From a candidate division WWE3 bacterium GW2011_GWB1_41_6 (lineage in GTDB: Bacteria; Patescibacteriota; WWE3; UBA101185; UBA10185): DNA of 64,000 bases. Numbering within the stretch: position 1 is the stretch's first letter; every line of letters starts with the position of its first letter. The position numbers and the translations under genes were made by a program. The notes under the pieces are model-generated. The model was not told where the DNA came from and made no database searches. It was given only the letters and a program-made list of their open reading frames with translations. This document shows, in pieces, positions 1-64,000 of the stretch. Location: contig LCBS01000001.1 of assembly GCA_000997355.1 (NCBI GenBank), positions 5,191 through 69,190 of the forward strand. Direction: 5' to 3'.

Positions 1-23
1 ATAGTACGCCATCAGAAATGACT

Positions 24-512
24 TTATAAAGTATTTTCCGCGTATCCTGTTTTTTTGTTTTGCAGTGAAGGTTTTAAAACTACTCCCACCGCGGTGTAGA
101 TAGGTTTACTTAATAGGAACTCTCTGATTTGCGGGAGCATGGTCGGTTCTATATCACTTCCTATAAGTTTATTGAATTCATTTAAACTCTCACCTGCTAA
201 AAGTTCGTTTAATATCTTATGTCTTTCCTTCTTTGTATCATCAATCGTTGTTCTACTAAACTCCAAAAGCCCAATAGGCTCTCCGCCTTCCATTAATATA
301 TGAACATTTTTCCAAACGGTACCATCAACCTCACCCTGATACTTTTTTGGGTCATCAAGGAACATTTTGGTCGTAAGATCCCCTGAACCCCAGCCCTCAT
401 TTCTCTCAATAATAGGAAGTACATACTTGACGAGTTTTTCTATGTTAATGGGATCGTCTAGAATAGTCTTATTATTTCCGTCCTTGTTAAAATCCAGTTT
501 TATAATTTCCAT
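24..512 (-). CDS. hypothetical protein
   Basis: 162-aa ORF with no recognisable motif. Confidence 0.4.
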   Translation of the reverse strand: MEIIKLDFNKDGNNKTILDDPINIEKLVKYVLPIIERNEGWGSGDLTTKMFLDDPKKYQGEVDGTVWKNVHILMEGGEPIGLLEFSRTTIDDTKKERHKILNELLAGESLNEFNKLIGSDIEPTMLPQIREFLLSKPIYTAVGVVLKPSLQNKKTGYAENTL

Positions 513-525
513 ATATATTGTGCGG

Positions 526-1056
526 TTAAATCTGCGGAATATTTAGAAAAAAATTAATATACCTTAACCGCACAACCCGCATCAATCTTTTAACAGGAAT
601 CCATTTCAAGTTTTTAGTAAACACTGAGTTATCAACTCTTTCGTCACTGAACATATCAAGTGTATCCGCATCCTGAAGAATTTTCGTGTATAGGTCTGTA
701 TTTCTGTTTAGAACTTTAAACGGATAACTGTGAGGATGTCTTTTGCATGCGTTAATAATGATACCTTTTTCTCTGCTATCGATATTAAATTGATCTAAGT
801 ATTTATCAAGTATAGATGCGATATATTTACCCTCAAAAACATAAGTTGCTATTCCGGGGTAGTATTCCGTGTAAGTAAGGTCATGAACATAACAGATGGC
901 TTCTAATAAATTTTTATCGATATCGTAACTATGAGACATTTGCATAGCGCTTTTCACCACATTGTAAACATGGTTCAAGTTATGCTGGCTGCCGTGGGCG
1001 GATGCCATTCTTTTGACAGCTTCGGTCCGGATTTGTTCGAGGGTTTGCTGGTTCAT
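526..1056 (-). CDS. HD-domain metal-dependent phosphohydrolase
   Basis: H...HD...D spacing (NLNHVYNV ... CYVHDLTY ... DADTLD). Confidence 0.55.
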   Translation of the reverse strand: MNQQTLEQIRTEAVKRMASAHGSQHNLNHVYNVVKSAMQMSHSYDIDKNLLEAICYVHDLTYTEYYPGIATYVFEGKYIASILDKYLDQFNIDSREKGIIINACKRHPHSYPFKVLNRNTDLYTKILQDADTLDMFSDERVDNSVFTKNLKWIPVKRLMRVVRLRYINFFLNIPQI

Positions 1057-1070
1057 AAAAGTTTACTTAC

Positions 1071-1841
1071 TTAAAGTTTGGAAACTATTTGAACATTCTT
1101 TACATCGGGATCAACGATCACATACTTGGTGCTGATATAAAAATAACTTTCACCAGAGCTTTCCTGATTCTTAGTAAGAATCTTTTTTGTTGAGGTAAAC
1201 ACACTCTCATCATAAAATGGAGACGGTTCGTCAAGATTTTTTGTTATGTAAACTTCTTTTTCATCCGTGATCATAATCCGGTCTTTTCCACATTGTACGA
1301 GGTTAAGTACCAGGTTCGGTTTAGTCATTGTATAGATTCCGATCTCAAACGTTTCGTATTCAGGACACTGTCTTTTTACATCGTCTTTCAAACCCTCCGG
1401 AATATACATACCTATATAATCGTATCTCACTTCCTCTTTCAGCGATGCACCGGCTTTATCCACACCTAACAGTCTCGCAGTTGAACCAAGTCCCTCACTA
1501 AACATAGTATAAATAAATAACTTGCTTGACCTTTCCTCCACCGAAGAATAATCGGCAATCTCTCCTAAATTACTAATTTTTGTTCCCTGTTTATAAAATG
1601 CGTAACAAGTTGCGCCGACAAAAGGCGAGCATTCTTTATTTTCACGTGTGGAGGCAACTATGAATATTCCTTTATTGTAAGGAAGTTGTTCAACCGGATA
1701 GTAGGTCACGTTCTCAAACTTTATAGAGATATCACCAACGTGCGGTTTGTTTAATATAAAGTATGAACCTGAAATTAAAATTGCTATTAAGACCGCGATG
1801 AAACCGACATTTATATACCCATTCTGTTTACCATGTTTCAT
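1071..1841 (-). CDS. membrane-anchored hypothetical protein
   Basis: N-terminal TM helix (GFIAVLIAILISGSYFIL); no catalytic motif. Confidence 0.45.
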   Translation of the reverse strand: MKHGKQNGYINVGFIAVLIAILISGSYFILNKPHVGDISIKFENVTYYPVEQLPYNKGIFIVASTRENKECSPFVGATCYAFYKQGTKISNLGEIADYSSVEERSSKLFIYTMFSEGLGSTARLLGVDKAGASLKEEVRYDYIGMYIPEGLKDDVKRQCPEYETFEIGIYTMTKPNLVLNLVQCGKDRIMITDEKEVYITKNLDEPSPFYDESVFTSTKKILTKNQESSGESYFYISTKYVIVDPDVKNVQIVSKL

Positions 1842-1971
1842 ATAAATAATTATAACTCAAATGAGTTTCATAGTGAGGTTGGATAATAAATATTCTTGTT
1901 CGGGTTTTCTTCTTGCTTTTTCATTTCTTAAGTATTAATCTTAATTTATTAATTATTTCTAAGGAGTTTAT

Positions 1972-2334
1972 ATGGAAATTAAAGGACATACAATTATTTT
2001 CGCTACAAAAGATAACGATGAGGAAATGGGAAAGTTCTATAAAGAAATTTTAGGATGTACGCAGGATGAGAACGGATTGTGGGATCTTGGGGGTTTAAAA
2101 TTGGGTTTTGACAGACACAGCCAAGCAGCAGAAAAAGCTTTGGAACCGTTCAGATGTATGGTCACACTAACTGTAGATGACATTAACAAGACTGTAAAAG
2201 AATTACAGACTAAAGGAGTTAAGTTTATCAGGATGCCCGGGCAGGAATTTTGGGGAGGATGGTTCGCAACGTTCCAAGATCCGGATGGTAACTATCTTCA
2301 GCTATTCCAGAACGGGGAACCTCCGAAGGAATAG
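1972..2334 (+). CDS. glyoxalase/bleomycin-resistance (VOC) family protein
   Basis: 120 aa; VOC-like beta-alpha-beta pattern (HTIIFATKD ... VKFIRMPGQEFWGGWFATFQDPDGN). Confidence 0.5.
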   Translation: MEIKGHTIIFATKDNDEEMGKFYKEILGCTQDENGLWDLGGLKLGFDRHSQAAEKALEPFRCMVTLTVDDINKTVKELQTKGVKFIRMPGQEFWGGWFATFQDPDGNYLQLFQNGEPPKE

Positions 2335-2391
2335 AGCATAGTACTATAGTATAATATCCAAAATCAAACAAAAGGAGAGGGAGATAAGCAA

Positions 2392-2646
2392 ATGAGTAAG
2401 GTACAAAAAAAGCACTTTCTTTTCTCGGATTTTGGTACGGCAAAACGCGCAATGGAGACATTATGGAATTACCAGGATGCCATTAACGCTCTGCGTACGC
2501 TTTTCACCATCAGTACTAGTGGTAGCGTAACGGACTTAACCCTAAGCAACCGTAGCAGCGATGACGAACCCAACGTAATTCAATTCTTCAACAAACATTT
2601 CCCGGGCTTGTTCACCGTACATGATTTTGAAGACTATATTCATTAA
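2392..2646 (+). CDS. small hypothetical protein
   Basis: Strong RBS (aaggagagggag) 9 nt upstream of ATG; 84 aa. Confidence 0.4.
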   Translation: MSKVQKKHFLFSDFGTAKRAMETLWNYQDAINALRTLFTISTSGSVTDLTLSNRSSDDEPNVIQFFNKHFPGLFTVHDFEDYIH

Positions 2647-2670
2647 TAAATGTCAGTATTGTTTACGTAA

Positions 2671-2718
2671 CCCTCTCGTCCGTTTGGGTATAAACCGCAA
2701 CGGATCGGAGGGTTTTTT
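2671..2718 (+). terminator. rho-independent terminator
   Basis: Hairpin ccctctcgtccgtt / aacggatcggaggg followed by TTTTTT. Confidence 0.5.
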
Positions 2719-2758
2719 AATCTCCTTTTTGTTGTTATAAATCTCTCCTGACCATATA

Positions 2759-4459
2759 ATGAAACATATGGACAACATCTTTTATCAACTTGCCCTGGTT
2801 TTGGTGTTAGCTTCAGGAATCGGTCTTTTTGTTCTTAAAGTAAAACTCCCTCTGGTCGTTGCTTACCTCATCACAGGCTTGGTCTTATCCGTAGTCCGGC
2901 TTTTTGACCTGGGACATTCCCCCGTTTTTGAAGTGTTGCCTGAAATAGGTATTGCTTTTGTCTTGTTTCTGATTGGGATGGAGCTGAAACTTAATGAACT
3001 TAAAGTACTCGGAAAACCTATCTTTATAGCAGCCATAGGGCAGATTATTATATCCACACTTCTGGGTTACGCTATCTCCCGTTTGTTAGGATTTGGCAGT
3101 TCGGAAGGTTTATACCTTGGACTGGGTCTTGCATTCTCATCCACGGTTGTTGTTATAAAAATGCTCTTAGAGAGCAGGGACCTCAGTTCTTTATTCGGAA
3201 AGTTATCTATCGGAATGCTGTTGGTAGAAGACTTAGTCGCTATTGCAGTTTTGATGATGATCTCGGTTAGCAGTTCAGCTATCGGCACGGGTCTTCCGGC
3301 AAGTTATCCATTATTAATGCTTTTGCTAAAAGCTGCAGGGTTGTTCGTTCTAACATTCGTTCTGTCTAAATACATACTCAATAAGGTGTTTGAATATACG
3401 GCACACTCTAAAGAACTTTTGTATATAACTTCTATTACGTGGTGTTTCGCATTTACAAGTCTGGCGGTATTCGCCGGCTTTTCTATCGAGATCGGAGCTT
3501 TTTTGGCAGGAGTTGCGCTCGCCTCTTCCCCATATCACATGCAGATCCAGGCAAAAATAAAGCCGATGCGTGATTTCTTCCTTGCTCTGTTTTTTATTTA
3601 TCTGGGATCAACAGCGGAGTTTAGGGACCTGCGGGCGTCAATACCGATAATTGTTATCTTCACTTTATACGCTCTAATTATTAAACCGGTCGTTTATATG
3701 GCACTTTTGAGCAGATTCGGCTTTAGAAAACACACTATTTTCCAAACGGCGTTAAATCTCTCACAAGTCTCGGAATTTTCATTAATAGTGTTGCTGGTAG
3801 GCGTAAATGCAGGCTTAATTGAACCAATAACCATATCTATTATGGCTGCCGTTGCAGTACTTTCTATCACAGTATCTTCCATACTCATTTCCTTCTCGAA
3901 AAAAGTGTATAAACCTGTAGCACCTTTAGTCGGGCTTCTGGAAACAAAAGGAAAATCCCATTATTACGAACGCAAAGTTAACGACACTTTAGTTGAACAT
4001 ATTATTGTTATAGGAGCACACAGGGTCGGAAGTCCTATTGTCAGGTATCTTCACGACAACCAAATACCTTTTATTGTCATGGACTTTAACCCGACAATAG
4101 TTCATAACCTTGTAGAAAAAGGGGTTAACGCTGTATATGGAGATATCGGAGATCCCGAGATAATTGAATTCTTACACTTAGAAAAAGCAAAGTTAGTAAT
4201 ATGTACCGCTTCGGATTTTTCGGACAACGAACTCTTGCTAAACCTTACAAAAGAAGTAAATAAAGAAGCGACTGTTGTTTTACGGGCTTTAGATTCAGAG
4301 TATGCTCGTATTTTAAAAACGTTAGGCGCCGACTATGTTCTACTGCCGGAAAAAGTGTCCGGAGATTATATTGTTCATCAGATAAAACATTATTGGCCGA
4401 ATGTGAATTTTAAGGATGGCATAACTTTTAACAACAAAGCTATAAGTTCACTGGTCTAA
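2759..4459 (+). CDS. CPA2-family cation:proton antiporter with C-terminal RCK/TrkA-N domain (Kef-type)
   Basis: Many TM helices, then a Rossmann GxGxxG-like segment (IIVIGAHRVGSPIVRYL). Confidence 0.7.
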   Translation: MKHMDNIFYQLALVLVLASGIGLFVLKVKLPLVVAYLITGLVLSVVRLFDLGHSPVFEVLPEIGIAFVLFLIGMELKLNELKVLGKPIFIAAIGQIIISTLLGYAISRLLGFGSSEGLYLGLGLAFSSTVVVIKMLLESRDLSSLFGKLSIGMLLVEDLVAIAVLMMISVSSSAIGTGLPASYPLLMLLLKAAGLFVLTFVLSKYILNKVFEYTAHSKELLYITSITWCFAFTSLAVFAGFSIEIGAFLAGVALASSPYHMQIQAKIKPMRDFFLALFFIYLGSTAEFRDLRASIPIIVIFTLYALIIKPVVYMALLSRFGFRKHTIFQTALNLSQVSEFSLIVLLVGVNAGLIEPITISIMAAVAVLSITVSSILISFSKKVYKPVAPLVGLLETKGKSHYYERKVNDTLVEHIIVIGAHRVGSPIVRYLHDNQIPFIVMDFNPTIVHNLVEKGVNAVYGDIGDPEIIEFLHLEKAKLVICTASDFSDNELLLNLTKEVNKEATVVLRALDSEYARILKTLGADYVLLPEKVSGDYIVHQIKHYWPNVNFKDGITFNNKAISSLV

Positions 4460-5387
4460 GCCACAACTCAAGAATAATAAAAAGTACGTATAAGGATAGA
4501 AGTATCGCACCTTCCTTTCTGTCAAGCTTTTTATTCCTCGTGAAAAGTAAAAATAGCGCAGCCCCTATTGGAAGCAGCAAAAGGTTATATTTAATTCCAC
4601 CGCTTATTTGGATCGGCTGCCGGTAGAACAAAGTGAGGAACCCAAGTATTAATGTGTTCAGGGCAGCAGATCCGATATAATCCCCCAAAGCGATCGTTTT
4701 CTTTTTAAGAATTGTGGACCTGATAAGAACAGTCAGTTCAGGCAGATTTGTGCCTATGGACAAAAGTATGAGTCCAATTAAAAACGGTGCCACTGAGAAT
4801 TTGTTCGCATATAAAACTGCTGTATCAACAATAAACTTACATGAAATAATTATCAGCACTATACCAAACAATATCTTTAGAGATTCTATGAAAATATTCA
4901 CATTATGATGGTTTATTACTTCCTCAATCTTATCCAGTAAAGTATTCCTCCTGGAAATCGTCATTACCAAAAGTCCAAACGAGAAGATCATAACAAAAGC
5001 GTCTACGATACTTATGACATTATCTAAAACTAAAATTACAGGTAAAGAAATTACTAAAAAAGCGAAAGGGAAATTGATCGGTTCTGCTTTTTCATTAAGA
5101 TGTATCCCTTTATTTAAGACGACAAGGAGAGGAATTATCAACAAAGAAAGCACTACAGAACCACCGATCAAGTTTCCAACGGATATGCCGGGTGTTTTAT
5201 CTATAATGGAAAAGTAAGCTACAGAAATTTCGCTAACCGATGTAAGAACTCCTAAAGCAAAGAAAGAAATTAAAAAAGAGGGGATCTTTACATACCTGGA
5301 AACTTTCTCAACGCCGCTGATCGAAATACCGGAGCCTACCCATAAAACCAGAAATGCGATAAGCAAAAACGATAGATCTTGTATCAT
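4440..5387 (-). CDS. Ca2+/cation antiporter (CaCA, YrbG-like)
   Basis: Two alpha-repeat signatures (GNLIGGSVV ... GTNLPELTVLI); polytopic. Confidence 0.6.
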   Translation of the reverse strand: MIQDLSFLLIAFLVLWVGSGISISGVEKVSRYVKIPSFLISFFALGVLTSVSEISVAYFSIIDKTPGISVGNLIGGSVVLSLLIIPLLVVLNKGIHLNEKAEPINFPFAFLVISLPVILVLDNVISIVDAFVMIFSFGLLVMTISRRNTLLDKIEEVINHHNVNIFIESLKILFGIVLIIISCKFIVDTAVLYANKFSVAPFLIGLILLSIGTNLPELTVLIRSTILKKKTIALGDYIGSAALNTLILGFLTLFYRQPIQISGGIKYNLLLLPIGAALFLLFTRNKKLDRKEGAILLSLYVLFIILELWLRPVNL

Positions 5388-5452
5388 TTAGTAATTAAAT
5401 CACATATAAACCTGTTTTTGTTAAAGTAATTTAAAAGTTGTTATCCTAGGTA

Positions 5453-6103
5453 TTAGATAAATTTTAGTATAGTTAGAAGATCGTTACTGTGAACGTAGAA
5501 TTTTGCGTTACTCTCAACTTCTTTTCTGCAGACATTTCCTCCAAACCCTACGAAGGTCTCAACGAATGCTTCCACCGAAAGGTCCGTACATCCGTCACCA
5601 ACGAATAAGGTTCTTTCCTTATTAAAAAGCTTATTAATAATCCGCGCTTTTCCGTTATCTTCAAGTAAAGTCTGCCCGGGTTGGATGCCAATATAATTAC
5701 CGTTTTCGTTAAAAAGCAAATTTAGCGCCAGTACATTTTCCTTTGGTAGCCCAAGATATTCTCCCAGTATGTCGCACGGTTGTTTTATTCCACCCGATAT
5801 TATAAAAACCTCTATCCCCCTTTCCATGCACTCGGCAACCATCTCCTTTGCCCCTAGAGTAATATTATTAATATATTGTTCACCCAACCATTCAAGGTCC
5901 CTTATAGTGGGCTTTATTAGGTCCCATCTTTCCTTAAAGGCCGTATTAAAGTCAAGCTGCCCATTCATCGCGCGCTGTGTAAGTTCAGTTACTTTTTTGT
6001 ACACTCCGTTCTTTTTTGCAAGTTCGTCCGCACCTTCTATTGTTACTAAGGTACTGTCACAGTCGAACACTATTGTGTCGTATAAGTTCGTTTTTGTATC
6101 CAT
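5453..6103 (-). CDS. HAD-superfamily phosphatase (phosphoserine phosphatase-like)
   Basis: DxDST motif (FDCDSTL) and C-terminal GDGxxD (VGDGCTD). ATG at 6103 is preferred over the upstream GTG at 6151. Confidence 0.55.
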   Translation of the reverse strand: MDTKTNLYDTIVFDCDSTLVTIEGADELAKKNGVYKKVTELTQRAMNGQLDFNTAFKERWDLIKPTIRDLEWLGEQYINNITLGAKEMVAECMERGIEVFIISGGIKQPCDILGEYLGLPKENVLALNLLFNENGNYIGIQPGQTLLEDNGKARIINKLFNKERTLFVGDGCTDLSVEAFVETFVGFGGNVCRKEVESNAKFYVHSNDLLTILKFI

Positions 6104-6246
6104 AAAAAAAGCCCCTAAATGTGATAGGGTCCTTGTTGTGGATGGAGCCACAGAAAACTTTTATATTTTACTTTTGTATTGTTACTTTAGCAATAGTGTA
6201 AGCAAATATTTTAAGCGTGGCTATGTTCGTGTACTATAGTTAATAT

Positions 6247-6846
6247 ATGACTAAAAGCACATATAACCCTTTGATATCTGAGTCCGCTGAGAATAATATG
6301 GAAAATTTTAGACGGGATTGTCCCAAAGTATTTAAGGCTCTTGAAGAAAGAGCACCAAGAAAACTGGTTATCCAAGTTCCTAAAGAACATTTAGATACTG
6401 CAGAAACCATGCTAAGGGAAAGTCATTGGCGGATCCATTCGGATAAAGCTCCTTTTATTGCAGTCGACGTAGCAGAATTATTAGAAAGAGAGGGAGTAAC
6501 CCCGGATAATTTTAACCGCGAAATGATATATAGTGATGCGTTAACGCAATTGCCGGAAGATAGAACGGAAGCGGCCGGCCGGGATGCACTGGATAAATTT
6601 CAAAGAATGTGCGCACCTTATGGGGATGCAAAAACTCCGGTCTTACTGTTTATAAGAAACTTTGACGCAGTAACATCACAACTGCCTGATAACTACCCCT
6701 GGCCTGAGATCGGAAATTTATTACTAACAACGGTTAGGGTAGGTGGAAATTTTAAAATATGTTTACATGTCACAGATACTGATAAGATACGGGATCCGGG
6801 AAGCAGGTTGAACGACGCACAGATAGTACTCGATTCAGAGTTGTGA
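6247..6846 (+). CDS. hypothetical protein
   Basis: 199-aa ORF, slightly GC-richer, no motif recognised. Confidence 0.4.
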   Translation: MTKSTYNPLISESAENNMENFRRDCPKVFKALEERAPRKLVIQVPKEHLDTAETMLRESHWRIHSDKAPFIAVDVAELLEREGVTPDNFNREMIYSDALTQLPEDRTEAAGRDALDKFQRMCAPYGDAKTPVLLFIRNFDAVTSQLPDNYPWPEIGNLLLTTVRVGGNFKICLHVTDTDKIRDPGSRLNDAQIVLDSEL

Positions 6847-6926
6847 TCTAACCTAGTGACGTAAAAAACTCACGACAAGTATACCCTGATTTTTCATATG
6901 TATCGTCGGGTGATAAAATAACCTTC

Positions 6927-7181
6927 ATGATAGGAGAACTAAAAAATAACTGGGAGGAGAAAGACAACAAGCTTTTTATCCGTACAAAGCAGGAAAACTT
7001 TACAGACTGTGTAGAGCTGATAAATAAGATCGCGCGAATTGCTGAGGAACAAAATCACCATCCCAACTTGTTCATAAAAGAATATAGAATTCTAGAGATC
7101 GAGATTTATACTCACGATGAAAATACAGTGACGGAGAAAGATTGGAAGCTGGCCGTTGAAATTGATGATCTCTTAAGGTAA
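6927..7181 (+). CDS. pterin-4a-carbinolamine dehydratase-like (PCD/DCoH)
   Basis: EEQNHHPNL ... IYTHD pattern typical of PCD. Confidence 0.5.
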   Translation: MIGELKNNWEEKDNKLFIRTKQENFTDCVELINKIARIAEEQNHHPNLFIKEYRILEIEIYTHDENTVTEKDWKLAVEIDDLLR

Positions 7182-7226
7182 TTGTGGATTAAGTGTCTCG
7201 TAGTGTACCAATTACTAACAATAAAA

Positions 7227-7946
7227 CTAGATTAGGTTTAGCAATTGTTCTCTCCAAGCAGGTATAAACTCATTACCCGGGCAAATAATAGAGTTATGTA
7301 CCTCTCTGTGACCTAAAATTCTTCCTTTTTCGATTTGTGAATAATGTTTTTTAATTAACTTGGCAAGTGAACCAAGCATCGCTGAATTTGGAGACTTTAA
7401 TTCCAGGTCATCGTCCAGACATATCCCTACGCTTCTTGCATTTATATCCCAATTACCTGCGTGCCAACCTATATACTTATCATCCAGTAACCGTTCAATA
7501 CTACCATCCTGTTTAACTAGCCAATGGTAGCCGTAAAACACTTGTTCTTGGTCAACAAAATGTCCAGACCAAACTGCCCGACCTTTAATTTCCCTGTTTT
7601 CCTGGCTTGGGTTAGTAAAAAATGGTACATACAACCTTAACAGATGCATGACGTTTAATCTACTATTTGTAAGCCCATTCGCCCGACTGGAGTGATGGAC
7701 GATTAGAGTATCGATGGTTTTTCTCTCATCATCCCAATTAGGACCTGTTTCACTAACTTGTAAGATACCTTCTGATAGACTTTTTCCAACATAGTCATAA
7801 ATCTCATCTACTATTTCCTCTCGTTCCTGTCGCGGCAGCTCCTTAACAGTATTCTCAATACGCTTGAAATCTTCACCCAAATAAAGGTACCAATCAATTT
7901 TACTTATATTTTTACTCCACAGGTCTCTGTCAAAAATATTTGGCAT
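7227..7946 (-). CDS. N-acetylmuramoyl-L-alanine amidase (amidase_2/PGRP fold)
   Basis: VHHSS ... GYHWLV ... GWHAGNWDINARSVGICL resembles the amidase_2 zinc site. Confidence 0.6.
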   Translation of the reverse strand: MPNIFDRDLWSKNISKIDWYLYLGEDFKRIENTVKELPRQEREEIVDEIYDYVGKSLSEGILQVSETGPNWDDERKTIDTLIVHHSSRANGLTNSRLNVMHLLRLYVPFFTNPSQENREIKGRAVWSGHFVDQEQVFYGYHWLVKQDGSIERLLDDKYIGWHAGNWDINARSVGICLDDDLELKSPNSAMLGSLAKLIKKHYSQIEKGRILGHREVHNSIICPGNEFIPAWREQLLNLI

Positions 7947-7948
7947 AT

Positions 7949-9205
7949 CTAATCTGTAAAATATCGTAAATAAGAAATTGTTTTTAACACAAAATCCATT
8001 AACTTATCCGTAACAGATTGTGGGTAAAAGTAATTTCTCTTTACTACACTTTTATATGCAATATCAAGTCTGTTATTCAACTTTGCTTTACGTTTTAGTA
8101 ATACCTCATCTGTAACTGCATTTTCATTTTTTAGTTTCTCAGAAACGGATTCAAGCACAATACCCTGAGAAGATTCCAAACTTGTTAAGGAAGTTAAAAG
8201 TTCTACACAAGTTACAACATCTGCTTTCTTAATTTCTTCAGACCTGATTATTCCATCATCTGCGCCATTATGTTTATATATGTTTGGTATGGTTAGGGTG
8301 CAAATATTTGGGGTTAGTTCGAACTGTGTAAAAGGTCTGGAATCGCACGAATCTTTTATCACCCCAACCTGAAGTTTAAGACTAGATGTATGTGCAATTT
8401 GTCTAAGTGTCAGCTCTAATTTGTTTGGTCCGGGATTCTTGTAGCCAAAAAGACACCCGGTGTTACTAAGCTGCAAAACAGGACCTCCGTTATAATCGAC
8501 TGCACCATATTTTTCGGAGTCGATACTTTCCGTTTTTAAACATTCCAAGTTCAATACATAATCATCAGTGGTTAAGTTAATATAGTTTGTTCTAGTTAAC
8601 CACCAAGAACTTACTTGATGTACTTCTTCATGTTTCATAAATGCCAAGAACACATCATATGTATTACCAATCAACTTGCTGGTTAACAGATAAAGCAATA
8701 TGGAAACCATTAATCCATCATCAGCGTTATAAAGATTAAGTGTAGTATCGGTTTCATCAAATGGAAAAATATCAAGCATACCGATCGAATTCCTAGGTAC
8801 TTCAAAATCAGCCTTTACCCATAACTCTTGCTTGGGACCCGGAATTATTTTATCTATTTTGGCATTACCAATGAATTCCCCTGCCGGATTGTAAACTCGC
8901 ACTTTAATATCATTTTCATCTAAATACTCAATTATGTTTTTTGTACCAACAAGACCTAAAAGTTGGCCACGTTTATCATTCTCAAGAACAATTCCCGGGT
9001 GATCGGTGTGTGCCATTATTAACAACTTTTTCCTCCCTATCAGAACCTGTGGTTCAACTAAAATCACGTATTCGTTTTCTTCGTATCGGATGTGCGCACT
9101 ATCTAGTGTATTTTTTATATATTGTGACGTATGTTTTTGTGCAAATGGGGCATTAGGGATTTTTTGGTAGTCTTCAATTATTTTCTTTAGCTTTGTATCG
9201 ATCAT
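7949..9205 (-). CDS. M42-family metallopeptidase-like protein
   Basis: MAHTDHPG, ADDGLMV and HEEV segments in M42-like order; may be degenerate. Confidence 0.4.
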   Translation of the reverse strand: MIDTKLKKIIEDYQKIPNAPFAQKHTSQYIKNTLDSAHIRYEENEYVILVEPQVLIGRKKLLIMAHTDHPGIVLENDKRGQLLGLVGTKNIIEYLDENDIKVRVYNPAGEFIGNAKIDKIIPGPKQELWVKADFEVPRNSIGMLDIFPFDETDTTLNLYNADDGLMVSILLYLLTSKLIGNTYDVFLAFMKHEEVHQVSSWWLTRTNYINLTTDDYVLNLECLKTESIDSEKYGAVDYNGGPVLQLSNTGCLFGYKNPGPNKLELTLRQIAHTSSLKLQVGVIKDSCDSRPFTQFELTPNICTLTIPNIYKHNGADDGIIRSEEIKKADVVTCVELLTSLTSLESSQGIVLESVSEKLKNENAVTDEVLLKRKAKLNNRLDIAYKSVVKRNYFYPQSVTDKLMDFVLKTISYLRYFTD

Positions 9206-10167
9206 AAAACTCTAAACAAATAAATGGCAATAAAACTTAGCACTAACTGGATTATGCCTGCACGCTGTACAATCTTTGTATCTGCCCAACCCTTATTTAA
9301 TAGGTGAAGGTGCAAGGGGGCTATTACAAATACCTTTCTTTTCAGATATCTTATTGAAAACATTTGAATTAGGCTGCTTAACCCGTCAACAATTATGAGA
9401 CTAAATAAAACGAATATTGGTATCAGATTGTACCGTAATCCTAAAAATGCAATAAAAAAGCCTAAAGGCATGCTTCCTGCATCTCCCAAGAAAACCCTCG
9501 CAGGTTTTATATTGAAATATAGAAAAACGAAGAGAAAAGAAAATAATATTATTACTAGATTTACCAAATTAACATTGTTATGACTGGAAATTTCAAAATA
9601 ACCTAAAACCGGAAAAATATACATACACAAAGTTCCCACCAACCCATCGAGACCATCCACAATGTTAACAGAGTTTGTTATAAAAACTATGAATAACAAA
9701 GTGAATGGCAAAATAAATAAGGACGGTACTGAAATTAAATATAATAAGAGCACCACGATTATGAATTGAGATACCAATTTTTGTCCTGTGGTTAGACCCC
9801 ATCTTTTAACCTTTTCGTACCCAAAGTATTTCACAACATCATCCAAAAATCCCAATAATGTAAATACAGCTAGAACAAGCATTAAAACAAGTGTTTGTGT
9901 GGATCCAAAGAACATCTGAAAGAAAACAAGGTCCAGGAGAAGTAAAATTCCAAAACTGGAGGGAGTGTCCATATTTGATAATAAGTGATTATAATAATTG
10001 GGGTTTCGTTTTGACGTATCAACTTTATCAGACGTTTTCGTCTTGTAAAACTTGTTTCTATATAATAAATTTATCAATGGGATTGCTACTAATCCATTCA
10101 GCACCAATCCGATAAAAAACAGCGTTAGATGGTCAGTGTTTAGCAACATATAGTGATTATAACTCAT
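9202..10167 (-). CDS. GT4 polyprenyl-phosphate sugar-1-phosphate transferase (MraY/WecA-like)
   Basis: NSVNIVDGLDGL motif and ~10 TM helices. MraY-specific GTPTMGG was not seen, so the generic family call is kept. Confidence 0.6.
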   Translation of the reverse strand: MSYNHYMLLNTDHLTLFFIGLVLNGLVAIPLINLLYRNKFYKTKTSDKVDTSKRNPNYYNHLLSNMDTPSSFGILLLLDLVFFQMFFGSTQTLVLMLVLAVFTLLGFLDDVVKYFGYEKVKRWGLTTGQKLVSQFIIVVLLLYLISVPSLFILPFTLLFIVFITNSVNIVDGLDGLVGTLCMYIFPVLGYFEISSHNNVNLVNLVIILFSFLFVFLYFNIKPARVFLGDAGSMPLGFFIAFLGLRYNLIPIFVLFSLIIVDGLSSLIQMFSIRYLKRKVFVIAPLHLHLLNKGWADTKIVQRAGIIQLVLSFIAIYLFRVL

Positions 10168-10235
10168 GGAGTTTATTTACCAGAAGAGCAAGCTGTCATC
10201 AATTCACGGTCGACTATAACAGACGATGTTTGTAA

Positions 10236-10922
10236 CTATTTTAAACTAATTTCGACTAATTTTTGTTTAATTTCCTCGTCCAATACCTCTCTGCCCTCTA
10301 AATAGTCTACTCTCTCAGAATAATCAATATCTTCAAAATACGACAATTGCTCTCTAAACAAGCGTTCATTAAACTCAGTACCAAAAACCGCTTTTGTCAT
10401 CTTGGTGATATCCTCAAACGTATTGCTTTCAAGTATAAAAAAGATATCTACATAATCCTTCCATTTTGCTCTTCTACCAAGTGCAAATGTCTTCATCGCA
10501 GCAAGGGTTAGTAGATCTGGAATTTTAATTATTTCCTCAAATTTTCCTGAGTAATTTATTTTATATGGGTATTTATAGAATGTGAGTTTAACATTATCTA
10601 CAACTAGTGTAAGTTCCTCCGGTTCATCTACCAAAGTTGACTGAATAGTATGATTTTTATTAACACCTGAACGTATCTTTTCATTCGAAAAATCCTCATC
10701 TGTAAAAAGATCGAAATCTATTGATCTACGATGACCTAAGTGCAGGGCAATAGCAGTTCCGTCAACTAATCCAAAATCAGTAGAAAAGGTTTTGATTAAT
10801 GTAAGTAGCTTAGTTTGGTTATCATAAAGTATCTCTTTGTGCATGTTTTTCAAAATATTTTGTAAAATAATTAGCTGTTTGAGTTCGTAGATTACTTCTA
10901 CGTTTATTCTTAATTTCCTCAA
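10236..10922 (-). CDS. minimal nucleotidyltransferase (AbiEii/DUF1814-like)
   Basis: VDGTAIALHLGHRRSIDFDLF matches the GGTAL..G.R.S.D.D NTase signature; likely true start is the internal ATG at 10844. Confidence 0.45.
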   Translation of the reverse strand: MRKLRINVEVIYELKQLIILQNILKNMHKEILYDNQTKLLTLIKTFSTDFGLVDGTAIALHLGHRRSIDFDLFTDEDFSNEKIRSGVNKNHTIQSTLVDEPEELTLVVDNVKLTFYKYPYKINYSGKFEEIIKIPDLLTLAAMKTFALGRRAKWKDYVDIFFILESNTFEDITKMTKAVFGTEFNERLFREQLSYFEDIDYSERVDYLEGREVLDEEIKQKLVEISLK

Positions 10923-11109
10923 ATAATCTTACGCTCTGATCCATACCAAATAGTTTTGTAATAGACATAAAATCTGACCAGTCACCATAACTTATAATAC
11001 TTTCTAGAATACCTTGCGGGGATAATTCACTATAGTTTTTAGTGGACCATGCAAGATATGGTTTATTTCTAATTAGGTCTCTCGCTTTGTCAATAGTAGA
11101 ATTGGTCAT
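10822..11109 (-). CDS. small hypothetical protein upstream of the NTase
   Basis: 95-aa ORF co-oriented with and abutting the NTase gene. Confidence 0.3.
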   Translation of the reverse strand: MTNSTIDKARDLIRNKPYLAWSTKNYSELSPQGILESIISYGDWSDFMSITKLFGMDQSVRLFEEIKNKRRSNLRTQTANYFTKYFEKHAQRDTL

Positions 11110-11579
11110 ATAAGAATTATATCAATTACCTGAAGGATCTTGGATATACATTCCCCAACTCACATATCTCATAATAACGACTTCCTTTTGTTTTCGAACC
11201 GAAATCAGGTTAATTATGTCCCTCGGTATAATTTGTTCATGAATGATGCATTTGGTAATAGATTAAAAGCTGGAGATTATATTACGGCGTTTTTTTACAT
11301 AGATCCACCGATTGATATTCAACCTGTAAAGTCATGTATTTTGTTGACTTAGCACTTACAGTAATGGGTACATGCACAGGATGTTTGTAACTTTATCTGT
11401 TCGCAAATTTTGCACAAAAAAACTCCGTAAAGGAGTTAATCTGTAGGGCGAGATGTCTCTGAATAGTTACCTATTCTTGTAGGCGTCCCATTAACGCCTC
11501 GTTATTCGGTAGCTAAGCTACCTACACATCTTGTACCTATTTTTTAACATATTAGATATGAAAAATCAAGTGAGATTTT

Positions 11580-11657
11580 GGTCGGGGTGACAGGACTCGA
11601 ACCTGCGACCTCCAAGGCCCCACCTTGGCGCGCTAGCCAACTGCGCCACACCCCGAC
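11580..11657 (-). tRNA. tRNA-Pro (anticodon GGG)
   Basis: Reverse complement folds as a cloverleaf: acceptor GTCGGGG/CCCCGAC, anticodon stem CCAAG/CTTGG, loop GTGGGGC (U33, GGG, G37), TTCGAGT T-loop; no CCA encoded. Confidence 0.85.
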
Positions 11658-11739
11658 AACCGTTAGTATTCTACCATTACCCGTTATATATACAAAAACC
11701 CCTGATTATGCAAAAATTGATAAAAGGGGGTGATCATTA

Positions 11740-12300
11740 ATGGATGATCAAAATTTTAATAATGAAACGTTTAACCAGACACCGCCCGAAGTTCCTCAGG
11801 AACCTGCGCATGCTCCGGAAGCGACACCTGTAGTTACCGAACAACCTGTTGCAGTTGCGGAACAGCCCCCTGCTACTCCGGCTCAACCACCGGTAGATAC
11901 ATCAGGTGTTACCTATGCGACATTCTTTCAAAGATTTGTTGCAGGTTTAATTGATTTTGTCCTGGTTGGAATAGTGACCACTATACTTGGCGCAGTACTT
12001 GGTTTCGCTAATGCGGATCGCGGGTTTGTTAACCCATTCTCAGTACTGGCATGGGCTTACTACATTTACATGGTAGTCAAATATGGTGCTACTGTCGGAA
12101 AAATGGCAATGGGATTGAGGGTACAAAACGAAACTACAGGAGCTAATCTTTCTTGGCTTGAAGCTTTCTTAAGAGAGGTAGTCGGTAAACTACTTTCCGG
12201 TCTCGCATTGGGATTAGGCTTTTTATGGATGCTGTGGGATCCGAAAAAACAGACTTGGCACGATAAAATAGCAAAAAGTATCGTTGTGAAAGTGAAATAA
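11740..12300 (+). CDS. RDD-family membrane protein with Pro-rich N-terminus
   Basis: RDD-like TM core (FFQRFVAGLIDFVLVG ... WHDKIAKSIVV); strong RBS aagggggtga. Confidence 0.55.
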   Translation: MDDQNFNNETFNQTPPEVPQEPAHAPEATPVVTEQPVAVAEQPPATPAQPPVDTSGVTYATFFQRFVAGLIDFVLVGIVTTILGAVLGFANADRGFVNPFSVLAWAYYIYMVVKYGATVGKMAMGLRVQNETTGANLSWLEAFLREVVGKLLSGLALGLGFLWMLWDPKKQTWHDKIAKSIVVKVK

Positions 12301-12350
12301 GCTTTAACAAGTAAAGTAATCCGCAAACGGTGTTTAACGGAATTTTTAGG

Positions 12351-12377
12351 AAGCGCCTACCCTGTAGGCGTTTTTCC
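12351..12377 (+). terminator. rho-independent terminator
   Basis: gcgcctac cctg taggcg hairpin followed by TTTTT. Confidence 0.5.
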
Positions 12378-13771
12378 TACTTCATAAATATATCCAACAG
12401 AACATAGAGGCTAAATCCTCCGTAGAATAGAAAAGCTGAAAGCATGGCTACAGTTCTAAATCGACTCGGCCGGACGGCTGTGTCGAGCATGGTTTTGTTC
12501 ATCCAGAGCGTAAGTCCGACATGTACGAACATTGCAAATGCGTTAAGCACTGCAGCAGTTGTAAGAAGCTGTAAGGGCTGGGTGAATCCTGATAAAAATA
12601 TCCCTACTCCAAATAATATCTGCACCCATAAAACAATGTAGTAGATCTTAGGTAACTTCTGTTCGGTTAATCTGGAGGGAAATGCCAATATCAGATTTTC
12701 GCTTAAGATCCGGCTTGTCGCGTCAAAAACCGTGAGCTGTGTTCCAAACAGAGTCAGCCCCGCAACCAGTAAAAAGAAGGTTCCGGCGAATGGAAAAAGC
12801 CGCGAGGATATTTGGTCGGCCTCGGCAAGCATAAAGTTTATATCACCGGTGGTTTGACCCGTTCCGAACGTCGTCACATACGCAAGCAAAGCTAATAGTA
12901 ATATCGTAATAGATCCGGTGAGCCAGAAAACTAAAAAATGCTCAATATTTACGTTCTTCCACCACTGTCTAAAAACTGCAACATTGGCAGGGGTTGGCTC
13001 GAACTTTGAACCGCTCAGAGACATGGACTCTACTTTGCCGGTTAACAGGCTTGTGATTCGACCGGCATATTTTCCCATACCATACCCTTTTTCCTTAACA
13101 TAATATGATTGTGCAAGGTTCAGATTACCACCGGCCCCTGCGTACGCCAAAGCAGCCAGAAAAGAAGCGATTGGTAATCCTACGGGGAGTAGAAAATACC
13201 CATCCCCTTTACCGAAGATACCGGACGTAAGAGCAGCCCAATGTTCTTGTCTGGCAAGAATAATACTGAGAATAAATACGGACGGAACTCCAACCGATAT
13301 AAGTATTTTTTGCAGGTTTTCGACTGTTTTATATAGAACGGGCCCAATAGTAAGGATAAGTCCCATGACAATTAAAAAGATTATGGATAAATTCGATGTA
13401 TTCTCTACTCCTCCAAGAGTGCCAAGCAGTTTAGCCGACGATGCGACGATCCCCGGCCAGATCCACGGAAGAAATGTTGATAATAAGAACCATAAAGGAA
13501 GCCATTTTAATTTACGCGCAAAGCCGACAAAAACGCTTTCCCCGTGAACAAGCGCGTACCTTTCTATTTCCATGTTCATAAAAAATTGGAAGGTAATACC
13601 TAAAACAGCGCCCCAAATAATTCCTAATCCGTAGTGAGATGAGAGATAAGGCCAAAGGATGAGCTCGCCGCTTCCCAATCCCAAACCCAAAATAATAAAA
13701 CTGGGACCGACTAATTTTCTTAAAGGTAAAGCCGGAGGGAGATCTTTTATTCCTAGAGGTTTAACAGACAT
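12377..13771 (-). CDS. Nramp-related polytopic transporter
   Basis: About 11 TM helices; N-terminal GLGSGELILWP resembles the Nramp first motif. Confidence 0.4.
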   Translation of the reverse strand: MSVKPLGIKDLPPALPLRKLVGPSFIILGLGLGSGELILWPYLSSHYGLGIIWGAVLGITFQFFMNMEIERYALVHGESVFVGFARKLKWLPLWFLLSTFLPWIWPGIVASSAKLLGTLGGVENTSNLSIIFLIVMGLILTIGPVLYKTVENLQKILISVGVPSVFILSIILARQEHWAALTSGIFGKGDGYFLLPVGLPIASFLAALAYAGAGGNLNLAQSYYVKEKGYGMGKYAGRITSLLTGKVESMSLSGSKFEPTPANVAVFRQWWKNVNIEHFLVFWLTGSITILLLALLAYVTTFGTGQTTGDINFMLAEADQISSRLFPFAGTFFLLVAGLTLFGTQLTVFDATSRILSENLILAFPSRLTEQKLPKIYYIVLWVQILFGVGIFLSGFTQPLQLLTTAAVLNAFAMFVHVGLTLWMNKTMLDTAVRPSRFRTVAMLSAFLFYGGFSLYVLLDIFMK

Positions 13772-13884
13772 TGAACAAATGGTAGCATCTTTAAAAAGAC
13801 CAGGGCAACCCGCTAAAAACTATTATCGAAAAATGCGGATTGCCCTTTGTCTATCCCCCTATACGTCTCACCAATGAGCCTATT

Positions 13885-14523
13885 CTACTCTCTTTTAAAG
13901 AGAATTCTATAAATAACCCTGTCCTGACCAAAAGACAACCTTTTTCCCCACGTGCTTCTTATATCTTTAAGCTGGAGCTTTTCTAACCGTTCAAGTTTTT
14001 CCATTTTAAAACCGGCATTTTCGAACTTTGGAACTACTGAGCCGGATATTAATTCTTCTGATATTTCAGGGAGTTCCAGACGGACGGTTTCGGAGGGCTC
14101 TGCTTCGGATGTGTAACCAAAAATTATTTCCAAAGTTCCTTGAGGTTTAAGAATATTACTTAGTATATAAAAAGTCTTCTCATCCGGATCTACAGTACTT
14201 TTAAGCAAAGTTCCCCAGGGAAAAACAATATATAAAAGGTCGGCTATTTTAAAAAGTTCTTGTGGTAATACCTCGATTGAACCCACCACATATATTAAGT
14301 TTTCCATTTTCTTCCGGACCGCTTTTTTAGAATAGACTTCCAATTGTTTTTGGCTGGGATCGACACCTATAAAGAACGTAGGGTGTTCACGCAACGCGTG
14401 TTCGTAAACAAAACGGCCGTCGCCTGTACCAAGATCAAGCACTACCCGTTCATAATTATTTAATAATTCCTCAAGTTTCCCGCGGGAGAGTTCTTCAGTT
14501 TTGTTTCCTTTTACTATGATCAT
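13885..14523 (-). CDS. tRNA (guanine-N7)-methyltransferase-like SAM MTase (TrmB-like)
   Basis: VVLDLGTGDGRF ... FFIGVD parallels TrmB IEVGTGKGQF ... NYIGIE. Start set at ATG 14523 to remove the overlap with the divergent truB. Confidence 0.5.
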   Translation of the reverse strand: MIIVKGNKTEELSRGKLEELLNNYERVVLDLGTGDGRFVYEHALREHPTFFIGVDPSQKQLEVYSKKAVRKKMENLIYVVGSIEVLPQELFKIADLLYIVFPWGTLLKSTVDPDEKTFYILSNILKPQGTLEIIFGYTSEAEPSETVRLELPEISEELISGSVVPKFENAGFKMEKLERLEKLQLKDIRSTWGKRLSFGQDRVIYRILFKRE

Positions 14524-14534
14524 CAACCAATGAT

Positions 14535-15386
14535 ATGATAAAACCCGTGGATAACGCAAAACATTCGGATTCAGATATATGCCCGGTCTGGCAACCGGTC
14601 GGTTATTCGACGCATCAAATTTCCAAGCAGATCGGGAATTTGTACAGGCAAAAGGCATCACACACCGGCACTCTTGACCCTTTAGCAGAGGGTGTGATCA
14701 TTATCTTACTGGGTGAGGAACGGTTTAAAAAGTACGAACTGGCGGGTTGGAAAAAAACTTACGAGTTTGAAATTGCTTTTGGATTTGGTACTGATTCTTA
14801 CGACGCTATGGGGATGATTAGACAGAATGGGTCTGAAAATATGGGCTTGGAGAAGAATGAGCTTGGTAGAACTGTTGCCGGATTTATAGGCGAATACGTT
14901 CAAAAAGTACCGTTATTCTCCGCCACACGCTACCAGGGAAAACGGCTATTTGTACATGCAAGGTCCGGCATGGAAATACCGGATCTACCGGAGAAAAAAG
15001 GGACTATTTACAAGATTGAGCTTTTGGATTTGATGGATGCTAACTTGAAAGACGTTGTTCTGGAAATAATAGAAAATCTTAACAAAATAGTGGGCGACTT
15101 CAGACAGGATCCTATTATCGAGGAGTGGAAAAACTTCCTCAAAAAACCGGGGATCACGGACACAAAGATCCAAATCGCGAAAGTTAAAGTCGTTATATCA
15201 AGAGGAATGTATGTCCGTTCCCTATCACAAGATATAGCCAAAGCCGCGGGCGTTCCCGGGTTCGTGACATCACTTACCCGAACGGGAAACGGTATGTACA
15301 CAAAAAAAGACTGTAAAACACTTGAAGAGCTTTTCGGAAAAAATTACGGTAGGGATCTTTTCGTTTCCACTTTTACAAGAATATGA
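14535..15386 (+). CDS. truB: tRNA pseudouridine55 synthase
   Basis: HTGTLDPLAEGV catalytic-Asp motif; length typical. Confidence 0.75.
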   Translation: MIKPVDNAKHSDSDICPVWQPVGYSTHQISKQIGNLYRQKASHTGTLDPLAEGVIIILLGEERFKKYELAGWKKTYEFEIAFGFGTDSYDAMGMIRQNGSENMGLEKNELGRTVAGFIGEYVQKVPLFSATRYQGKRLFVHARSGMEIPDLPEKKGTIYKIELLDLMDANLKDVVLEIIENLNKIVGDFRQDPIIEEWKNFLKKPGITDTKIQIAKVKVVISRGMYVRSLSQDIAKAAGVPGFVTSLTRTGNGMYTKKDCKTLEELFGKNYGRDLFVSTFTRI

Positions 15387-15452
15387 TAATTATTGTAATA
15401 ACATCGTTGTGCTACACTATTAAAATTGCGTATATAAATTTTTGGAGGTTTT

Positions 15453-15812
15453 ATGAACACCGATATGATCAATAAAAGAATGAAAATAATTGAGGATATA
15501 CAAGCTGAATTAAACAAGCTGAAAACTCATTATGAGGAAGCGCTCGAGAATGACGCAGGATTTCAGAAAGTTCAGGAGGAAGTGGAAAAGGTAAAGGAGG
15601 AGTACAAGGAAAAGCAGGAAAAGATCCTGACTAATAATGCATACAAAGCTATAAATGACCAACTTAAGGAAAAACGGCTGGAATTGAAAGAGCAAAAAGA
15701 GGCTTTGTCACAAGAATTGGTGGATTATTACAGAGAACACGGAACACCTGAGATAGAAGATAACGATGGAAATGTAAAAAGGATGAAGTTTTCCGTACGA
15801 CTGGTAAGTTAA
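15453..15812 (+). CDS. coiled-coil hypothetical protein
   Basis: K/E-rich, heptad-like, 119 aa. Confidence 0.4.
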   Translation: MNTDMINKRMKIIEDIQAELNKLKTHYEEALENDAGFQKVQEEVEKVKEEYKEKQEKILTNNAYKAINDQLKEKRLELKEQKEALSQELVDYYREHGTPEIEDNDGNVKRMKFSVRLVS

Positions 15813-15820
15813 AAATATAA

Positions 15821-17287
15821 TTAGATAGTTTCGTCTTCCCTATCTTCTTTTATATAAATGCTATAGTCACCAAAGACCAAGTTTTCCAACGGTCTTTTAA
15901 ATTCCTCGGTCATGCGGGTCTCATCGGGGGAAACAAACACAGCCGTAGTCATATCTTCAGGACGGGCGTTGGACATAAACGGCCAGTCGTATCCAAACTG
16001 TGGATTGCGCGGATCGTATAACTTTACCTTATCCGTATCCAAATAATACTTCCCAACTATGTAATCGATAGGTGAAGTGAAAATAACCTCACTTTCGGAA
16101 TTCTTAAAATATTGTGCAAGTGGTTTCATGCCGTCGTAGTAACCCGGCGTGACGGCACGTGTAACGGTAAAAACATAGAAGAAAACAACAATGCCAAGCA
16201 GTTCCCATGTGAGAAGCGAGGTAAGGATATAAGACAAGGCGATGATAAAAAACACTGAAGCCGGAAGCAAATACCGTTCCACGTAGATGGATTTGTCCTT
16301 ATATGTGGAGTAACCGATTAGAAGCAACATCGGCAGGAAAAGCATCATTAGCGTAAAACCGAATTTACTTAAAGCATCCAAATTCTTCCTATCTTTAAGT
16401 AACACGGCCAATATGCCTGCGATAAAGATAATAAATACTCCGTATCCCAAAATATATTCGTCAAGAAGGAAATTGACATTGACCAGCTCATCTGCTCCCG
16501 ATAACCTGCTTTTCACACCGTAGGAATAAGCGGTAATACTTTGCTGAATATTATAGAGATCCGGTTCCTTCACCCAATCAATATTTAGATTGTTGTTTGC
16601 GGGATCTGTAAGAACGGGGAAGTACAAGAAAACGGCGATCGCAGCTAAAGGAACCAGTCTAAGCAAACCTTTTAATATTCCGCGCTTTTCCCTTATAATT
16701 ATAAAGGCATAATAAACTAACAGAACCGGGAGAAATGCGGCAAACATGTAATGGACAAAAAGCGATATAACGAGAACGATAACGAACAGATTAAATTTCC
16801 TTTTAACCAGAAAATACGCCGCAAGCGTGGTCATAAAACCGTAGAACATGTAAGAACGCGCTTCCACTGAATAAGCGATCAGGAACGGATTGACAGCGGC
16901 AAGGAAAGCTGCGATATCAGCGGTTTCTTTGTTGAATAATTCTTTGACGAGATAATAAATAACGACAATTAGAAGTATACCGAACAGAACCGGTAGCGAA
17001 CGCAATGCAAAGTCATTAACTCCAAAAACCGTTGTCCATCCTTTAAGCATTAAGTAATACAGCGGAGGATGGGGATCATCAGTAACAATCTTCCAGAATT
17101 CCTCTTTTCCTACTCTCATCAAAAGTCCGGTAAAAGCTTCGTCATACCAAAGGTCATCTTTCACAATGACGCGTAATCTAAGGAAAGCTCCGATCAGCGT
17201 CAAACCCATCAGATCGATATTTAGTTTGACCCAGTTTATTATTTTGCGCATTGACACATAGTTTATCACATGAAACAATCGCCGCAT
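15821..17287 (-). CDS. GT39/ArnT-like membrane glycosyltransferase
   Basis: DDLWYDEAFT motif in the first loop; more than 10 TM helices. Confidence 0.55.
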   Translation of the reverse strand: MRRLFHVINYVSMRKIINWVKLNIDLMGLTLIGAFLRLRVIVKDDLWYDEAFTGLLMRVGKEEFWKIVTDDPHPPLYYLMLKGWTTVFGVNDFALRSLPVLFGILLIVVIYYLVKELFNKETADIAAFLAAVNPFLIAYSVEARSYMFYGFMTTLAAYFLVKRKFNLFVIVLVISLFVHYMFAAFLPVLLVYYAFIIIREKRGILKGLLRLVPLAAIAVFLYFPVLTDPANNNLNIDWVKEPDLYNIQQSITAYSYGVKSRLSGADELVNVNFLLDEYILGYGVFIIFIAGILAVLLKDRKNLDALSKFGFTLMMLFLPMLLLIGYSTYKDKSIYVERYLLPASVFFIIALSYILTSLLTWELLGIVVFFYVFTVTRAVTPGYYDGMKPLAQYFKNSESEVIFTSPIDYIVGKYYLDTDKVKLYDPRNPQFGYDWPFMSNARPEDMTTAVFVSPDETRMTEEFKRPLENLVFGDYSIYIKEDREDETI

Positions 17288-17366
17288 GAATAAAAAGAAG
17301 CGCGATGCTCAAAAGAACAAAGAAAAAAGAAAACTGTCCAAAAAAAGCCGAAGAGTTTGTTAAACA

Positions 17367-17777
17367 TTAATTAAGATCGTTTAGCTTCGTGTCCGTATAC
17401 TCATTCTCATATGTCGTAAAATCCATCTTATCAATAGCATTGATTTCTTCGTTGATCAGAGTGTCGTTATTCATCTGGCTATAGGTTGATTCATCGGCAT
17501 CGTCCACATCCAGCAGCGAATCATCGTACATACTCTCGTCTACTTGGTCCATCAAGTTCTGAAGCTCCTGAAGTTCGTCGGTTTCACCGGAGTCGGTCTG
17601 CAAGTAGTAGTTCTGGTAGTAATAAAATACCCCAAAAATAGCCAGCGTTAAAAACACGAATGTCGTCCCAAAGACAAGAAATAGCTTTCTGTTCTCTTTC
17701 TCAGGAATTGACTTTACCGATTCCGGTGTTTCTACTGAAGGTGTTTCCATTATTGGCTGATTAGTATCTTCGTTCAC
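17367..17777 (-). CDS. membrane-anchored acidic hypothetical protein
   Basis: Single TM helix; D/E-rich tail. Confidence 0.4.
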   Translation of the reverse strand: MNEDTNQPIMETPSVETPESVKSIPEKENRKLFLVFGTTFVFLTLAIFGVFYYYQNYYLQTDSGETDELQELQNLMDQVDESMYDDSLLDVDDADESTYSQMNNDTLINEEINAIDKMDFTTYENEYTDTKLNDLN

Positions 17778-17779
17778 TT

Positions 17780-18343
17780 TTATTCCTCCGTTCCTGAATT
17801 AATCGGACGCTGCGACTTTAAAGCCGTGATATCCGGGCGGATGGTGTTCCTGAAATAAGTTTTAATATCCATCACATCTTCACGGACGATCTTTAGCTGA
17901 TCCCTGGCTGCTTTTACCGCTTCCGCGTATGTTCCATCAGCCGAACCACATGTGTGGGTCTTGGATTCTTGTAACTTTGCAATAAACAGTGTCATATCCT
18001 GGGAAAGAGTTTCGATCTTCACACCCAGCACTTCAACATCCTCTTCCAGTTTTGTAGTATCGTAACCTCTTTCCTGAGCTCTTACTATAAACTTCTCAAG
18101 ACGTGTTTTCATGTTATTGAAGGATGCCAGATGTCCTCGTCTGACATTTTCATAGCGGCCGATATGGGCTTGGAACTTCTGCTCTCCTAACTCACAACGC
18201 TCGAGCCGGAGTTGTTCGCGGGTTTGCTTACGCTTCTGCAGGCTGTTGTTTGGTTCGGTTGTTTCAACCGCGTGTGCGTATCCGATAAGAACAAAGGTAA
18301 AAGCGGAAATATATAATAAAGTTAAAATACGTTTTGTTTTCAT
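17780..18343 (-). CDS. secreted helical hypothetical protein
   Basis: Signal peptide (LLYISAFTFVLIGYAHA). Confidence 0.45.
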   Translation of the reverse strand: MKTKRILTLLYISAFTFVLIGYAHAVETTEPNNSLQKRKQTREQLRLERCELGEQKFQAHIGRYENVRRGHLASFNNMKTRLEKFIVRAQERGYDTTKLEEDVEVLGVKIETLSQDMTLFIAKLQESKTHTCGSADGTYAEAVKAARDQLKIVREDVMDIKTYFRNTIRPDITALKSQRPINSGTEE

Positions 18344-18372
18344 TAATCCATATTAGTAGATAGGAAGTGTAA

Positions 18373-19272
18373 TTGCAATCAGGTTTGACATCTTATGTTA
18401 TATGTACGTATCATTATCGTATGAAAAAATCCTGCCTAAAACTCCATAAATCGAAAAAGCCTGAGTTTATTTTTTTATACTCGCTTAGCATACCCATGAT
18501 TATACTTTTACTCATGTTGGTAACAGTAGGCGCATATACTTCATCGAAGAGTTTTATTAATTCTAGTACCACAGAAAATGGTCAGTTTGTTTTAGGTGAT
18601 GACGACGGGGAAAACGAAAAAGAGAAGACAGATGAGGATGACGACGGTGATAAAGAAGACGAAGATAAGTCCGATTCGGTTCTTGACATTGAAGACGAAG
18701 AGGAGGGAGATGATGAGGATGATGAAGGTGAATATCAAGAAGATAGAGAATTAAAAAACTACAAAATAAAAACAAAGACGAAAAGCGAGGAAAATGATGA
18801 AAAATTCGAATACGAGTATGAAATGGAATTGGAAGATGAGCAAAATAGCTTCAGTGCAAAGAATGAGAAATTCAAGCTACAAATTAAAATGGAAAATGGT
18901 GACAAGTTCAAATTAACATCATCGGGTGTCGGAGTTCTATCAAACCTTCCCATTGAAATAGATGAAGAATCAGGTAATGTATATGCTGTCACCTCAAACG
19001 GACGGATACAAATCGGAATCTTACCAGATCAGCTTATGCAAATAGTATCGTCTGACACAGACCTTCAAAATGTATCCGAGATGCAGCTAGAGTACAAAGA
19101 TTCATCTGGTAACAAGATCGAATATAAACTTAAAGGTGAAAAAGATTCCAGAGTTCTTGGGTTTATAAAAGTAAAACTGCCGGTAACGGCAACTTACGAC
19201 CCTACAACCGGTGAATTGACAGGCACCCAACAAACCTGGTTGACGAAAATTCTCGATCTACTGAGCTTTTAG
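18373..19272 (+). CDS. secreted protein with a poly-acidic D/E tract
   Basis: TM/signal helix followed by ~80 aa that are almost entirely D/E/G/K. Confidence 0.45.
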   Translation: MQSGLTSYVICTYHYRMKKSCLKLHKSKKPEFIFLYSLSIPMIILLLMLVTVGAYTSSKSFINSSTTENGQFVLGDDDGENEKEKTDEDDDGDKEDEDKSDSVLDIEDEEEGDDEDDEGEYQEDRELKNYKIKTKTKSEENDEKFEYEYEMELEDEQNSFSAKNEKFKLQIKMENGDKFKLTSSGVGVLSNLPIEIDEESGNVYAVTSNGRIQIGILPDQLMQIVSSDTDLQNVSEMQLEYKDSSGNKIEYKLKGEKDSRVLGFIKVKLPVTATYDPTTGELTGTQQTWLTKILDLLSF

Positions 19273-19346
19273 ATAGACTTCGTAAATCTTTCAATAAAGT
19301 AAATATTCAAGTAATATTTAGGTAGCCAGAAATTCCGGAACTGCCT

Positions 19347-21146
19347 ATGAAAATAATTAAACGCAAGGATGCATCGCAACCAGTATCAGATATTCCCGCT
19401 GCAGATACCTCTATTTCTGAAGAAACCCCTATCTCAACGATTGCCGGTATTGCTGAGGACATAACATCAAAACCTCCTGATCTAAAAGAAGTTCTTATAA
19501 AAGGAAGTTACCTCACGGAAGAAGATATCAAAAAAGCCGAGCAAAACGCGGCAGGACGCGACCGTCCTTTGGAAGAGCATCTGCTATCGGAAGGTCTGAT
19601 CACAAGAGAACTATTGAGCCAGGCTATGGCTGAAGCGTATGGAGTTCCTTACGCAGATATCGCAGCCAAGACTCCATCCGCCGAAATGGTAACGCGCATT
19701 CCCGAGGAAACTGCCAGACAGTTCCATGTGGTGTTATATAAGGAAGAGGACGCACATATCACAGTGGCGACGGATAATCCCAAACAACAAGAACTGATAA
19801 ATAAAATGAACGTACTATTTCCCGGAAAGAGTGTTGATTTTGCTTATGCATCTGAAACGGATATCGAAAGCTTGTACATACATTACCGCAAGCCTCTGGA
19901 AACAAGGTTTGCCGAAATTATAAAATCCGGGAACAAGATCGCCCCTGAGATCATAAAGGAAATTTTTAAGGACGCGCTGTCTTTCCACGCTTCGGATATC
20001 CATTTTGAACCGCACACGGCTGAAGTTGCCATCAGATTTAGAGTTGACGGAGTGCTTCACGAAGCAGGAACGTTACCAAAGGATCTGTATGAAAATATTT
20101 TGAATAGAGTAAAGGTGGAATCTCATCTCAGGATTGACGAACACTTGTCTCCTCAAGACGGGGCGATGAGATTTGATGCGAGTGAAAGTATCGTGGACAT
20201 GAGAGTCTCTATCATTCCTACTTTAAGCGGAGAAAAGATCGCTATACGGTTACTCGCTGAATATATTAAGGGCTTTACTTTATCAGATATTGGACTGTCC
20301 CCTGCCAATCAGAATATCCTTGCGAATGCGGCAAAAAAACCGTTCGGAATGATACTTGTAACGGGACCTACAGGTTCCGGAAAAACCACAACTTTATATG
20401 CATTGTTAAAAATGGTTCACAGACCTGAAGTCAACATCACAACAATCGAGGACCCGGTCGAATACAGGATCGAAGGAGTTAACCAAATCCAGGTAAACGA
20501 AGGAACGAACCTAAACTTTGCCAGGGGCTTGCGTTCTATCGTGCGTCAGGACCCTAACATTATTCTTGTCGGCGAAATAAGAGACACCGACACTGCAGAG
20601 ATAGCAGTCAACGCCGCGTTGACAGGACATTTGCTTTTATCAACTTTTCATGCAAATGACGCGGCAACCTCGATTCCCCGTTTGCTGGAAATGGGAGTTG
20701 AGCCGTTCTTGCTTGCATCAACACTTGAGGTAGTGATCGCCCAAAGACTTGTGAGAAAATTGTGCGAGAATTGTAGATATAGCACATCTATAAGCAAAAC
20801 AGAGTTTTCCGGAACTTACCCCAAAGCCACGTCTTATCTAAAAGAAAATGAGATTACCTTATATAAAGCTAAAGGCTGCACTTCCTGCAGTTTCACGGGA
20901 TTTAAAGGACGCACCGGTGTATTCGAATTTATTGACGTCACGCCTGAGATAGAACAGCTCATACTAAGCAATCCTTCTGCTCAGCAGATACGGGAAATGG
21001 CTGAAAAAGAAGGTAATGTGTCACTGTTCGAAGATGGTATGGAAAAAGTGAAAAGCGGCATAACAACAATTGATGAACTCTTACGTGTGGCAGCTCCTCC
21101 TGAAAAATATGAAAAACCGAAAACCAGAAGAAAAAACTCCCAATAA
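19347..21146 (+). CDS. pilB: type IV pilus assembly ATPase PilB/GspE
   Basis: GspE_N region, Walker A GPTGSGKTTT, Asp box, tetracysteine CENC ... CTSC. Confidence 0.85.
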   Translation: MKIIKRKDASQPVSDIPAADTSISEETPISTIAGIAEDITSKPPDLKEVLIKGSYLTEEDIKKAEQNAAGRDRPLEEHLLSEGLITRELLSQAMAEAYGVPYADIAAKTPSAEMVTRIPEETARQFHVVLYKEEDAHITVATDNPKQQELINKMNVLFPGKSVDFAYASETDIESLYIHYRKPLETRFAEIIKSGNKIAPEIIKEIFKDALSFHASDIHFEPHTAEVAIRFRVDGVLHEAGTLPKDLYENILNRVKVESHLRIDEHLSPQDGAMRFDASESIVDMRVSIIPTLSGEKIAIRLLAEYIKGFTLSDIGLSPANQNILANAAKKPFGMILVTGPTGSGKTTTLYALLKMVHRPEVNITTIEDPVEYRIEGVNQIQVNEGTNLNFARGLRSIVRQDPNIILVGEIRDTDTAEIAVNAALTGHLLLSTFHANDAATSIPRLLEMGVEPFLLASTLEVVIAQRLVRKLCENCRYSTSISKTEFSGTYPKATSYLKENEITLYKAKGCTSCSFTGFKGRTGVFEFIDVTPEIEQLILSNPSAQQIREMAEKEGNVSLFEDGMEKVKSGITTIDELLRVAAPPEKYEKPKTRRKNSQ

Positions 21147-21150
21147 CACG

Positions 21151-22557
21151 ATGAAGGTCGGATTCTTCCTTGCTTTAAGTACTAAAAAGGAAAAAGGATC
21201 ATTCATCGAAAACCTTGCTATGCTCCTTACTTCAGGCATAGACCTTGTATCCGCTTTTGACACTATTGCTACGGAAACAAGATCAGCCGGTATGAAAAAG
21301 GTCGTTAATTTTATGAAGGAGGAGATCGAAGGTGGGTCTTCACTATCCAACGCCATGGACGCATCCCGCATCTTTTCCCCGCATATAATCTCACTTGTCC
21401 AGCTTGGCGAGCAATCCGGAAAATTGATCGAGAACCTTAACGCAATCGTCACTCAACAGCAAAAAGAGCAAGCTTTAAAAGCAAAGATCAGCTCGGCAAT
21501 GATGTACCCGGTATTTGTGCTGGGGCTTATGGTCGTAGTTTCGATAGGCATAGCGTGGTTCATACTTCCACGCTTATCTTCCGTTTTTAAGTCAGTCAAT
21601 AAGAAACTTCCTATCGTAACCAGAATTCTAATAGAAACAGGAAATTTCTTAGGAGAATACGGATATATAGTTATACCTGCTCTTCTTATTGCAATGACAC
21701 TACTTGTATATTTTGTTTTTATTTACCGCCGGACTAAATTCGTCGGGCAGTTCATTTTTCTGAATACTCCTATTATTAAAAGGCTTGTTCAGGAAGTGGA
21801 GATATCAAAATTCGGATATATTTTGGGAAATTTAATGTCCGCCGGATTGCCTGTTGTTACCTCACTTAGATCTCTGGCAGACATAACTTCAATAAATAGA
21901 TATAAAAGATTTTATTCATTCCTTGCCGATAAAGTTTCGGAGGGAAATTCGTTCCACAAGAGCTTTACTACATACAAAAATACTTCACAGATATTTCCCC
22001 TTCAAGTGCAGCAAATTCTATTTGCCTCGGAAAAATCGGGAAGACTTTCTGAAAGTCTTGTGAATATAGGAGAAAAATACGAGGAAAAGACTGAAAGTAC
22101 TTCAAAGAACCTCACCACACTGCTAGAACCTCTGTTGCTTGTAATAGTATGGTTCGGAGTTGGAACGGTTGCGCTTGCCGTTATCCTACCAATTTACAGT
22201 CTGGTAGGAAATCTTGGCGATACCCCTGATACCCAACCACCGGCTGCAAAAACCCGTGTGGTAAAAACCGCCGACCCATCCGTGGAAGTTCCGGAATCAA
22301 CTGAGTCTTCCGCAACGGAAGATGGCGTGGAAGTTCTCTTAACGGGAGACGATATAGTGGAGATATTGCCTACAGGCGTGGACTATCTAAACGTGAGAAA
22401 AGAACCATCAACAGGGGCGGAGATCCTTACCAGAGTAAAACCCGGAGAACGGTACAAGTATTTGGAAGAAATTACCGGCTGGACAAGGATCGAGCTTCCT
22501 GAGAACGGATCCGGCTGGGTATCAGCAAACTATGTGCGTAAATCAGATCAAGATTAA
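21151..22557 (+). CDS. pilC: type IV pilus platform protein PilC/GspF with C-terminal SH3b domain
   Basis: Two GspF repeats with 3 TM helices. After a P/T-rich linker: LNVRKEPSTGAEIL ... GWTRIEL ... GWVSANYV (bacterial SH3). Confidence 0.8.
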   Translation: MKVGFFLALSTKKEKGSFIENLAMLLTSGIDLVSAFDTIATETRSAGMKKVVNFMKEEIEGGSSLSNAMDASRIFSPHIISLVQLGEQSGKLIENLNAIVTQQQKEQALKAKISSAMMYPVFVLGLMVVVSIGIAWFILPRLSSVFKSVNKKLPIVTRILIETGNFLGEYGYIVIPALLIAMTLLVYFVFIYRRTKFVGQFIFLNTPIIKRLVQEVEISKFGYILGNLMSAGLPVVTSLRSLADITSINRYKRFYSFLADKVSEGNSFHKSFTTYKNTSQIFPLQVQQILFASEKSGRLSESLVNIGEKYEEKTESTSKNLTTLLEPLLLVIVWFGVGTVALAVILPIYSLVGNLGDTPDTQPPAAKTRVVKTADPSVEVPESTESSATEDGVEVLLTGDDIVEILPTGVDYLNVRKEPSTGAEILTRVKPGERYKYLEEITGWTRIELPENGSGWVSANYVRKSDQD

Positions 22558-22558
22558 A

Positions 22559-22996
22559 ATGCCGATAAAACCTAAAGGCTTCACCTTAATAGAAGTATTG
22601 TTATCTGTTGCTTTGATTGCGGTCTTGTTTGGTATATCTATACCTGTATTTAGCCCTGCATTATTAAAGAACGACCTTGAATCCTCGGCTGATCTTACAG
22701 TTCAGAGCCTAAGACGCGCACAGGTGTTATCACAGGCAGTGCAAAATGACTCACAATGGGGTATTAAGGTCCAAAACTACGGCGTTGTACTTTTCCGGGG
22801 TAATTCTTTTTCAGATCGTGATACTGCTTTTGACGAATTCACGGATTTTCCTACGAACATAGATATTAACGATACGGATGAGTTCGTTTTTGAAAAACTA
22901 ACGGGTAGAACGACCGGTCCGGGAAACATAACTCTGACGCTTAAGGAATATTCAAAAATTATAAGTGTAAATAGTATGGGGGCAGTAGAATATTGA
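22559..22996 (+). CDS. prepilin-type N-terminal domain protein (minor pilin)
   Basis: KGFTLIEVLLSVALIAV class III signal. Confidence 0.6.
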   Translation: MPIKPKGFTLIEVLLSVALIAVLFGISIPVFSPALLKNDLESSADLTVQSLRRAQVLSQAVQNDSQWGIKVQNYGVVLFRGNSFSDRDTAFDEFTDFPTNIDINDTDEFVFEKLTGRTTGPGNITLTLKEYSKIISVNSMGAVEY

Positions 22997-23622
22997 TGAA
23001 CAAAAGCGGCATAAATAGAAAAACGCATACTCAGGGGTTTTCGCTTGTTGAAATAATATTGGCAGTATCGATCCTGGCAATGAGTATTACTTTTACGGTC
23101 GGGGCAGTAATATTTGGGCAACAAAGTATGGCAATAGCGGCATCAAGAAACCGAGCTGTATTTATTGCTGAAGAAGGACTTGAAGCAGTCAGGAACATCC
23201 GCAATCGTAACTTTTCCAACCTTTCTTCCGGTACCTATGACGTTCAAATTAATAACAACCGGTGGCAACTTACAACCCCCGGAACACAAACCGATGGTTT
23301 CGCGCGCACTATAACCATAGATGACATAGACTCAGACAGGAAAAAGGTCACATCCGAAGTAGAGTGGCCACAAACACTGCAACGGACGGGCAAAGTCACC
23401 TTAGTCACCTATCTGACCAATAACCAGGATTCCACCGGCGATATAACTCCGGAACCGGCAAGTACTTGTGCGCAGTATTGCCAATCTATAGGCACTTATT
23501 CAACGGGAACATGCAGAGCTAATACTAACCAGTGCAGACAAAATACCGAAAAATACGAACCCGGAGGCGACACATTTTGTACCGGAGGACCATCAGCCGA
23601 CACGTGCTGCTGCAAACCATGA
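22996..23622 (+). CDS. prepilin-type pilin with Cys-rich C-terminus
   Basis: QGFSLVEIILAVSILA; 9 Cys in the last 60 aa. Confidence 0.6.
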   Translation: MNKSGINRKTHTQGFSLVEIILAVSILAMSITFTVGAVIFGQQSMAIAASRNRAVFIAEEGLEAVRNIRNRNFSNLSSGTYDVQINNNRWQLTTPGTQTDGFARTITIDDIDSDRKKVTSEVEWPQTLQRTGKVTLVTYLTNNQDSTGDITPEPASTCAQYCQSIGTYSTGTCRANTNQCRQNTEKYEPGGDTFCTGGPSADTCCCKP

Positions 23623-24146
23623 TAAGTTTAAATAGAAAAGTGAATAAGAGAACCGCAGGATTCACCATGGTGGAACTCATATTATATGTTGCAACTTTGG
23701 CTCTGCTGTTATCATCAATTTTCTCGGTTTACCAATTATACTTGCGCTCACAGATCAAAAACAACGTGATCCAGGAAGTTGAGCAGCAAGGCGCGCAGGT
23801 AATGCAGGTTTTAACTCAAACCATCAGGAACTCGGAAAATGTTAACAGCCCTAATGCGGAAAACAGTTCCGATACTTTAAGTTTAAATGTGGTGGATACT
23901 GCCAAGGACCCTACTGTAATTTCGGTGTCGGATGGAACGATATATATAAAAGAGGGCACGGAAGCACCTGTTGCGCTAACATCTCCAAAAATAAACGCGG
24001 GGAGTGTAATGTTCAGCAACTTATCCACAGGTTCCGAATACTCCGTTATAACTATCACTTATACATTAAACTTTAATTCCAATTCCGACAGAAATGAGTA
24101 TAACTTTGAAAGAAATTTTTACGGGAGTGCCGGTCTCAGGCACTGA
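23619..24146 (+). CDS. prepilin-type pilin
   Basis: AGFTMVELILYVATLALL after the internal ATG; ATGA overlap with the upstream stop. Confidence 0.55.
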   Translation: MISLNRKVNKRTAGFTMVELILYVATLALLLSSIFSVYQLYLRSQIKNNVIQEVEQQGAQVMQVLTQTIRNSENVNSPNAENSSDTLSLNVVDTAKDPTVISVSDGTIYIKEGTEAPVALTSPKINAGSVMFSNLSTGSEYSVITITYTLNFNSNSDRNEYNFERNFYGSAGLRH

Positions 24147-24152
24147 GAAATT

Positions 24153-24578
24153 ATGAAAGTTACAGGTGTTAAATATATATTTAAACAAAAAGGGCACATC
24201 ACGCTAATCGCCGTAATAACAGTTACAGCTCTGGGATCAGCTATTGCTCTATCTTTACTAATGTTAGGTCTGGGATATTCTAAGAATAGTTATGTCCTGG
24301 AACGGTCTTACCAGGCAAAAGCATTAGCTGACGCCTGTGCGGAAGAAGCTTTGCAAAAAATAAATGATTCCACAAGCTACGAGGGAAGCGGAAATCTAGC
24401 TGAGGGTAACGGTTCATGTACTTATACCGTTATCAAAGGAACAGGGCAAAACCGGGAAATAACTACCCGGGCAACCGTGAGCGATGCTATTGGTGAGGTC
24501 ACAAGAAAAGTGAACGTACGTGTGGACCAAACCAACCCACGCATAAATATTGCCGGCTGGGAAGAAACAGCAGATTGA
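24153..24578 (+). CDS. pilin-like protein (PilX-like, degenerate signal)
   Basis: KGHITLIAVITVTALG hydrophobic N-terminus without the Glu5. Confidence 0.4.
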   Translation: MKVTGVKYIFKQKGHITLIAVITVTALGSAIALSLLMLGLGYSKNSYVLERSYQAKALADACAEEALQKINDSTSYEGSGNLAEGNGSCTYTVIKGTGQNREITTRATVSDAIGEVTRKVNVRVDQTNPRINIAGWEETAD

Positions 24579-24628
24579 AACTTAAGAAGCTCTTGTAATA
24601 AATACTGCTATGATAATATAATCTATCT

Positions 24629-25084
24629 ATGATAAAACCCTGCCTAAATCATAAACATTCCCAAGGATTCACATTACTGGAAATACTACTGGTTGTGGCA
24701 GCTATCGGGATATTGGCCGGTATTGTCATTGTTGCCGTAAACCCCGCAAAACAACTTGGACAGACAAAAAATGCTCAAAGGAAAAGTGACGTGAATACTA
24801 TATTAAACGCTGTTTACCAATATACGCTCGATAATAACGGCAACCTTCCACCAACCATCACTTCTACATCTACGGAAATCTGCAACACGGGAGGTACTTG
24901 CACAGGACTGATAGATCTTAGTGTACTTACTACGGACGAAGAGTATTTGGTCGCAATACCAAGAGACCCCAGCGCAGCAACTGTTGACGGTTCAGGATAC
25001 TATGTCCACCAATCAGCAAACGGGAGGATCACGGTATCCGCACCTAATGCTGAACTTGAAGAAATCATTTCCGTAACCCGTTAA
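24629..25084 (+). CDS. type IV pilin (probable major pilin)
   Basis: QGFTLLEILLVVAAIGILAGIV; last gene of the pilin run. Confidence 0.6.
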   Translation: MIKPCLNHKHSQGFTLLEILLVVAAIGILAGIVIVAVNPAKQLGQTKNAQRKSDVNTILNAVYQYTLDNNGNLPPTITSTSTEICNTGGTCTGLIDLSVLTTDEEYLVAIPRDPSAATVDGSGYYVHQSANGRITVSAPNAELEEIISVTR

Positions 25085-25136
25085 TACCGTCAAAGCCGGT
25101 TATTCTTTTTGTTTACCCATAACATTGATATAATTC

Positions 25137-25520
25137 TTGCATATGCCGGATACGACAAAAAAAATATTGATAGTTGAAGACGAAAAACCATTAGCAAAAG
25201 CCTTAGTACTTAAACTTACCAACTCAGGTTATCAGGCAAAAGCCGTTTATGACGGGGGTGAGGCTCTGGAAATTTTAAAACAGGAACATTTCGATCTAAT
25301 AATTCTTGATCTTATGATGCCCAAAAAAGACGGTTTTGCGGTTTTAAAGGAACTTCAGCCGCTAAGACTTAATACTAAGATCGTAGTAACTTCCAATCTC
25401 AGCCAGGAGGAGGATTTCAAAAAAGCCAAAGAGCTTGGAGCTACCGAGTTCTTTATTAAATCCGAGATCACCCTGGCGGAAATAGTACAGAATGTGAATA
25501 AGTTCCTAAACACTGCCTAA
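25137..25520 (+). CDS. response-regulator receiver domain (stand-alone)
   Basis: DE pair, phospho-accepting D (LIILDLMMP), T and K in place. Confidence 0.75.
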   Translation: MHMPDTTKKILIVEDEKPLAKALVLKLTNSGYQAKAVYDGGEALEILKQEHFDLIILDLMMPKKDGFAVLKELQPLRLNTKIVVTSNLSQEEDFKKAKELGATEFFIKSEITLAEIVQNVNKFLNTA

Positions 25521-27850
25521 TGAAGATATCCACAAAAATCACACTGACCATTTTCTGGGGTGCGCTGATCACCATTGTCAGCATCATATTCTTTGTTTAT
25601 ACCTCAACCCGCAGTTCATTGGAGGAAATAATCGGATTCCAGCAGTTGGAATTAAGTAAACAAAAGATTAACGAGGTCACGTTATTCTTAAGTCAGAGGA
25701 ACGGTGATATCCAGGTATTTACCACGTTCGACAGGGTACGCAATGCCGCGATAACCCGGACTTATACAGGATTGGCGGAGGAACCGGCTCTATTGGAAGC
25801 ACGAAAAAGTCTTGTCGATGCAGCCAACATTTACGGGGAATGGAAACTCCTTCATCTTTTTGACCGCACCGGCAACATCATAACTACGACCGGAACCGGT
25901 GCATCCATACAGAACATTTCTACAATGGATCAAACTTATATAGACCAGTTTAACGAAACAGTAAAAGGAAACGTCACACACTCCGAAGCGTTCTATTCCA
26001 AAGAACTTGATCAGACAACAATGGTTTTCATGGCACCTGTAAGAACTTCCATTCCTGATGGTGAAGTGGTGGGAGTGGTTGCAGGTTACATTGACTGGGA
26101 AGCGATAATGGGACTCCTTTCTGATGTTACAGAATTCTTCACTCACATATACGACAGCACGGGAACAATGATCGCTACGAACACCTCCCAGCATACCAAA
26201 ACCCTTCTCCAGGCAAACTACTCGGACTATCCCGCGATAAAATCAGCCATGTCCGGAGAGGCAAGCTCTCAAGTAATGAAAAGTATCAGCGGTGATTATT
26301 TCTCAGTGGTGTCTTATATGCCTCAAACGGAGTACAACAATTATAAAGGCAATGGCTGGATACTAATTATGGATGTTCCGGTGACGGTTGCATATACCGC
26401 GGCCTATAAAACTGCGGCCAAAATTGCTGCTGTTGCTGTTCCTACGATACTTGCAACTTCTTTTGCGATTTTGTTCCTAATCTCAACACTACTTTATAAA
26501 CCTATGAGAACACTACTGGAAGCAGTTACAGCAATTTCTCAGGGTGACCTCACACGCCAGATAAAAGTCCGCTCAAAAGATGAGATCGGAGTTTTAGCCG
26601 GAGCGTTTAACAACATGACCACACAGCTACGTGAGATATGGCACACTCTTGAGCAGAAAGTTACGGAACGTACAGCCGCACTTGCCAACACACTTCATGA
26701 CGTTGAGGAACGGAATAACTGGCTGGAAGAAGCAAAGAAAAAAGATGAGGCTTTGTTGGAAAGTATCGGTGATGGTGTTATTGCAACGGATGAATCAGGA
26801 AAAGTTCTTGTTATAAACAAAGCTGCGCAGGAACAACTTGGATGGAAGGCAGATGAGATCGTCGGTAAGTCAGTCGTAAATTCTATACCGCTTGAAGATG
26901 AAAACGGAAAACTTGTTTCTCCTCAAGACAGGCCGATCCATAAAGCTCTCAAGTATGGGAAAAAGATCACAAATACCGGATTAGGGGCTGATGCTCTCTA
27001 TTATATAAGAAGAGACAGAACCAAGTTCCCTATTATGCTATCTGCAAGCCCGGTTATCTTAAATAAGAAGATATTCGGTACGATTATTGTTTTCCGCGAT
27101 GTGACAAAAGAAAAAGAAATTGACCGCATGAAGTCGGAATTCATTTCTCTGGCTTCCCATCAGTTACGCACTCCTCTATCAACCGTCAATTGGTATACGG
27201 AAATATTACTCGAGGGTGATGCCGGACATTTGACGGACGATCAGAAAAAATATCTGGATGAGATATATAAAGCAAACAGAAGAATGGTAGACCTTGTTAA
27301 TGCTCTATTGAACGTATCACGTATAGAAATGGGGACTTTCTTGATCGAACCGAAACCTACCTTCCTACCCGAGATTAGCAAGAACGTTATCGCTGAGGTT
27401 CAACCTCAGATAAACATGAAAAAACTGAAAGTCGAAGAGAAGTACGATCCGAACATTCCAGTTATCCAGGCAGACCCCAGGATAACTACGATCATATTCC
27501 AAAATCTGATAACCAACGCCGTAAAATACACGTCTGACGGTGGAAATATCACAATAGAAGTTTCAATGCAACCTGAAGAAAATTCCGTTCTTATCAAAGT
27601 ATCGGATACCGGTTACGGCATACCTCAGCACCAACAGGATAGGATATTCACAAAGTTGTTTAGAGCAGATAATGTCACTCAAAAAGAAACTGAAGGTACC
27701 GGACTTGGCCTGTACATAATAAAAAATATCCTCGAGTATACAGGCGGGAGTATCTGGTTCGAATCTGAAGAAAACAAAGGTACAACGTTCTTCGTTACCA
27801 TGCCTGTACAAGGCATGCAGAAAAAGGAAGGTTCGAAAGCACTAAGCTAG
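25520..27850 (+). CDS. sensor histidine kinase (Cache-like periplasmic domain, HAMP, PAS, HisKA, HATPase)
   Basis: Two TM helices flank a ~280-aa sensor; H-box EFISLASHQLRTPL; G-boxes GTGLGLYI. Confidence 0.8.
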   Translation: MKISTKITLTIFWGALITIVSIIFFVYTSTRSSLEEIIGFQQLELSKQKINEVTLFLSQRNGDIQVFTTFDRVRNAAITRTYTGLAEEPALLEARKSLVDAANIYGEWKLLHLFDRTGNIITTTGTGASIQNISTMDQTYIDQFNETVKGNVTHSEAFYSKELDQTTMVFMAPVRTSIPDGEVVGVVAGYIDWEAIMGLLSDVTEFFTHIYDSTGTMIATNTSQHTKTLLQANYSDYPAIKSAMSGEASSQVMKSISGDYFSVVSYMPQTEYNNYKGNGWILIMDVPVTVAYTAAYKTAAKIAAVAVPTILATSFAILFLISTLLYKPMRTLLEAVTAISQGDLTRQIKVRSKDEIGVLAGAFNNMTTQLREIWHTLEQKVTERTAALANTLHDVEERNNWLEEAKKKDEALLESIGDGVIATDESGKVLVINKAAQEQLGWKADEIVGKSVVNSIPLEDENGKLVSPQDRPIHKALKYGKKITNTGLGADALYYIRRDRTKFPIMLSASPVILNKKIFGTIIVFRDVTKEKEIDRMKSEFISLASHQLRTPLSTVNWYTEILLEGDAGHLTDDQKKYLDEIYKANRRMVDLVNALLNVSRIEMGTFLIEPKPTFLPEISKNVIAEVQPQINMKKLKVEEKYDPNIPVIQADPRITTIIFQNLITNAVKYTSDGGNITIEVSMQPEENSVLIKVSDTGYGIPQHQQDRIFTKLFRADNVTQKETEGTGLGLYIIKNILEYTGGSIWFESEENKGTTFFVTMPVQGMQKKEGSKALS

Positions 27851-27891
27851 GTTTGTTGTTAAAATAACTTTATAGAGATAAATTAATAGCT

Positions 27892-28299
27892 ATGAACCAC
27901 ATCACAAAACAAAGAACAATACTCGCAATAGAAGATGAGAAACCACTACTGGATGCTATAAGAATCAGGCTTGAGAATATGGGTTTTAGAGCATTAACTG
28001 CACGTTCTATCGAGGAAGCAATTGGAAAATTACAAAGCGGTGAACGGGTAGATGCCATATGGCTGGACCACTACCTGATAGGGCAAGAGAACGGCCTGGA
28101 TCTGGTAGTAAAAATAAAAAGTACAGAAGACTGGAAAAATATTCCGGTATTCGTTGTCTCAAATACGGCAACAAATGAAAAGGTTCAGGCATATCTACAA
28201 TTAGGTATCCAAAAATATTACGTAAAATCCAACTTTAGGATGGAGGAAATTATAAAGGATATTGCTGGTTATTTGGAAAACCCGGAGGTTAGTGCCTGA
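27892..28299 (+). CDS. receiver-domain protein (stand-alone)
   Basis: ILAIEDEKPLL ... AIWLDHYL ... K. Confidence 0.65.
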   Translation: MNHITKQRTILAIEDEKPLLDAIRIRLENMGFRALTARSIEEAIGKLQSGERVDAIWLDHYLIGQENGLDLVVKIKSTEDWKNIPVFVVSNTATNEKVQAYLQLGIQKYYVKSNFRMEEIIKDIAGYLENPEVSA

Positions 28300-28308
28300 G
28301 CTCAGTTC

Positions 28309-28713
28309 CTAAACTGCCAATTCATCTTCGGTCCGGATATTGAGAGCATTTTTGATCTTATCCACTAGCTCACTTACTTTCCAGTCGGTTTTCGTTAAAA
28401 AGTCTCTTACCCCGCTCTCCTCCGCAGCCACCACGGTTTCACCTGAACTTAGGTTTGTGAGAACGATTACGGGAACAGACTGCCCCCACTCATCTTTACG
28501 CAATTGCTTCAACATGGTAATCCCATCCATCTGAGGGATAATTATATCTAAAAGTATAAGGTCGGGATGTTTTTCGAGCGCAATCTGTAGCGCATCCTTT
28601 CCGTTATCGGCAAGGGTGGTATCAAATCCTTCGAACTGAAGTTTTGATGATAGCAGCTCTAACAGGGGTTTCTCATCTTCGATTATAAGTATGGTTTTTC
28701 CAAGTTTTTTCAT
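28309..28713 (-). CDS. response-regulator receiver domain (stand-alone)
   Basis: ILIIEDEKPLLELL ... LILLDIIIPQMDG. Confidence 0.75.
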   Translation of the reverse strand: MKKLGKTILIIEDEKPLLELLSSKLQFEGFDTTLADNGKDALQIALEKHPDLILLDIIIPQMDGITMLKQLRKDEWGQSVPVIVLTNLSSGETVVAAEESGVRDFLTKTDWKVSELVDKIKNALNIRTEDELAV

Positions 28714-28832
28714 ATATCACAATAATATACGAACTCCATAATTTAGTAAATAAAATAAACGATAAAAAAAGTATTTACAAAATAGGGTGAACTAGCGCAT
28801 ACTTTTTTAAGTACCGATTTTTTATAAACACT

Positions 28833-29924
28833 ATGAACAAAAAAATATATATACTGCCGCCTTTACTTACTTTATTTTCCCTCGCTTTATTTATTCCAAA
28901 AGCCTCAGCAGACTTTATAATCACATCTCAAGGTGACGTTATTTATACATCCCAAGGTGAGGTACTCGGAAAAGACGATGCCAAGAACGTTAAACCGCAG
29001 GTAAGTCAAGGCAACAGCGCAGCTTCAACCGGAAAAGCTCCTAAGATTACTAAGATCGAAAGGAACGGAACGAAAGTTAAAATGACAATCCAGGATGAGG
29101 ATGGAATTGAACTTGAAGTAATGGAAAGTGAAGATAGTGCAAATATTACGATAGAGGAATCAAATAGAAAAAACGATGTTAAGGTTAAATCACTTGGTAA
29201 TTCTTACGCGATAATTCAAAATAAAACTGCTGTTCAAACCAGATTCCCTCTTTCAGTAGATCTTGAGACGAACGAACTCCTCGTGAACACACCTGCCGGT
29301 CAAAAGACCGTTTCAGTTATGCCCGATAAAGCTGTACAGAATATGCTCGCTGCCAATGTTCTGGACCAGGTCGGGGGCAAAGGCGGTTTATCCTGGGTTA
29401 ACCGTTTGATGGTTCAAACCCAAGAAACTTCTTCATCAAGCGAATCTCCGGAAATGACCAGATTGAGGTTAAGAACAAGGATAGAGGAAACCAGCGGTTC
29501 TATAATTCCATTTGGCGCAACACCTTTGAATATGGACCACTGCAAAAACTACGGATGGGTGACGTTTACGGCACCTGAGTTCAAGAACCAGGGACAGTGC
29601 GTAAGCTACGTAGTTACAGGTGGCAAGAACTGGGAGAATGCTGAACCCGAAGTAGAACTCGCCGATGCCGCTGAATCCAGCGAATCAAGTGAAACAAGTG
29701 TATCCGAAAATCTTGAACCATTAGCAAGTGAGGAATTCATCTCCTTAACAACAACTAAAAACGGCAAACTCGGTTATAAGATACCGGGAGTCAAATATGA
29801 AAAGTTCTTATGGGTCTATGAAGTACCGTTAGAAAGAAACGTTACGGTGTCAGCAGAGACCGGAGAACTCTTGGAAATGGAACAATCATTCACAACGAAC
29901 ATCGTAGATGCCCTGTCTTTTTAG
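28833..29924 (+). CDS. secreted hypothetical protein
   Basis: Signal peptide; no motif. Confidence 0.45.
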   Translation: MNKKIYILPPLLTLFSLALFIPKASADFIITSQGDVIYTSQGEVLGKDDAKNVKPQVSQGNSAASTGKAPKITKIERNGTKVKMTIQDEDGIELEVMESEDSANITIEESNRKNDVKVKSLGNSYAIIQNKTAVQTRFPLSVDLETNELLVNTPAGQKTVSVMPDKAVQNMLAANVLDQVGGKGGLSWVNRLMVQTQETSSSSESPEMTRLRLRTRIEETSGSIIPFGATPLNMDHCKNYGWVTFTAPEFKNQGQCVSYVVTGGKNWENAEPEVELADAAESSESSETSVSENLEPLASEEFISLTTTKNGKLGYKIPGVKYEKFLWVYEVPLERNVTVSAETGELLEMEQSFTTNIVDALSF

Positions 29925-29968
29925 AAGTAATTGACGTGACAGAGTAATCATAAAGGAGGTGAGTACTT

Positions 29969-30694
29969 GTGAAAATGAAGTACTTAGATCAAAAAGGCTT
30001 TTCACCTATCCTAATGGTATTATTAGTGGGCCTTGTGTTCGCGTCTTCTATGGCTTTAACCAAAGTCATGAAAGATAACAGCAACCCCAGCGCTACAGCA
30101 GGATCAGGTGGTAAAGGAAACGGAGCGCCAAGCGGTCCTCACTTTAATCTTAATATTATCGGCGTCCCCAAAGCTAAAACAACCGACATGACCGGAGGCG
30201 GAAGAATATTTGTTCCTCTTCAGGGAAAGTGTCAAATCAACCTAACTGAAAGTGCTGATACCAGTATGTATGTTACTGACGCTAACTGTACCGACGGAAA
30301 AGGCGGATTCCAACTCCCCAACCCCGACCCCGAAAATGACGGGATTACCGAATATTCGGTTTGGGTAAGAGCCAGAGGTAAGCCGGGAGGCTCATCATCA
30401 ACTACCGCATGCGGAGAGTTATATGATGAAGTTACAATGACCACCTCAACATACTGCTCAGTTTATAAAACAGTGGCGGTAAGAGATAAGGGTAAGGGTA
30501 ATTTTGCCGATGTCAGCAGAGAACTGCTTTATGTTTATGTTGACCTGACCGGTCCGGAGGGAGTACCCGACGGAGTACCCGAAAGATATAATTTGTTCAG
30601 CGACGCTTTGCAGAACTATTTCTGGGATTATGATAACAACGGCTTAAAGCTGTTACAAATGAGATTCTATCAGGTTCCAAGCGTTGTAGAATAG
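29969..30694 (+). CDS. signal-anchored secreted hypothetical protein
   Basis: N-terminal TM helix; Gly/Cys-containing beta-rich body. Confidence 0.45.
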   Translation: MKMKYLDQKGFSPILMVLLVGLVFASSMALTKVMKDNSNPSATAGSGGKGNGAPSGPHFNLNIIGVPKAKTTDMTGGGRIFVPLQGKCQINLTESADTSMYVTDANCTDGKGGFQLPNPDPENDGITEYSVWVRARGKPGGSSSTTACGELYDEVTMTTSTYCSVYKTVAVRDKGKGNFADVSRELLYVYVDLTGPEGVPDGVPERYNLFSDALQNYFWDYDNNGLKLLQMRFYQVPSVVE

Positions 30695-30710
30695 GTCAAA
30701 GATATCGAGT

Positions 30711-30750
30711 TAAAAAAGACCGGGCGTAATGTCCGGTCTTTTTGGTTTTT
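30711..30750 (+). terminator. rho-independent terminator
   Basis: agaccgggc gtaat gtccggtct hairpin followed by TTTTT. Confidence 0.5.
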
Positions 30751-30845
30751 AAATACCAAGCGTTTCAAAACAGTTGTTTACACATCTATTACGCATTCTT
30801 AATCATATACTAATAAAATGTGATAAGAATTGAATTACGTTAAAT

Positions 30846-31487
30846 ATGAACGGCGAAGATGAAAGAAGAATATTCGAAAACCGGTCAGCGGCCGGAAAGG
30901 AGCTGGCAGGAGAACTATACAAAAAACAATACAATGACCCGTATATTCTCGCACTCCCTCGCGGTGGAGTGCCTGTAGCGAGTGAAATTGCGTCTGTTCT
31001 AAAATCCCCAATCAACGTGATAATTTCCCGGAAAATTGGGGCTCCCGGTAATCCCGAATTTGCAGTTGGAGCGATTGCGGAGGGAGACGTTCTAATACTT
31101 AATAAGGAGGCAATACAACTTCACGGTTTTCCGGAAGACAAAATAAACGAGATCGCTGCCAAAGAGATTCAGGAAATGGAACGGCGTATATCTATGTACC
31201 GGAATAACGAATCCCTGCCAAGTCTTCGGAATCGAACTGTTGTTTTGGTTGATGACGGCGTGGCTACAGGCATTACCGCTCTAGCTGCTATAAAATCCAT
31301 CAGGAACTTTGGGGCGGATAAGATAATATTTGCAGCACCCGTATGTTCGTACGAATCATCCGAGCTGCTGAAAGAGCATGTGGATGACTTGATTTATCTT
31401 ATTAAACCTATGTATATGTTAGCGATCGGGCAGTATTATCAAAGCTTTGAACAAGTAACGGATGAGGTGGTGGTGGAACTTTTATGA
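30846..31487 (+). CDS. type I phosphoribosyltransferase-domain protein
   Basis: PRPP-binding loop VVLVDDGVATGIT. Confidence 0.6.
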   Translation: MNGEDERRIFENRSAAGKELAGELYKKQYNDPYILALPRGGVPVASEIASVLKSPINVIISRKIGAPGNPEFAVGAIAEGDVLILNKEAIQLHGFPEDKINEIAAKEIQEMERRISMYRNNESLPSLRNRTVVLVDDGVATGITALAAIKSIRNFGADKIIFAAPVCSYESSELLKEHVDDLIYLIKPMYMLAIGQYYQSFEQVTDEVVVELL

Positions 31488-31532
31488 GAGACTAGGTGAG
31501 ATCAGCCGCACACCTGCAACCGAACCTTAGTA

Positions 31533-32873
31533 TTATTTACTTTTGTGTATGGGAAGGTTGAAATAAAAAGTGGATCCTTTGCCTTTGGCGCTTTCGACCC
31601 ACATTGTGCCCCCGTGGTTCTTAATAATTTCATGAGATACGTATAAACCTACGCCTAACCCTGAAAAACTATTCTCGACTTCTTTTACTCTGTAATACTT
31701 TTCAAATATCTTGTTGTGCATATTCTTGTCGATTCCGATCCCAAAATCTTTCACTGAAATGGTTACATAATCACTATCCTTTACAACATCGACAATAATA
31801 TCTTTTGATTTCGGGGAGTATTTGATGGCATTGGTTAGCATGTTGTTAAGAACCTGCTCTATCCTTTGTTTGTCCACCTTTACTTTTACATGGGGTGATG
31901 ACTTTTGTACAATCTTATGTTTTTCCGATGTGGGCTGAACCGAGTAAATACTGCTCTTGATAATACTATCAATATCAACAACTCCCATCTCATACTCTAC
32001 TATGCCTGACTGGATTTTAGAGATATCCAGTAAGTCTCCAATTAATCTGCTAAGTCTATTAGTGTATGTTAAAGCTTTATTTAAGTAAGCATCTCTTTTC
32101 TGTGCGGGTGCTTTTTTAAGCTCACGTTCTAATAGCTGCAAGTTTAATTTAAGACTTGTCAAAGGTGTTTTTAATTCATGGCTGGCTACACTAATAAACT
32201 CGTCTTTTCTTTCTTCTATCATCTTTCTTTCGGTTATATCGTTCCTTATAGCTATGAACTGGAAAGGCCTCCCCTTTTCATCCAGAAACGGCGTTATAGT
32301 AGTAGCAACCCAATAAAAGTTTCCTTCTTTATCTTTGTTCTTTAGTTCCCCATGCCAAACTTTCCCCGATAAGATCGTGTCCCAAAGGTCTTTCATAAAT
32401 ACTTTGGAATGGTATTTGGAATTTATCACCCGGTGCGTCTTACCTATCAACTCCTCACGGGAATACTTGGATATTTCAGTAAACTTTTGATTGACGTGAA
32501 GAATGATACCATCCTTATCCGTAACAGCGACTATTGAGGACTGATCAACGGCATACTTTATATCTGATAATTCTTTAACTATTTGTTCGTAGGTTTTCTT
32601 TGTGCTTGCCCAGTTGTATGGTACATCTTTGTGGTTATGGATAAATTCTTCGGGATCCAAGGGATTTTTGATAACCGTATTCAGATCATTTTCAGTAAAC
32701 TTCCAGACACCCCGGTGTCCTATTTTTATTCCGGGTAAGTATCCTCCCTGCGCCCATCTGCGGACAGTACTGGTACTAACCCCCAGATATTCAGAGGCAG
32801 CTTTTACTCCCATTTTTCTGCTTGTCAGGTTCTCCATTTTATTAGGCATAATAGTCAAATCTACGACCGTCAA
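31533..32873 (-). CDS. histidine kinase with N-terminal MerR/excisionase-type HTH, PAS, HisKA and HATPase domains
   Basis: AASEYLGVSTSTVRRWAQGGYLPGIKIG HTH; H-box SVASHELKTPL; GLGVGLYV; no TM helix. Confidence 0.7.
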   Translation of the reverse strand: MTVVDLTIMPNKMENLTSRKMGVKAASEYLGVSTSTVRRWAQGGYLPGIKIGHRGVWKFTENDLNTVIKNPLDPEEFIHNHKDVPYNWASTKKTYEQIVKELSDIKYAVDQSSIVAVTDKDGIILHVNQKFTEISKYSREELIGKTHRVINSKYHSKVFMKDLWDTILSGKVWHGELKNKDKEGNFYWVATTITPFLDEKGRPFQFIAIRNDITERKMIEERKDEFISVASHELKTPLTSLKLNLQLLERELKKAPAQKRDAYLNKALTYTNRLSRLIGDLLDISKIQSGIVEYEMGVVDIDSIIKSSIYSVQPTSEKHKIVQKSSPHVKVKVDKQRIEQVLNNMLTNAIKYSPKSKDIIVDVVKDSDYVTISVKDFGIGIDKNMHNKIFEKYYRVKEVENSFSGLGVGLYVSHEIIKNHGGTMWVESAKGKGSTFYFNLPIHKSK

Positions 32874-32979
32874 TATTTATATCATACGAAAGTCTCTTAT
32901 CAAAATAAAACAATACGCATTACTTCTAATGGTCGTCTATTGGGGGAAAGTGATTTTCTATTTTAAGGCTCCGGATACG

Positions 32980-34368
32980 TTAGAGGACTGTGATGATAGC
33001 GGGATCTACCATACCCATCGAACATGTGATCTTATATGTTCCGGCTTTAGGCGTAAATTTAAAAGTATTCATTCCGGGTTTTAATGTAACAATACCGGGA
33101 TATAAACCGCGAGCGGAAACTGATTGGCCGCATCCGTAGACTCCACTGTTATAAAACTCCCACACAACCGGTACCCCTGCTTTTAATGTTGCTTTCTTTG
33201 GATAATATTCAAATCCGGCAGCTTCCATTTGCAGGTATTGTATATCATTAGCGGCAATCTGCTTCGATCCGAGAACTTTTTTGTCTACCGATCTTGCCAA
33301 GCTCAAGGGCCTAATCTTAATGTCACTAAGACTTTTAAAACCAAGTAAGTTCAGTTGGGAATTAAGTGTATACAACGCAAAGAATGCTACCAACACACCC
33401 GAAAACAGACTAAACCGTGCCGATGCCTTGGAATTGTTCAATAACTTAACACTCGAAAAACTTATAAGTGCAAGCACCGGCAATGTTCCAAGTACGAACG
33501 CAAGTAACATGATACTGCTGGTAACAAAACTGCCGGAGGCCAAAGCCGAAGTCTGGGCCATTAAAGTAAATCCGCAGGGAAGAAAGAAAGTCAAAGCACC
33601 AACTGTAAAGGGCATATACTTACCTTTGAACTTTGTTTCGTCGGCTACATAATTCGTGAGACTTTTCGGCATACGAAGACGTATCTTCTGAGCCCACCCA
33701 ACACCGATCATTTGCAACCCAAGGGTAAACATTATCAATGAGATGAATATTGCCAGAGCTGCCGTTGATACTTGTGAAAATCTAAAAAAGCTTCCCACAA
33801 CACCGAGTAAACCGCCAAAAACCAAAAACGATAAAATTCTGCCCAGGTTAAACAGTATGAATGGTGTAAAGCTTTTTTTACTGTTACCTCCGTAGATTTC
33901 ATTCCACTGTTTTGATAAAGACAAAAGTAGTCCGCCTACTAAAGCCGCACAGCTCGAAAAACCGGCAGCCAGTCCGAATACAAAAAATGTTGCGTACGAA
34001 GAGGTTTCATTTACCGACATTCTCAGAAATAGCCCTGATCTTTGTATATATAAGAAACTGATAATAAACAGGATAGTAAAAACCGTTATTTTGGCGAAAT
34101 CCTTTGTGTTTAAAGTCTTTTGCGTTATGGGATTTGCCGAGAATGTATAACCGGCATCTTTAAAAGTCTTATTCAAGTGATCTAAACCGGGCACACTCTT
34201 ACTATCTTCCGCCAATATTTCAACTTTACCCGAACCAACCTTGGCACGCACGTCACAAACACCTTTATGTGACGCAACTTCTTTTTCAACAAGAGTCTCG
34301 CAGGAACTGCAGTGCATTCCTTTTATGTAATATGTTCTCTTAAATTTTCCTTGCGAAACGTTTTTCAT
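32980..34368 (-). CDS. HMA-domain / polytopic membrane / C-terminal cupredoxin-like fusion protein
   Basis: N-terminal MHCSSCE heavy-metal-associated motif; ~8 TM helices; C-terminal beta domain ending GTYKITCSMGMV. Confidence 0.5.
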   Translation of the reverse strand: MKNVSQGKFKRTYYIKGMHCSSCETLVEKEVASHKGVCDVRAKVGSGKVEILAEDSKSVPGLDHLNKTFKDAGYTFSANPITQKTLNTKDFAKITVFTILFIISFLYIQRSGLFLRMSVNETSSYATFFVFGLAAGFSSCAALVGGLLLSLSKQWNEIYGGNSKKSFTPFILFNLGRILSFLVFGGLLGVVGSFFRFSQVSTAALAIFISLIMFTLGLQMIGVGWAQKIRLRMPKSLTNYVADETKFKGKYMPFTVGALTFFLPCGFTLMAQTSALASGSFVTSSIMLLAFVLGTLPVLALISFSSVKLLNNSKASARFSLFSGVLVAFFALYTLNSQLNLLGFKSLSDIKIRPLSLARSVDKKVLGSKQIAANDIQYLQMEAAGFEYYPKKATLKAGVPVVWEFYNSGVYGCGQSVSARGLYPGIVTLKPGMNTFKFTPKAGTYKITCSMGMVDPAIITVL

Positions 34369-34430
34369 ATTTAGTTTCGGTTAATTAAAAGCATACCATA
34401 TCGAAAACCATTGTATCAGTTTACTACCGC

Positions 34431-34459
34431 TTGACATTACCTATACCCCGTATTAGTAT
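34431..34459 (+). promoter_or_regulatory. candidate sigma70-type promoter, with a CsoR operator candidate in the spacer
   Basis: TTGACA, then a 17-nt spacer (ttacctataccccgtat), then TAGTAT; the ATG lies 7 nt downstream, so the transcript would be leaderless. Confidence 0.35.
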
Positions 34460-34466
34460 TGCATTT

Positions 34467-34733
34467 ATGGATATCGATAGAACATCAATTTCACATAGAC
34501 TTAAAATAGTTGCCGGACAAATAAACGGTTTGGCTAAGATGATTGAGGAGGATAAGTATTGTATTGATATACTTAATCAATCTCTTGCTGTACAAAAAGC
34601 GTTAAAAGAAGTTGATAAAAAAATCCTGGAAAATCACCTGGACACGTGTGTGGTCGACCAAATGAAAAACGGCGAGGAGGCAAAAGCCCGGGGAGAGTTG
34701 CTAAAGATATTTTCCTTAACCAATAAAAATTAA
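34467..34733 (+). CDS. csoR: copper-sensing repressor, CsoR/RcnR family
   Basis: DUF156 fold with the C ... H ... C triad (YCIDILNQS ... ENHLDTCV); the ATG start is chosen over the TTG at 34431. Confidence 0.65.
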   Translation: MDIDRTSISHRLKIVAGQINGLAKMIEEDKYCIDILNQSLAVQKALKEVDKKILENHLDTCVVDQMKNGEEAKARGELLKIFSLTNKN

Positions 34734-35327
34734 ATGAACGAAAAGAAAGCCCTATACATAATAATTGCCTTACTTTTGATTACAAACGTCATTGTGTTGT
34801 TCTCTTCTTTAGGAAGGAACTTTTCGTACTTCCCGGTGATGGGAACGGGCATGTTGGGTAGATACTTTTACAGCAGTAATAACAACCAATCAGACAGTGA
34901 CTGGAAAAGCCATATGAATGATTTTGACACTTGGGATCAATTGGTACGTCATATGCAGGAGGAGCACTCGGATATATACCACAGAAGTATAAACACTAGT
35001 GTCCCGGCTGTAGAAACCCATAAAAGTACTCATGACTTTGGAAAGGTAAGTAAAAGCAATGGAACTGTCAGCACCGTCTTTGTTTTGGAAAATCATGGTA
35101 AGACTCCGTTGGAATTTTCCAATCTATCTACATCGTGCGGATGTACCACGGCTGAACTTAGCAATTCAATCGTTAATTCTGATGAAACTACTAACCTGAC
35201 TGTGACTTTTGACCCTAATTTCCACGACGAACCGGTCGGACGTTTCAAACGGTCGGTGTTTGTAAAAACCAACGATCCGGCAGTCTCTGAAATGCACTTT
35301 GATATTTTTATAGAAATCATTGATTAA
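34734..35327 (+). CDS. DUF1573-domain protein (membrane-anchored)
   Basis: HDFGKV ... SCGCT ... VTFDP signature. Confidence 0.5.
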   Translation: MNEKKALYIIIALLLITNVIVLFSSLGRNFSYFPVMGTGMLGRYFYSSNNNQSDSDWKSHMNDFDTWDQLVRHMQEEHSDIYHRSINTSVPAVETHKSTHDFGKVSKSNGTVSTVFVLENHGKTPLEFSNLSTSCGCTTAELSNSIVNSDETTNLTVTFDPNFHDEPVGRFKRSVFVKTNDPAVSEMHFDIFIEIID

Positions 35328-35343
35328 ATGAAAGGTTTTAAAA

Positions 35344-35838
35344 ATGAATAATAAGTTCGTTATTTTTATTTCTATAGTTTCCGTTCTAATACTTGGGATA
35401 GGAATTGTCGCTGCAACCAGCAAAACTCCTCCTCAGTTGGAGCAAACCGATGGGGCAAAACTGGAATTCGTTGGAGATAAGACATTTGACTGGGGAATCA
35501 TAGACATAAACGGAGGTATTGTAGAAAAAATATTCACAATTAGAAACGCGGGTGAAACCGATCTACTAATGACGAACGTAAAAACCTCATGTATGTGCAC
35601 GGAAGCACAGGTAATAATTAACGGTGAAGCAAGTCCCGCGTTCCAAATGCACGCGCAGTCGTCATGGAAAGGCACTGTCAAACCGGGCGAAGAAGCACAG
35701 ATCAGAGTAGTATTTGATCCTCTTTTCCATGGACCTACCGGTACGGGACCGATAACGAGGTTAATAGGATTTGATACGAACGATAGAAATAATGCTACGG
35801 GAGAATTAACAGTAACAGCTGTCGTAGCTAAAAAATAA
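35344..35838 (+). CDS. DUF1573-domain protein (membrane-anchored)
   Basis: FDWGII ... TSCMCT ... VVFDPLFHGP. Confidence 0.55.
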   Translation: MNNKFVIFISIVSVLILGIGIVAATSKTPPQLEQTDGAKLEFVGDKTFDWGIIDINGGIVEKIFTIRNAGETDLLMTNVKTSCMCTEAQVIINGEASPAFQMHAQSSWKGTVKPGEEAQIRVVFDPLFHGPTGTGPITRLIGFDTNDRNNATGELTVTAVVAKK

Positions 35839-35842
35839 TTAT

Positions 35843-36829
35843 TTGAAAGAAATTAAAAAAATGGCCGCTCCAAAAATACTAGAAAAACTTTTAGGTGGGA
35901 TTGTTAGGATACACAAAATATCGGTTCCCCTGACGTTGACACTGATATTTACTTTTAACACTACATTGGGCGCGGTATTGATCCAGAACTACTATTATAA
36001 GTTCAAAATTAGAGAGTTAATTGCCTACAAAGAGGCGTTGGATGGGCAGGGTGAGAACTCTCCTGAAAAGATCGCGGAAAGGCTAGCGGGAGACGTGATC
36101 CCTTATGAAGGTGTTGATACCGGAATAAAGTGGGGAGATCTTGGAAAGCGGCTCGTGCAGATAGGCGCAATAGATGAAGAAAAGTTCGCTAAGGCCTTCA
36201 ATTCACCTCTTGATAGTAAAGAGTATCAGAGTGTTTTGAACGGTACGAACGAAGGAACGATCATCATAAATGAAAGTAATTCCCGGTTCGTGCTGGACGT
36301 TCTTTGGGCTTTTGGATTAGCACAAAAGAGCGTAGTTTATAACGAGGGCTACATGGCCGAAAAGGCAGACGAGGTAAAAAATCTCGCCAGTACAGGAGGC
36401 TGGACGTTGGGGACAAAAAAACCAATGGAGATCTACAATAAACACGACCTTATTAGCCTAACCGACGAACAGCACAGCGTGGTCAGAAGAATAGCATCCA
36501 ATATTTACAGACCGTGCTGCAATAACCATACCGCCTTCCCGGACTGCAACCACGGCATGGCTCTTCTTGGCTTAATAGAATTAATGGTCGCCAACGGATA
36601 CTCAGAAGAGAAAATCTACGACTTGTCGCTAAAAGTGAACGCATATTGGTTCCCAAACCAATACCTGACTATTGCCCATTATCTTGAAACAAAGCAGAAT
36701 ATAAAGTGGAAGGATGCTGATCCCAAGATGGTTCTTAACAAATCATATTCAAGCGGATCCGGCTTCAAAAACATTCAGGCACAGGTTGAAGGTTTGCCCG
36801 CACAAGGCGGAGGAAGCTGTGGAGCATAA
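35843..36829 (+). CDS. membrane-anchored Cys/His-rich protein (possible PCYCGC-like metal-binding domain)
   Basis: RPCCNNHTAFPDCNHGMALLG cluster. Confidence 0.35.
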   Translation: MKEIKKMAAPKILEKLLGGIVRIHKISVPLTLTLIFTFNTTLGAVLIQNYYYKFKIRELIAYKEALDGQGENSPEKIAERLAGDVIPYEGVDTGIKWGDLGKRLVQIGAIDEEKFAKAFNSPLDSKEYQSVLNGTNEGTIIINESNSRFVLDVLWAFGLAQKSVVYNEGYMAEKADEVKNLASTGGWTLGTKKPMEIYNKHDLISLTDEQHSVVRRIASNIYRPCCNNHTAFPDCNHGMALLGLIELMVANGYSEEKIYDLSLKVNAYWFPNQYLTIAHYLETKQNIKWKDADPKMVLNKSYSSGSGFKNIQAQVEGLPAQGGGSCGA

Positions 36830-36844
36830 GCCGCGTATAACAAT

Positions 36845-37696
36845 ATGAACGAAGCAATACTTTTTCAAACATCAATAATTGCCGCTTTCCTTGCCGGGAT
36901 GGTCGCACTATTCGCACCATGCTGTGTGTCGTATCTCTTGCCCGCTTATCTTGGATCGGTCTTTAAGGAACGGAAAAGAGTCCTGTTCATGACACTTGTG
37001 TACTCGCTTGGAATCTTTATTGTAATGATCCCGGCAGTGCTGGGAGCAAAGATCATATCTACTATGGTTTTCAGGTATCACTCCCCTATCTATGTTATAG
37101 GCGGTATCGTGATGATAATCGTGGGAATAGTATCTTTGCTTGGGCTCAAGTTACCGATGATAAACCTGAATAAAGAGGGTAAGCAGGGTACGGATGTGGC
37201 CTCGGTTTTCACTCTGGGTGTATTTTCAGGGATCACCAGTTCATGCTGTGCTCCGGTTTTGGCAGGGGTATTGACATTGAGTTTTTTGTCTCCTTCAATA
37301 TGGCAGGCTTTGCTTATCGGGTTCGTCTATGTGCTTGGCATGGTCACCCCTCTGTACATAGGTTCATACTTCCTCGACTCAAAGAAAGTCCTGGGTATGA
37401 CCTTCTTCAAAAAGAAGGTAACTGATCTGAAGATATTGTCTAAAAGTTTTCATATAGTCATGGGTAACCTAATATCATTCTTCATATTCACTATTACGGG
37501 AATCCTAATTATTTACCTGACATTGGCTACGGATTTTTCCATGGCCGAAATGGCAGGAGGTTTTTCCGGTGGTATAAACAATTTCGCCTTGATATTAAAT
37601 AGAATACCCTACGCCGAATACATTTTCGGGGGTTTGATACTTCTATTTGCAGGGCTGATACTTAAGCATGCACTTTCAACAAAAGATGAAAGTTGA
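36845..37696 (+). CDS. CcdA/DsbD-family thiol-disulfide membrane protein
   Basis: FAPCCVSYLLP in TM1 and SSCCAPVLAG in TM4. Confidence 0.5.
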   Translation: MNEAILFQTSIIAAFLAGMVALFAPCCVSYLLPAYLGSVFKERKRVLFMTLVYSLGIFIVMIPAVLGAKIISTMVFRYHSPIYVIGGIVMIIVGIVSLLGLKLPMINLNKEGKQGTDVASVFTLGVFSGITSSCCAPVLAGVLTLSFLSPSIWQALLIGFVYVLGMVTPLYIGSYFLDSKKVLGMTFFKKKVTDLKILSKSFHIVMGNLISFFIFTITGILIIYLTLATDFSMAEMAGGFSGGINNFALILNRIPYAEYIFGGLILLFAGLILKHALSTKDES

Positions 37697-38126
37697 ATAC
37701 TTAACGACGATCCCATATTTCATCATCGGGAGTTCCTCACTGCTACTGCTGTACATAGGAGTAATGAGGTTAAGTACGGGAAGTATGTCCGTGACGGTGA
37801 GTCAATTCAACTACTACTTGCCCTGGATCGTTGCGTTATCGGGAGGGTTTGGGCTGCAAGCCGCACTTTATAAATTAACAAAGATAATGCAAAAGGGCAT
37901 AGCGGACGCCGGTAAAATTGCAAAAACAACAGGCGTCACAAGTTCGGTAACAATGATAGCTTGCTGTGTACATCACGCGGCAGATGTTATACCTATTTTG
38001 GGTCTATCTGCAGCGGCGGCGTTTCTGGGTGTGTATACTAAGGAACTTTTTGCTGTTGGAATATTATTCAATATATTTGGTATTGTTTATATGCTAAAAA
38101 ATTTACGGGGGTTAAAAAATGCGTAA
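37668..38126 (+). CDS. small polytopic membrane protein with an intramembrane CCxHH motif
   Basis: TMIACCVHHAADVIPILG. Confidence 0.4.
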   Translation: MHFQQKMKVEYLTTIPYFIIGSSSLLLLYIGVMRLSTGSMSVTVSQFNYYLPWIVALSGGFGLQAALYKLTKIMQKGIADAGKIAKTTGVTSSVTMIACCVHHAADVIPILGLSAAAAFLGVYTKELFAVGILFNIFGIVYMLKNLRGLKNA

Positions 38127-38538
38127 AATAGAACTTTTAACAGGAATTATATCTTTGCTGTTACTGGCTATTCTGGTGATAGTGCTGATAGATCCCTTCT
38201 CCGGTTCGACGGATACGGAAGGGGCAAAAGGTGTCTTCGAAACGCAAACCGTAAGTATGGGTGACATACAGATAGAGATCACCCCCAAAAGTCTTTCGGA
38301 CTACCGTGTGACTTTCAATACACATGTTGTTGAACTTGATTATGACTTTATGGAATTGTTCACACTGACTGATGATAAAGGAAACGAAATGAAACCAATC
38401 AAATGGACCGGAGGGCGTGGTGGCCATCACTTATCGGGAATACTTCTATTCAATGTATTGCGCGATGATACAAAAAACGTAATTTTAAAATTAGGTAAAA
38501 TAGAAGATAATGAACGAAGTTTTAAATGGGAGAAGTAA
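38119..38538 (+). CDS. membrane-anchored extracytoplasmic hypothetical protein
   Basis: TM helix plus a ~110-aa soluble domain with GGRGGHH. Confidence 0.4.
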   Translation: MRKIELLTGIISLLLLAILVIVLIDPFSGSTDTEGAKGVFETQTVSMGDIQIEITPKSLSDYRVTFNTHVVELDYDFMELFTLTDDKGNEMKPIKWTGGRGGHHLSGILLFNVLRDDTKNVILKLGKIEDNERSFKWEK

Positions 38539-38541
38539 TAT

Positions 38542-38892
38542 ATGATCGTTAATGTAATTGTAATTATTTTAATAATCGGGACTTATGTGTTCTTTTTTAT
38601 GAAAAAGGAGAGTAAGGCCGTTGCTGTGGGAAATCAGGTTGAAATAATGGTTTCTGGAGGTTATAAACCTGATGTGATCAGGGTAAAAAAAGGAAGTCCG
38701 GTCACATTGAAGTTCAACCGCAAAGATCCTTCCTCTTGCCTTGAAGAACTTGTCATACCGGATTTCGGCAAGAACATAAAATTGGCACTTGGAGAAATAA
38801 CAAGTGTTGAGATTACACCTAGTGAGCCGGGCGAATTTCAGTTCCACTGTGGTATGAATATGTACCACGGCCGGATTTTAGTGGAGAATTAA
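38542..38892 (+). CDS. cupredoxin-like copper-binding protein (membrane-anchored)
   Basis: [18 protein letters not shown] matches the type-1 copper-site pattern. Confidence 0.55.
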
Positions 38893-38896
38893 TAAT

Positions 38897-41116
38897 ATGA
38901 AAAAAGATTTTCACATATCAGGAATGCATTGCGCCAGCTGTGCAATGAATATAAAGAGCGTACTTAATAAAGTACCGGAATTAAAGAACGTGGAGGTAAA
39001 TTTTGCCAGTGAACAGGCATCGGTTGAACATGACGGGGATTTCCCTAAAGACAAGGTCGGCAGTGCCGTAGAATCACTTGGGTACAAAGCTCATTTTGAT
39101 GAAGATAACAAAGACCAAACTCCTGAAGACGCGGCAGAATTGGAGTCAAAGAGAGAATTAAATGAACTAAAGACTAAATTAACATGGAGCACTTTCTTTA
39201 CTGTATTACTTTTGATAGGGGCAATGTTCATACAAGCCCCCGAAGTTCTTAGAAACCCCTGGGTCATGCTCATATTTGCTACACCCGTACAGTTCTGGGT
39301 GGGCGCTCAATATTATAAGAGCATGTGGGCATCGCTGAAAAATAGACTTGCCAACATGGATACTCTTATCGCGATAGGAACTTCGGTAGCGTATTTCTTT
39401 TCTTTAGCCGTGCTGCTTTTTGAAGAACAGCTGATACAGTTAGGTATCGAGCCACACGTTTACTTTGAGGTTTCCGCAACTATCATCACGCTTATACTTC
39501 TGGGCAAATATCTGGAAAAAAGAGCCAGGGGTCAGGCATCCTCAGCAATCAGAAAATTGCTGGACCTGCAGGCAAAGAACGCAACAGTGGTCCGGGACGG
39601 AAAAGAAATAATGATTCCCGTTGATCAAATCGTAGTAGGCGATACGATCATTGTAAAACCCGGAGAAAAACTTCCAATAGACGGTGAGATCATAAAGGGC
39701 GAGACATCTATAGATGAAAGTATGGTTACAGGTGAAAGCCTGCCCGTGGAAAAAGGCGTGGGCGCCAAAGTCATAGGAGCGACCGTGAACAAGAGCGGCT
39801 CAATAAGGATAGTAGCTACTAAAGTTGGTGAAAATACTTTGCTCGCACATATTATAGAAACCGTCAAACGCGCCCAGGCATCACGGGCACCCATCCAAAA
39901 ACTTGTAGATAAAATATCATCGGTGTTCGTCCCTATCGTTATTATTCTTGCATTGATCACGTTCCTTATGTGGTTCAACTTTGGTCCGGAACCTGCGTTC
40001 GTCCGGGGATTGGTTAGTTTGATCTCGGTTTTGATAATTGCGTGCCCTTGCGCTTTAGGTTTAGCCACTCCAATGTCTATTATGGTAGGAACGGGTAAGG
40101 GTGCCGAGAACGGCATCCTTATAAAAGATGCGGAAGCTTTGGAGGTTGCTAACAAAATAAATTATATTGTTTTCGACAAAACCGGGACTTTGACATACGG
40201 CAAGCCCGAAGTCGACGGTTTCGAAATAGTCGCGCGCGATACCGATCCTCAGTTCATAAAAAACGCTATTCTTGCCGTGGAAAAATTGTCACATCATCCG
40301 CTGGCCGAAGCTGTTGTGAGATATTTATCAAACGACACTGAGGTACCTGAAGCCGAGGGGTTTGTAGATAGGTCAGGCTTTGGTGTAAAAGCAACCGTTA
40401 ACGGCAAACCGGTTCTGATCGGAACAAAAAAACTAATGGAAAGTGAAAATATTGAGGTTACAAAAGAGGCTGATAAACTCGCGGAGGGCTGGAGAGATAA
40501 AGCCCGCACTGTTTCTTACGCAGCTATTGATAATAAAATAGCAGCATTGATAGGTATATCCGACTTAGTCAAACCAAACGCAAAAGAAGTTGTAGCCACG
40601 TTGAAAAAAATGGGCATCACACCCGTAATGATAACCGGTGATAACGCAAAAACGGCAAAAGCTATCGGGGAACAATTGGGAATTCAAGAAATCCTCTCTG
40701 AAGTCCTTCCTCAGGATAAAGCAAATAAAGTGAAGGAACTGCAGGAGGGCGCTAAAGTGGTGGCAATGGTAGGTGACGGAATTAACGACGCTCCGGCACT
40801 GGCAACCGCAAATATAGGTATCGCCATGGGCGAAGGAACTGACGTTGCGATCGAATCATCCGGGGTGACATTGCTGCGGGGTGATATATCACTGGTTCCA
40901 AAAGCAGTGAACCTATCAAAGTCGACTGTAAAGAATATTAAGCAAAATCTGGCTTGGGCGTTCGGATACAACGTTATTCTGATACCCGTAGCTATGGGTG
41001 TACTATATCCACTATTCGGAATATTACTTAACCCAATCCTGGCAAGCGGTGCCATGGCATTATCAAGCGTTTCGGTAGTTGTTAACGCCCTTAGACTCAG
41101 GACAAAAAAACTCTAG
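38897..41116 (+). CDS. copA: copper-translocating P1B-type ATPase
   Basis: [18 protein letters not shown] ([12 protein letters not shown]), [15 protein letters not shown]. Confidence 0.9.
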
Positions 41117-41130
41117 AATTCTTGACTTTA

Positions 41131-41170
41131 ATAAAAAAGGGAGCAGTCGTAGATCAATACTGCTCCTTTG
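41131..41170. terminator. bidirectional intrinsic terminator
   Basis: A-tract, then GGAGCAGT / ACTGCTCC stem with an 11-nt loop, then T-tract. Confidence 0.5.
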
Positions 41171-41177
41171 ATGAACG

Positions 41178-41468
41178 TCACTCCCGCTGATCGACATTTA
41201 CTGCTTCCCAAACCCACCTGGCCTTCATCTGGTACATGGCAGGTGATTCCAACGACCTGAGCAAGATACTTGTTTTGGCCGGAATATTCTTACACGCTCT
41301 ATAATCCGCCAATAAATTGTTGAATTGTGAGGCCGACTCTACATCAAAAACACAGAGCACGCCATCTACCATAACCCTATCACCTTTTCTTACGGGTTTA
41401 GGTTTTTGCTGACACACTTTTCCGAATTCCTTTAATACCTCGGGAATATTAATACATAGTGGAGGCAT
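41178..41468 (-). CDS. small hypothetical protein downstream of the RT
   Basis: Internal ATG with RBS aaaggagag is preferred over the track's GTG start at 41513; about 96 aa; GC-richer. Confidence 0.35.
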   Translation of the reverse strand: MPPLCINIPEVLKEFGKVCQQKPKPVRKGDRVMVDGVLCVFDVESASQFNNLLADYRACKNIPAKTSILLRSLESPAMYQMKARWVWEAVNVDQRE

Positions 41469-41554
41469 TCCAGTCTCTCCTTTCGTATCCCCTACCTTAT
41501 TGCCGGTATACACTTTTGCTATGTAATTCTACCATTGGACGTTCTGCACATTTA

Positions 41555-41592
41555 AAAAAAGGAGCAATGCTTTTTCAAGCTGCTCCTTTCTA
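41555..41592 (-). terminator. intrinsic terminator after the RT gene
   Basis: GGAGCA-at-GCTT tttc AAGC-TGCTCC hairpin with T-run on the minus strand. Its flanks are nearly identical to the hairpin at 41131. Confidence 0.45.
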
Positions 41593-41594
41593 TG

Positions 41595-42599
41595 TTAGAA
41601 CATTCTGGAGTTATGGAACGACGTAACCAGCCTTTCCAGCAACTCAGGGGTTCCTCTCACCTTTCCAAAATACTGCTGGAACAACCCGATGAAGTATGCA
41701 AGCTTGGCCCTGTCTTCCGGAGATAGTTTTTCCGGGTTGGTAGTCTTATATACCTGAGAAACCCAAGTCAGGATACCAAGAATCTGCTTTCTGTACACTT
41801 CAGGCGTTGGACTTGACAGTGCCTCGTTCAATAACAAAACGTACGCATCCAGCTTGTCAGGGTCCAGCTCTAGTCTATCCTCATATACATGTGTTCCGAG
41901 ATACGATATCGGCATGTGTTCAAAACCCGCCGACCAACTTACCTGAAAATCATGCATTGAGATTATCTTTGCTACTGCCCTGTCTACCGCCCACAGATTT
42001 ACGGGTTTATCGAAAGAGAAACACATGTTATCGGCATACCTTGTATACGCTCTTAGCGGGAAGTTACCTAGGATAGCCAGTAAATCTTTGTCCATCGGAT
42101 CCACAACGGCGTTAAAAACATATGGTGTAGATACACATCCCTGTGGAGTAGTTCCTTCATACGTGAGCAGGGTGGCTATCAGTAAACGGACCTCCTTTGA
42201 CATCTTCCGGAACCTTCTTTCCAATAGCTTGTAAATCTTCTCCTTTGTCACATGATCGAAAGCATCCTTTAAATCAACCACTAATGCGGTTTTTGCTCCC
42301 TGGTGCGGTTTGATCGCGGGAATTATACCTTTGCCGGTATAGCAATAATCGGCACTTCCGCCGAATGTTTTTACAAACCACGACGCAAGTATCGACTGAA
42401 CATAAACCAGATCTTTTGTAGCCGGAACGATCCTTCTCTTTCCTCCACTTTTCTTTTTTACATAGAAGGGTTTCAAATATCGTTCCCTTTCGGCTAGTGA
42501 CACCAGTCTTGAGATTGTATTCCGGTACCTGACAAGTTCCTTGTCAAAAGACGGTGTCGTATTCTCTGCCATAGACCAGATAATACTCTCTACGAACAT
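41595..42599 (-). CDS. reverse transcriptase (compact, retron/group-II-like finger-palm)
   Basis: RT motifs 1-2 KKKSGGKRRIVPATKDLVYVQ, A VVDLKDAFDHV, B TPQGCVSTPYVFN, C YTRYADN (N where the second catalytic Asp is expected). Confidence 0.75.
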   Translation of the reverse strand: MFVESIIWSMAENTTPSFDKELVRYRNTISRLVSLAERERYLKPFYVKKKSGGKRRIVPATKDLVYVQSILASWFVKTFGGSADYCYTGKGIIPAIKPHQGAKTALVVDLKDAFDHVTKEKIYKLLERRFRKMSKEVRLLIATLLTYEGTTPQGCVSTPYVFNAVVDPMDKDLLAILGNFPLRAYTRYADNMCFSFDKPVNLWAVDRAVAKIISMHDFQVSWSAGFEHMPISYLGTHVYEDRLELDPDKLDAYVLLLNEALSSPTPEVYRKQILGILTWVSQVYKTTNPEKLSPEDRAKLAYFIGLFQQYFGKVRGTPELLERLVTSFHNSRMF

Positions 42600-42645
42600 C
42601 TCTGCTCTCCTTTTTCTATATCTTCTTTTGTTTTATGAACGCCAA

Positions 42646-43323
42646 CTAACCGGACATTTCAATTGACGCTCTCCTTACTCCACCCGCGCCTCTTAACAAT
42701 AGCAATAGCACGACCCCCGTCACAAAACCCCCGACATGAGCTCCATATGCAATGCCTCCCGTTTCAGCAATCCCGATCGTTCCCAGTCCTGCTAAAAATT
42801 GAAATAAAAACCAATACAACAACATCGTGTATGCCGGAACGGTAATTATCCTTACCACAAAGCCAAAGAATACAAGAACATCGATCCCGTGGCGCGGGAA
42901 CAGTACCAGATAGCCTCCCATTATTCCCGCAATTGCTCCGGAAGCTCCCAGGTTCGGGATACCGGATGCGGGGTTTAAAAATATCTGTAGCGCTGTTGCC
43001 CCTAAACCGACCAGTATATAGAAAAACAAATATTTTATCGAACCCAAACGATCCTCGAGATTGTCCCCGAAAATATATAAAAATAACATATTCCCAAAAA
43101 GATGTCCCAAACTACCATGAAGGAACATGGATGTTACAAGTGTATAAAGATTTTGGCCGTTAACAACCAGGTTTGGTATCAAAGCATACTGATTTACGAA
43201 CATTTCCAGTCCGGGCTCTGACATTCCAAACATAAAAAAGAAGACGGCAATGTTAATGCCAAGCAATAGAAAATTCAGTATAGGTATTTTTCCCGATGGT
43301 GTATGGTCTTTTATTGGCAGCAT
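42646..43323 (-). CDS. rhomboid-family intramembrane serine protease
   Basis: FLHGSLGHLFGNM, GASGAIAG (GxSG) and AHVGGF catalytic histidine; 6 TM helices. Confidence 0.7.
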   Translation of the reverse strand: MLPIKDHTPSGKIPILNFLLLGINIAVFFFMFGMSEPGLEMFVNQYALIPNLVVNGQNLYTLVTSMFLHGSLGHLFGNMLFLYIFGDNLEDRLGSIKYLFFYILVGLGATALQIFLNPASGIPNLGASGAIAGIMGGYLVLFPRHGIDVLVFFGFVVRIITVPAYTMLLYWFLFQFLAGLGTIGIAETGGIAYGAHVGGFVTGVVLLLLLRGAGGVRRASIEMSG

Positions 43324-43431
43324 ATGTTTTTAGTCACTTTCTAGTATTTATACTATCTGTGTATTGATAAGGTTTCTTTAAAAAAGTGTTGCTGTTGTGA
43401 TAAAACCAAAAAAAGACCTCCGGACTATTTT

Positions 43432-44006
43432 TTAATCCGGAGGTATACGCGTACCATTAAAGTAAGCATCGATCTCCCGTACATTGTTTACCCGGAATTC
43501 CCAACCTTTTGGACTAATCGTTTTGATGGTGAGAACACCGGCATTCTTATCCCATCGTACGTTGTTGATGTCAAAGACAAGAGGATTGGAATTAAGTATA
43601 TGGTGATGTCCCCAGTTTCTACACCATTTTACCGCCTCCTGAAGATCAGGGAGAGTTAACACGGCTACCTCTCACGACAAAACATTCGCAGGAAACTCAA
43701 AACTTGATTCTTCAATGTTGGGTTCTTTTTTATCTCCCCCGCCCCGCGGCCAACAAAATACTGAACAGGTTGTGCTCTTCCAAGCTCTTCCTGTACTCTA
43801 GAGGCTAAGCCGTAGTGAGTCTCCGCCGCAAGGTAGCTGAAATCCACAAAGTTAATTTTCGGCAGACTCATATATGCACCTAACGGTTTGACAAAAATAT
43901 CGTCGCCGGATTCCAGATCCTGAGACGTATTGTACCCTATTACTACAACCCGCGCCTTACCTTCACCAACAGGTTCAAAAATCTCATATTGCCCAATGAA
44001 CGTCAT
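43432..44006 (-). CDS. two abutting small ORFs (113 aa and 76 aa, 2-nt gap, different frames); possibly a split gene
   Basis: ORFs 43665..44006 and 43432..43662; no motif. Confidence 0.3.
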
Positions 44007-44097
44007 TGTATTTACTCTCCTTTTATCTTATTCACCAGATTCGTTAAGCGTAATATACTATTAATAATAACTTATAACAAATTCCTGCCCCCAAGCA

Positions 44098-44511
44098 TTG
44101 AAAGTTATGAGTATCTATCCGTGTAAAGGAGAAGCAATGAGCAGATTAGTATGGTTACGGGCGAATATCAAATGCCATAGAGGATGCCGCACTTTCAGAT
44201 ACGTGGCTGAACTGGTGGCTACCGCCGCACTTGCGGGAGGTGCCAAAGAGTGTGGAAAAGCTCTGTTCCTGGAAGTTACAGAGGATGCTGTATCAAGGTG
44301 GGAAAAAAACACCTGGATGAAACCGGGCGATATTCGCCGGTTGAAGCTCCTCCGTGATGCAATTGCTAGTGATCTTGAAAACCGTCCAAATACTGCGGCT
44401 AAAGACTATAGAACCGTCGCGAGAGAAACAAATGGTCGTGTACCGTACGCATTGACACGGAAACGCGCTTTGATGAAAGTCGGCTCCCAGTTCGTAAAAG
44501 GTGAGATTTAA
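44098..44511 (+). CDS. basic hypothetical protein (GC-rich)
   Basis: 137 aa, Arg/Cys-rich N-terminus, clearly higher GC than the window average. Confidence 0.35.
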   Translation: MKVMSIYPCKGEAMSRLVWLRANIKCHRGCRTFRYVAELVATAALAGGAKECGKALFLEVTEDAVSRWEKNTWMKPGDIRRLKLLRDAIASDLENRPNTAAKDYRTVARETNGRVPYALTRKRALMKVGSQFVKGEI

Positions 44512-44521
44512 CTGTATTTAC

Positions 44522-44557
44522 AAAGCCCTCTGTATCCACCAGACGGGCTTTTTTTAT
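44522..44557 (+). terminator. rho-independent terminator
   Basis: gccctctg ... cagacgggc hairpin followed by TTTTTTT. Confidence 0.45.
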
Positions 44558-44608
44558 TCCACTTTCATTTTGGTTGAATAAAACCCGAACACCTGATAAC
44601 ATCATCGC

Positions 44609-46063
44609 ATGCTGCCAAGAACACTAACATTCGTCGATGTAGAGACAACAGGAGCGAGCCTTAGAAACAGCAGAATAATAGAGATAGGGATCATAAGAGT
44701 TGAGAACGATCAAGTCGTTGATACTTTTCATTCCCTTTTGGATCCGGAAACTCACATTCCTCCGGAGATACTTGAATTCACAGGTATAACCCAGGACGAA
44801 ATAAAAAATGCCCCCACATTCAGCCAAATAAAAGATACGGTCATGGAACTTTTTAACGACTCCGTTTTTGTAGCCCATAACGTGAAGTTCGACTACTCCT
44901 TTATAAAAAAAGAATTTGTAATGCTGGAGGAACAGTTCAACGCCAAAACCATGTGTACAGTAAACCTTTCACGAAGCCTTTTCCCTTTTTACCGCAAACA
45001 CAATCTTGACGCTTTGATCGAACGGCATGGAATTTCGTGTGTCCGCAGGCATAGGGCAATTGACGACGCCAAAGTGTTGGTCGAATTCTATCAAAAAATG
45101 CTGGATGAGATCCCTTCCGAAGTTTTGATACGGGCTTTTGATAAAGTTATGAAAAACGCCAATATTCCTACGAAAATAAAATCCCGTGTGATCGAAGGCC
45201 TTCCCGATACACCCGGGATATACGTTTTTTACGGAAAGAACGGAGTTCCGCTTTACGTGGGAAAAAGCGTGAATATAAAGTCACGGGTGAAATCCCACTT
45301 CGCAGGTTCGAATATTACGTCCAAGGACTTTAAACTATCCCAGCAGATTGAGGATATTTCTTTTATGAAAACGGCGGGAGAACTAGGTGCTTTATTAAAA
45401 GAAGCTGAACTGGTCAAGGAACTTCAGCCGGTATATAACTCACGTTTGCGGAATTATCAAAGCCTCGTGCTCTTAAAAAATGTTAAGAACGAAGAAGGCT
45501 ATGAAACTGTTGAGATTTTTGAGACAGACAACCCCACATATAACGAAGTGATAAACTCTTTGGGAATTTTTAAGTCGCGTTCCCAGGCAAAGAAAAGTCT
45601 GGAGGAAGTGAGGGATAAACACGATCTTTGCACAAAACTACTTGGGTTGGAAAGCACCAAAGGTTCGTGTTTCTTGCATAAACTGGAAAAATGCAACGGA
45701 GCCTGTGTGGGAAAAGAAAACCCGATGAAATACAATATGCGCTTTTATATGGCTTTTTCCGGAACGAAACTGACACAATGGCCGTTTGAAGGCCCTGTTG
45801 TAATATCAGAAGTTGATGAGCTGAACGGAAAGGTCGAACGTTTCCTCGTGAACAATTGGAGGGTTCTAAAGACGGTTGATGAAGCTGTTGAGGAGTTGGA
45901 TGACCGGGAGGAAAACGGGATGAAAGCAGGGATTATTGCTGATATGCAGGAAGATTTTATGTTCGATCTGGACAACTATAAGATCATCAAGAATTTTTTT
46001 AGGAAAAAGGAGAATTTGGAGAACATTAAGAGGATCGGAAGTTTTTCACAGTTGGAGTGGTAG
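44609..46063 (+). CDS. DnaQ-like 3'-5' exonuclease fused to a GIY-YIG nuclease domain
   Basis: Exo I FVDVETTG, Exo II/III HNVKFD ... HRAIDDA; GIY-YIG: GIYVFYGKNGVPLYVGKS ... R ... E. Confidence 0.75.
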   Translation: MLPRTLTFVDVETTGASLRNSRIIEIGIIRVENDQVVDTFHSLLDPETHIPPEILEFTGITQDEIKNAPTFSQIKDTVMELFNDSVFVAHNVKFDYSFIKKEFVMLEEQFNAKTMCTVNLSRSLFPFYRKHNLDALIERHGISCVRRHRAIDDAKVLVEFYQKMLDEIPSEVLIRAFDKVMKNANIPTKIKSRVIEGLPDTPGIYVFYGKNGVPLYVGKSVNIKSRVKSHFAGSNITSKDFKLSQQIEDISFMKTAGELGALLKEAELVKELQPVYNSRLRNYQSLVLLKNVKNEEGYETVEIFETDNPTYNEVINSLGIFKSRSQAKKSLEEVRDKHDLCTKLLGLESTKGSCFLHKLEKCNGACVGKENPMKYNMRFYMAFSGTKLTQWPFEGPVVISEVDELNGKVERFLVNNWRVLKTVDEAVEELDDREENGMKAGIIADMQEDFMFDLDNYKIIKNFFRKKENLENIKRIGSFSQLEW

Positions 46064-46154
46064 TTATTATGACTTATAGTCATTTACATTGTTGGTATAT
46101 TGCCTTATAATAACGACTATCAAATCCAGTTAATCAATCGTTCATAAGTCGACA

Positions 46155-46788
46155 ATGGAGGTAGAGATGACAGACGTGTATGCGATCTTAGATAATCCTG
46201 AAGTAGCTCAGTGTGTTCATAGTGATACTTCAACTGTTAACGGTAGAGAGCTGCCCGCCAGTACTATCCGCAAGGCTGCTGAGTTCAGAGCAGATATACT
46301 CCCAAGAAATCAGTTTAAGATTTGGGATAATAAGTCTATGAAGGTGCTTGCCACCGTTAATGCTGAAACCAGCACACATTACCAAGTTCTAGTAGCGTTT
46401 TGCAGAGCATGGGTTCGGAATGGCCCCGGTAAACCGCTGGATTATAATGGACCAAGGTTGATCTTAGTAACTTAAGCTTTAAATAAAGAAGGAGAGAATA
46501 GTGACAATACAGATGTATGTATATTATCCCGAAGCAGGAATCGGGTACTCGGTCTATCCGCTGTTCGACAATGTCCACGAACATCCCGGAAAGGACATCA
46601 TCGAGGAATCCGACTGCTTCATCATATACACCGACAAAACAAAAAAGAATTTCGATGTGTACGACGCCCGGACTTGTAAGCTTGTAGGCAGTGGAAAAAT
46701 CCCGTCGGTTCATCAGTGGGCCGATATTGCGCGGGTATGTACCGATATAATGGGACACGAACTAAATGCAATTTATATCCAGCATTAG
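46155..46788 (+). CDS. two small hypothetical proteins (106 aa and 95 aa)
   Basis: ORFs 46155..46475 and 46501..46788; RBS gaaggagag before the second. Confidence 0.35.
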
Positions 46789-46805
46789 TGAACCATCTAC
46801 TCCCG

Positions 46806-46866
46806 TACTATGAATTAGCACGGGAGTTTTTTACTGACAGAACCCCGACTAGTACGGGGTTCTTTA
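46806..46866 (+). terminator. tandem rho-independent terminators
   Basis: ctcccgt ... acgggag followed by TTTTTT, then gaaccccg ... cggggttc followed by TTT. Confidence 0.5.
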
Positions 46867-46898
46867 TACTTAGGTACCTAATAAGTATTTATCTCATG

Positions 46899-47279
46899 CT
46901 AATTCTTATAGTGGCATGAAAGGGACGATTGTCCGCTTGGAGTTACCACATTCTGCCAATCATTTGTAAACCCTGCAGTTGTGAAACACGGCAAACCGGT
47001 ATTTTCATAATTGAAAATCACCGCACCTTGCGTACTGGGATCCACATCTGAGGCTTTACAACTTGTGAGAGCATTATCTTTATTACTCTTTGTTTCAACT
47101 CTCACATTAGAATCTGCTTGTACAAGATCCCCATCACCGTCGAATAAAAGACATCCATCATCTTTAATTACAACAGCGCCTTCATTAGCAGTCGCTCTAC
47201 CGGCACCAACATACAGCGCAACACCTGCAAGAGCAAAAATTAATGTGAGTACTAGAAGTTTCTTTATCATTATTATCAC
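46899..47279 (-). CDS. secreted hypothetical protein
   Basis: Signal peptide LLVLTLIFALAGVALYVGA. Confidence 0.45.
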   Translation of the reverse strand: MIIMIKKLLVLTLIFALAGVALYVGAGRATANEGAVVIKDDGCLLFDGDGDLVQADSNVRVETKSNKDNALTSCKASDVDPSTQGAVIFNYENTGLPCFTTAGFTNDWQNVVTPSGQSSLSCHYKN

Positions 47280-47284
47280 CCCCT

Positions 47285-47320
47285 TTCAACAAAAAAACCC
47301 GCAGTAGATTAAACTGCGGG
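47285..47320. terminator. terminator-like hairpin in a divergent intergenic region
   Basis: aaaaaaacccgcagt ... actgcgggttttt; sits directly 5' of the RBS of the minus-strand gene. Confidence 0.4.
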
Positions 47321-47510
47321 TTTTTATAAATTTATTAAATACATGGTGAAAACATAAAGTTTTTCATTGTTTACTATAAACAACAAGTAATATTGATATA
47401 TATTTACATCAATATGTAATATGGGTGTTAAATGAATGTAAAAAATATGTAATAAAAAAATAAACCGTTTGTGAAAAGCCTCAAAGGGTTAATAGTGCTA
47501 CACTTTATAT

Positions 47511-47765
47511 ATGAATCCTCTATCAAACGGTCAAAAATTTAGAATTTATGTATTAAGTTTCGTGCTAACGCCTATGGGGCTGTATTGGTTCTTTAAGAAC
47601 TTTAGAAGCCCGATTCCTGGAAATAGAAAAGCCGGATACATTGCGCTTATACTCACAACCGCCGCACTGGCAGGTTCGTTATATGTATCTTATAGATATA
47701 TAGAGGTGTTAACGGATTACACCGATTTGTACGAACAGCAGCTGAACTTGTATGAGGGGCTGTAA
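47511..47765 (+). CDS. small membrane protein
   Basis: Two TM helices, 84 aa. Confidence 0.35.
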   Translation: MNPLSNGQKFRIYVLSFVLTPMGLYWFFKNFRSPIPGNRKAGYIALILTTAALAGSLYVSYRYIEVLTDYTDLYEQQLNLYEGL

Positions 47766-47854
47766 TAGTTATTACCGGTACCATTTTTACCGCTAAATAT
47801 TCCAAAAAATAAAAAGGCTCCTTGTTTGCTACAAAGAGCCGTAAGGCGTATTTA

Positions 47855-48286
47855 TTAATTCTTTATGTACCCATGCATGATTGGCCAAATAAGTAGGCCG
47901 ATCATATAAGGAACTAGGAAAAACACCGCGTTAATATGGAGCGGGTACTGAGGAAAAAATACCAGCCAAAAAGCCGCTAGGAATACAACGCCTACTAGTA
48001 AGTAATATATTCCGACTGTTGTAATGGAAAACTCACCTCTCGTAAATTTTTCCACCATACTTACCAATCCTGCTCCTAGCAGACCAACCAGCACCGCACC
48101 TATCATTGCAGCCACTATTTTCTGGGTCCCACCTAAGTCCGTATAAAGCACCAACACCATCTCAGAAAGTAATAATACAACCGTAACTATTACAAATTTA
48201 AGGCGTTCGTTCATCTGCATCTCCTTTTTTATGTATCCGGATTGTTTATTATGGGTTATTTTAATATATGTATGTCTATTATGCAA
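47855..48286 (-). CDS. polytopic membrane protein
   Basis: 4 TM helices. Confidence 0.4.
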   Translation of the reverse strand: MHNRHTYIKITHNKQSGYIKKEMQMNERLKFVIVTVVLLLSEMVLVLYTDLGGTQKIVAAMIGAVLVGLLGAGLVSMVEKFTRGEFSITTVGIYYLLVGVVFLAAFWLVFFPQYPLHINAVFFLVPYMIGLLIWPIMHGYIKN

Positions 48287-48385
48287 ATTTACATAACGGT
48301 CGTAGAGGTAAACTATTACAAAAACGTATATATAACACTTGATATATGGTTCAGAAATCCATGCCCATAGGTTATACTTATATAT

Positions 48386-51300
48386 ATGAGGATCCTGCCA
48401 ACTCCAACCGATATTCGGAGGAAAAAACGTCTTAAACGGACGAAACTAACTTCGAAATTTGCTATATTTGTCGGAATGTCTCTGGTTTTGCTTATTGCAA
48501 TAGGGTCTCCCCTTGTTTCCAAAGAAATCCAAATAAAGAGAATCAAGACGGATAAAGAAGGTTTTCAGATGAACGAAAGTGTCGAGATCGATATGGGTTC
48601 GTATGAACCGGCTGAGCTGCACGTTTATCTTTTGCGCGGTGAGGAAAAGATCGAGATTAGTGCTGAGTCTATAACGATAGAAAACGGAACTTTATCTATT
48701 AAACCTAGCAAAGATATAAAACCCGGTGCTTACAACCTTATTATTCAGGACGGAACACGCGTAATATACGACAATAATTTTGCTTGGGGCGTTCTAGCCA
48801 TGAACTTCAACAAGTCAGTTTATTTGCCGGATGAAAAGGCTAATATCTCTATCGCGGTTCTGGATGATCAGGGAAATATGGTTTGCGACGCTAATCTAAC
48901 TTTAGTGGCAGAGAATGTGGAACTCGGCCTTACTACAACATTATCAACCGGGGATGATACCATCACAGTAAATCCCGATTGTTACAGGCACGGGTACACG
49001 CTCGATCCCGACTTTGAAACTGAGTACGGATTCGAAGGGATTGGCTCGTATGATTTTACACTTACTGCGGTAACGCAAAACGGTGAGTACGCAATAACCG
49101 ACCAAATAGAAGTCCGTGAAAGTGTTCCATTTGATGTCGAGCGACTTATTGCCACAAGAATATATCCTGCTGATAAATATCCTGTGAATATAGTTATCAC
49201 AGCAAACCAGGACTTTAGCGGTGTGATCCAGGAAACTATTCCTGCGGAATTTGAAATAACTCCGCCATTACACTCCACATCATATGAACTTATTGATGAG
49301 GCGGATAGTAAAAAGTATATTACATGGCAGGTTAACTTAACAGCCGGGGAAACAATTAATATCGGGTATTACTTTAAAGCTCCTGAAATAAGCCCACAGT
49401 TTTATTTGCTTGGAACTCTAAAGTTCTATGAGATCAAAGATGTGGTTGATAATGCACTGGATATTGAAGACATAGAAAATAATGAGGATTTATATGTTGA
49501 GTATGAAACGGAATCGAGTGAGTCCACTGAGTCAAGCGAATACGATAACCAGCAATCATTTCTAATAAGAAACGTCTATGCGGAGGAGTCCACTGAGTCG
49601 GGATTGAGCGTCGACGAATTGGAAGAATTAATGAACTTTGTTCCTCAATCACAAATCGTAGAAGAGGAAGAAAATGTATTGTCCGGCACAGTAATACAAG
49701 AAGAGTTCTTGGTTTTTGAGGAAACGCGCAAGTGGCAGCTTGCGATTGACGTTGTAGCCAAGATGATACTGCTTTGGGACAATGCTTCTTCCATCCCGAC
49801 TGATTGGACATGTTTATCGTGCGGATCGGGGGATTTTTATAACAGGTTTATCAGGGGGTCGGATGCTTACGGAACATCTCAAGGCGGAAACACCTCCCAC
49901 ACTCACTCCGATCCGGGAACCTTAACACTTGTTGATAGTTCAGGTGACTTAGGTACAGCCGGATCCAGCAATACCAACAAACCTCCCAAACAGGATCATA
50001 CCCATCAGATTGCCTCGCCCAGCGTTGCTTCGGGACTTTCAGCTGATAATTTACCAGCATATCGCACCTTAAGAGTAATACGTTATGATTTTGGCATACC
50101 GGCAACATTACCGGCGGGGGTAATTGCATATTTTGTTGACTCTGTACCGGGGGGCTGGACAAAAGTTTATAACGACGGAACCACACCCAGATACGCAAGG
50201 GGAGCAGATACCGTTACCACCGGAGGAAGCAATACCCATACCCATACATTACCCCTAAACAACTCGGCCGGACCCCTTGGAGTACAAAATGTTAAAGGTG
50301 CGGCAAGCGGTACCACTGTTGCCAGTTCCGGCCATACTCATAATAGTACCAGCGGTAGCTCAAACTCCGGGTCAAGTGAGCCGCCATACGTTAACGTCAC
50401 TCTTGCCCAAAAAGATTCAACGGGCGCTGTAACCACTAACATGATTGCCATGTTTGACAACACACCTCCGGCGGGAAATTGGACATTAAAGTCCGATTCA
50501 GGCAGCACTTTTTATCAAAGATTTCCCAGACCTACCGATACCAGCTTAGATACTACCAGTGATACCAGCGCGCACACCCATAGCAACTTTACTATCAATT
50601 CCAGCACCTTAACCGGAGGTACAGGTGACGGTATTGTGGGATCGGGTGGAACCGCTTTTAGCAGCACTTCCCATCAGCATGGAATTACCTTTAGCTTAGA
50701 CTCGCAGGATCATACTCCTGTATATTGGGATGCCATTTTTGCAAAAGCTACAAGTGCTCCCTCCCCTAACCTGGAACAAATCCATTACCACTGGAGGAAC
50801 GACAGCGATAATGAAGCTAACGCCACATCAGCTACAAGCGGAACGGAGGATACGTCACTCAATATAACTAGCGGTTCCAACAAAAGATTGAGAATCGGCG
50901 TTGCTAATGAAGGAGGTGCAGCTGCTGAGGATGTGACGTTCCGTCTGGAATACGGAGCCAAATCTACTACATGCGGTGCTATAGGCACTTGGGTAGATGT
51001 CGGAGCTGATGGAGACGACTGGGATATGTATAACACAACTAACCTTACGGACGGAAACGATACAACAGACATAAGCAATACAATAGGGGGCGTTACTAAT
51101 ACAAATCCTACATTCAAAACGCCAAACACAGGAGTAAAAGATGCCTCCTCGCAGGTTGGGGTTTTGGATCTAACCATAGAAGACTTTACAGAAATGGAGT
51201 TTTCGGTTACGGCTGCGGGTAGCGTGGGGGATTACTGTTTTAGACTAACAAATGCCGGATCAACCACGAACATAACTACTACCACATATGCACTTGCCAG

Positions 51301-52531
51301 TATTACCAACGCAAACACAGCCCCCAACACTCCAACAAGCCTTGTTCAAGCTAAAACGGATGATACGGTTCTAAGTACGGGTGATTGGACGGATGAAACG
51401 TCAGTCAAGTTCACCGCTACCGCGGATGATACAGACGCCAGCGACACCCTCTACCTTTGCGTAGAGAAAGACGACACAGACACTGCTTTCTCGGGAACCG
51501 AGGATCTTTGCGGGAACGGGGTAGCATACTCAGGAACACCAGTCTCTGTTTCGGTAACAATTACAAGTATAACTGATGCAACCCAATATCACTGGCAAGC
51601 CAGAGTCAAAGACGCCGCTAATGAGTATTCTTCGATGCAGGTATACGGAGCCAACTCCGACACAACCCCCGGAGCCGACCGTGATTTTGGCGTTGATACC
51701 ACAGCTCCGACGGGCGGCACGGTTTATGATGGAACGGAAGCCGGAGTAGACAAAGACTTCAGTACTGCATCGCTATCTCAACTATCTGCTAATTGGGGGA
51801 GTTTTAATGCTGCAGCTTCAGGGTTGCAGTATTATGAATACTCTATAGGAACAACCCAGGGTGGAGTTGATACCAAAGGTTGGACGAATGCAACAACCGA
51901 CACCTCCGTAACTGCTACCGGTTTAACATTAATGACATCCAAAATTTACTATTTTAATGTCCGGGCAACGGATAACGCAGATAATGTTCAATCGGCAGTC
52001 TCGTCAGACGGACAAGTTGTCGCACCAAGTTTGGCATTTAGTGTCACGCCGCCGTCCATCACGTTCACCAACCTTGGGCCAGGTAATAGTTATACAGCAA
52101 CGAACAACGCAACATTAACAACATCAACCAATGCGTATAACGGATACGTTATCAGAGCATATACAACCGATCTATTAAAATCCATAGACCTCACCGATAA
52201 TATAATTAATTTTAACGGAGGATCTTATGCCGCACCCGACGAATGGTTGAGCGGTGACAGAGGTTTTGGCTACTACACTTCCGACACTTCTGTTCAAGGT
52301 TCTAATATATTCAATCCCCCAACCTGTCTTGGTGGAGGCAGTTCACCCTGCTACGCACCGTTCTCTCAAACAGCACCGGGTGACATTATTGCGGATAATA
52401 CCGGTACAATTACAGGAACACCTATAACCGCGGAGGAATTTACAGTTAATTTTAAGGTTCAGGTTAACCCTACTCAGGCGACTTCCGATTATAGTACGAC
52501 CGTTGTTTATACGGTGACAGCGCAGTACTAA
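48386..52531 (+). CDS. giant cell-surface protein with tandem phage-tail-collar-like domains and FN3 domains
   Basis: Signal anchor; at least 3 repeats of (I/V)A(M/Y)F ... P.GW ... then T(S/N)HTH (collar-domain LPxHxH pattern); FN3 with DNADNVQS; 1381 aa. Confidence 0.7.
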   Translation: MRILPTPTDIRRKKRLKRTKLTSKFAIFVGMSLVLLIAIGSPLVSKEIQIKRIKTDKEGFQMNESVEIDMGSYEPAELHVYLLRGEEKIEISAESITIENGTLSIKPSKDIKPGAYNLIIQDGTRVIYDNNFAWGVLAMNFNKSVYLPDEKANISIAVLDDQGNMVCDANLTLVAENVELGLTTTLSTGDDTITVNPDCYRHGYTLDPDFETEYGFEGIGSYDFTLTAVTQNGEYAITDQIEVRESVPFDVERLIATRIYPADKYPVNIVITANQDFSGVIQETIPAEFEITPPLHSTSYELIDEADSKKYITWQVNLTAGETINIGYYFKAPEISPQFYLLGTLKFYEIKDVVDNALDIEDIENNEDLYVEYETESSESTESSEYDNQQSFLIRNVYAEESTESGLSVDELEELMNFVPQSQIVEEEENVLSGTVIQEEFLVFEETRKWQLAIDVVAKMILLWDNASSIPTDWTCLSCGSGDFYNRFIRGSDAYGTSQGGNTSHTHSDPGTLTLVDSSGDLGTAGSSNTNKPPKQDHTHQIASPSVASGLSADNLPAYRTLRVIRYDFGIPATLPAGVIAYFVDSVPGGWTKVYNDGTTPRYARGADTVTTGGSNTHTHTLPLNNSAGPLGVQNVKGAASGTTVASSGHTHNSTSGSSNSGSSEPPYVNVTLAQKDSTGAVTTNMIAMFDNTPPAGNWTLKSDSGSTFYQRFPRPTDTSLDTTSDTSAHTHSNFTINSSTLTGGTGDGIVGSGGTAFSSTSHQHGITFSLDSQDHTPVYWDAIFAKATSAPSPNLEQIHYHWRNDSDNEANATSATSGTEDTSLNITSGSNKRLRIGVANEGGAAAEDVTFRLEYGAKSTTCGAIGTWVDVGADGDDWDMYNTTNLTDGNDTTDISNTIGGVTNTNPTFKTPNTGVKDASSQVGVLDLTIEDFTEMEFSVTAAGSVGDYCFRLTNAGSTTNITTTTYALASITNANTAPNTPTSLVQAKTDDTVLSTGDWTDETSVKFTATADDTDASDTLYLCVEKDDTDTAFSGTEDLCGNGVAYSGTPVSVSVTITSITDATQYHWQARVKDAANEYSSMQVYGANSDTTPGADRDFGVDTTAPTGGTVYDGTEAGVDKDFSTASLSQLSANWGSFNAAASGLQYYEYSIGTTQGGVDTKGWTNATTDTSVTATGLTLMTSKIYYFNVRATDNADNVQSAVSSDGQVVAPSLAFSVTPPSITFTNLGPGNSYTATNNATLTTSTNAYNGYVIRAYTTDLLKSIDLTDNIINFNGGSYAAPDEWLSGDRGFGYYTSDTSVQGSNIFNPPTCLGGGSSPCYAPFSQTAPGDIIADNTGTITGTPITAEEFTVNFKVQVNPTQATSDYSTTVVYTVTAQY

Positions 52532-52533
52532 AA

Positions 52534-52562
52534 TCGGGTTAAACCCGATTTTGCACCGTTGT
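52534..52562 (+). terminator. rho-independent terminator
   Basis: atcgggtt aa acccgat followed by TTT. Confidence 0.4.
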
Positions 52563-52672
52563 ATAAGGGTTTTTCAACTCCACTTTTTACATATTGTCAC
52601 TGTCATTTCCGTAATGTATTCATACATTTTCATCTTGCACGAGTTTCCGGTTAGGGGTATTCTGAGAATCCT

Positions 52673-52894
52673 ATGAGCAAACAAAACATCAAAACTCACG
52701 AACCTGAATCTAATGAACCAAAATCTACTTTAACAGGACCACCCGATAATAAAAGAGTAAGTAGCTATGAAAAATATCTTACAAAAGACGGTGAGTATAG
52801 TGATATAAACAAGGTGAGGGAATTATTGAAAAAGGCAAGGAAAGCATTTAATAAAAGTTCAAAACAAAAGAAGAAATGGGAAGAAAAATGTTAA
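52673..52894 (+). CDS. small lysine-rich hypothetical protein
   Basis: 73 aa, basic C-terminus. Confidence 0.3.
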   Translation: MSKQNIKTHEPESNEPKSTLTGPPDNKRVSSYEKYLTKDGEYSDINKVRELLKKARKAFNKSSKQKKKWEEKC

Positions 52895-52977
52895 CTACTG
52901 GAAAGGTACTAAACAAAAGTATTGTTTCATATGTTAGCATATTGCAATGTTCATTATAATATACTAGATTAGTTTAT

Positions 52978-53535
52978 ATGGAAAACCCAACTATTTCTGA
53001 CATATATAAAATATTACTTAGGATAGAGGCTGATATTGTATCCATTAAAAAGACTTTATCTGAACACTCTATAATATTAAATGAGCATTCGAGAATCTTA
53101 GACGAGCATTCGAATATATTACAAAAGCATTCGAAAATTTTAGCAAGTCACACAAAAACACTTAATAGCCACTCCAAAATTTTGATAAATCACTCCAAAA
53201 TTTTGAAGGAACATTCCAAAAAATTTTTAGAACATGATAGTAAGTTTGACACACTCCAAAAACTTATTTTGGACAATCGCGGGAAAATAATGGTTCTGAA
53301 TGAAAGCGTAATAGAAATTAAGGGGGAGTTAGCTGCTTTTCGGCATGAAACAAATACCAGATTTGAGGAAATAGAAAACAAAATAAAGTTTCTGCCACAA
53401 CTTCAAAATAATATCGATAACTTCTTGACAGAGATAATAGAATACAGATCCGAACACGTTGCAATTGACAACAGACTTCATGATCACCGTAAGCGTATTT
53501 CCGATCTTGAGAAAAAGGCCGTAGATTTTAAATAA
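52978..53535 (+). CDS. alpha-helical protein built on eight HSxIL heptads
   Basis: NEHSRIL / DEHSNIL / QKHSKIL / ASHTKTL / NSHSKIL / INHSKIL / KEHSKKF, then a coiled-coil tail. Confidence 0.5.
   Translation: MENPTISDIYKILLRIEADIVSIKKTLSEHSIILNEHSRILDEHSNILQKHSKILASHTKTLNSHSKILINHSKILKEHSKKFLEHDSKFDTLQKLILDNRGKIMVLNESVIEIKGELAAFRHETNTRFEEIENKIKFLPQLQNNIDNFLTEIIEYRSEHVAIDNRLHDHRKRISDLEKKAVDFK
53059..53250 (+). repeat. 8-9 copies of a degenerate 21-bp tandem repeat inside the CDS
   Basis: gaacactctataatattaaat / gagcattcgagaatcttagac / gagcattcgaatatattacaa / aagcattcgaaaattttagca ... Confidence 0.7.
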
Positions 53536-53562
53536 AAGGGCAAAATAGGTTAAAATTAATAC

Positions 53563-54702
53563 ATGCGCTCTATATACTCACCCGCCCGTTTGGTTTGGCC
53601 TTTAAATAAAATAATACGAATATTACTTTTGTCACAAGCCCTTATACTCTTCTCAGCTTTTGCGATTTCTAAAACAGCTGTTGCTCAAGTCATCGACAAT
53701 AATACTCAAGAATCAACGTCGGTAATAATCGAAGAAGAGCCGTTAGATGAACCTACATTAGATTCCCAGTTGGAACCACCAGCTCCCGCGTACATCCCTG
53801 ATATGCAAAACCCCCAATCGGCACTAGGTGTTTCACCTGCCATAATTGAGATCATTTTAGATCCTGGACAATCCACAACAGAAATAGTGACGGTTTTTAA
53901 TATCACGAACTTCCCTATTCCCGTAAAAGGGTTGGCACACAATTTTACGGTAAACGAAAAGTTGTCTTTGACCGAAGATCAGGCAAATATATTTAATGCA
54001 TCGCAATGGATAGGTTTGGAACCGGCAGATTTTATCCTACAGCCAAATCAGGAGCAAGAGATTATCGTTACCATTAACACTCCGGAAAACGCAGAACCGG
54101 GAGGACACTATGCAACAGTATATTTTCAGCCGTTGATACCGGCGGAGTTCATTTCCCAACAAAACACATTTTTGACAGCGCGGGTAGGAATACTTACTTT
54201 TTTTATCGTTAAAGGTGACATTCGCGAAGAAGCAAATATTAAAAATTTATTAACTAAGAACCTTCACCAATCAGGCCCAATTATCTTTGATGTTCCTATT
54301 ATAAACACAGGTAACGTTCATATAATACCAACCGGATTTGTAACCATAAAAAACATGGCCGGAAAAGAAACGGCAAAACTGGAGATTTCAAAAGGCGCCG
54401 TTTTACCTGGTACAGAGCGTATACTTACCGCCCAGTGGCCGAAAAAACTATTATTTGGAAAATATTCAGCTCAAGTGGCAATCACATACAGCGCTGATAA
54501 TCGGATTAGCCAAAGCCCGGAAATAACCTTTTGGGTAATTCCATGGGTTATGATTATCATTATAATTCTCTCATTGACAGTGGTTTATCTACTACTTACA
54601 ATTATGAGAACACGTATTGTTCTTGCTCTGAAGATCCTCTTAGGTAAAGCCGATCCGAAAGACGTGAGAATTACGCGTAGTTCTAGATCGTCAAAAAATT
54701 AA
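53563..54702 (+). CDS. secreted protein with C-terminal TM anchor (paralog A; DUF916/COG1470-like architecture)
   Basis: Signal peptide; AEPGGHYATVYF; C-terminal TM helix followed by basic tail LALKILLGKAD. Confidence 0.5.
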   Translation: MRSIYSPARLVWPLNKIIRILLLSQALILFSAFAISKTAVAQVIDNNTQESTSVIIEEEPLDEPTLDSQLEPPAPAYIPDMQNPQSALGVSPAIIEIILDPGQSTTEIVTVFNITNFPIPVKGLAHNFTVNEKLSLTEDQANIFNASQWIGLEPADFILQPNQEQEIIVTINTPENAEPGGHYATVYFQPLIPAEFISQQNTFLTARVGILTFFIVKGDIREEANIKNLLTKNLHQSGPIIFDVPIINTGNVHIIPTGFVTIKNMAGKETAKLEISKGAVLPGTERILTAQWPKKLLFGKYSAQVAITYSADNRISQSPEITFWVIPWVMIIIIILSLTVVYLLLTIMRTRIVLALKILLGKADPKDVRITRSSRSSKN

Positions 54703-54726
54703 AAATCCCTAAGGAGGTGATTTAGT

Positions 54727-55809
54727 TTGCATAAATTAAGAAAGTTTTCCAGCGGAATCATCGTTTCTTTGGTTGTTTTCTTTGGACTACTGATGTTGCC
54801 CAGATTAGTAGCTCATGCTGCAACTTTGACTACGGGTTCTTTATCCATAAGTGATTCACGACCAAGTACAGCCTCTGTTACATATACAGCCACATTTAGC
54901 AACGTTTCAAACTCGGCAATAAAATGTATTCAGATGCAGTTTGACACTCAATCAGATGGGGCAGGTTCAGCACCAACAGGTATGGTAACTTCAGGTGCCA
55001 CTTATAACGCAGCAGGCTCTGATTATGTTCCGGATGTTCAATCTTGGACGGCAGCCAGCTCAACAGCAGGATTGGTTAAAATAACCAACGCAACCGGGGA
55101 AACTGCTGCAGGAGGAACAGGCATTGTTGTTCTAACAGGTATAACTAACGGGAGTACAGCGGAAACATCTTACTTCATGATTCTTACCACATTTACGGAT
55201 GACGCCTGTACGGGTGGAAATGAGGTCGATACGGGAACTGTAAAGTTCATTTATACCACAGGTCAACTGGTATCTCTTACGATTGATCCTTCTTTGACTT
55301 TTACGGTTGATGCGGTAGCTGATACCGAAACCGTAAACGGCGAGGACCTGACAATTACAACAACCGACGGAACAATACCGTTCACCGGAGTCACAGTATC
55401 TGCAAATGGCGTTGGTGCACATTTGTTAACAGTTAATACTAATGCAGGCGGAGGTTACACCGTATACACAAGATATACCGCAGCGTTGACAAACGTAGCT
55501 TCGGACACAATTACAGATCATACCGGAACCAATGCTCAACCAAGCTCATTTCCTTCTGTGGGAACGGAAGCCTTTGGGTATACTACAACTGACACCACAC
55601 TAACTGCAACCGGTGACGGAGCAGATAGGTTTACAACACCTGCAAATCAGTGGGCAGCGTTCACAACCGGCAATTTAGAAGTTGCCTACAGCGCAGGTCC
55701 CGTAAGCAACGAGGAAACAACGATCGGTTATCAGGTAGGAGTTGCAGGAGCAACAGAAGCCGGTGTTTACAACACAACGATAATTCTAACAGCTACCCCT
55801 ACATACTAA
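54727..55809 (+). CDS. secreted Thr/Gly/Ala-rich beta protein (TTG start)
   Basis: RBS aaggaggtga 7 nt upstream of TTG; signal peptide; low-complexity T/G/A-rich body. Confidence 0.5.
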   Translation: MHKLRKFSSGIIVSLVVFFGLLMLPRLVAHAATLTTGSLSISDSRPSTASVTYTATFSNVSNSAIKCIQMQFDTQSDGAGSAPTGMVTSGATYNAAGSDYVPDVQSWTAASSTAGLVKITNATGETAAGGTGIVVLTGITNGSTAETSYFMILTTFTDDACTGGNEVDTGTVKFIYTTGQLVSLTIDPSLTFTVDAVADTETVNGEDLTITTTDGTIPFTGVTVSANGVGAHLLTVNTNAGGGYTVYTRYTAALTNVASDTITDHTGTNAQPSSFPSVGTEAFGYTTTDTTLTATGDGADRFTTPANQWAAFTTGNLEVAYSAGPVSNEETTIGYQVGVAGATEAGVYNTTIILTATPTY

Positions 55810-55894
55810 TGAAAAAGTAGGGGATGTTGTTAAGACAGCGTGTTAGTATTACTTTGGTTAATTGTTTGCTTAAGTAACTTAGAACGAACTATGT

Positions 55895-56860
55895 ATGACT
55901 AAACCAAAAATTAAATGGCATCAATCAGTTATTACTGTACTCATTGGGTTGGGACTAACACTTATCACATCCATAGTATTAGCTCAGGAACAACCCGGTT
56001 CCCAAGGATCCTCGGGAACCGGTATGGCGATATCACCACCGACTTTTGAACTTACGGGAAATCCCGGAGATGTCATTGACAACACAATCAAGCTTACCAA
56101 CCTCTCAAACCGACCTATAACCATTGGTGTAGATCGCCGTAATTTTACTGCCGTCGGTGAAGAAGGTGCTGTGGGCTTAACGGACGAGGAAACAACTTTT
56201 TCCTTAGCTAGTTGGATCACGGTAAGTCCTTCAGAAGTAACGATAGAACCCGGACAAAGTCAGATCTTTTCTTTCAGAACATCGGTCCCATACAATGCGG
56301 AACCTGGAGGACATTTTGGGTCGGTAATTTTTAAAACGGGCGGGCAGACTCCCGGTTCATCAGGTGCTGCAGTAGCCCAGGAGGTAGCGTCGCTGATTCT
56401 TTTAAGAGTAGCGGGACAAACAACGGTCAGCGGAGAAATCCTTTCATTTACCACAAACAAATCATTTTATGACTACGGACCCATAGACTTCGAAGCAAGG
56501 GTAATAAACGAAGGTAGTGTTCATATCAAGCCAATTGGGTCTATCACGATAAATAATATGTTCGGTAAGCAGGTGGATAAGATTGCCATAGAACCGAAAA
56601 ATGTTCTGCCTGACGCAACCAGGCGAATCCCGGCAAGCTGGAATAAAAAATATCTTATTGGTAAATATACCGCAACTGTCGTATTTTCATATGGAACTAA
56701 CGGTGAAACTATGATAAAATCTACCACATTTAGCGGATTTCCCGTTAAAGAAGGGGGGATCATCTTAGCAGCATTACTCATACTGCTTGCCATACTGTTC
56801 AAAATGAGAAAAAGACTACGCCTGGCATTTAAAATTCTCTTTGGAAATTACAAAGCTTAG
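55895..56860 (+). CDS. secreted protein with C-terminal TM anchor (paralog B)
   Basis: AEPGGHFGSVIF aligns with paralog A, and the C-terminal halves are collinear; tail LAFKILFGNYKA. Confidence 0.5.
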   Translation: MTKPKIKWHQSVITVLIGLGLTLITSIVLAQEQPGSQGSSGTGMAISPPTFELTGNPGDVIDNTIKLTNLSNRPITIGVDRRNFTAVGEEGAVGLTDEETTFSLASWITVSPSEVTIEPGQSQIFSFRTSVPYNAEPGGHFGSVIFKTGGQTPGSSGAAVAQEVASLILLRVAGQTTVSGEILSFTTNKSFYDYGPIDFEARVINEGSVHIKPIGSITINNMFGKQVDKIAIEPKNVLPDATRRIPASWNKKYLIGKYTATVVFSYGTNGETMIKSTTFSGFPVKEGGIILAALLILLAILFKMRKRLRLAFKILFGNYKA

Positions 56861-56880
56861 ATTTAACATGCGCAATAACG

Positions 56881-57825
56881 ATGAGATTTATAAGAGCGAC
56901 AACTGCCATATGTATAATACTAACTGTCTTTACACTTGCTGTTAGACACTCCCAAGCAACTTCAATTAATGTAAGTCTTATTGTGGGTGATACCCGGCTT
57001 ACGTTTCAGGGAAAAACATCGCCTAGTTCGCAAGTAACTTTTACAGAAAATAACAGTGTTATCGGAACTACGGCGTCTGATAATACGGGATATTTCGAAA
57101 AAGAGTTCATTTACAGTTATCCTGCGGATGATATACACAATATTACAATTTATTCGGTTAACGGACTTGGTCAGATGTCCAATCCCATTCTTTACAGTGT
57201 CTTTTTATCCGAATTCACTAACACTACGATTGGCAATCTAATATTACCGCCAACGATTGCTTTATCGGCATTAACAACCGTACAAGGTACCAGCATAACA
57301 GCCAGCGGCTACACCGTTCCAGACTCCTTACTAACCCTTTTATTTTTTAATTCTGCTACCACTCTGAACTCAACTTCTACAGCGGATGGTTACTGGGAGG
57401 TTGCGATAGACACAACGGCGTTAAACTCGGGTACACATACTGTATACGGGAAAACCACTGCTGAAGGGGGGTATCTGAGCGATGAAAGCGAGCACAAAAA
57501 CTTTATAGTCACATCTCCGGCCGCCGCAGACTCCGGTAGTGATGACAATGGAGGGGACAATAATGATGACTCAAGCGATTCAGAGTCAGGCAGTTCATCA
57601 ACCGGAACAACAACACAGGATGTATCCAACCTAATTTGCGCCCTTCCAAACTTTCTCAAATTATTTGATTGGGATTTTAACTGTAAGATCAATTTTGATG
57701 AATACGCCTCTTCAGCACGAAGTTGGGTTGGTTTATGGAGAATAGACCAAGAGCCCTGCGACATAAACAGTGACGGCAGGTGCGATATTAGGGATTTTTC
57801 TATACTGCTTTACCATGTATACTAA
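56881..57825 (+). CDS. secreted protein with C-terminal dockerin-like module
   Basis: Two 12-residue Ca-binding loops: DWDFNCKINFDE and DINSDGRCDIRD, about 24 aa apart. Confidence 0.5.
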   Translation: MRFIRATTAICIILTVFTLAVRHSQATSINVSLIVGDTRLTFQGKTSPSSQVTFTENNSVIGTTASDNTGYFEKEFIYSYPADDIHNITIYSVNGLGQMSNPILYSVFLSEFTNTTIGNLILPPTIALSALTTVQGTSITASGYTVPDSLLTLLFFNSATTLNSTSTADGYWEVAIDTTALNSGTHTVYGKTTAEGGYLSDESEHKNFIVTSPAAADSGSDDNGGDNNDDSSDSESGSSSTGTTTQDVSNLICALPNFLKLFDWDFNCKINFDEYASSARSWVGLWRIDQEPCDINSDGRCDIRDFSILLYHVY

Positions 57826-57835
57826 ATAGTAATAT

Positions 57836-58855
57836 ATGTTCATGCCGGGAGTATCCATTTTATTTAAGTTTGTATCCATCACCTTATCTTCCTGGTTGCT
57901 TGTTCATGTTCTTGCTATTTTCGGAGGATTTATAGCCTTTGCCTACCCTATCTGGTGGTATCTTTCCCCGGAAAATACAGTCTGTCTTGTTTGCCATGCA
58001 GGAAAAGAACAGAAGTGGTGCTCATTTTGTAGACGTGCGATTAGCAAAACCCAGTTATCACCAAAAAGCATCCGTTCGGCTTTTCTGAACGGAATATTGA
58101 TCTTATTCTTTTCCGTAATTTCCGGATTGGTGGTATATGCCGAGTACGCCCTTATTACAACATATAACCCCTCACTCACCGGAAAAAGCGCGTCGTTCCT
58201 TGTCCCAAGTAGTAACAATAAGCACAAGATCGGTGAGATATTCCCCATGGAGGTTTTTGTTGAAGGTATAAAAACACCTATTAATACTGTTCAAATAGAT
58301 CTTTCCTTTGATCCCTCTACGCTCGAAGCTATAAAAATTTCGACAGATGACTCTTTTGCGACTGTTTTTATTGATAAAGTAATCAACAATGAGGTTGGCT
58401 ATACCAGACTGACCGGAGGTCTACCAAATCCCGGCTATGATCAAAGCAAAGGTTACTTCGGAACGGTGTATTTTAAAGGAAAAATTCCCGGTGTGGCGTT
58501 GGTGGAGTTCTTACCTACATCGGTTGTTCTGGCCAATAACGGGCGCGGAACTAATGTTCTTAAAACTCTTGGTACGGCATCGTTTCTGATTTTACCTGAA
58601 ACCGTTAGTCCGGAAGAAACCGCAAGTCAGGAAGTTAAATTAAATCCGCTTGTTCTCGGAGAATCCACGGATAATACAAAACTCTATTTATACGAGGAAA
58701 ATGATATTTTAGGAACGCAGTCGGAAAGCACGATGGAAGAAGTGGACGTAAGTGAACAAAGTATTTTCACACTGTTTCTGGACGTGCTCCATAAAGTCGA
58801 CGAGCTGATAATATCATTTTGGAAAAACATTTTTGATTTTGTGTTAGGAAAATAA
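57836..58855 (+). CDS. membrane protein with zinc-ribbon-like tetracysteine and a cohesin-like beta domain
   Basis: Two TM helices flank CLVCH ... CSFCRR; extracytoplasmic INTVQIDLSFDPSTLEAIKI ... GYFGTVYFKGKIPGVALVEF. Confidence 0.45.
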   Translation: MFMPGVSILFKFVSITLSSWLLVHVLAIFGGFIAFAYPIWWYLSPENTVCLVCHAGKEQKWCSFCRRAISKTQLSPKSIRSAFLNGILILFFSVISGLVVYAEYALITTYNPSLTGKSASFLVPSSNNKHKIGEIFPMEVFVEGIKTPINTVQIDLSFDPSTLEAIKISTDDSFATVFIDKVINNEVGYTRLTGGLPNPGYDQSKGYFGTVYFKGKIPGVALVEFLPTSVVLANNGRGTNVLKTLGTASFLILPETVSPEETASQEVKLNPLVLGESTDNTKLYLYEENDILGTQSESTMEEVDVSEQSIFTLFLDVLHKVDELIISFWKNIFDFVLGK

Positions 58856-58931
58856 ACCTGATAAATAAAAAAGGTGCGGCGGGGATCGGTTGGATCCTGG
58901 CTGCACCTTTTTGTGGTTAACCGGTTGCTTT

Positions 58932-59198
58932 TTACTTTTTAGCCTGCTGCGCGAGCACTGCATCCCACACGATCGACAATTTAAATTCGTAAGGGTATCC
59001 AGTTGCATCCGTTAATGAGATGAGCTCATCGTCCGGAATATCACTTCTATCCTTGTATCTCATTAACGCCTTATTGAAATCAAAGGCCGAAGAAAAACCA
59101 ATTGTATACCAGACTTTTCCTATCCTGACCTTGTCACCGAGTTTCACGGGATTAGGTCTTTTCGAAGTGTTCTCGTCCATATTTTCTCCATTCTCCAT
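58932..59198 (-). CDS. small hypothetical protein (paralog 1 of 2)
   Basis: 88 aa; shares KLGDKVRIGK ... F(D/N)F(N/A)(K/L)(A/R) ... WDAVL(A/T)(A/Q)Q(A/S)K with ORF 61998..62258. Confidence 0.45.
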   Translation of the reverse strand: MENGENMDENTSKRPNPVKLGDKVRIGKVWYTIGFSSAFDFNKALMRYKDRSDIPDDELISLTDATGYPYEFKLSIVWDAVLAQQAKK

Positions 59199-59216
59199 TT
59201 AATGAGGTTTTGATGT

Positions 59217-59264
59217 CGGTATTATAATACAATTCTGTAAGCCTATCAACCTATAGAGTTGACA
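59217..59264 (-). promoter_or_regulatory. conserved promoter block for small paralog 1
   Basis: Minus strand reads TTGATA, 17 nt, TATAAT; the 21-mer cggtattataatacaattctg and caacctatag recur at 62289. Confidence 0.4.
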
Positions 59265-59337
59265 TAAAATAATATTTCTTATACAATAGCCTATAATATT
59301 AATCGCTTTAAAGGAACTGACTCGGAGGAGGCATGAA

Positions 59338-59703
59338 ATGGGAAACAAAAGTCTAGTATTGGTTGTACCCCTGTTACTTATCATCGCTGTTGCTGTGGTA
59401 ATGTTTGCCGGTACGGAGCCGGACACACCTTTTGCCCAGACGACTGCAATGGACATTGTTCCCTGGGCAATCCTTTCCATCGTTTTGTCGTTTGTGCTAG
59501 GATTTATGGCCAAGATCGGATCAGATTGGTGTCTCATCGGAGGCTTCTTTGCCGTAGCACCGTTCTTTAACGCGCTTATCGGCGGAGGCTCTGTGGGCGC
59601 ACTGGCGCTAAAGCTGGGTGCCGGACCAATCGTTGCTGCGATCATCGCGATTGTGGGGATAATCGTACTGTTTGTGGTCAGCGCCTTTATCATTGACAGT
59701 TAA
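59338..59703 (+). CDS. small polytopic membrane protein
   Basis: RBS ggaggagg; 3-4 TM helices; preferred over the antisense 164-aa ORF. Confidence 0.5.
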   Translation: MGNKSLVLVVPLLLIIAVAVVMFAGTEPDTPFAQTTAMDIVPWAILSIVLSFVLGFMAKIGSDWCLIGGFFAVAPFFNALIGGGSVGALALKLGAGPIVAAIIAIVGIIVLFVVSAFIIDS

Positions 59704-59785
59704 GCAACTAGCAAATTTTTCAAACTCGAGCGTCTTAGTATTTACTTACTGGGACGCTTTTTTATCTCTATCAAACAATTCCAGA

Positions 59786-61957
59786 TTATATTACAATATC
59801 CCCATTCTCCGCGTATGAATATAAATTGGATGCCGTAAGCTCATCTTTATTAACATAAGAAGGAAAAGTCACCTTAAGTTTGTATTTAATTTGAGTGAAA
59901 TCGGGCCCAAAACCATGGACATTTTGCTCAGGGTAGGGAGTTTCATAAAATTTCTCCTCTACAAATGTTGTATAAGGAGAAAGCATAGTGGAGAATAATG
60001 CAGTTTGGACTTTTCTATCCTGACTCAAATTACTGGCAGAAAGCACATTTCCGGTAGATCTAAAAATTTGACGCTTCCCCCATTTACTAAGAACCCACGG
60101 TTCTGTCTCACCTGTTGCTTTCCCACTAGCATCAAGGGTAGAGATAGGAATCTCAAATTCAACCTTCCCCTCAACCGATGTCTGGTACGATTTTACTCTA
60201 GCAGTAAAATGAGCAAATTTTACCCATCTCATATACTGATCACTGACGATTTCCCATTCTTCAGAAGGGATATTTTTCCTCAATTTCAATATATACTTAA
60301 TCTCTTCTTCTAGTCCGAGGAGTTTCTTTTCAAACCCTTCTAATTCTTCAGCGTTAATTTCAGAGGGGTGTTGAATAGCTTTCTTGGCTACAGTAGGTGG
60401 AACTCCTTCGTTCACTGCAAATATGTACTCCCACCTTTTCATTGAGTCTTCAACCGGATCCCGATCCTCACCAAAACGGACCTTATAATATTTTACTGCC
60501 CACTCGTACATTTTAGGACTATCATTTTCAAGTTTATCCGGATCCATAAGCAATAACGAAAACAATTCCGAAAACCGTTCACTATACCTGTCTAACAATT
60601 CTTTTTCCTTATTATCCGAACCCAACATCTGCACATATTGCGTCAAAGCATCCGATTCATAAGGCAACACTGACAGATATTCGGCCATTAACTCCGGATA
60701 GGACAAAAATGATAGGATTTCCCCGTGGGCAACCTCGTGTATACACCCATATACTTCCTCCGGACTAAACTTCTCTCCAACATTTCCCGCCATAAACATG
60801 AATGTTCCGTTACTTGGTCTATACGAACCCCAAATAGAACCGACATCGAGCTGCCCGTCCGTAAATTTCTGGGATATTCTTCCTATACTTAAAACTCCCA
60901 TTTCTCGAGCACTTGATTTAACTATCTTTTCGAGCCGTTGACGCATCTCAACTGGAACAATAACTTCTATCAAGTTACCCAATCTTTCCTCCTCACTCTT
61001 ATCAAAATTCTCAAATCGAGGATCAGGATCATAGTCTTCCAACCCTAAAAATCTCTTTGACCTTGGAATAGTAACATCCAAATATTCTTTAAAATCTCCA
61101 AGACTTGTCTTTTCTTGATCTAAAAGCAAGTAGATCGATTGTTCCCCTATTTCCTTTATAAAAGGCTCCTCCTCAATCCCATAAAAATTTACACGGCTAC
61201 ATAAGTTATCAACAAAAACACTGAGATCTACGGGTGGTTCCATATCTTTACTTTTAAACCACTCAATAGCCCCATTCTCTGCATGTTTACTAAGTCTATG
61301 GACATGTTCTCTAAGACGTTGTTCTTCCTGACACGCATGGGCAATAAGCTCTAATTCCTCAACTGAATATAATTCAGTAACGTTTGTATTTTCTATTCTT
61401 TGATACTCACCGTGGAATTTATCACTAAGCTCCGCATTTGATGCAATTGTGTAAACTTTTATAGCATCATCTTTAGTTACAATCGGCATTTGATATTTTT
61501 CAGCCAGTTTTTGTAGTTCCTCATTAAAAATATCCAAACCGCGTGAATCCGTCACTTTGGTGATCAAAGTCTCATGATATTGAATATCCAATTCCGGGTT
61601 ATTCATATCATTTCGAAAAGCCCAGTAATTTTCGATTACTTTAATACCCTCAGCAGTCTCAGATTCCCAAGTTCTATTAACTTCCTGTATTGCTCTGTTC
61701 TTGATGATTTTTACTAATTCTGGTGCTTTTTCGCGGGATATACTAATCTCAGTTTGCGCTTTTATCTTTTTTATATCTTCTACGGGAATGCCGCTCCACA
61801 ATGCCTCCCTCTCCGAATGTTCGTTCTGAACAGCTTGTTCATTGAAATCTACGATACTATCGATCGATCCTTCGGGAGATGTGGAACCGGGCATAAAATA
61901 ATTGTAACACCGGGGATAAAGGAGAAAAAGTAGAAGAAAAAAAGTGTGTTTTTCCAT
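59786..61957 (-). CDS. large secreted hypothetical protein with HExxH motif
   Basis: Signal peptide; single HEVAH embedded in CIHEVAHGEIL; 723 aa. Confidence 0.45.
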   Translation of the reverse strand: MEKHTFFLLLFLLYPRCYNYFMPGSTSPEGSIDSIVDFNEQAVQNEHSEREALWSGIPVEDIKKIKAQTEISISREKAPELVKIIKNRAIQEVNRTWESETAEGIKVIENYWAFRNDMNNPELDIQYHETLITKVTDSRGLDIFNEELQKLAEKYQMPIVTKDDAIKVYTIASNAELSDKFHGEYQRIENTNVTELYSVEELELIAHACQEEQRLREHVHRLSKHAENGAIEWFKSKDMEPPVDLSVFVDNLCSRVNFYGIEEEPFIKEIGEQSIYLLLDQEKTSLGDFKEYLDVTIPRSKRFLGLEDYDPDPRFENFDKSEEERLGNLIEVIVPVEMRQRLEKIVKSSAREMGVLSIGRISQKFTDGQLDVGSIWGSYRPSNGTFMFMAGNVGEKFSPEEVYGCIHEVAHGEILSFLSYPELMAEYLSVLPYESDALTQYVQMLGSDNKEKELLDRYSERFSELFSLLLMDPDKLENDSPKMYEWAVKYYKVRFGEDRDPVEDSMKRWEYIFAVNEGVPPTVAKKAIQHPSEINAEELEGFEKKLLGLEEEIKYILKLRKNIPSEEWEIVSDQYMRWVKFAHFTARVKSYQTSVEGKVEFEIPISTLDASGKATGETEPWVLSKWGKRQIFRSTGNVLSASNLSQDRKVQTALFSTMLSPYTTFVEEKFYETPYPEQNVHGFGPDFTQIKYKLKVTFPSYVNKDELTASNLYSYAENGDIVI

Positions 61958-61997
61958 TTTTTTGTGGATAGCACACCTTTATTGTTATTTTATACTC

Positions 61998-62258
61998 TCA
62001 CTCTTTGCTTTGAGCTGTTAAAACAGCATCCCATATGTCTTGTACGGAATGTAAAACGATATCTCCCGTTTCAACCAGACGAATAGAAATGAAGTACCCA
62101 TCGGGAAGCTCATCACGGCTATCATAGTGCCGTAAAGCAAAGTTAAAGGCAGTTGTAGACGAGGGCTGAAATTTGTACTTCTTGCCATTGATTTCGATAA
62201 TATCACCCACATTAACAGAACGTGGCTTCGCTGCCGAGGTTTCGCTCATAATATACAT
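61998..62258 (-). CDS. small hypothetical protein (paralog 2 of 2)
   Basis: 86 aa; paralog of 58932..59198. Confidence 0.45.
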   Translation of the reverse strand: MYIMSETSAAKPRSVNVGDIIEINGKKYKFQPSSTTAFNFALRHYDSRDELPDGYFISIRLVETGDIVLHSVQDIWDAVLTAQSKE

Positions 62259-62288
62259 TCTCCTATCTCAAGATTTGTTAACGAATAC

Positions 62289-62328
62289 CGGTATTATAGT
62301 ACAATTCTGCTTCCCTAGCAACCTATAG
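62289..62328 (-). promoter_or_regulatory. conserved promoter block for small paralog 2
   Basis: Minus strand reads TTGCTA, 17 nt, TATAAT; same 21-mer with 1 mismatch. Confidence 0.4.
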
Positions 62329-62460
62329 CTATGTTAACTGAAGGAGGTTTTGTGTAGTTTTTTACATCTAAACCTATCACACAAAACTCTATAGTTTGAT
62401 AATACAGAAACATCATAGTAAAATAACGCAACTATCAGAAGCAGTATCAGGAGAGAAGAT

Positions 62461-62826
62461 ATGCCACTTAGAGTGTACTTACCTAATCAGAACGGTGGCC
62501 GGGGCTTTGTTTGTTTAACAAATGAAGGCAGAATCATAATCACCAGCAAAAAGGGTACAGACAACTTGCCCACGGTGAGCCACCGCCTGTGGAAGATCGA
62601 ACATTTAATGAGACTACCCTACGGCGTTGAAAGACGGTACCGCAAATCCCCCTGGAGAGTTAGTAAAGTGGAGGCTTCGTTAGAGTTTCACACGACAAAT
62701 GAAGCTATTTCTCCGGACCTACCCCGCAGAATCTCGATTTCTATAGAAAATCTGCTCCAGGCATGGAAGGAATTAAACCAAAAGAGCTCTGAGCTAAAGC
62801 ATAAGCTTTATTTTATGCGGAACTGA
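62461..62826 (+). CDS. hypothetical protein
   Basis: 121 aa; followed by a terminator. Confidence 0.35.
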   Translation: MPLRVYLPNQNGGRGFVCLTNEGRIIITSKKGTDNLPTVSHRLWKIEHLMRLPYGVERRYRKSPWRVSKVEASLEFHTTNEAISPDLPRRISISIENLLQAWKELNQKSSELKHKLYFMRN

Positions 62827-62834
62827 TATTCCAA

Positions 62835-62868
62835 ACCCCAAAAAACCACTTTTGGGGTTATTTTTTTA
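62835..62868 (+). terminator. rho-independent terminator
   Basis: ccccaaaa ... ttttgggg followed by a T-run. Confidence 0.45.
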
Positions 62869-63096
62869 TCAGCTTGAATGCACCCCTAACTCACCCCGCT
62901 TCTAGCATTTCACCCAATTACGGTTGTCTGTATAGGTTAAGAGACCAACGCATATCAATAACCGATTAATTTATTACAAACTGTTAACAATTTAGCAACA
63001 AAATATTAAATAATATACGTCATTCTTTCCCAGTATAATAATTTTCTTTTGCTTCAATATGATTAATAAATATCGTTGAATTTTATTTTTAAAGTT

Positions 63097-63130
63097 TCCC
63101 GCAGATATAGTATTCTGCGGATTTTTTGTT
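63097..63130 (+). terminator. rho-independent terminator-like hairpin
   Basis: cccgcaga tatagtatt ctgcggg followed by attttttg. Confidence 0.4.
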
Positions 63131-63148
63131 TGAAAGGGGGTGAATGAT

Positions 63149-64000
63149 ATGAAAATAAGACAAATTACTAAGTATGTGCTGGTTATGGCACTGATGACCG
63201 GGTCGACTTTACTAAGACCAGGTGTTTCTGCTCATCAGGACCCGGCGGGATGTACCGCCAATGGAGGTTTTCTTGGTATCCAGGTTTTCCGGTCTGATGG
63301 TTCTACACCTATAGGAGCCGGTACCGTAGAATCAGGTGAGACGATTAAATACCAAGCTCCTGATGGGGCAGTTAATGATGTAACTCCCGGTGGAGGTATA
63401 CCTTTGGTGTCACCAGGCAACCCTTTCAACTCTGCTTTAGTTAATTATGTTGTCAGCGAAGCAGATGTAAGTGGTGGAAAATTACAAGCCTCAACGCAAT
63501 ATATAGGTGGTCAGTCACATATAGGTGATGCTCATCAGAACTTGAATCTTGGTCCCGCTGATATTGCCGTTAACTATCAGGATGTAGTGTTGGAGGTGAC
63601 TAAAACAGCGTTACCCGCTTTTGACAGCGAGTGTACTTGGGATATAACCAAGGAGGTTGATGTAGCTCAACACGACCTACTCTCAGGTGATAGTGGAACG
63701 TCTAATTATGATGTCACTGTGACTTCGACAGGGTGTGTAGATTCAAAATATAGAGTGAGTGGGAAAATAACCATACACAACCCAGCACAGTTCGCTAATG
63801 CGGTAATCACAGGCGTAAGCGACAGTGTAAATGGTACTGTAGCAACGGTTGACTGTACTACAGACCCCTCGTTTACATCATTTCCGTTTAACCTGATACC
63901 GGGTGGAACACTTACTTGCGACTACACCGCGAACCTGCCAAATAGCTCAACGTTAACCAATACAGCAACCGCTACAACCAGCGGTGATGTAGGTGGAGGT
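63149..64000 (+). CDS. secreted repeat-domain protein, 5' partial (continues past the window end)
   Basis: RBS aagggggtga; signal peptide MKIRQITKYVLVMALMTGSTLL; open to position 64000; GC-richer; absent from the ORF track because it has no stop. Confidence 0.45.
   Translation, partial: MKIRQITKYVLVMALMTGSTLLRPGVSAHQDPAGCTANGGFLGIQVFRSDGSTPIGAGTVESGETIKYQAPDGAVNDVTPGGGIPLVSPGNPFNSALVNYVVSEADVSGGKLQASTQYIGGQSHIGDAHQNLNLGPADIAVNYQDVVLEVTKTALPAFDSECTWDITKEVDVAQHDLLSGDSGTSNYDVTVTSTGCVDSKYRVSGKITIHNPAQFANAVITGVSDSVNGTVATVDCTTDPSFTSFPFNLIPGGTLTCDYTANLPNSSTLTNTATATTSGDVGGG

Follow-up and report, generated by a model that had tools for sequence, protein, structure and literature searches.

The question raised by this locus, in the genome of an uncultured candidate-phylum bacterium (WWE3, of the Candidate Phyla Radiation, CPR), is what a series of membrane-anchored, cysteine-bearing proteins is doing between a copper-responsive type of repressor and a copper pump. 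An earlier note on the window (the whole stretch of 64,000 nucleotides that was analysed) had read the region as a copper operon in which such proteins, with a disulfide-reductant conduit, replace the soluble chaperone on the outer face of the membrane. The ten open reading frames that it described are all present (10/10), and the locus is a real copper-export operon: the regulator carries the x-C-H-C signature of CsoR, and the pump has the P1B-1 motifs CPC, YN and MxxSS. The features are as follows.

32980..34368, minus strand: gene A; Pfam HMA (4.8e-9), DsbD_2 (2e-27) and a weak Cupredoxin_1 match
34410..34437, minus strand: promoter-like site of gene A, ATGTCA-16-TACAAT with an upstream TG (consensus scan, 9/12 with the TG)
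34431..34459, plus strand: promoter-like site TTGACA-17-TAGTAT, the best promoter match of the region (10/12)
34467..34733, plus strand: csoR; PF02583 (2.6e-24), top NCBIfam match RicR (8.5e-20)
34734..35327, plus strand: DUF1573 protein C; PF07610 (1.4e-19), OS_HP2 (seleno)protein family (8.6e-13)
35344..35838, plus strand: DUF1573 protein D; PF07610 (1.7e-11)
35843..36829, plus strand: protein E; no Pfam or NCBIfam family
36845..37696, plus strand: protein F; only a weak NCBIfam DsbD match
37668..38126, plus strand: protein G; no Pfam or NCBIfam family, carries CCVHH
38119..38538, plus strand: protein H; weak DUF5643 match (2e-5), under the Pfam cut-off
38542..38892, plus strand: protein I; Cupredoxin_1 (1.1e-22)
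38897..41116, plus strand: copA; NCBIfam CopA (1e-199), TIGR01511 (2e-188)
41137..41169, no strand assigned: hairpin between convergent copA (plus) and an open reading frame at 41178-41513 (minus)

The nine plus-strand genes overlap or are separated by gaps of at most 16 nucleotides, and run from a single promoter (34431-34459) to the hairpin 3' of copA. This hairpin has an 11-bp stem with an A6 run upstream and TTT downstream (the RNA fold of 41105-41190 has -19 kcal/mol, z = -2.2), and is likely to be a bidirectional terminator that closes the operon. The csoR frame is open from a TTG at 34431; its most likely start is the ATG at 34467, which yields the 88 amino acids given by gene callers. 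The product, whose YC...H...C residues are kept in 46 relatives, is probably a Cu(I)-sensing repressor of the CsoR/RcnR family.

The element at 34437-34453 (TTACCTATACCCCGTAT), which had been put forward as a CsoR site, is exactly the -35/-10 spacer of the csoR promoter, is identical across 8 independent assemblies, and overlaps an imperfect 9-3-9 dyad at 34438-34458. In relatives, many of which have csoR as the first gene of a csoR-DUF1573-E-F-... series, the same spacer holds the canonical CsoR box, ATACCC(C)-N2-4-GGGGTAT; the window's version has no G tract, and no canonical C4-N-G4 box occurs anywhere in the window. By position the element is homologous to the relatives' operators; binding of CsoR to it is uncertain because the G tract is missing, and the operon of this one genome may or may not respond to copper. 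The predicted promoter of the divergent gene A, a consensus match, adjoins the operator-like element, and its -35 hexamer overlaps that of csoR.

The efflux core of the operon can be assigned by homology. CopA is a Cu(I)-exporting ATPase of P1B-1 type with one N-terminal HMA domain, and has DKTGT together with the motifs named above. Protein I, which the earlier note had called a cupredoxin, matches the pneumococcal chaperone CupA (2MRY/4F2E) at 3.2e-26 and the metal-binding domain of pneumococcal CopA (4F2F) at 3.4e-11 by phmmer. Its Cu ligands C66, C103, M105 and M107 are invariant in 25 relatives, and in 21 of these 25 the count of lysine and arginine is higher after the transmembrane helix, which predicts a cytoplasmic domain. 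Protein I is thus clearly homologous to CupA, a membrane-tethered Cu(I) chaperone of that type with a predicted cytoplasmic orientation. The window has no free CopZ gene, many relatives have a separate 70-residue HMA gene, and a CopZ-like HMA domain is also present on gene A. The idea that the chaperone had been replaced does not hold, and the outer-face proteins are additions to it rather than substitutes.

Like the csoR-copZ-copA operons known from Firmicutes (B. subtilis) and Actinobacteria (M. tuberculosis), the window combines a repressor, CsoR, whose Cu(I) ligands are x-C-H-C, with a P1B-1 CopA that bears an HMA domain; the operator lies within the promoter (in the window's relatives it is canonical), and the genes form a single transcription unit. 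It differs in having an operator without the G tract, a CupA-type chaperone instead of free CopZ, an HMA domain fused to a membrane protein, and six extra membrane or outer-face genes between csoR and copA. The copY-cupA-copA operon of Streptococcus pneumoniae is matched in the N-terminal anchor and binuclear C...C-x-M-x-M Cu(I) ligands of protein I (as in CupA 4F2E) and in the place of its gene immediately upstream of copA. Unlike the pneumococcus, the window has CsoR rather than CopY as regulator, a classical HMA on CopA rather than the cupredoxin-like domain that partners CupA there, and a second CupA-like domain, predicted outside the cell on gene A. CupA has been described as confined to a few streptococci (PMC7558416); here CupA-type genes are common in CPR (25/83 loci).

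The genes inserted between regulator and pump encode several membrane-anchored Cys/His proteins that are predicted to face outward, as the earlier note had supposed; topologies given here are predictions from hydropathy and the positive-inside rule. DUF1573 protein C has an N-terminal transmembrane anchor, a linker rich in His, Asp and Met, and an Ig-like domain with SCGCT; it is an extra copy, absent from the nearest relatives (L084 and L085). Protein D consists of an N-terminal anchor and an Ig-like domain placed outside by charge bias (N-in 38 vs 11), with C83-x-C85, M102 and H129 invariant in 67 relatives. Protein E, whose most likely start is 35861 because the database protein has 322 amino acids, has an N-terminal anchor followed by a mostly helical domain of about 250 residues, also predicted outward by charge bias (N-in, C-out). 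Its invariant residues are R-P-C225-C226-x-N-x-T-x-F-x-D-C235-N-H237-G and a C-terminal tail GGGxC326G. Neither E nor 23 homologues match any Pfam or NCBIfam family, E matches no PDB sequence, and a Foldseek search of the PDB with its AF2 model (pLDDT 88.8) returned no fold match (best E 0.6, TM <0.2). E founds a Pfam-less family: a word index yields 3759 homologues, which fall into 687 clusters at 50% identity, and the family occurs in at least 593 species genomes. Many relatives carry E as a fusion with a membrane domain whose CxxC lies within the membrane.

Protein F has six core transmembrane helices plus one more, with APC26C27 in TM1, SSC134C135AP in TM4, and H79 in a predicted outer loop. 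Its family profile matches T. thermophilus CcdA (5VKV) over residues 6-219 at E=1.3e-13, so that the protein which the earlier note had called CcdA-like is, on its profile, a true CcdA homologue. Among 61 relatives C26 is conserved in 100%, C135 in 98% and H79 in 97%, and either pair keeps its other Cys in 70%. The proposed disulfide-reductant conduit finds its candidate here; it is homology that points to electrons, rather than metal, as the cargo. The window encodes no thioredoxin-fold partner, the usual CcdA substrate. Protein G is small, with about four transmembrane helices; its C99-C100-x-H102 in TM3 is invariant in 14 relatives, and it always adjoins H. A weak hhalign match (E=1e-3, probability 20%) relates G to the membrane domain that long E-family proteins carry as a fusion, and sets CCxH opposite CxxC. 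Protein H has an N-terminal anchor and a beta-rich domain, predicted outward, in which H69, H103 and H104 are invariant (14 relatives). F and H form one protein at locus L060, with H following the C-terminus of F, and therefore work at the same membrane face.

Divergent gene A encodes, in order, an HMA domain (GMHCSSC), one extra transmembrane helix, a six-helix DsbD_2 core, and a CupA-like cupredoxin domain. The fusion described in the earlier note is borne out, with seven helices predicted (1 + 6; also seven in 45/60 homologues) rather than about eight. C140 in TM1 and C265 in TM4 of the core are invariant in 60 homologues, and the cupredoxin domain has C413 and C449-x-M-x-M. In an AF2 model (pLDDT 86.5) the C-terminal domain resembles CupA 4F2E most closely among PDB structures (TM 0.81, rmsd 1.4 A), and the membrane domain aligns with protein F at E=4.6e-5 (hhalign). 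Lysine and arginine counts alternate between loops across the family, which predicts the HMA domain inside and the cupredoxin domain outside; in the window genome the linker after TM6 is atypically basic.

The grouping of these genes is very unlikely to be accidental. They are found together in 80 species-level genomes and several metagenome contigs. Of 83 related loci, 67 have a DUF1573 gene within 3 kb of E, 61 a copper P-type ATPase within 10 kb, and 42 CsoR within 10 kb. An F-type protein was found in 62 of 86 loci; in 17 of the 86, F, A and G are all missing from the vicinity of E, and many of these contigs are short. The neighbouring ATPases are of CopA type (CPC), CopB type (CPH) or CPD type, all with the YN and MxxSS/T copper motifs. 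Homologous clusters without copA or csoR would have spoken against a role in copper handling; in most relatives the module adjoins csoR and copper ATPases.

These observations are, on balance, best accounted for by a two-layer copper defence, which we consider somewhat more probable than its alternatives taken together: an efflux core of CsoR, CupA and CopA, and an outer-face Cu(I)-binding module that is kept reduced by CcdA. A CsoR-type Cu(I) sensor would control the operon, the CupA-type chaperone at the inner membrane face would pass Cu(I) to CopA, and CopA would expel it. The outer-face proteins may then use thiolate, thioether and imidazole groups to bind Cu(I), holding what enters from outside or exits CopA: the pair of DUF1573 Ig-like proteins through C-x-C, Met and His; E through CC-x8-C-x-H and the Cys of its flexible C-terminal tail; H through its three His; and gene A through its external CupA-like domain. 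Protein F would carry cytoplasmic reducing equivalents outward so that the ligand cysteines stay reduced in an oxidising envelope, a role that the DsbD_2 core of gene A may share. That these proteins work in one compartment is supported by fusions of rhodanese to E and to DUF1573 and of F to H, and by the charge biases described above. It is the conserved residues of DUF1573, E, G and H that suggest metal binding; vicinal CC and CxC motifs are compatible with metal ligation and with redox chemistry alike.

Precedent exists for a DsbD-type protein in support of both tolerance to copper and thiol proteins that bind Cu(I): in Salmonella, ScsB keeps ScsC, ScsD and CueP reduced in this way, and some Scs Cys proteins bind Cu(I) tightly (PMC10907172, PMC8900818, PMC3322552). 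The window system may follow a similar logic with unrelated proteins. Shared with ScsABCD of Salmonella, Proteus and Caulobacter would be copper induction and a DsbD-superfamily membrane electron transporter backing extracytoplasmic Cys proteins that guard against copper. In the window, however, the partners are not of thioredoxin fold (DUF1573 is Ig-like and E a new helical family), the transporter is of minimal CcdA type without ScsB's periplasmic domains, and the genes sit inside an efflux operon under CsoR in a single-membrane cell. CopG of Gram-negative cop/cus loci is likewise an extracytoplasmic copper-resistance protein, genetically linked to copA, whose closely spaced Cys and Met bind a tetranuclear Cu cluster (CxCC; PMC7558416). 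CopG has a thioredoxin-like fold, whereas E is helical, without a PDB fold match or detected sequence similarity to CopG.

The outer-face module could instead serve only to repair envelope thiols upon copper induction: F would reduce DUF1573 and E as disulfide reductases or isomerases acting on surface proteins whose cysteines are mis-oxidised by copper, and copper binding would not be their function. Here F as a true CcdA homologue with its catalytic Cys pair fits well, as do DUF1573 selenoproteins in which a UGC motif, a hallmark of redox catalysis, occupies the CxC position, rhodanese fusions to both DUF1573 and E, which suggest thiol or persulfide chemistry, VKOR and DsbA-like genes in the same neighbourhoods (10 and 15 loci), and the Scs/DsbC precedent (PMC10907172). 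This nevertheless appears unlikely: the invariant Met and His beside the Cys motifs of DUF1573 and E, and the three His of H, resemble Cu ligands rather than redox sites, the thioredoxin fold is absent, and the module is coupled very tightly and specifically to copper ATPases, not to general envelope genes.

It is decidedly doubtful that F (twin CC), G (CCxH) and the DsbD_2 core of gene A carry Cu(I) itself across the membrane, between outer binders (DUF1573, E, H and the cupredoxin domain of A) and inner ones (the HMA domain of A and CupA-like I), either for ATP-independent export or to retrieve surface Cu(I) for re-export by CopA. Such a relay would resemble MerP-MerT-NmerA for mercury, and the Mer chain (MerP-MerT/MerC/MerF-NmerA) does share soft-metal ligands on both membrane faces, Cys pairs inside transmembrane helices, and HMA domains. 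Vicinal Cys pairs in transmembrane helices are typical of Mer transporters, and are present in 70% of F and 100% of G proteins; the DsbD/LysE superfamily includes metal transporters among its members. Also in favour are the metal-binding domains that gene A has on either side of its di-Cys membrane core, its occurrence at the copZ position of a minimal csoR-A-copA operon (locus L094), and the in-membrane CxxC domain fused to E. However, the strictly conserved Cys of F coincide exactly with the two catalytic positions of CcdA, with the extra Cys dispensable in 30%; an NCBIfam search found no similarity to MerT, MerC or MerF beyond the HMA domain; and import of Cu(I) for re-export would be futile. 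The window has neither merR nor merA, its transmembrane proteins are of CcdA/DsbD rather than MerT type, and its regulator and pump are copper-specific.

A pathway that metalates extracytoplasmic cuproproteins, in which the ATPase would supply copper in the manner of CopA2/CcoI and Sco, PCuAC or TlpA would be the counterparts of the thiol proteins, is very improbable, since a gene for a cupredoxin or plastocyanin-like protein at a distance of a few kb in locus L084 and the requirement for CcdA/TlpA-type reduction in CuA assembly in other bacteria (PMC7558416) are set against a CsoR repressor and operators inside the promoter that imply induction by copper excess, an ATPase paired with the detoxification-type chaperone CupA, a window operon that encodes no cuproenzyme, and CPR genomes from which respiratory oxidases are largely missing (PMC8672522).

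DUF1573, E and the CcdA-like protein together are a conserved companion of copper ATPases throughout the Candidate Phyla Radiation. Their recurrence beside copper pumps suggests a form of copper handling on the cell exterior that has yet to be described.

Homology points to two parts in the copper cluster of the WWE3 window: a cytoplasmic efflux core of CsoR, CupA and CopA, and a CcdA-type membrane protein. All ten genes named in the earlier note are found here.

Genes of the copper cluster (window positions)
32980-34368, - strand: gene A, divergent, HMA-DsbD_2-CupA-like; a 98-nt intergenic region is common to A and the csoR side
34467-34733, + strand: csoR (reading frame open from 34431)
34734-35327, + strand: C, DUF1573 protein
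35344-35838, + strand: D, DUF1573 protein
35843-36829, + strand: E, Cys/His protein
36845-37696, + strand: F, CcdA homologue
37668-38126, + strand: G, small CCxH membrane protein
38119-38538, + strand: H, anchored three-His protein
38542-38892, + strand: I, CupA homologue
38897-41116, + strand: copA

The + strand genes from csoR to copA are separated by 16 nt or less, or overlap by 8-29 nt. The sequence TTGACA-17-TAGTAT at 34431-34459 is the sole 10/12 promoter match on that strand, and a stable hairpin (41137-41169) lies directly 3' of copA; by layout, the arrangement is a single predicted transcription unit. Candidate division WWE3 bacterium GW2011_GWA1_41_8, which belongs to the Candidate Phyla Radiation (CPR), encodes a protein with 100% identity to E. 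Foreign origin of the "island", as the earlier note termed it, is unsupported, with a GC content of 0.38-0.45 over the region that resembles that of the remaining window. No RNA families were found in 30000-46000 with Rfam.

Upstream of the cluster, 28833-29924 and 29969-30694 (both +) encode two proteins, 363 and 241 aa long, that are secreted or anchored and match nothing in Pfam. Adjoining gene A is a histidine kinase (31533-32873, -) in which an N-terminal HTH_17/MerR-like DNA-binding domain is followed by PAS, HisKA and HATPase_c domains; in the closest relative, locus L084, a GAF-PAS kinase adjoins the HMA-DsbD_2 gene. A link between the window kinase and the copper cluster is possible. 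Directly downstream of copA is a compact 334-aa reverse transcriptase (41595-42599, -; Pfam RVT_1, E=1.5e-13), which could be of the retron, Abi or DGR type, and after it a 111-aa ORF without family (41178-41513, -).

The regulator scores 85.8 bits against PF02583 (curated cut-off 22.8) and is closest to RicR and CsoR in Pfam and NCBIfam. It carries KYC...ENHLDTC, the Cu(I) x-C-H-C fingerprint (Cys, then His-x3-Cys), of which YC, H and C are kept in 46 relatives. A persulfide-sensing CstR-type regulator, raised by the rhodanese fusions described below, is ruled out by conservation of the His of this signature. The csoR promoters of relatives hold a textbook CsoR box, ATACCC(C)-N2-4-GGGGTAT, between -35 and -10, in the forms ATACCCC-N2-GGGGGTAT or ATATCCCC-N3-GGGGGATAT; the L084 spacer is the canonical ATACCCGTACGGGGTAT. 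The element at 34437-34453 proposed for CsoR in the earlier note coincides exactly with the -35/-10 spacer of the window csoR promoter. It reads TTACCTATACCCCGTAT, with the outer TAC...GTA arms kept and the G tract replaced, and a search for the canonical box throughout the window found none. The degenerate sequence is real, because it is identical across eight independent assemblies, which rules out an assembly error. The element is a candidate CsoR operator, matched in position to the boxes of relatives, and CsoR binding to it is uncertain.

The copA product is, from its sequence, a P1B-1 Cu(I) pump with one HMA domain. DKTGT, CPC (TM4), YN (TM5), MxxSS (TM6) and the N-terminal CxxC HMA domain (GMHCASC) are all present, and the score against TIGR01511 is 627 bits (cut-off 397). 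The gene for protein I ends 4 nt upstream. What the earlier note had called a cupredoxin does have the cupredoxin domain and is more exactly homologous to CupA, the Cu(I) chaperone of pneumococcus (2MRY/4F2E; phmmer E=3.2e-26, residues 32-115). The bridging Cys and the C-x-M-x-M motif do not vary, and in 25 relatives the conservation of C66, C103, M105 and M107 is complete or 96%. A single TM helix (residues 1-19) is followed by KKESK, and in 21 of the 25 family members the K+R count is higher behind the helix than ahead of it, which predicts a position of the domain on the cytoplasmic face, where that of CupA is located (PMC7558416). The pneumococcal partner CopA has a cupredoxin-like metal-binding domain, whereas the window CopA has a classical HMA domain, so that the CupA-CopA pairing is unlike the pneumococcal one. 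CupA has been reviewed as restricted to a few streptococci (PMC7558416); the window cluster shows CupA-type chaperones outside streptococci as well.

On its own, the sequence of protein F finds no Pfam family up to E=10, and in NCBIfam only DsbD at 1e-3. A profile built from 31 family members identifies it: against PDB sequences, this profile matched Thermus thermophilus CcdA (5VKV) over residues 6-219 and all six core helices (E=1.3e-13). The catalytic positions C26 (TM1, PC) and C135 (TM4) are conserved in 100% and 98% of 61 relatives, and the neighbouring C27 and C134, the second Cys of each CC pair, in 70% each. Given the profile match and both catalytic Cys, F, "CcdA-like" in the earlier note, is a genuine CcdA-type protein for which electron transfer is predicted. 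No thioredoxin-like domain was found in the operon with Pfam, and DsbA-like genes occur in only 15 related loci.

Gene A combines HMA and DsbD_2 domains (Pfam). In its AF2 model (pLDDT 86.5) the C-terminal domain has CupA as its best solved match (TM 0.81, rmsd 1.4 A). Seven TM helices are predicted in 45 of 60 homologues, and K+R per loop alternates (2.2, 1.2, 3.4, 0.3, 6.0, 0.1, 2.0, 0.4), which places the HMA domain, in prediction, inside and the CupA-like domain outside. Conserved without exception are the HMA CxxC, a single Cys in TM1 and another in TM4, and the C...C-x-M-x-M of the external domain. Homologues number in the thousands, some of them from Actinobacteria MAGs, and their database name, "sulfite exporter TauE/SafE family protein", looks like a misannotation. 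Some homologues, in CPR and Actinobacteria MAGs, have two tandem external cupredoxin domains with a Gly/Cys-rich linker between them (P0204, P0216, L044 634-2418, L076 5327-7252).

The remaining proteins are less familiar. C and D score 70.4 and 44.4 bits against PF07610 (cut-off 26.1) and carry the motifs SCGCT and SCMCT; the C-x-C, together with one Met and one His, is kept without change in 67 relatives. Protein E has no match in Pfam, NCBIfam or PDB sequences, and its mostly helical AF2 model (pLDDT 88.8) has no fold match in the PDB with Foldseek. Its family comprises 3759 word-index matches, 687 clusters at 50% identity and at least 593 species genomes, and the members with meaningful names, among the matches listed, are all CPR. 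Its invariants are R-P-C-C-x-N-x-T-x-F-x-D-C-N-H-G and a Cys in the low-confidence, Gly-rich C-terminal tail. The JGI label "CcmH/NrfF" on some E homologues is unsupported, none of 23 members matching any Pfam family consistently. In G, an invariant CCxH lies inside a TM helix; H has three invariant His in an anchored beta-rich domain, and its homologue search returned only three proteins. Neither D nor H had a significant match among PDB sequences.

Charge bias predicts that the DUF1573 proteins and E lie outside the cell. Rhodanese-E, rhodanese-DUF1573 and F-H fusions occur, and a further fusion joins E to a multi-TM domain that carries CxxC within the membrane; all of these indicate the same compartment for the parts. 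The multi-TM domain aligns weakly with G, CCxH opposite CxxC (hhalign E=1e-3, probability 20%). Such a domain, bearing G-C-x-V-C-G within the membrane and unmatched in Pfam, forms the N-terminal part of the long E-family proteins (450-550 aa; P0270, P0287, P0278, P0330; L038 19422-20771). A single-domain rhodanese (active site CKSGNMS or CRSGNMS) stands N-terminal to E or DUF1573 in many CPR (L033 9527-10744, L058 651-1886, L043 9045-9818, L074, L002 4001-4765; P0254); by prediction, these fusions add to the module an outer-face Cys like that of a sulfurtransferase.

Conservation was scored with the window proteins on 80 species-level loci fetched with the E profile and on metagenome contigs. 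Many fetched contigs are incomplete, and the following neighbourhood counts are therefore lower bounds: DUF1573 lies within 3 kb of E in 67 of 83 loci, and within 10 kb of E are a copper P-type ATPase (61/83), CsoR (42/83), an A-type protein (26/83), a CupA-like protein (25/83) and G with H as a pair (14/83), while an F-type CcdA occurs anywhere in the fetched locus in 62 of 86. Homologous clusters elsewhere lacking copA or csoR would, according to the earlier note, refute its copper reading; in most relatives, however, the module does lie beside csoR and a copper ATPase. The order in the closest relatives is csoR-DUF1573-E-F-cupA-copA, L084 having the divergent HMA-DsbD_2 gene as well; compared with them, the window has an additional DUF1573 copy and an inserted G-H pair. 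Another WWE3 genome (L094) has a minimal csoR-A-copA operon in which A occupies the usual copZ position.

The ATPases near E are of three kinds, CPC with HMA (CopA), CPH with HMBD (CopB-like) and an unusual CPD with HMBD, and all three carry the copper-type YN and MxxSS/T motifs. In the last kind (next to E in L067, L046, L058, L040, L035, L052 and L061), CPD replaces CPC/CPH in TM4, and an N-terminal HMBD (CPMHPE...CPKCGM) is combined with YN and MSxSS motifs; judged by these motifs, they look like an undescribed CPR subtype of P1B copper pump. Small families also recur beside the module: DUF5676 of about 90 aa (30 loci), a 141-aa His/Met/Cys-rich membrane protein (23), a 180-aa protein ending CCKE (15), a membrane protein with an HCPLC motif (14) and a 146-aa membrane protein with a C-x-x-C motif (11), as do VKOR and DsbA-like genes. 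Examples of these small families are L014 11908-12180, L083 1724-2149, L040 7360-7887, L044 6067-6507 and L030 154-696.

How might the outer part work? The outward-facing Cys/Met/His proteins would bind Cu(I) at the outer face, and F, perhaps also the core of A, would keep their thiols reduced. We consider this somewhat the likelier account of the cluster, a logic like that of Scs reached through unrelated folds. The Scs systems of Salmonella, Proteus and Caulobacter follow the same logic (PMC10907172, PMC8900818, PMC3322552). They have an ScsB-type DsbD with periplasmic domains and the thioredoxin-fold ScsC and ScsD; Pfam and NCBIfam searches detected neither thioredoxin folds nor the additional ScsB-type domains here, and the window system is therefore Scs-like in logic only and not a member.

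Disulfide repair alone, without metal binding, is an unlikely alternative: DUF1573 has selenoprotein UGC members, and VKOR and DsbA genes are present in the neighbourhoods. Slightly less probable still is a Mer-like relay, with Cu(I) itself passed along Cys pairs in the membrane. The vicinal Cys pairs and the architecture of A, with its two faces, speak for it; against it, strict conservation is limited to the canonical CcdA Cys residues. As for Mer transport proper, the MerTP model is touched only by the window HMA domains (27-33 bits against a cut-off of 180), and neither merR nor merA was found in the region. Cuproprotein maturation is very improbable in view of the presumed CsoR control and the CupA chaperone.

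Outer-face Cu(I) binding with reduced thiols may be carried further. Tentatively, DUF1573, E and the CcdA-like F, often with G/H and A, could form an undescribed outer-face copper machine specific to CPR/Patescibacteria, taking Cu(I) directly from CopA/CopB-type pumps into cysteine-bridged sites kept reduced by transmembrane electron flow; it would be the functional counterpart, for single-membrane, host-attached bacteria, of periplasmic Cus, CueO, CopG and Scs.

In the literature searched, neither this cluster nor PF13386 is described, and on CPR copper systems the studies mention copA and nothing more. The cluster is a variant of known copper-defence logic. It does not amount to a new category, since copper tolerance supported by DsbD-family proteins is known already, as are chaperones tethered to the membrane. 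Over the very large CPR radiation, it links to copper at least four families without assigned function: E, G, H and, within DUF1573, the CPR branch. Hundreds of CPR species keep a copper cluster of five to ten genes in spite of their tiny genomes, and surface copper is therefore likely a major stress for them. The proteins of the cluster are candidates for how a single-membrane cell handles Cu(I) past the pump, a step well described so far in Gram-negative periplasms only.

Follow-up and report, generated by a model that had tools for sequence, protein, structure and literature searches.

The window, that is, the whole stretch of 64,000 nucleotides analysed from a candidate division WWE3 bacterium, was found to contain a free-standing reverse transcriptase (RT) gene on the minus strand (41595-42599) encoding a protein of 334 amino acids with fingers, palm and thumb only. 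The open reading frame (ORF) matched Pfam RVT_1 (E=1.5e-13), and comparison with deposited proteins found its translation identical to GenBank KKS17576.1 of candidate division WWE3. The predicted structure (AF2 model, pLDDT 94.6) contained the RT domain alone and no fused effector. A preliminary description of this DNA had proposed a genuine compact RT, and the ORF, the RVT_1 match, the matches to retron RT profiles and the AF2 model agreed with it. The RT gene was preceded on the same strand by a rhomboid intramembrane protease gene (42646-43323; Pfam Rhomboid, E=2.9e-30). The spacer of 46 nt between the rhomboid stop and the RT ATG was found by sequence reading to contain the ribosome-binding site AAAGGAGAG (42605-42613, minus strand) with its GGAG at 42610-42607, as had been described. 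The terminator scan found no terminator between the two genes. It placed the upstream limit of the unit at the intrinsic terminator of the preceding gene (43416-43444, minus strand; dG -19.3, z -4.6), and a hairpin with a T-run directly past the RT stop (41554-41592, minus strand; dG -19.5, z -4.1) formed the terminator of the rhomboid-RT unit. In this WWE3 genome, rhomboid and RT are probably carried by one transcript, which would extend from a promoter past the 43416-43444 terminator to the 41554-41592 hairpin.

The unit was followed on the minus strand by a small ORF of 96 amino acids (41178-41468, from the ATG at 41468) with its own ribosome-binding site (AAGGAG), in line with the earlier report of an ORF of about 96 amino acids after the RT, and with an extended -10-like promoter; read from a GTG, it comprised 111 amino acids (41178-41513). 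Only self-matches were found among 5.8 billion proteins; the small ORF matched nothing in Pfam, PADLOC, NCBIfam or PHROG and did not resemble the RT. It was also absent in the related loci L001, where the stops of RT and CopA lay 74 nt apart, and L009. The small ORF is a lineage-specific ORFan insert and no partner of the RT. A second hairpin (41131-41170; fold at about 41140-41166, dG -12.9, z -2.2), set between an A-tract and a T-tract, folded on both strands, and owing to these flanks it can serve as terminator for the small ORF on the minus strand and for CopA on the plus strand. The stem GGAGCA..TGCTCC was found at these two sites only in the window (expected 0.03; two or more in 0 of 100 shuffles). 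The two hairpins had been called near-identical; their stem was the same and its recurrence non-random, but the copies were only about 65% identical over 66 nt and their loops differed. They bracketed the small ORF only and, to judge from their structure, would act as ordinary terminators; other members of the RT family were found to contain a simple terminator hairpin past the stop as well.

The proposal that the segment is 8-10% richer in GC than its surroundings failed: a GC content of 43.6% stood beside 40.7% in the window overall, values as high were found in about 10% of segments of this size, the two 5-kb flanks had 42.9% and 40.7%, and CopA next to it reached 44.3%. The rhomboid gene, regarded earlier as part of an unconventional partner set, was linked to the RT in one synteny group only (the window, L001 and L009) and was absent from all other contexts, roughly 12; conserved synteny in relatives, for which a check had been recommended, held within one lineage, and no neighbour was conserved family-wide. 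The rhomboid, the small ORF, the hairpins and the GC content are local accidents and not parts of a system.

Motif A of the RT contained the catalytic Asp109 within VVDLKDAFDHV (codon 42273-42275, minus strand; invariant in 34 sequences), followed by the presence of Phe114 at what is taken here, by analogy to Y115 of HIV-1 RT, to be the steric-gate position. Motif B was found to be TTPQGCVSTPY and motif C YTRYADNMCFS, in which the codons TAT GCC GAT AAC (42027-42038, minus strand) encoded Y188-A-D190-N191 with the Asn codon at 42029-42027; the translation and the codons confirmed the PQG...STP and YADN motifs first described. The residues R55, D109, A113, G154, Y188, D190, L234 and G235 were invariant in the alignment of the RT family, and K49, Q153 and R187 were nearly invariant. 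Of 39 family members, 33 contained R-Y-x-D-N and the other six Asp at the position of N191; among the 11 closest homologues R-Y-x-D-N was invariant. The identical protein of 334 amino acids was deposited from four WWE3 (Katanobacteria) MAGs and was present on 18 contigs. The preliminary description had doubted whether the Asn was real; since the identical protein stands on 18 contigs and RYxDN is invariant in the 11 homologues, it is no assembly error, and this conservation marks the Asn of YxDN as a natural trait of the RT family and no one-off. Members with YxDD and YxDN were interspersed in the neighbour-joining (NJ) tree, and both motifs were found at one syntenic position (YVDD in P0041, YxDN in P0009 and P0011).

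The L polymerases of mononegaviruses, with a GDN motif C, are a natural palm-domain family that works with Asp-Asn in place of Asp-Asp. No paper mentioning YADN in any RT, or any RT in WWE3, was found in the literature. In the RT of Ty1, the exchange D211N at the second Asp of YXDD, which matches the position of the Asn found here, leaves an enzyme that still polymerises, with a kpol 223-fold lower and a preference for Mn2+, and is compatible with processive polymerisation (PMC2148107). Retroviral RTs are inactivated by mutating any one of the three aspartates (cited in PMC2148107). The D211N form of Ty1 RT was engineered, in an enzyme of a eukaryotic LTR retrotransposon, and blocks transposition, whereas the Asn of the present family is natural and conserved. 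Because the remaining catalytic and dNTP-binding positions are invariant or nearly so, we infer that the window RT has polymerase activity as a stand-alone enzyme, probably slow or leaning towards Mn2+ by analogy with Ty1. The same conservation argues that catalysis in a YxDN RT is altered and not abolished.

The best 25 PADLOC matches of the window RT were all retron RT models; retron RT models reached E-values of 6.9e-29 to 1e-26 and matched the RT core only. The NCBIfam model of retron St85 scored 100 bits, below its family cut-off of 235 bits. The PDB profile search was headed by retrons Kva2, Ec86, Ec67 and Ec83, and retron RTs were also the top structural matches of the AF2 model in the fold search, in which the structures of DRT2, DRT9, AbiA, Abi-P2 and DRT4 scored below them. 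Profile search had been suggested for settling the class of the RT, and retron RT profiles did prove closest; the class given here is assigned by profile and fold together with a rough NJ tree.

A contiguous ncRNA is what defines a retron, and retron RTs contain the NAXXH motif of region X between RT2 and RT3 and, in RT7, the VTG triplet of region Y, by which the RT is guided to its msr; conservation within these two motifs is highest at the region X His and the region Y Gly (PMC7736814). In region X, NATPH of Ec86 was found to align with a-v-k-k-H of the family profile and PAIKPH of the window RT, H99 being kept in at least 90% of the members and the N and A of NAXXH not being kept. The VTG position was occupied by S-Y-L-G-T in the window RT and by Y/F-L-G in all family members, so that the Gly alone was kept; the flanking retron-like hits contained VTG. 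The family shares with the RTs of Ec86/Eco1, Ec67/Eco2, Ec78/Eco7 and Kva2 a fingers-palm-thumb protein of about 310-330 amino acids, the PQG..S(T)P motif B, the R-Y-x-D context of motif C, the region X His and the region Y Gly. Unlike retron RTs, it contains Y/F-L-G for VTG, x-A-V/I-x-x-H for NAXXH and, in the 33 members noted above, Asn for the second Asp of YADD. It is also without a contiguous msr-msd ncRNA, effector gene or effector domain, lies outside mobile or defence contexts and is confined to Patescibacteria.

A group II intron RT or maturase was ruled out by its profile score (32.8 against 100 bits for the retron model) and by the absence of any group II intron Rfam family from the window (gathering threshold), from 40900-43700 (E<=1) and from nine related loci. 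RTs of diversity-generating retroelements (DGRs) are marked by a motif B of the I/LGxxxSQ type, a pair of template and variable repeats and an accessory gene; this class was ruled out by the motif B PQGCVSTP and by the lack of long direct repeats in 40900-43600, where the search for DGR-like or a1/a2-like repeats found short chance-level matches only. UG/Abi RTs usually have a C-terminal domain, alpha-repeat or other. UG38, a class 2 UG/Abi RT group, has been reported from CPR genomes alone (PMC9226505); the present family resembles it, the comparison being by description alone, in that both are small, infrequent, CPR-restricted, free-standing and known from metagenomes only. It also resembles G2L4 (structures 9d4s and 9d5x), which is likewise a free-standing chromosomal RT without intron RNA, dedicated ncRNA or effector. 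The window RT does not belong to the group II-like (G2L) lineage of G2L4, which is nevertheless plausible as a precedent for the domestication of an RT polymerase.

An exhaustive profile search of 1.84 billion representatives found the RT family to contain 36 clusters at 50% identity (E<=1e-30), below which the scores fell to about 100-125 bits, as is general for retron-like RTs. A second profile search, over the top-ranked candidates of the 5.8-billion-protein set, added few members. All labelled members were from Patescibacteria (WWE3/Katanobacteria or 'Patescibacteria group' MAGs), and two family loci were found among 185,579 species genomes with strict patterns. The phage and plasmid collections contained no member of the family, only distant retron-type RTs with less than 31% identity. 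The family was monophyletic against VTG/YADD retron-like RTs in the NJ tree, which is rough and without a true outgroup, so that the family may be sister to retrons or nested within them. These comparisons place the window RT in a small, previously uncharacterised, Patescibacteria-restricted lineage related to retron RTs. A separate ORF of 1381 amino acids in the window (48386-52531) was found to equal in length the double-RT protein P0067 but to be unrelated to it.

The Rfam searches of the whole window (gathering threshold), of 40900-43700 (E<=1) and of nine related loci found no ncRNA by the RT, the matches being tRNAs and two sub-threshold hairpin matches only. The spacer between the RT and the conserved upstream gene was just 46 nt long in the window and 25 nt long in L001, and no contiguous msr-msd ncRNA was found there. 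The other family loci contained leaders of about 30-60 nt from -10-like boxes, followed by plain terminators only; across the loci, the RT was thus flanked upstream by a promoter and ribosome-binding site or a spacer of 25-46 nt and downstream by a simple terminator hairpin. Folding of 41120-41600 on the minus strand, recommended earlier for an msr/msd-like or DRT-type ncRNA, gave z = -1.6 and just the two terminators. The spacer, Rfam and repeat searches were in accordance with the first description, which had seen no group II intron RNA domains and too little space upstream for a retron msr-msd or a DGR template repeat. The census was drawn from metagenome assemblies, often of short contigs, and therefore a distant partner gene or RNA may escape it. 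An all-against-all comparison of the ORFs flanking the RT at 14 loci found no conserved partner or effector; the RT alone was common to them and was conserved over about 13 genomic contexts. No defence island, effector or PADLOC match was found among the neighbours of the window RT, and a defence role is not supported by the gene context.

The surroundings of the window RT were stable housekeeping genes, and in related genomes the RT gene was found at a fixed chromosomal position. Between the window and L001 the neighbours were 69-73% identical (rhomboid 73%) and the RT 51%, and between L004 and L005 the neighbours were 57-76% identical and the RT 44%, which means that the RT diverges faster than its neighbours. 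The same PBP-RT-Ddl arrangement was found in a third genome. The flanking CopA and cupredoxin genes share the same synteny, and the region is hence inherited and not inserted. An acquired segment, as proposed at first, was without compositional sign, and the synteny argues for a chromosomally resident, vertically inherited RT gene.

These features bear on several readings of the locus. That the rhomboid, the RT and the small ORF form one horizontally acquired cassette between twin hairpins is hardly credible: the three genes lie close together in one orientation with a ribosome-binding site each, rhomboid and RT are paired again in L001 and L009 and the hairpins are non-random copies, but the other contexts are without rhomboid, the ORFan is missing in L001 and L009, the hairpins enclose the small ORF only as ordinary terminators, the GC content is not distinctive, and CopA and the cupredoxin gene mark the region as inherited. 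A catalytically dead RT fold recruited as an RNA- or DNA-binding factor, in which the Asn would reflect lost polymerase chemistry, is very unlikely. It would accord with the inactivity of retroviral RTs mutated at any of the three aspartates (PMC2148107) and with the lack of a template encoded nearby; however, D109, Y188, D190, G154, Q153, R55 and K49 are invariant or nearly so despite 24-50% identity, which is unexpected after loss of catalysis, Asp and Asn alternate among orthologues, and Ty1 D211N keeps polymerase activity (PMC2148107). It is also quite improbable that the RT belongs to a cryptic retron making msDNA from an unrecognised ncRNA, placed in the 3' end of the upstream gene, in a short leader or in trans, with its effector elsewhere. 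The closeness of retron RTs by sequence and fold and the retention of the region X His and region Y Gly as H99 and G235 speak for it; against it stand the short spacers beside a well-conserved rhomboid gene, the short leaders and downstream terminators of the other loci, the weak fold of 41120-41600 and the lack of Rfam matches near the RT, the replacement of the msr-directing VTG by Y/F-L-G and the absence of a conserved effector from all 14 loci.

A polymerase of DNA-damage repair or tolerance, filling gaps or bypassing lesions at deaminated, alkylated or abasic bases and domesticated from the retron lineage as G2L4 was from group II introns, is unlikely. It would fit the fixed chromosomal position, the vertical inheritance and the lack of ncRNA and effector, and the free-standing, group II-like RT G2L4 is known from structures (9d4s, 9d5x). 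The RT was found to adjoin a deoxyinosine DNA glycosylase gene in L002 and a 3-methyladenine glycosylase-like gene in L003 and to abut a Ham1/ITPase gene in L020, followed by the presence of SRAP two genes off in L008 and a DEDD-exonuclease/Cho fusion four genes off in the window and L001. Three adjacent base-damage cases in about 13 contexts give a rough binomial value of ~2e-3, for a gene category that was picked after the data were seen. None of the base-damage genes was co-transcribed with the RT, all being divergent, convergent or distant; most contexts contained no such genes (PBP/Ddl, glycosyltransferases, cupin, TauE), the family, with two loci among 185,579 species genomes under strict patterns, is far too rare in Patescibacteria for core repair, and the RT evolves faster than its neighbours. 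The bolder proposal of a second, independent domestication of an RT for DNA metabolism, in the retron lineage of CPR bacteria and together with base-damage enzymes and not for phage defence, is judged unlikely. Its partners would be hypoxanthine and alkyl-base glycosylases, ITPase and SRAP, and YxDN would tune metal use or speed.

The explanation that fits best, and is considered reasonably probable, is that the window RT belongs to a retron-related, Patescibacteria-restricted lineage and is a partnerless, stand-alone YxDN DNA polymerase, its activity being presumed from the conserved active site. Such a polymerase would be active with the third catalytic carboxylate naturally replaced by a carboxamide and, by analogy with Ty1 D211N, would polymerise more slowly and with its metal preference shifted to Mn2+. 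As nothing is encoded beside the RT, the template or primer must be supplied from elsewhere, and a trans-encoded RNA, cellular RNA or invading nucleic acid would be candidate sources. The RT is possibly of defence type or domesticated; the best guess on its role, offered tentatively and at less than even odds beside the other readings and further roles, is a retron-derived, self-contained polymerase of nucleic-acid surveillance or defence.

To our knowledge, every retron-clade RT characterised to date works within a defence system of three parts, namely RT, ncRNA and effector. The alternation of YxDN and YxDD among the orthologues amounts to a natural experiment on the third catalytic carboxylate, a residue of RTs that had been probed by mutagenesis alone, as in Ty1 D211N, and the length of 334 amino acids and the high-confidence prediction make biochemistry on the window RT straightforward. 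With its polymerase core intact after the loss of ncRNA, effector and msr-recognition triplet, such a lineage would show what a retron-type RT can do when 'bare', and would be a candidate for new cellular or defensive reverse transcription in genome-reduced CPR bacteria.

Motifs B and C of the window RT, a 334-aa reverse transcriptase, were found to read PQGCVSTP and YTRYADN, as given in the preliminary description, with the Asn encoded by an AAC codon in the sequence at 42029-42027. This Asn is real, since deposited records of the identical protein come from four MAGs of candidate division WWE3 (Katanobacteria) and the protein was present on 18 contigs (one copy, KKS17576.1, is annotated as 'RNA-directed DNA polymerase'). 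The residue is also a family-wide trait, all of the 11 nearest homologues (38-51% identity) having R-Y-x-D-N. When 1.84 billion representatives were searched exhaustively with a profile, only 36 clusters of the family were found at E<=1e-30, beyond which the profile scores fell into the general retron-like range. Motif C was readable in 39 family sequences, of which 33 contained YxDN and 6 YxDD. A rough NJ tree separated the family, as a monophyletic group, from retron-like RTs with YADD and VTG, and the YxDD members were dispersed within the YxDN clade. Three members occupied one and the same PBP-RT-Ddl position, namely P0041 with YVDD, P0009 with YADN and P0011 with YSDN, so orthologues alternate between Asp and Asn. 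Judged from sequence, the YxDN catalytic motif is naturally conserved in the family.

Outside the family, the retron-like RT P0089 (396 aa, 101 bits) was also found to contain RYADN in motif C, therefore the D-to-N change also arises sporadically elsewhere among retron-like RTs. Three fusions, P0058 (719 aa), P0067 (1381 aa) and P0073 (584 aa), reached 115-183 bits with the family profile and contained two tandem RT-like motif sets each, one with Y-L/I-DD and the other with YADD, every set with its own PQG motif B. The cysteines C86, C155 and C193 of the window RT, found in the settings DYCY (region X), PQGC (motif B) and DN-x-C just past motif C, were completely or almost completely conserved among the 11 nearest homologues and less so in the wider family. 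A thumb insertion of 11 residues (LSPEDRAKLAY, residues ~290-300) was shared by only two members, the window RT and P0002, its closest relative.

All 25 best PADLOC matches of the window RT were retron RT models, types II-A, III-A, XII, I-C and XI being near-equal (6.9e-29 to about 1e-26) over residues ~36-221 only. The NCBIfam retron St85 model gave 100 bits, well under its 235-bit cut-off, and the NCBIfam group II model 32.8 bits. The retron Kva2, Ec86, Ec67, Ec83 and Ec78 RTs ranked first when the family profile was compared with the PDB. The AlphaFold model (pLDDT 94.6) consisted solely of a complete fingers-palm-thumb RT, and its fold comparison ranked retrons Ec86 (23.7), Eco7 (21.3), Eco2 (21.2) and Eco8 (20.2) first, followed by a DGR RT (19.6), DRT2 (18.5), a group II RT (15.8) and G2L4 (15.1), a free-standing group II intron-like RT. 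In contrast to retron RTs, region X of the family was cut down to x-A-V/I-x-x-H with the His kept, and VTG was replaced by Y/F-L-G with the Gly alone kept. The family is a small, CPR-restricted, free-standing offshoot of retron RTs.

The window RT ORF (41595-42599, minus strand; RVT_1, 1.5e-13) was found 46 nt after a 225-aa rhomboid protease gene (42646-43323, minus strand; Pfam Rhomboid, 2.9e-30), the spacer containing AAAGGAGAG; the gene preceding the rhomboid gene ended in a terminator at 43416-43444 (minus strand; terminator scan and fold). A strong hairpin with a T-run directly followed the RT stop codon (about 41554-41592, minus strand; dG -19.5, z -4.1), followed by the presence of a 96-aa small ORF (ATG at 41468, stop at 41178, minus strand) with an extended -10-like box and then an RBS upstream. 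A second hairpin (about 41131-41170), lying between an A-tract and a T-tract, abutted the convergent CopA gene (38897-41116). The stem GGAGCA..TGCTCC was common to both hairpins and found at no third place in the window (expected 0.03). The two were ~65% identical over 66 nt and resembled diverged copies, with the same 10-11 nt stem, similar flanks and unrelated loops, and the syntenic relative L001 contained one different hairpin and no small ORF, which together suggests that the small-ORF cassette arose or inserted along with a terminator duplication. Between the rhomboid and Cho-like genes, three small ORFs (43432-44511; 76 aa, 113 aa and, divergent, 137 aa) had no match in Pfam, NCBIfam, PADLOC or PHROGs, and two of them had 37%-identical counterparts in L001. 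A 1381-aa ORF (48386-52531, plus strand), Thr-, Ser- and Gly-rich and free of Pfam domains, looks like one of the large surface proteins that CPR genomes typically encode; it is equal in length to the double-RT protein P0067 but unrelated to it.

The context sample of 20 loci represented about 13 independent contexts. In an all-against-all comparison of flanking ORFs from 14 loci, the RT was the sole common gene. Rhomboid and CopA genes stood beside it only in the window, L001 and L009, and the small ORF had no homologue except itself among 5.8 billion proteins and was missing in L001, where 74 nt separate the RT and CopA stops; the proposed module of rhomboid, RT and small ORF is not supported. 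The RT genes either followed another gene after a 25-46 nt spacer or were preceded by a -10-like box, a 30-60 nt leader and an RBS, and ended in a plain terminator. Rfam gave nothing relevant in the window or nine other loci, the fold of the region 41120-41600, which the preliminary description had proposed to examine, was unremarkable (z = -1.6), and no intron RNA, DGR repeats or Abi/DRT-type extra domains were found in the family. Therefore, neither the ncRNA nor the effector of a retron was found with it.

The RT of the window and L001 was 51% identical, whereas their neighbours were 69% (DEDD/Cho fusion), 73% (rhomboid), 71% (CopA) and 72% (cupredoxin) identical; between L004 and L005 the values were 44% for the RT and 57-76% for the neighbours. 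The PBP-RT-Ddl order was kept in a third genome (994-kb contig). No member was found in phage and plasmid collections, and the RT segment had no compositional anomaly (43.6% GC against 40.7% for the window, with ~10% of equal-sized windows as rich and CopA at 44.3%). Strict pattern scans of 185,579 species genomes gave 2 loci. Thus, the RT gene is a resident, vertically transmitted, fast-evolving and rare accessory gene. The preliminary description was largely correct as an observation, whereas its claim of higher GC failed and its readings of a module and of an acquired patch were not supported.

Across 34 sequences, down to 24% identity, R55, D109 (motif A), A113, G154, Y188, D190, L234 and G235 were invariant, and K49, Q153, R187 and H99 nearly so. 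By analogy with HIV-1 RT, we take this set to comprise the dNTP-triphosphate contacts, two of the three metal-binding aspartates and motif B, with F114 presumably at the steric-gate position. Such retention would not be expected of a protein with lost catalysis. In Ty1 RT, processive polymerisation persisted after replacement of the second Asp of YXDD with Asn, with a 223-fold lower kpol and a preference for Mn2+ (PMC2148107). From the conserved residues and this precedent, we infer that the window RT is active as a DNA polymerase and that its metal or pyrophosphate site is altered. Its template and primer would be supplied from elsewhere, because no cis-encoded RNA was found.

Retron ancestry and faster evolution make a retron-derived, self-contained surveillance or defence role the leading guess, a tentative one to which the genomic context lends no positive support. 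The only defence- or addiction-type gene near any member was a BrnT/CopG-type toxin-antitoxin pair two genes downstream of the L003 RT (7735-8269, minus strand). A repair role like that of G2L4 appears unlikely. Base-damage or nucleotide-sanitation genes did recur near the RT in otherwise unrelated contexts, including a divergent, adjacent deoxyinosine DNA glycosylase (L002, 5399-5908, minus strand), a convergent, adjacent 3-methyladenine-glycosylase-like HhH-GPD gene with a dCMP deaminase nearby (L003, 7078-7719, minus strand), an abutting Ham1/ITPase gene (L020, 989-1261, minus strand), SRAP two genes away (L008, 4577-5332, plus strand) and, at a distance of four genes in both the window and L001, a 484-aa fusion of an N-terminal DnaQ-like DEDD 3'-5' exonuclease with a GIY-YIG/Cho-type excinuclease (window, 44609-46063, plus strand). 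However, none of them was co-transcribed with the RT, and the category was chosen after the data were seen. A CPR-restricted, free-standing RT family with YxDN was not described before; it would be easily testable in vitro.

Follow-up and report, generated by a model that had tools for sequence, protein, structure and literature searches.

Seven consecutive forward-strand genes, g1–g7, occupy positions 48386–58855 of the 64,000-nt stretch of DNA analysed here (the window) and raise the question of whether they build one surface structure together and, if so, of what kind. The organism is evidently a member of the CPR/Patescibacteria. The initial annotation took the genes for orphan surface proteins forming a dedicated, non-covalently assembled attachment apparatus. 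That direction is retained, but the region is very probably a Pam-type pilus operon that would work by donor-strand exchange, rather than a loose set of adhesins. Pam pili are thin attachment filaments of ultrasmall CPR bacteria with strand-swapped subunits (bioRxiv 10.64898/2026.03.03.709456). The filament, which is usher-less and formed by donor-strand exchange, was characterized by cryo-EM in Ca. Mycosynbacter amalyticus of the Saccharimonadia (Troman et al., bioRxiv 10.64898/2026.03.03.709456); no structure has so far been solved for any other CPR-specific surface filament, and Pam pili are thought to make the first contact with the host cell. The assignment was made through the NCBIfam models NF058578 (PamR), NF058579 (PamT) and NF058581 (pilin C-terminal) and the preprint description.

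Gene layout and conservation of the locus

ORF calling over 48386–58855 recovers all seven co-oriented ORFs exactly where the initial annotation placed them, with intergenic gaps of 10–85 nt from g2 to g7. A 73-aa ORF between g1 and g2 had been overlooked. The features, all on the + strand, are as follows.

48386–52531, +: g1, 1381 aa; giant mosaic surface protein, candidate tip adhesin
52061–52531, +: Pam-pilin-like C-terminal domain of g1 (aa ~1226–1381), from the NF058581 match and BLASTP against the g4 C-terminal domain
52673–52894, +: small ORF between g1 and g2, 73 aa, hydrophilic, not conserved
52978–53535, +: g2, 185 aa; cytoplasmic coiled coil with eight xHSxIL heptads
53563–54702, +: g3, 379 aa; predicted membrane-tethered chaperone, PamC/D-like, WxLIP-like
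54574–54602, +: promoter-like site, TTGACA-17-TACAAT, within the g3 3' end and upstream of g4; 11/12 consensus matches
54711–54719, +: Shine–Dalgarno sequence AAGGAGGTG preceding the TTG start of g4
54727–55809, +: g4, 360 aa; major Pam-type pilin
55252–55293, +: g4 linker TTGQLVSLTIDPSL, candidate donor strand
55895–56860, +: g5, 321 aa; predicted membrane-tethered chaperone, PamC/D-like, WxLIP/DUF916-like
56881–57825, +: g6, 314 aa; secreted, Big_6-type Ig-like region, with a dockerin-like module at aa 294–310 (nt 57760–57810)
57836–58855, +: g7, 339 aa; membrane protein with a cohesin domain at aa ~127–214 (nt 58214–58477)

The promoter-like site is a consensus match only, the regional total of such sites being not above that in shuffled controls. 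Among the printed upstream sequences, g4 is the only gene with a strong canonical Shine–Dalgarno sequence by eye; the two sites count as expression hints in favour of the pilus reading.

Hydropathy places N-terminal signal/anchor segments in g1, g4 and g6, N-terminal TM segments in g7, and both a signal peptide and a C-terminal TM helix in g3 and g5. The description of all seven products as surface or membrane proteins thus holds for g1 and g3–g7 but fails for g2, which has no hydrophobic segment whatever. Pfam and NCBIfam profile scans gave no enzyme family for g1–g7, in keeping with the reported lack of enzymatic motifs, no ATPase encoded within the region and no glycoside hydrolase or carbohydrate-binding module. 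The absence of sortase and LPXTG was likewise confirmed by regular expression: no C-terminal LPXTG occurs in the seven proteins, and no TLxTC sortase motif in the window ORFs longer than 150 aa. Profile scans and the 76-locus comparison described below found no usher-like protein in the operon or its conserved neighbourhood, and no ATP synthase gene lies in the 64-kb window.

Synteny in relatives, on which the earlier proposal of a joint apparatus depended, is strongly conserved. The order g1 C-terminal domain–g3–g4–g5(–g6–g7), on a common strand, recurs over 76 species-level CPR loci from species-representative genomes, and no flanking gene is conserved over the same loci. Homologs are present for g3 and g5 (70 loci each), the g1 C-terminal domain (57), g6 (27) and g7 (19), and the lineages named in the record titles include WWE3, Woesebacteria, Levyibacteriota, Roizmanbacteria, Dojkabacteria, Saccharimonadia and Parcubacteria. 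Titles such as 'Gammaproteobacteria', which many TPA entries among the loci carry, look like mislabels. Nor are the proteins orphans, with at least 316 homologs for g4, at least 611 for g5 and 109 for g1, the last with a mosaic coverage map along the protein.

The heptad-repeat protein g2, formerly counted as part of the surface apparatus, is cytoplasmic and has zero tblastn matches in the 76 related loci; a comparison with 1.84 billion representative proteins gave repeat-level similarity only. PHROGs has no match for g2 or the 73-aa ORF, and the 52001–54000 bin, which covers the stretch inserted between g1 and g3, has a GC content of 0.372. Judged by sequence, g2 and the 73-aa ORF form a low-GC, lineage-specific insertion that is unrelated to the conserved system and lies outside it.

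Pilin-like proteins and paired predicted chaperones

The product of g4 matches NF058581 (CPR_Pam_pilin_C, the NCBIfam 'Pam pilus system pilin subunit') with E = 2e-8 and 34.4 bits over profile positions 4–148 of 148 (curated cutoff 55), and its C-terminal domain alone scores 38.1 bits; every NCBIfam Pam match in the window lies below the curated cutoff. The model is also matched by 51 of 55 g4 family members (best E = 3.6e-13). At locus L023 a PamR homolog (NF058578, E = 6e-60) lies immediately 5' of two pilin genes whose products have 41–44% identity with g4, which links g4-type operons to bona fide Pam. The protein comprises a signal peptide, an N-terminal β-sandwich with a Cys67/Cys161 pair that is invariant in the family alignment, a linker (aa ~176–189) in which Gly179 and Gln180 are invariant and Val182 and Val186 nearly so, and a C-terminal pilin domain (aa 215–360). 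Its AF2 monomer model (pLDDT 88.7) has two all-β domains and an unstructured linker of lower pLDDT, and so presents the two-domain pilin form of β-sandwich, linker and Ig-like C-terminal domain. The best PDB match of the model in Foldseek is the donor-strand-complemented CFA/I CfaE–CfaB pilin fusion (E = 1.8e-6), with the pilin matches having low TM-scores (0.17–0.23) and being interspersed with generic two-domain Ig adhesins. In the Pam pilus the donated strand is the inter-domain linker (bioRxiv 10.64898/2026.03.03.709456), and the g4 linker is a candidate for this role. Previously described as a Thr-rich secreted protein of orphan type, g4 is by its NF058581 match the major Pam-type pilin, and as such presumably the polymerising subunit.

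A related C-terminal domain ends the giant protein g1, which consists of a signal/anchor (aa 19–46), an N-terminal module shared among CPR bacteria (aa ~50–350), an acidic linker (aa 351–455), a repeat region with seven HxH motifs and three repeats by eye (aa 456–800) and a conserved C-terminal module (aa ~970–1381). The HxH motifs do occur, but the designation of g1 as a tail-collar/FN3 protein in the initial annotation is not upheld: Pfam yields only sub-threshold Ig_Rha78A_N and MG2 matches, and PHROGs none. The C-terminal domain matches NF058581 (E = 9e-4, profile positions 7–148 of 148), with no NF058579 (PamT) match, and aligns with that of g4 by BLASTP (E = 5e-4) up to the last residue with a four-residue gap at the linker. 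Multiple alignment shows the g4-type 'GQxVSLTVD' linker to be systematically missing in all g1-like proteins, whether giant or of ~355 aa, the two forms found at the g1 position in relatives; the domain is therefore read as acceptor-only. In 57 of the 76 loci a chaperone gene is preceded by a g1-like C-terminal region of 170–420 aa, some g1 relatives carry an M23 peptidase, and the N-terminal parts are highly variable, as expected for adhesins. From these sequence features g1 is probably the tip adhesin.

The g3 and g5 proteins are paralogs (32% identity, E = 1e-38), with the TM helix at aa ~317–361 in g3 and, in g5, at aa 279–308 from hydropathy or aa 284–316 in the model. The AF2 model of g5 (pLDDT 89.6) shows two Ig domains and the TM helix, and Foldseek matches it equally to the chaperone CfaA (E = 7e-11) and to the WxLIP structures 9i25_C/9i1y (~9e-11; 9i25_C 8.6e-11, TMt 0.56), followed by CsuC, FimC, Caf1M and PapD, the whole set lying at E = 1e-8 to 1e-10. 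The Pfam matches of g5 to fn3_5 (27.1 bits) and WxLIP_PGBD (PF06030; 22.5 bits, E = 1.3e-4, cutoff 27.3) are both just sub-cutoff, some g5 homologs are annotated DUF916 and several have PF06030, and a search of PDB sequences with the g5 family profile found no WxLIP. The Pam-specific NCBIfam models match none of g3, g5 and g6. A C-terminal TM helix is the distinguishing feature of the Pam chaperones PamC and PamD (bioRxiv 10.64898/2026.03.03.709456), and its combination with a PapD/FimC fold is found in g5 by model and in g3 by paralogy and TM helix. The two had been described as paralogous C-anchored β proteins; paralogy and the C-terminal helix stand, but the predicted fold makes them membrane-tethered assembly chaperones of the chaperone-usher/WxLIP type, not adhesins. 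A g3-type chaperone gene directly follows the g1-like gene in 39 of 45 cases and a g5-type gene the g4-like gene in 66 of 82, and g3 is probably dedicated to g1 and g5 to g4.

A candidate dockerin/cohesin pair at the PamR position

PamR, an Ig/FnIII protein of the RbmA-like type, ends in a TM helix. In g6, the protein at the corresponding position here, a tandem Ig-like region of the Big_6 type, which we read as two domains, is combined with an acidic linker and, at the C-terminus, a dockerin-like module; the protein has no TM helix and no NF058578 match at E ≤ 1. Its module contains the Ca-binding-type dockerin motif DINSDGRCDIRDFSILLY, of which most close homologs have one clear repeat only, and the window protein has no Pfam dockerin match at E ≤ 0.01. 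Among 16 aligned homologs of the dockerin type, Big_6 is matched in 16 and Dockerin_1 (PF00404) in 8. In g7, TM segments are accompanied by a CxxC..CxxC motif and a cohesin domain, and an amphipathic helix at the C-terminus is conserved; the protein matches Cohesin (PF00963) with E = 1e-3 and 19.7 bits (cutoff 24.1), as do 14 of 19 homologs (best 2.6e-8). The dockerin and cohesin assignments made at the outset hold at the family level.

The g6 C-terminus alternates between a dockerin, a TM helix and fusion to the cohesin protein, the last in the g6–g7 fusion ORFs of L017 and L073. An adjoining cohesin gene accompanies 15 of 15 dockerin-ended g6 relatives against 0 of 7 TM-ended ones (Fisher p = 6e-6, uncorrected for phylogeny), and homologs that occupy this operon position but end in a TM helix carry PamR-homologous segments (E = 2e-23 in L025, 2e-11 in L020 and 8e-5 in L021). 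Pairwise comparison of g6 with PamR-like proteins is not significant, and the profile match spans one generic Ig domain only. The g6 N-terminus compared with the g4 linker gives an hhalign E of 0.64, without statistical support, and the strand at the g6 N-terminus may be no more than the A strand of its Big_6 domain. These features make g6 a candidate counterpart of PamR at the pilus base, where it would contact the pilus and serve as its anchor, and g7 a candidate membrane receptor for its dockerin; in the window, the PamR function appears to be replaced by the g6 dockerin and g7 cohesin.

Proposed assembly model, alternatives and comparison with known systems

The operon is best described as belonging to the Pam pilus system, either as a divergent member or as a variant form. 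This core identification is solid. Homology, predicted folds, synteny, gene pairing and dockerin/cohesin covariation are shown; polymerisation, subunit order, the pairing of each chaperone with its client, the contact of g6 with the pilus, the tip and anchor roles and the biological target are inferred. In the proposed mechanism, all structural parts would be exported by Sec, and g3 and g5, held in the cytoplasmic membrane by the C-terminal helix, would cap their clients at the incomplete Ig-like C-terminal domain. The fibre would be nucleated by g1 as tip adhesin, its pilin-type domain taking a strand and having no donor linker to give, and g4 would polymerise beneath it by insertion of the conserved linker (~LVSLTIDP) into the C-terminal domain of the preceding subunit. 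At the base, g6 would stand in for PamR, its membrane helix lost in this lineage and its dockerin bound to the membrane cohesin of g7. Contact with a host cell or partner cell is the probable function of the filament.

An alternative is a WxL-type surface-display cluster in which g1 and g4 would not polymerise but be retained on the envelope through their C-terminal domains by g3 and g5, the arrangement proposed for the WxL loci of Enterococcus and Lactobacillus (PMC10599100). It is unlikely, although g5 resembles E. faecium WxLIP structures as closely as pilus chaperones in Foldseek and has the sub-threshold WxLIP_PGBD match and DUF916-annotated homologs noted above, and the cluster logic of a large and a small protein with a DUF916–DUF3324–TM protein is identical to that of the loci in PMC10599100. 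Against this, the g1 and g4 C-terminal domains match a Pam pilin model derived from cryo-EM-proven filaments, neither protein has a Pfam WxL match at E ≤ 0.1, and the best fold matches of g4 in the PDB include no WxL chain. The conserved g4 linker, missing in g1-like proteins, is hard to explain without donor-strand polymerisation, and tandem duplication of g4-like genes is frequent in the 76-locus survey, as is usual for pilins. The WxL and Pam readings may not be mutually exclusive if the systems are homologous.

It is highly improbable that the genes encode adhesins acting independently in a loose cluster, or a cohesin–dockerin scaffold like that of cellulosomes, with no assembly relation between the genes. 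The cohesin and dockerin modules, the many Ig-like domains and the lack of an encoded enzyme or ATPase would suit such a cluster, but order and orientation are strictly kept in 76 genomes with conserved gene pairs, g3 and g5 have a chaperone fold, g1 and g4 have a pilin-type domain in common, and no glycoside hydrolase or carbohydrate-binding module was matched. That the region is what remains of a prophage or tailocin, with g1 its tail fibre, is scarcely credible, even with the HxH repeats of g1, which look like those of phage fibre and collar proteins. The Pam preprint also terms a large conserved neighbour of pam operons 'tail fibre-like' (bioRxiv 10.64898/2026.03.03.709456); yet PHROGs has no match for g1, g2, g6, g7 or the 73-aa ORF, no phage family was found among the scanned neighbour genes, g1 has a Sec signal/anchor and a pilin domain, and in many CPR genomes the locus lies on the chromosome together with the same partner genes.

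The Pam-type reading places such a system, with hundreds of homologs, far from the Saccharimonadia. It suggests a chaperone division of labour, one for the tip adhesin and one for the pilin, a modular, fast-varying tip protein as the likely host-specificity determinant and an anchoring device swapped in evolution between TM helix, dockerin–cohesin pair and fusion. A wider proposal is put forward tentatively, as somewhat less probable than its negation: that the Pam base helix has been replaced by a dockerin bound to a membrane cohesin (g6–g7), that Pam and WxL/WxLIP are one ancient family and that the giant modular tips serve host recognition. If true, this would be the first pilus anchored, and potentially released, by a cohesin–dockerin clasp. 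The family would comprise usher-less, membrane-chaperone, donor-strand systems of monoderm envelopes (CPR Pam and Firmicutes WxL/WxLIP), and the WxLIP fold link would offer a mechanistic model for the enigmatic enterococcal and lactobacillar WxL loci.

The locus shares with Pam a predicted two-domain pilin that is exported by Sec and whose C-terminal domain resembles that of Pam pilins, two paralogs predicted to be chaperones of PapD/FimC fold on a C-terminal TM helix, the lack of usher, ATPase and sortase, a protein at one operon end that is read as having the acceptor domain only, a candidate Ig-repeat cell-anchored component, a large 'tail fibre-like' protein conserved nearby and restriction to CPR bacteria. 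It differs in its scores below the NCBIfam cutoffs, in having one pilin gene instead of PamA, PamB and PamE, and in the fusion to a 1,200-aa adhesin-like N-terminal region (g1) of a domain like that of PamT, the Pam tip subunit consisting of an acceptor domain only. At the PamR position, g6 is without the TM helix and PamR-specific segments, ending in a dockerin with a membrane cohesin partner; the Pam preprint makes no mention of such a partner (bioRxiv 10.64898/2026.03.03.709456). The ATP synthase genes reported to neighbour pam operons are missing from the 64-kb window, and the lineage is another than the Saccharimonadia, the closest named relatives being WWE3, Woesebacteria and Patescibacteria MAGs.

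The WxL/WxLIP systems (DUF916–DUF3324–TM; Enterococcus, Lactobacillus and Listeria) resemble g3 and g5 in fold, C-terminal TM helix and a weak sequence signal, and likewise combine large and small proteins having one common C-terminal domain with membrane-tethered Ig-pair proteins. Unlike in those systems, whose hosts are Firmicutes, no WxL domain or W-x-L motif was detected in g1 or g4, and WxL proteins have been described as peptidoglycan-bound surface proteins, not filaments (PMC10599100). The chaperone-usher pili (Pap, Fim, CFA/I, Csu and Caf1) lack membrane anchoring of their chaperones and depend on an outer membrane and usher, neither of which applies here; the donor here would be an internal linker instead of an N-terminal extension, and the pilin has an extra N-terminal domain. 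Common to both are the chaperone fold and, in the proposed mechanism, an incomplete-Ig pilin completed by a donated strand and a two-domain tip adhesin whose C-terminal domain accepts without donating (FimH, PapG and CfaE). Unlike cellulosomes, the locus has no enzymes or scaffoldin repeats, its proposed cargo is a pilus component, and its cohesin protein is held by TM helices, not by SLH domains or sortase; as in cellulosome-type anchoring, a dockerin motif on the secreted protein, g6, is accompanied by a cohesin on an adjacently encoded, cell-bound partner, g7.

Gene layout and conservation

The cluster g1–g7 encodes a system related to, though divergent from, the Pam pilus, a donor-strand-exchange filament of CPR bacteria. 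The seven plus-strand ORFs placed by the initial annotation at 48386–58855 were all recovered with exactly matching boundaries, and those from g2 to g7 are separated by intergenic gaps of 10–85 nt.

48386–52531 (+), g1, giant protein, 1381 aa
52673–52894, ORF of 73 aa between g1 and g2
52978–53535 (+), g2, repeat protein, 185 aa
53563–54702 (+), g3, chaperone-like protein, 379 aa
54727–55809 (+), g4, pilin-like protein, 360 aa, TTG start
55895–56860 (+), g5, chaperone-like protein, 321 aa
56881–57825 (+), g6, Ig-like protein with dockerin-like motif, 314 aa
57836–58855 (+), g7, membrane protein with cohesin domain, 339 aa

A hydropathy scan indicates an N-terminal signal or anchor segment in g1, g4 and g6, a signal peptide and a C-terminal transmembrane (TM) helix in g3 and g5, several N-terminal TM segments in g7 and no hydrophobic segment in g2 or the 73-residue ORF. 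The description of all seven products as surface proteins thus holds for six of them and fails for g2. Four ENA metagenome assemblies contain the same DNA at more than 99.6% identity; differences in sister contigs that had suggested strain variants of g1 and g7 are scaffold N-gaps, and such variants were rejected.

The products had also been regarded as orphans, a view refuted by their homologs, which number at least 316 (g4), at least 611 (g5) and 109 (g1). Where source names are given, they include WWE3, Woesebacteria, Levybacteria, Saccharibacteria and 'Patescibacteria group', the taxonomy of homologs and loci being that of record titles, many of which seem to be mislabelled. Many TPA MAG records with the CPR-type operon (L007, L011, L024, L028 and others) bear the title 'uncultured Gammaproteobacteria', 'Pseudomonadales', 'Clostridia', 'Acidimicrobiales' or 'Nanoarchaeia'; mislabelled taxonomy or contaminated bins in public records are the probable cause. 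A scan with the g4 family alignment, using one genome per GTDB species, yielded 76 related loci, which were then searched by tblastn with the window proteins.

Homologs of the window proteins in the 76 related loci (tblastn)
g3-like: 70/76
g5-like: 70/76
g1-like, mainly the C-terminal 170–420 aa: 57/76
g6-like: 27/76
g7-like: 19/76
g2, the 73-aa ORF and every flanking gene: 0/76

The usual gene order, on a single strand, is the g1 C-terminal domain, g3, one to three copies of g4, then g5, g6 and g7, with the g1–g3 module inverted as a unit in more distant loci. Of 45 chaperone genes closer to g3, 39 immediately follow a g1-like gene, and of 82 closer to g5, 66 immediately follow a g4-like gene; these are read here, on our own analysis, as two conserved substrate–chaperone gene pairs. 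The initial annotation had held that its proposed attachment apparatus would be undermined if the genes were not syntenic in relatives; the order conserved over the 76 loci, together with the gene pairing, clearly shows that, g2 apart, they are.

The g2 gene and the 73-residue ORF lie within a stretch of low GC content (0.372) and look like a lineage-specific insertion. A search of g2 against 1.84 billion representative proteins returned heptad-repeat similarity only. The protein contains eight consecutive seven-residue repeats of the form xHSxILx (EHSIIL, EHSRIL, EHSNIL, KHSKIL and others), and approximately 412 small proteins of a global library, mostly of 100–300 residues, have this repeat alone in common with it.

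Just upstream of the operon (44609–46063, +) is a 484-residue fusion of a DEDD (DnaQ-like) exonuclease and a GIY-YIG/UvrC-Cho-like nuclease (NF005906, E = 2e-73; excinuclease Cho, E = 7e-55). Directly downstream is a 723-residue ORF (59786–61957, −) without a Pfam or NCBIfam match and without counterparts in the 76 loci; the GC skew of the stretch around it is strongly negative (−0.244). A retron-type reverse transcriptase (41595–42599, −; NF038233, retron St85 family, E = 1.4e-28, below cutoff) adjoins a rhomboid-family protease gene (42646–43323, −). Type IV pilus genes occupy 19347–22557 (+) and probably extend to ~25100; they encode a PilB-like ATPase of the T2SSE family (E = 5e-123) and a PilC-like T2SSF protein that ends in an SH3 domain, and several small ORFs downstream of these are possible pilins. 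Since these genes share the window with the g1–g7 cluster, the organism appears to bear both a type IV pilus and a Pam-type pilus.

Probable pilin and chaperones, and the giant protein

Thin filaments of Ca. Mycosynbacter amalyticus have been solved by cryo-EM. Their pilins, PamA and PamB, have two domains, and the inter-domain linker strand is taken up by a neighbouring subunit, where it fills an Ig-like C-terminal domain that is otherwise open; the pam operon also encodes PamC and PamD, chaperones of the PapD/FimC fold with a C-terminal TM helix, the acceptor-only tip subunit PamT and the RbmA-like TM-anchored terminator PamR, and the system operates without an usher (bioRxiv 10.64898/2026.03.03.709456).

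The g4 protein matches the full profile of NF058581 ('CPR_Pam_pilin_C, Pam pilus system pilin subunit') at 34.4 bits (E = 2e-8), where the curated cutoff is 55 bits, and 51 of 55 g4 family members match the same profile. The AF2 model of g4 (pLDDT 88.7) consists of two all-beta domains, and the segment between them, TTGQLVSLTIDPSL, is a coil of lower confidence in this monomer model. Gly179 and Gln180 of this segment are nonetheless invariant and Val182 and Val186 nearly so, suggesting that the linker behaves as would be expected of a strand that becomes ordered only once donated. Cys67 and Cys161 are also invariant. The best fold match in the PDB is a donor-strand-complemented CfaE–CfaB pilin fusion (E = 1.8e-6), with low TM-scores and with generic Ig adhesins as the next matches. 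Sequence searches of the PDB with g4, g5, g1 and the family profiles A1 and A2 gave nothing meaningful; the PamA and PamB structures are apparently absent from the PDB copy or too divergent.

A canonical Shine–Dalgarno sequence (AAGGAGGTG) is present for g4 alone and a sigma-70-like site (11/12) lies upstream of it, both being consensus matches only; this combination would fit a major subunit. A promoter/terminator scan gave site counts no higher than those of shuffled controls. An attenuator in the g4–g5 intergenic RNA was considered and rejected, as the fold is no better than that of shuffles (z = 0.29).

The paralogy of g3 and g5 noted in the initial annotation is borne out (32% identity, E = 1e-38). 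The g5 model (pLDDT 89.6) has two Ig domains and a TM helix at residues 284–316, and its fold matches CfaA (E = 7e-11), CsuC, FimC, Caf1M and PapD; the matches to recently released structures of Enterococcus faecium WxLIP (9i1y and 9i25_C) are equally good (E ~9e-11, TMt 0.55). The Pfam families fn3_5 and WxLIP_PGBD (DUF916) are just under threshold for g5, and PF06030 is found in several homologs. A near-perfect 28-nt palindrome, CCGGTTCCCAAGGATCCTCGGGAACCGG, with a 12-bp stem (eight GC pairs), occurs ~100 nt into g5 (55995–56022), where a Gly/Ser-rich stretch past the signal peptide is encoded; no T-run follows it.

The g1 protein is a mosaic. A signal/anchor segment is followed by a module (residues 50–350) common to ~100 other CPR giant proteins, an acidic linker (351–455), a region with seven HxH motifs and, as judged by eye, three ~110-residue repeats (456–800), and a conserved C-terminal module (~970–1381); the earlier 'tail collar' assignment found no confirmation in Pfam or PHROGs. 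The last ~155 residues match NF058581 (E = 9e-4) and align with the g4 C-terminal domain up to the final residue. In a joint alignment, g1-like proteins, which occur as giants of 1000–3300 residues and in a form of ~355 residues, share the motifs PSL[ST]F, LTTSTNAYNGY, GFGYT[ST]xD and Y.V.P.Y with the g4-family pilins, but every one of them lacks the pilin linker segment GQxVSLTVD. Since the pilin-type domain is shared with g4 and the linker is missing, we infer that g1 is an acceptor-only subunit and a tip adhesin. It would then be analogous to FimH, PapG or CfaE, and also to a PamT joined to a variable adhesin region.

Many CPR giants with the g1 N-terminal module contain a Peptidase_M23 domain, which g1 itself does not, and in several of these the match to g1 breaks at residues ~301–307. 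At least one homolog (P0250, of 1804 residues) combines M23 with a match to the entire conserved C-terminal module (977–1381 of g1). In g1 this module contains the pilin-type domain, and the combination hints at relatives that are pilus-tip cell-wall hydrolases.

A proposed g6–g7 anchor

Behind its signal peptide, the g6 protein carries a tandem Ig-like region of the Big_6 type, which by inspection comprises two domains, and then an acidic linker; a dockerin-like motif, DINSDGRCDIRDFSILLY, lies at its C-terminus. The g7 protein contains a cohesin domain and a CxxC..CxxC motif in addition to its TM segments. Big_6 is matched by all 16 aligned g6 homologs, Dockerin_1 by eight of 16 dockerin-type g6 homologs and Cohesin by 14 of 19 g7 homologs. 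The g6 C-terminus covaries with g7 (Fisher test of the dockerin and TM rows, p = 6e-6, a statistic that ignores phylogeny).

C-terminus of g6 homologs and presence of a separate g7-like cohesin gene downstream
Dockerin (n = 15): 15/15
TM helix (n = 7): 0/7
Single ORF with Ig domains, dockerin, TM segments and cohesin (n = 2; L017 and L073): fused

In three of the TM-ended g6 homologs, parts of the sequence match NF058578, the PamR model (L025, E = 2e-23; L020, 2e-11; L021, 8e-5), and in L023 a PamR homolog (E = 6e-60) lies directly upstream of two pilins that are 41–44% identical to g4. Direct comparison did not support orthology of g6 and PamR: pairwise BLAST was not significant, and a profile-versus-sequence alignment extends over a single generic Ig domain (Prob 76%). 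The connection is drawn instead from the bridging homologs. Judged from these sequences, g6 appears to be the counterpart of the PamR-position, cell-anchored component. The covariation with g7 and the PamR-like segments of TM-ended homologs suggest that in the window lineage the TM anchor of g6 could have been exchanged for a dockerin, which would bind the membrane cohesin protein g7. A resemblance of the N-terminal VSLIVGD of g6 to the g4 linker VSLTIDP was considered as mimicry and is statistically unsupported (hhalign, E = 0.64–0.8).

A tandem pair of cohesin-type proteins follows the g6-like gene in L038 (9292–11489), L062 (14095–~15200) and L068 (13554–~15200), and the g6 homologs of these loci have two dockerin repeats, which suggests that anchor valency varies among related loci.

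Proposed assembly and comparison with the Pam pilus

In the proposed mechanism, all parts would be exported by Sec, and the membrane-tethered chaperones would cap the open C-terminal domains, with g3 serving g1 and g5 serving g4, as the gene pairing suggests. The fibre would start with g1 at its distal end and grow as g4 polymerizes by donating its linker strand, and g6 would be placed at the base, held by g7. The target of such a fibre could be a host or a partner cell.

The most serious alternative is a non-filamentous display complex of the WxL type, given that g3 and g5 are as similar to WxLIP as to pilus chaperones and that the logic of the cluster is the same as in WxL loci. The client domains, however, match the Pam pilin model and not WxL, and the conserved linker, which is specific to the pilins, favours polymerization. 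The conserved synteny and the chaperone folds disfavour a cellulosome-like cluster or one of unrelated adhesins. A prophage remnant is also disfavoured: the phage reading was dropped because g1, g2, g6, g7 and the 73-residue ORF have no PHROGs match, and the chromosomal context is conserved.

A pilus related to Pam remains the preferred reading. The searched text of the Pam preprint contains no dockerin/cohesin anchor, no WxLIP/DUF916 connection and no giant adhesin that includes an acceptor domain; in this last respect it mentions only that a 'tail fibre-like' neighbour is conserved (bioRxiv 10.64898/2026.03.03.709456). No F1 alpha or beta motif indicative of ATP-synthase co-localization occurs within the window. 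The window system shares several defining features with the Pam pilus, namely a two-domain pilin, TM-tethered chaperones, an operon context in CPR genomes and the lack of an usher. It departs from that system in its NCBIfam scores, which fall below threshold, and in having no PamR feature as such.
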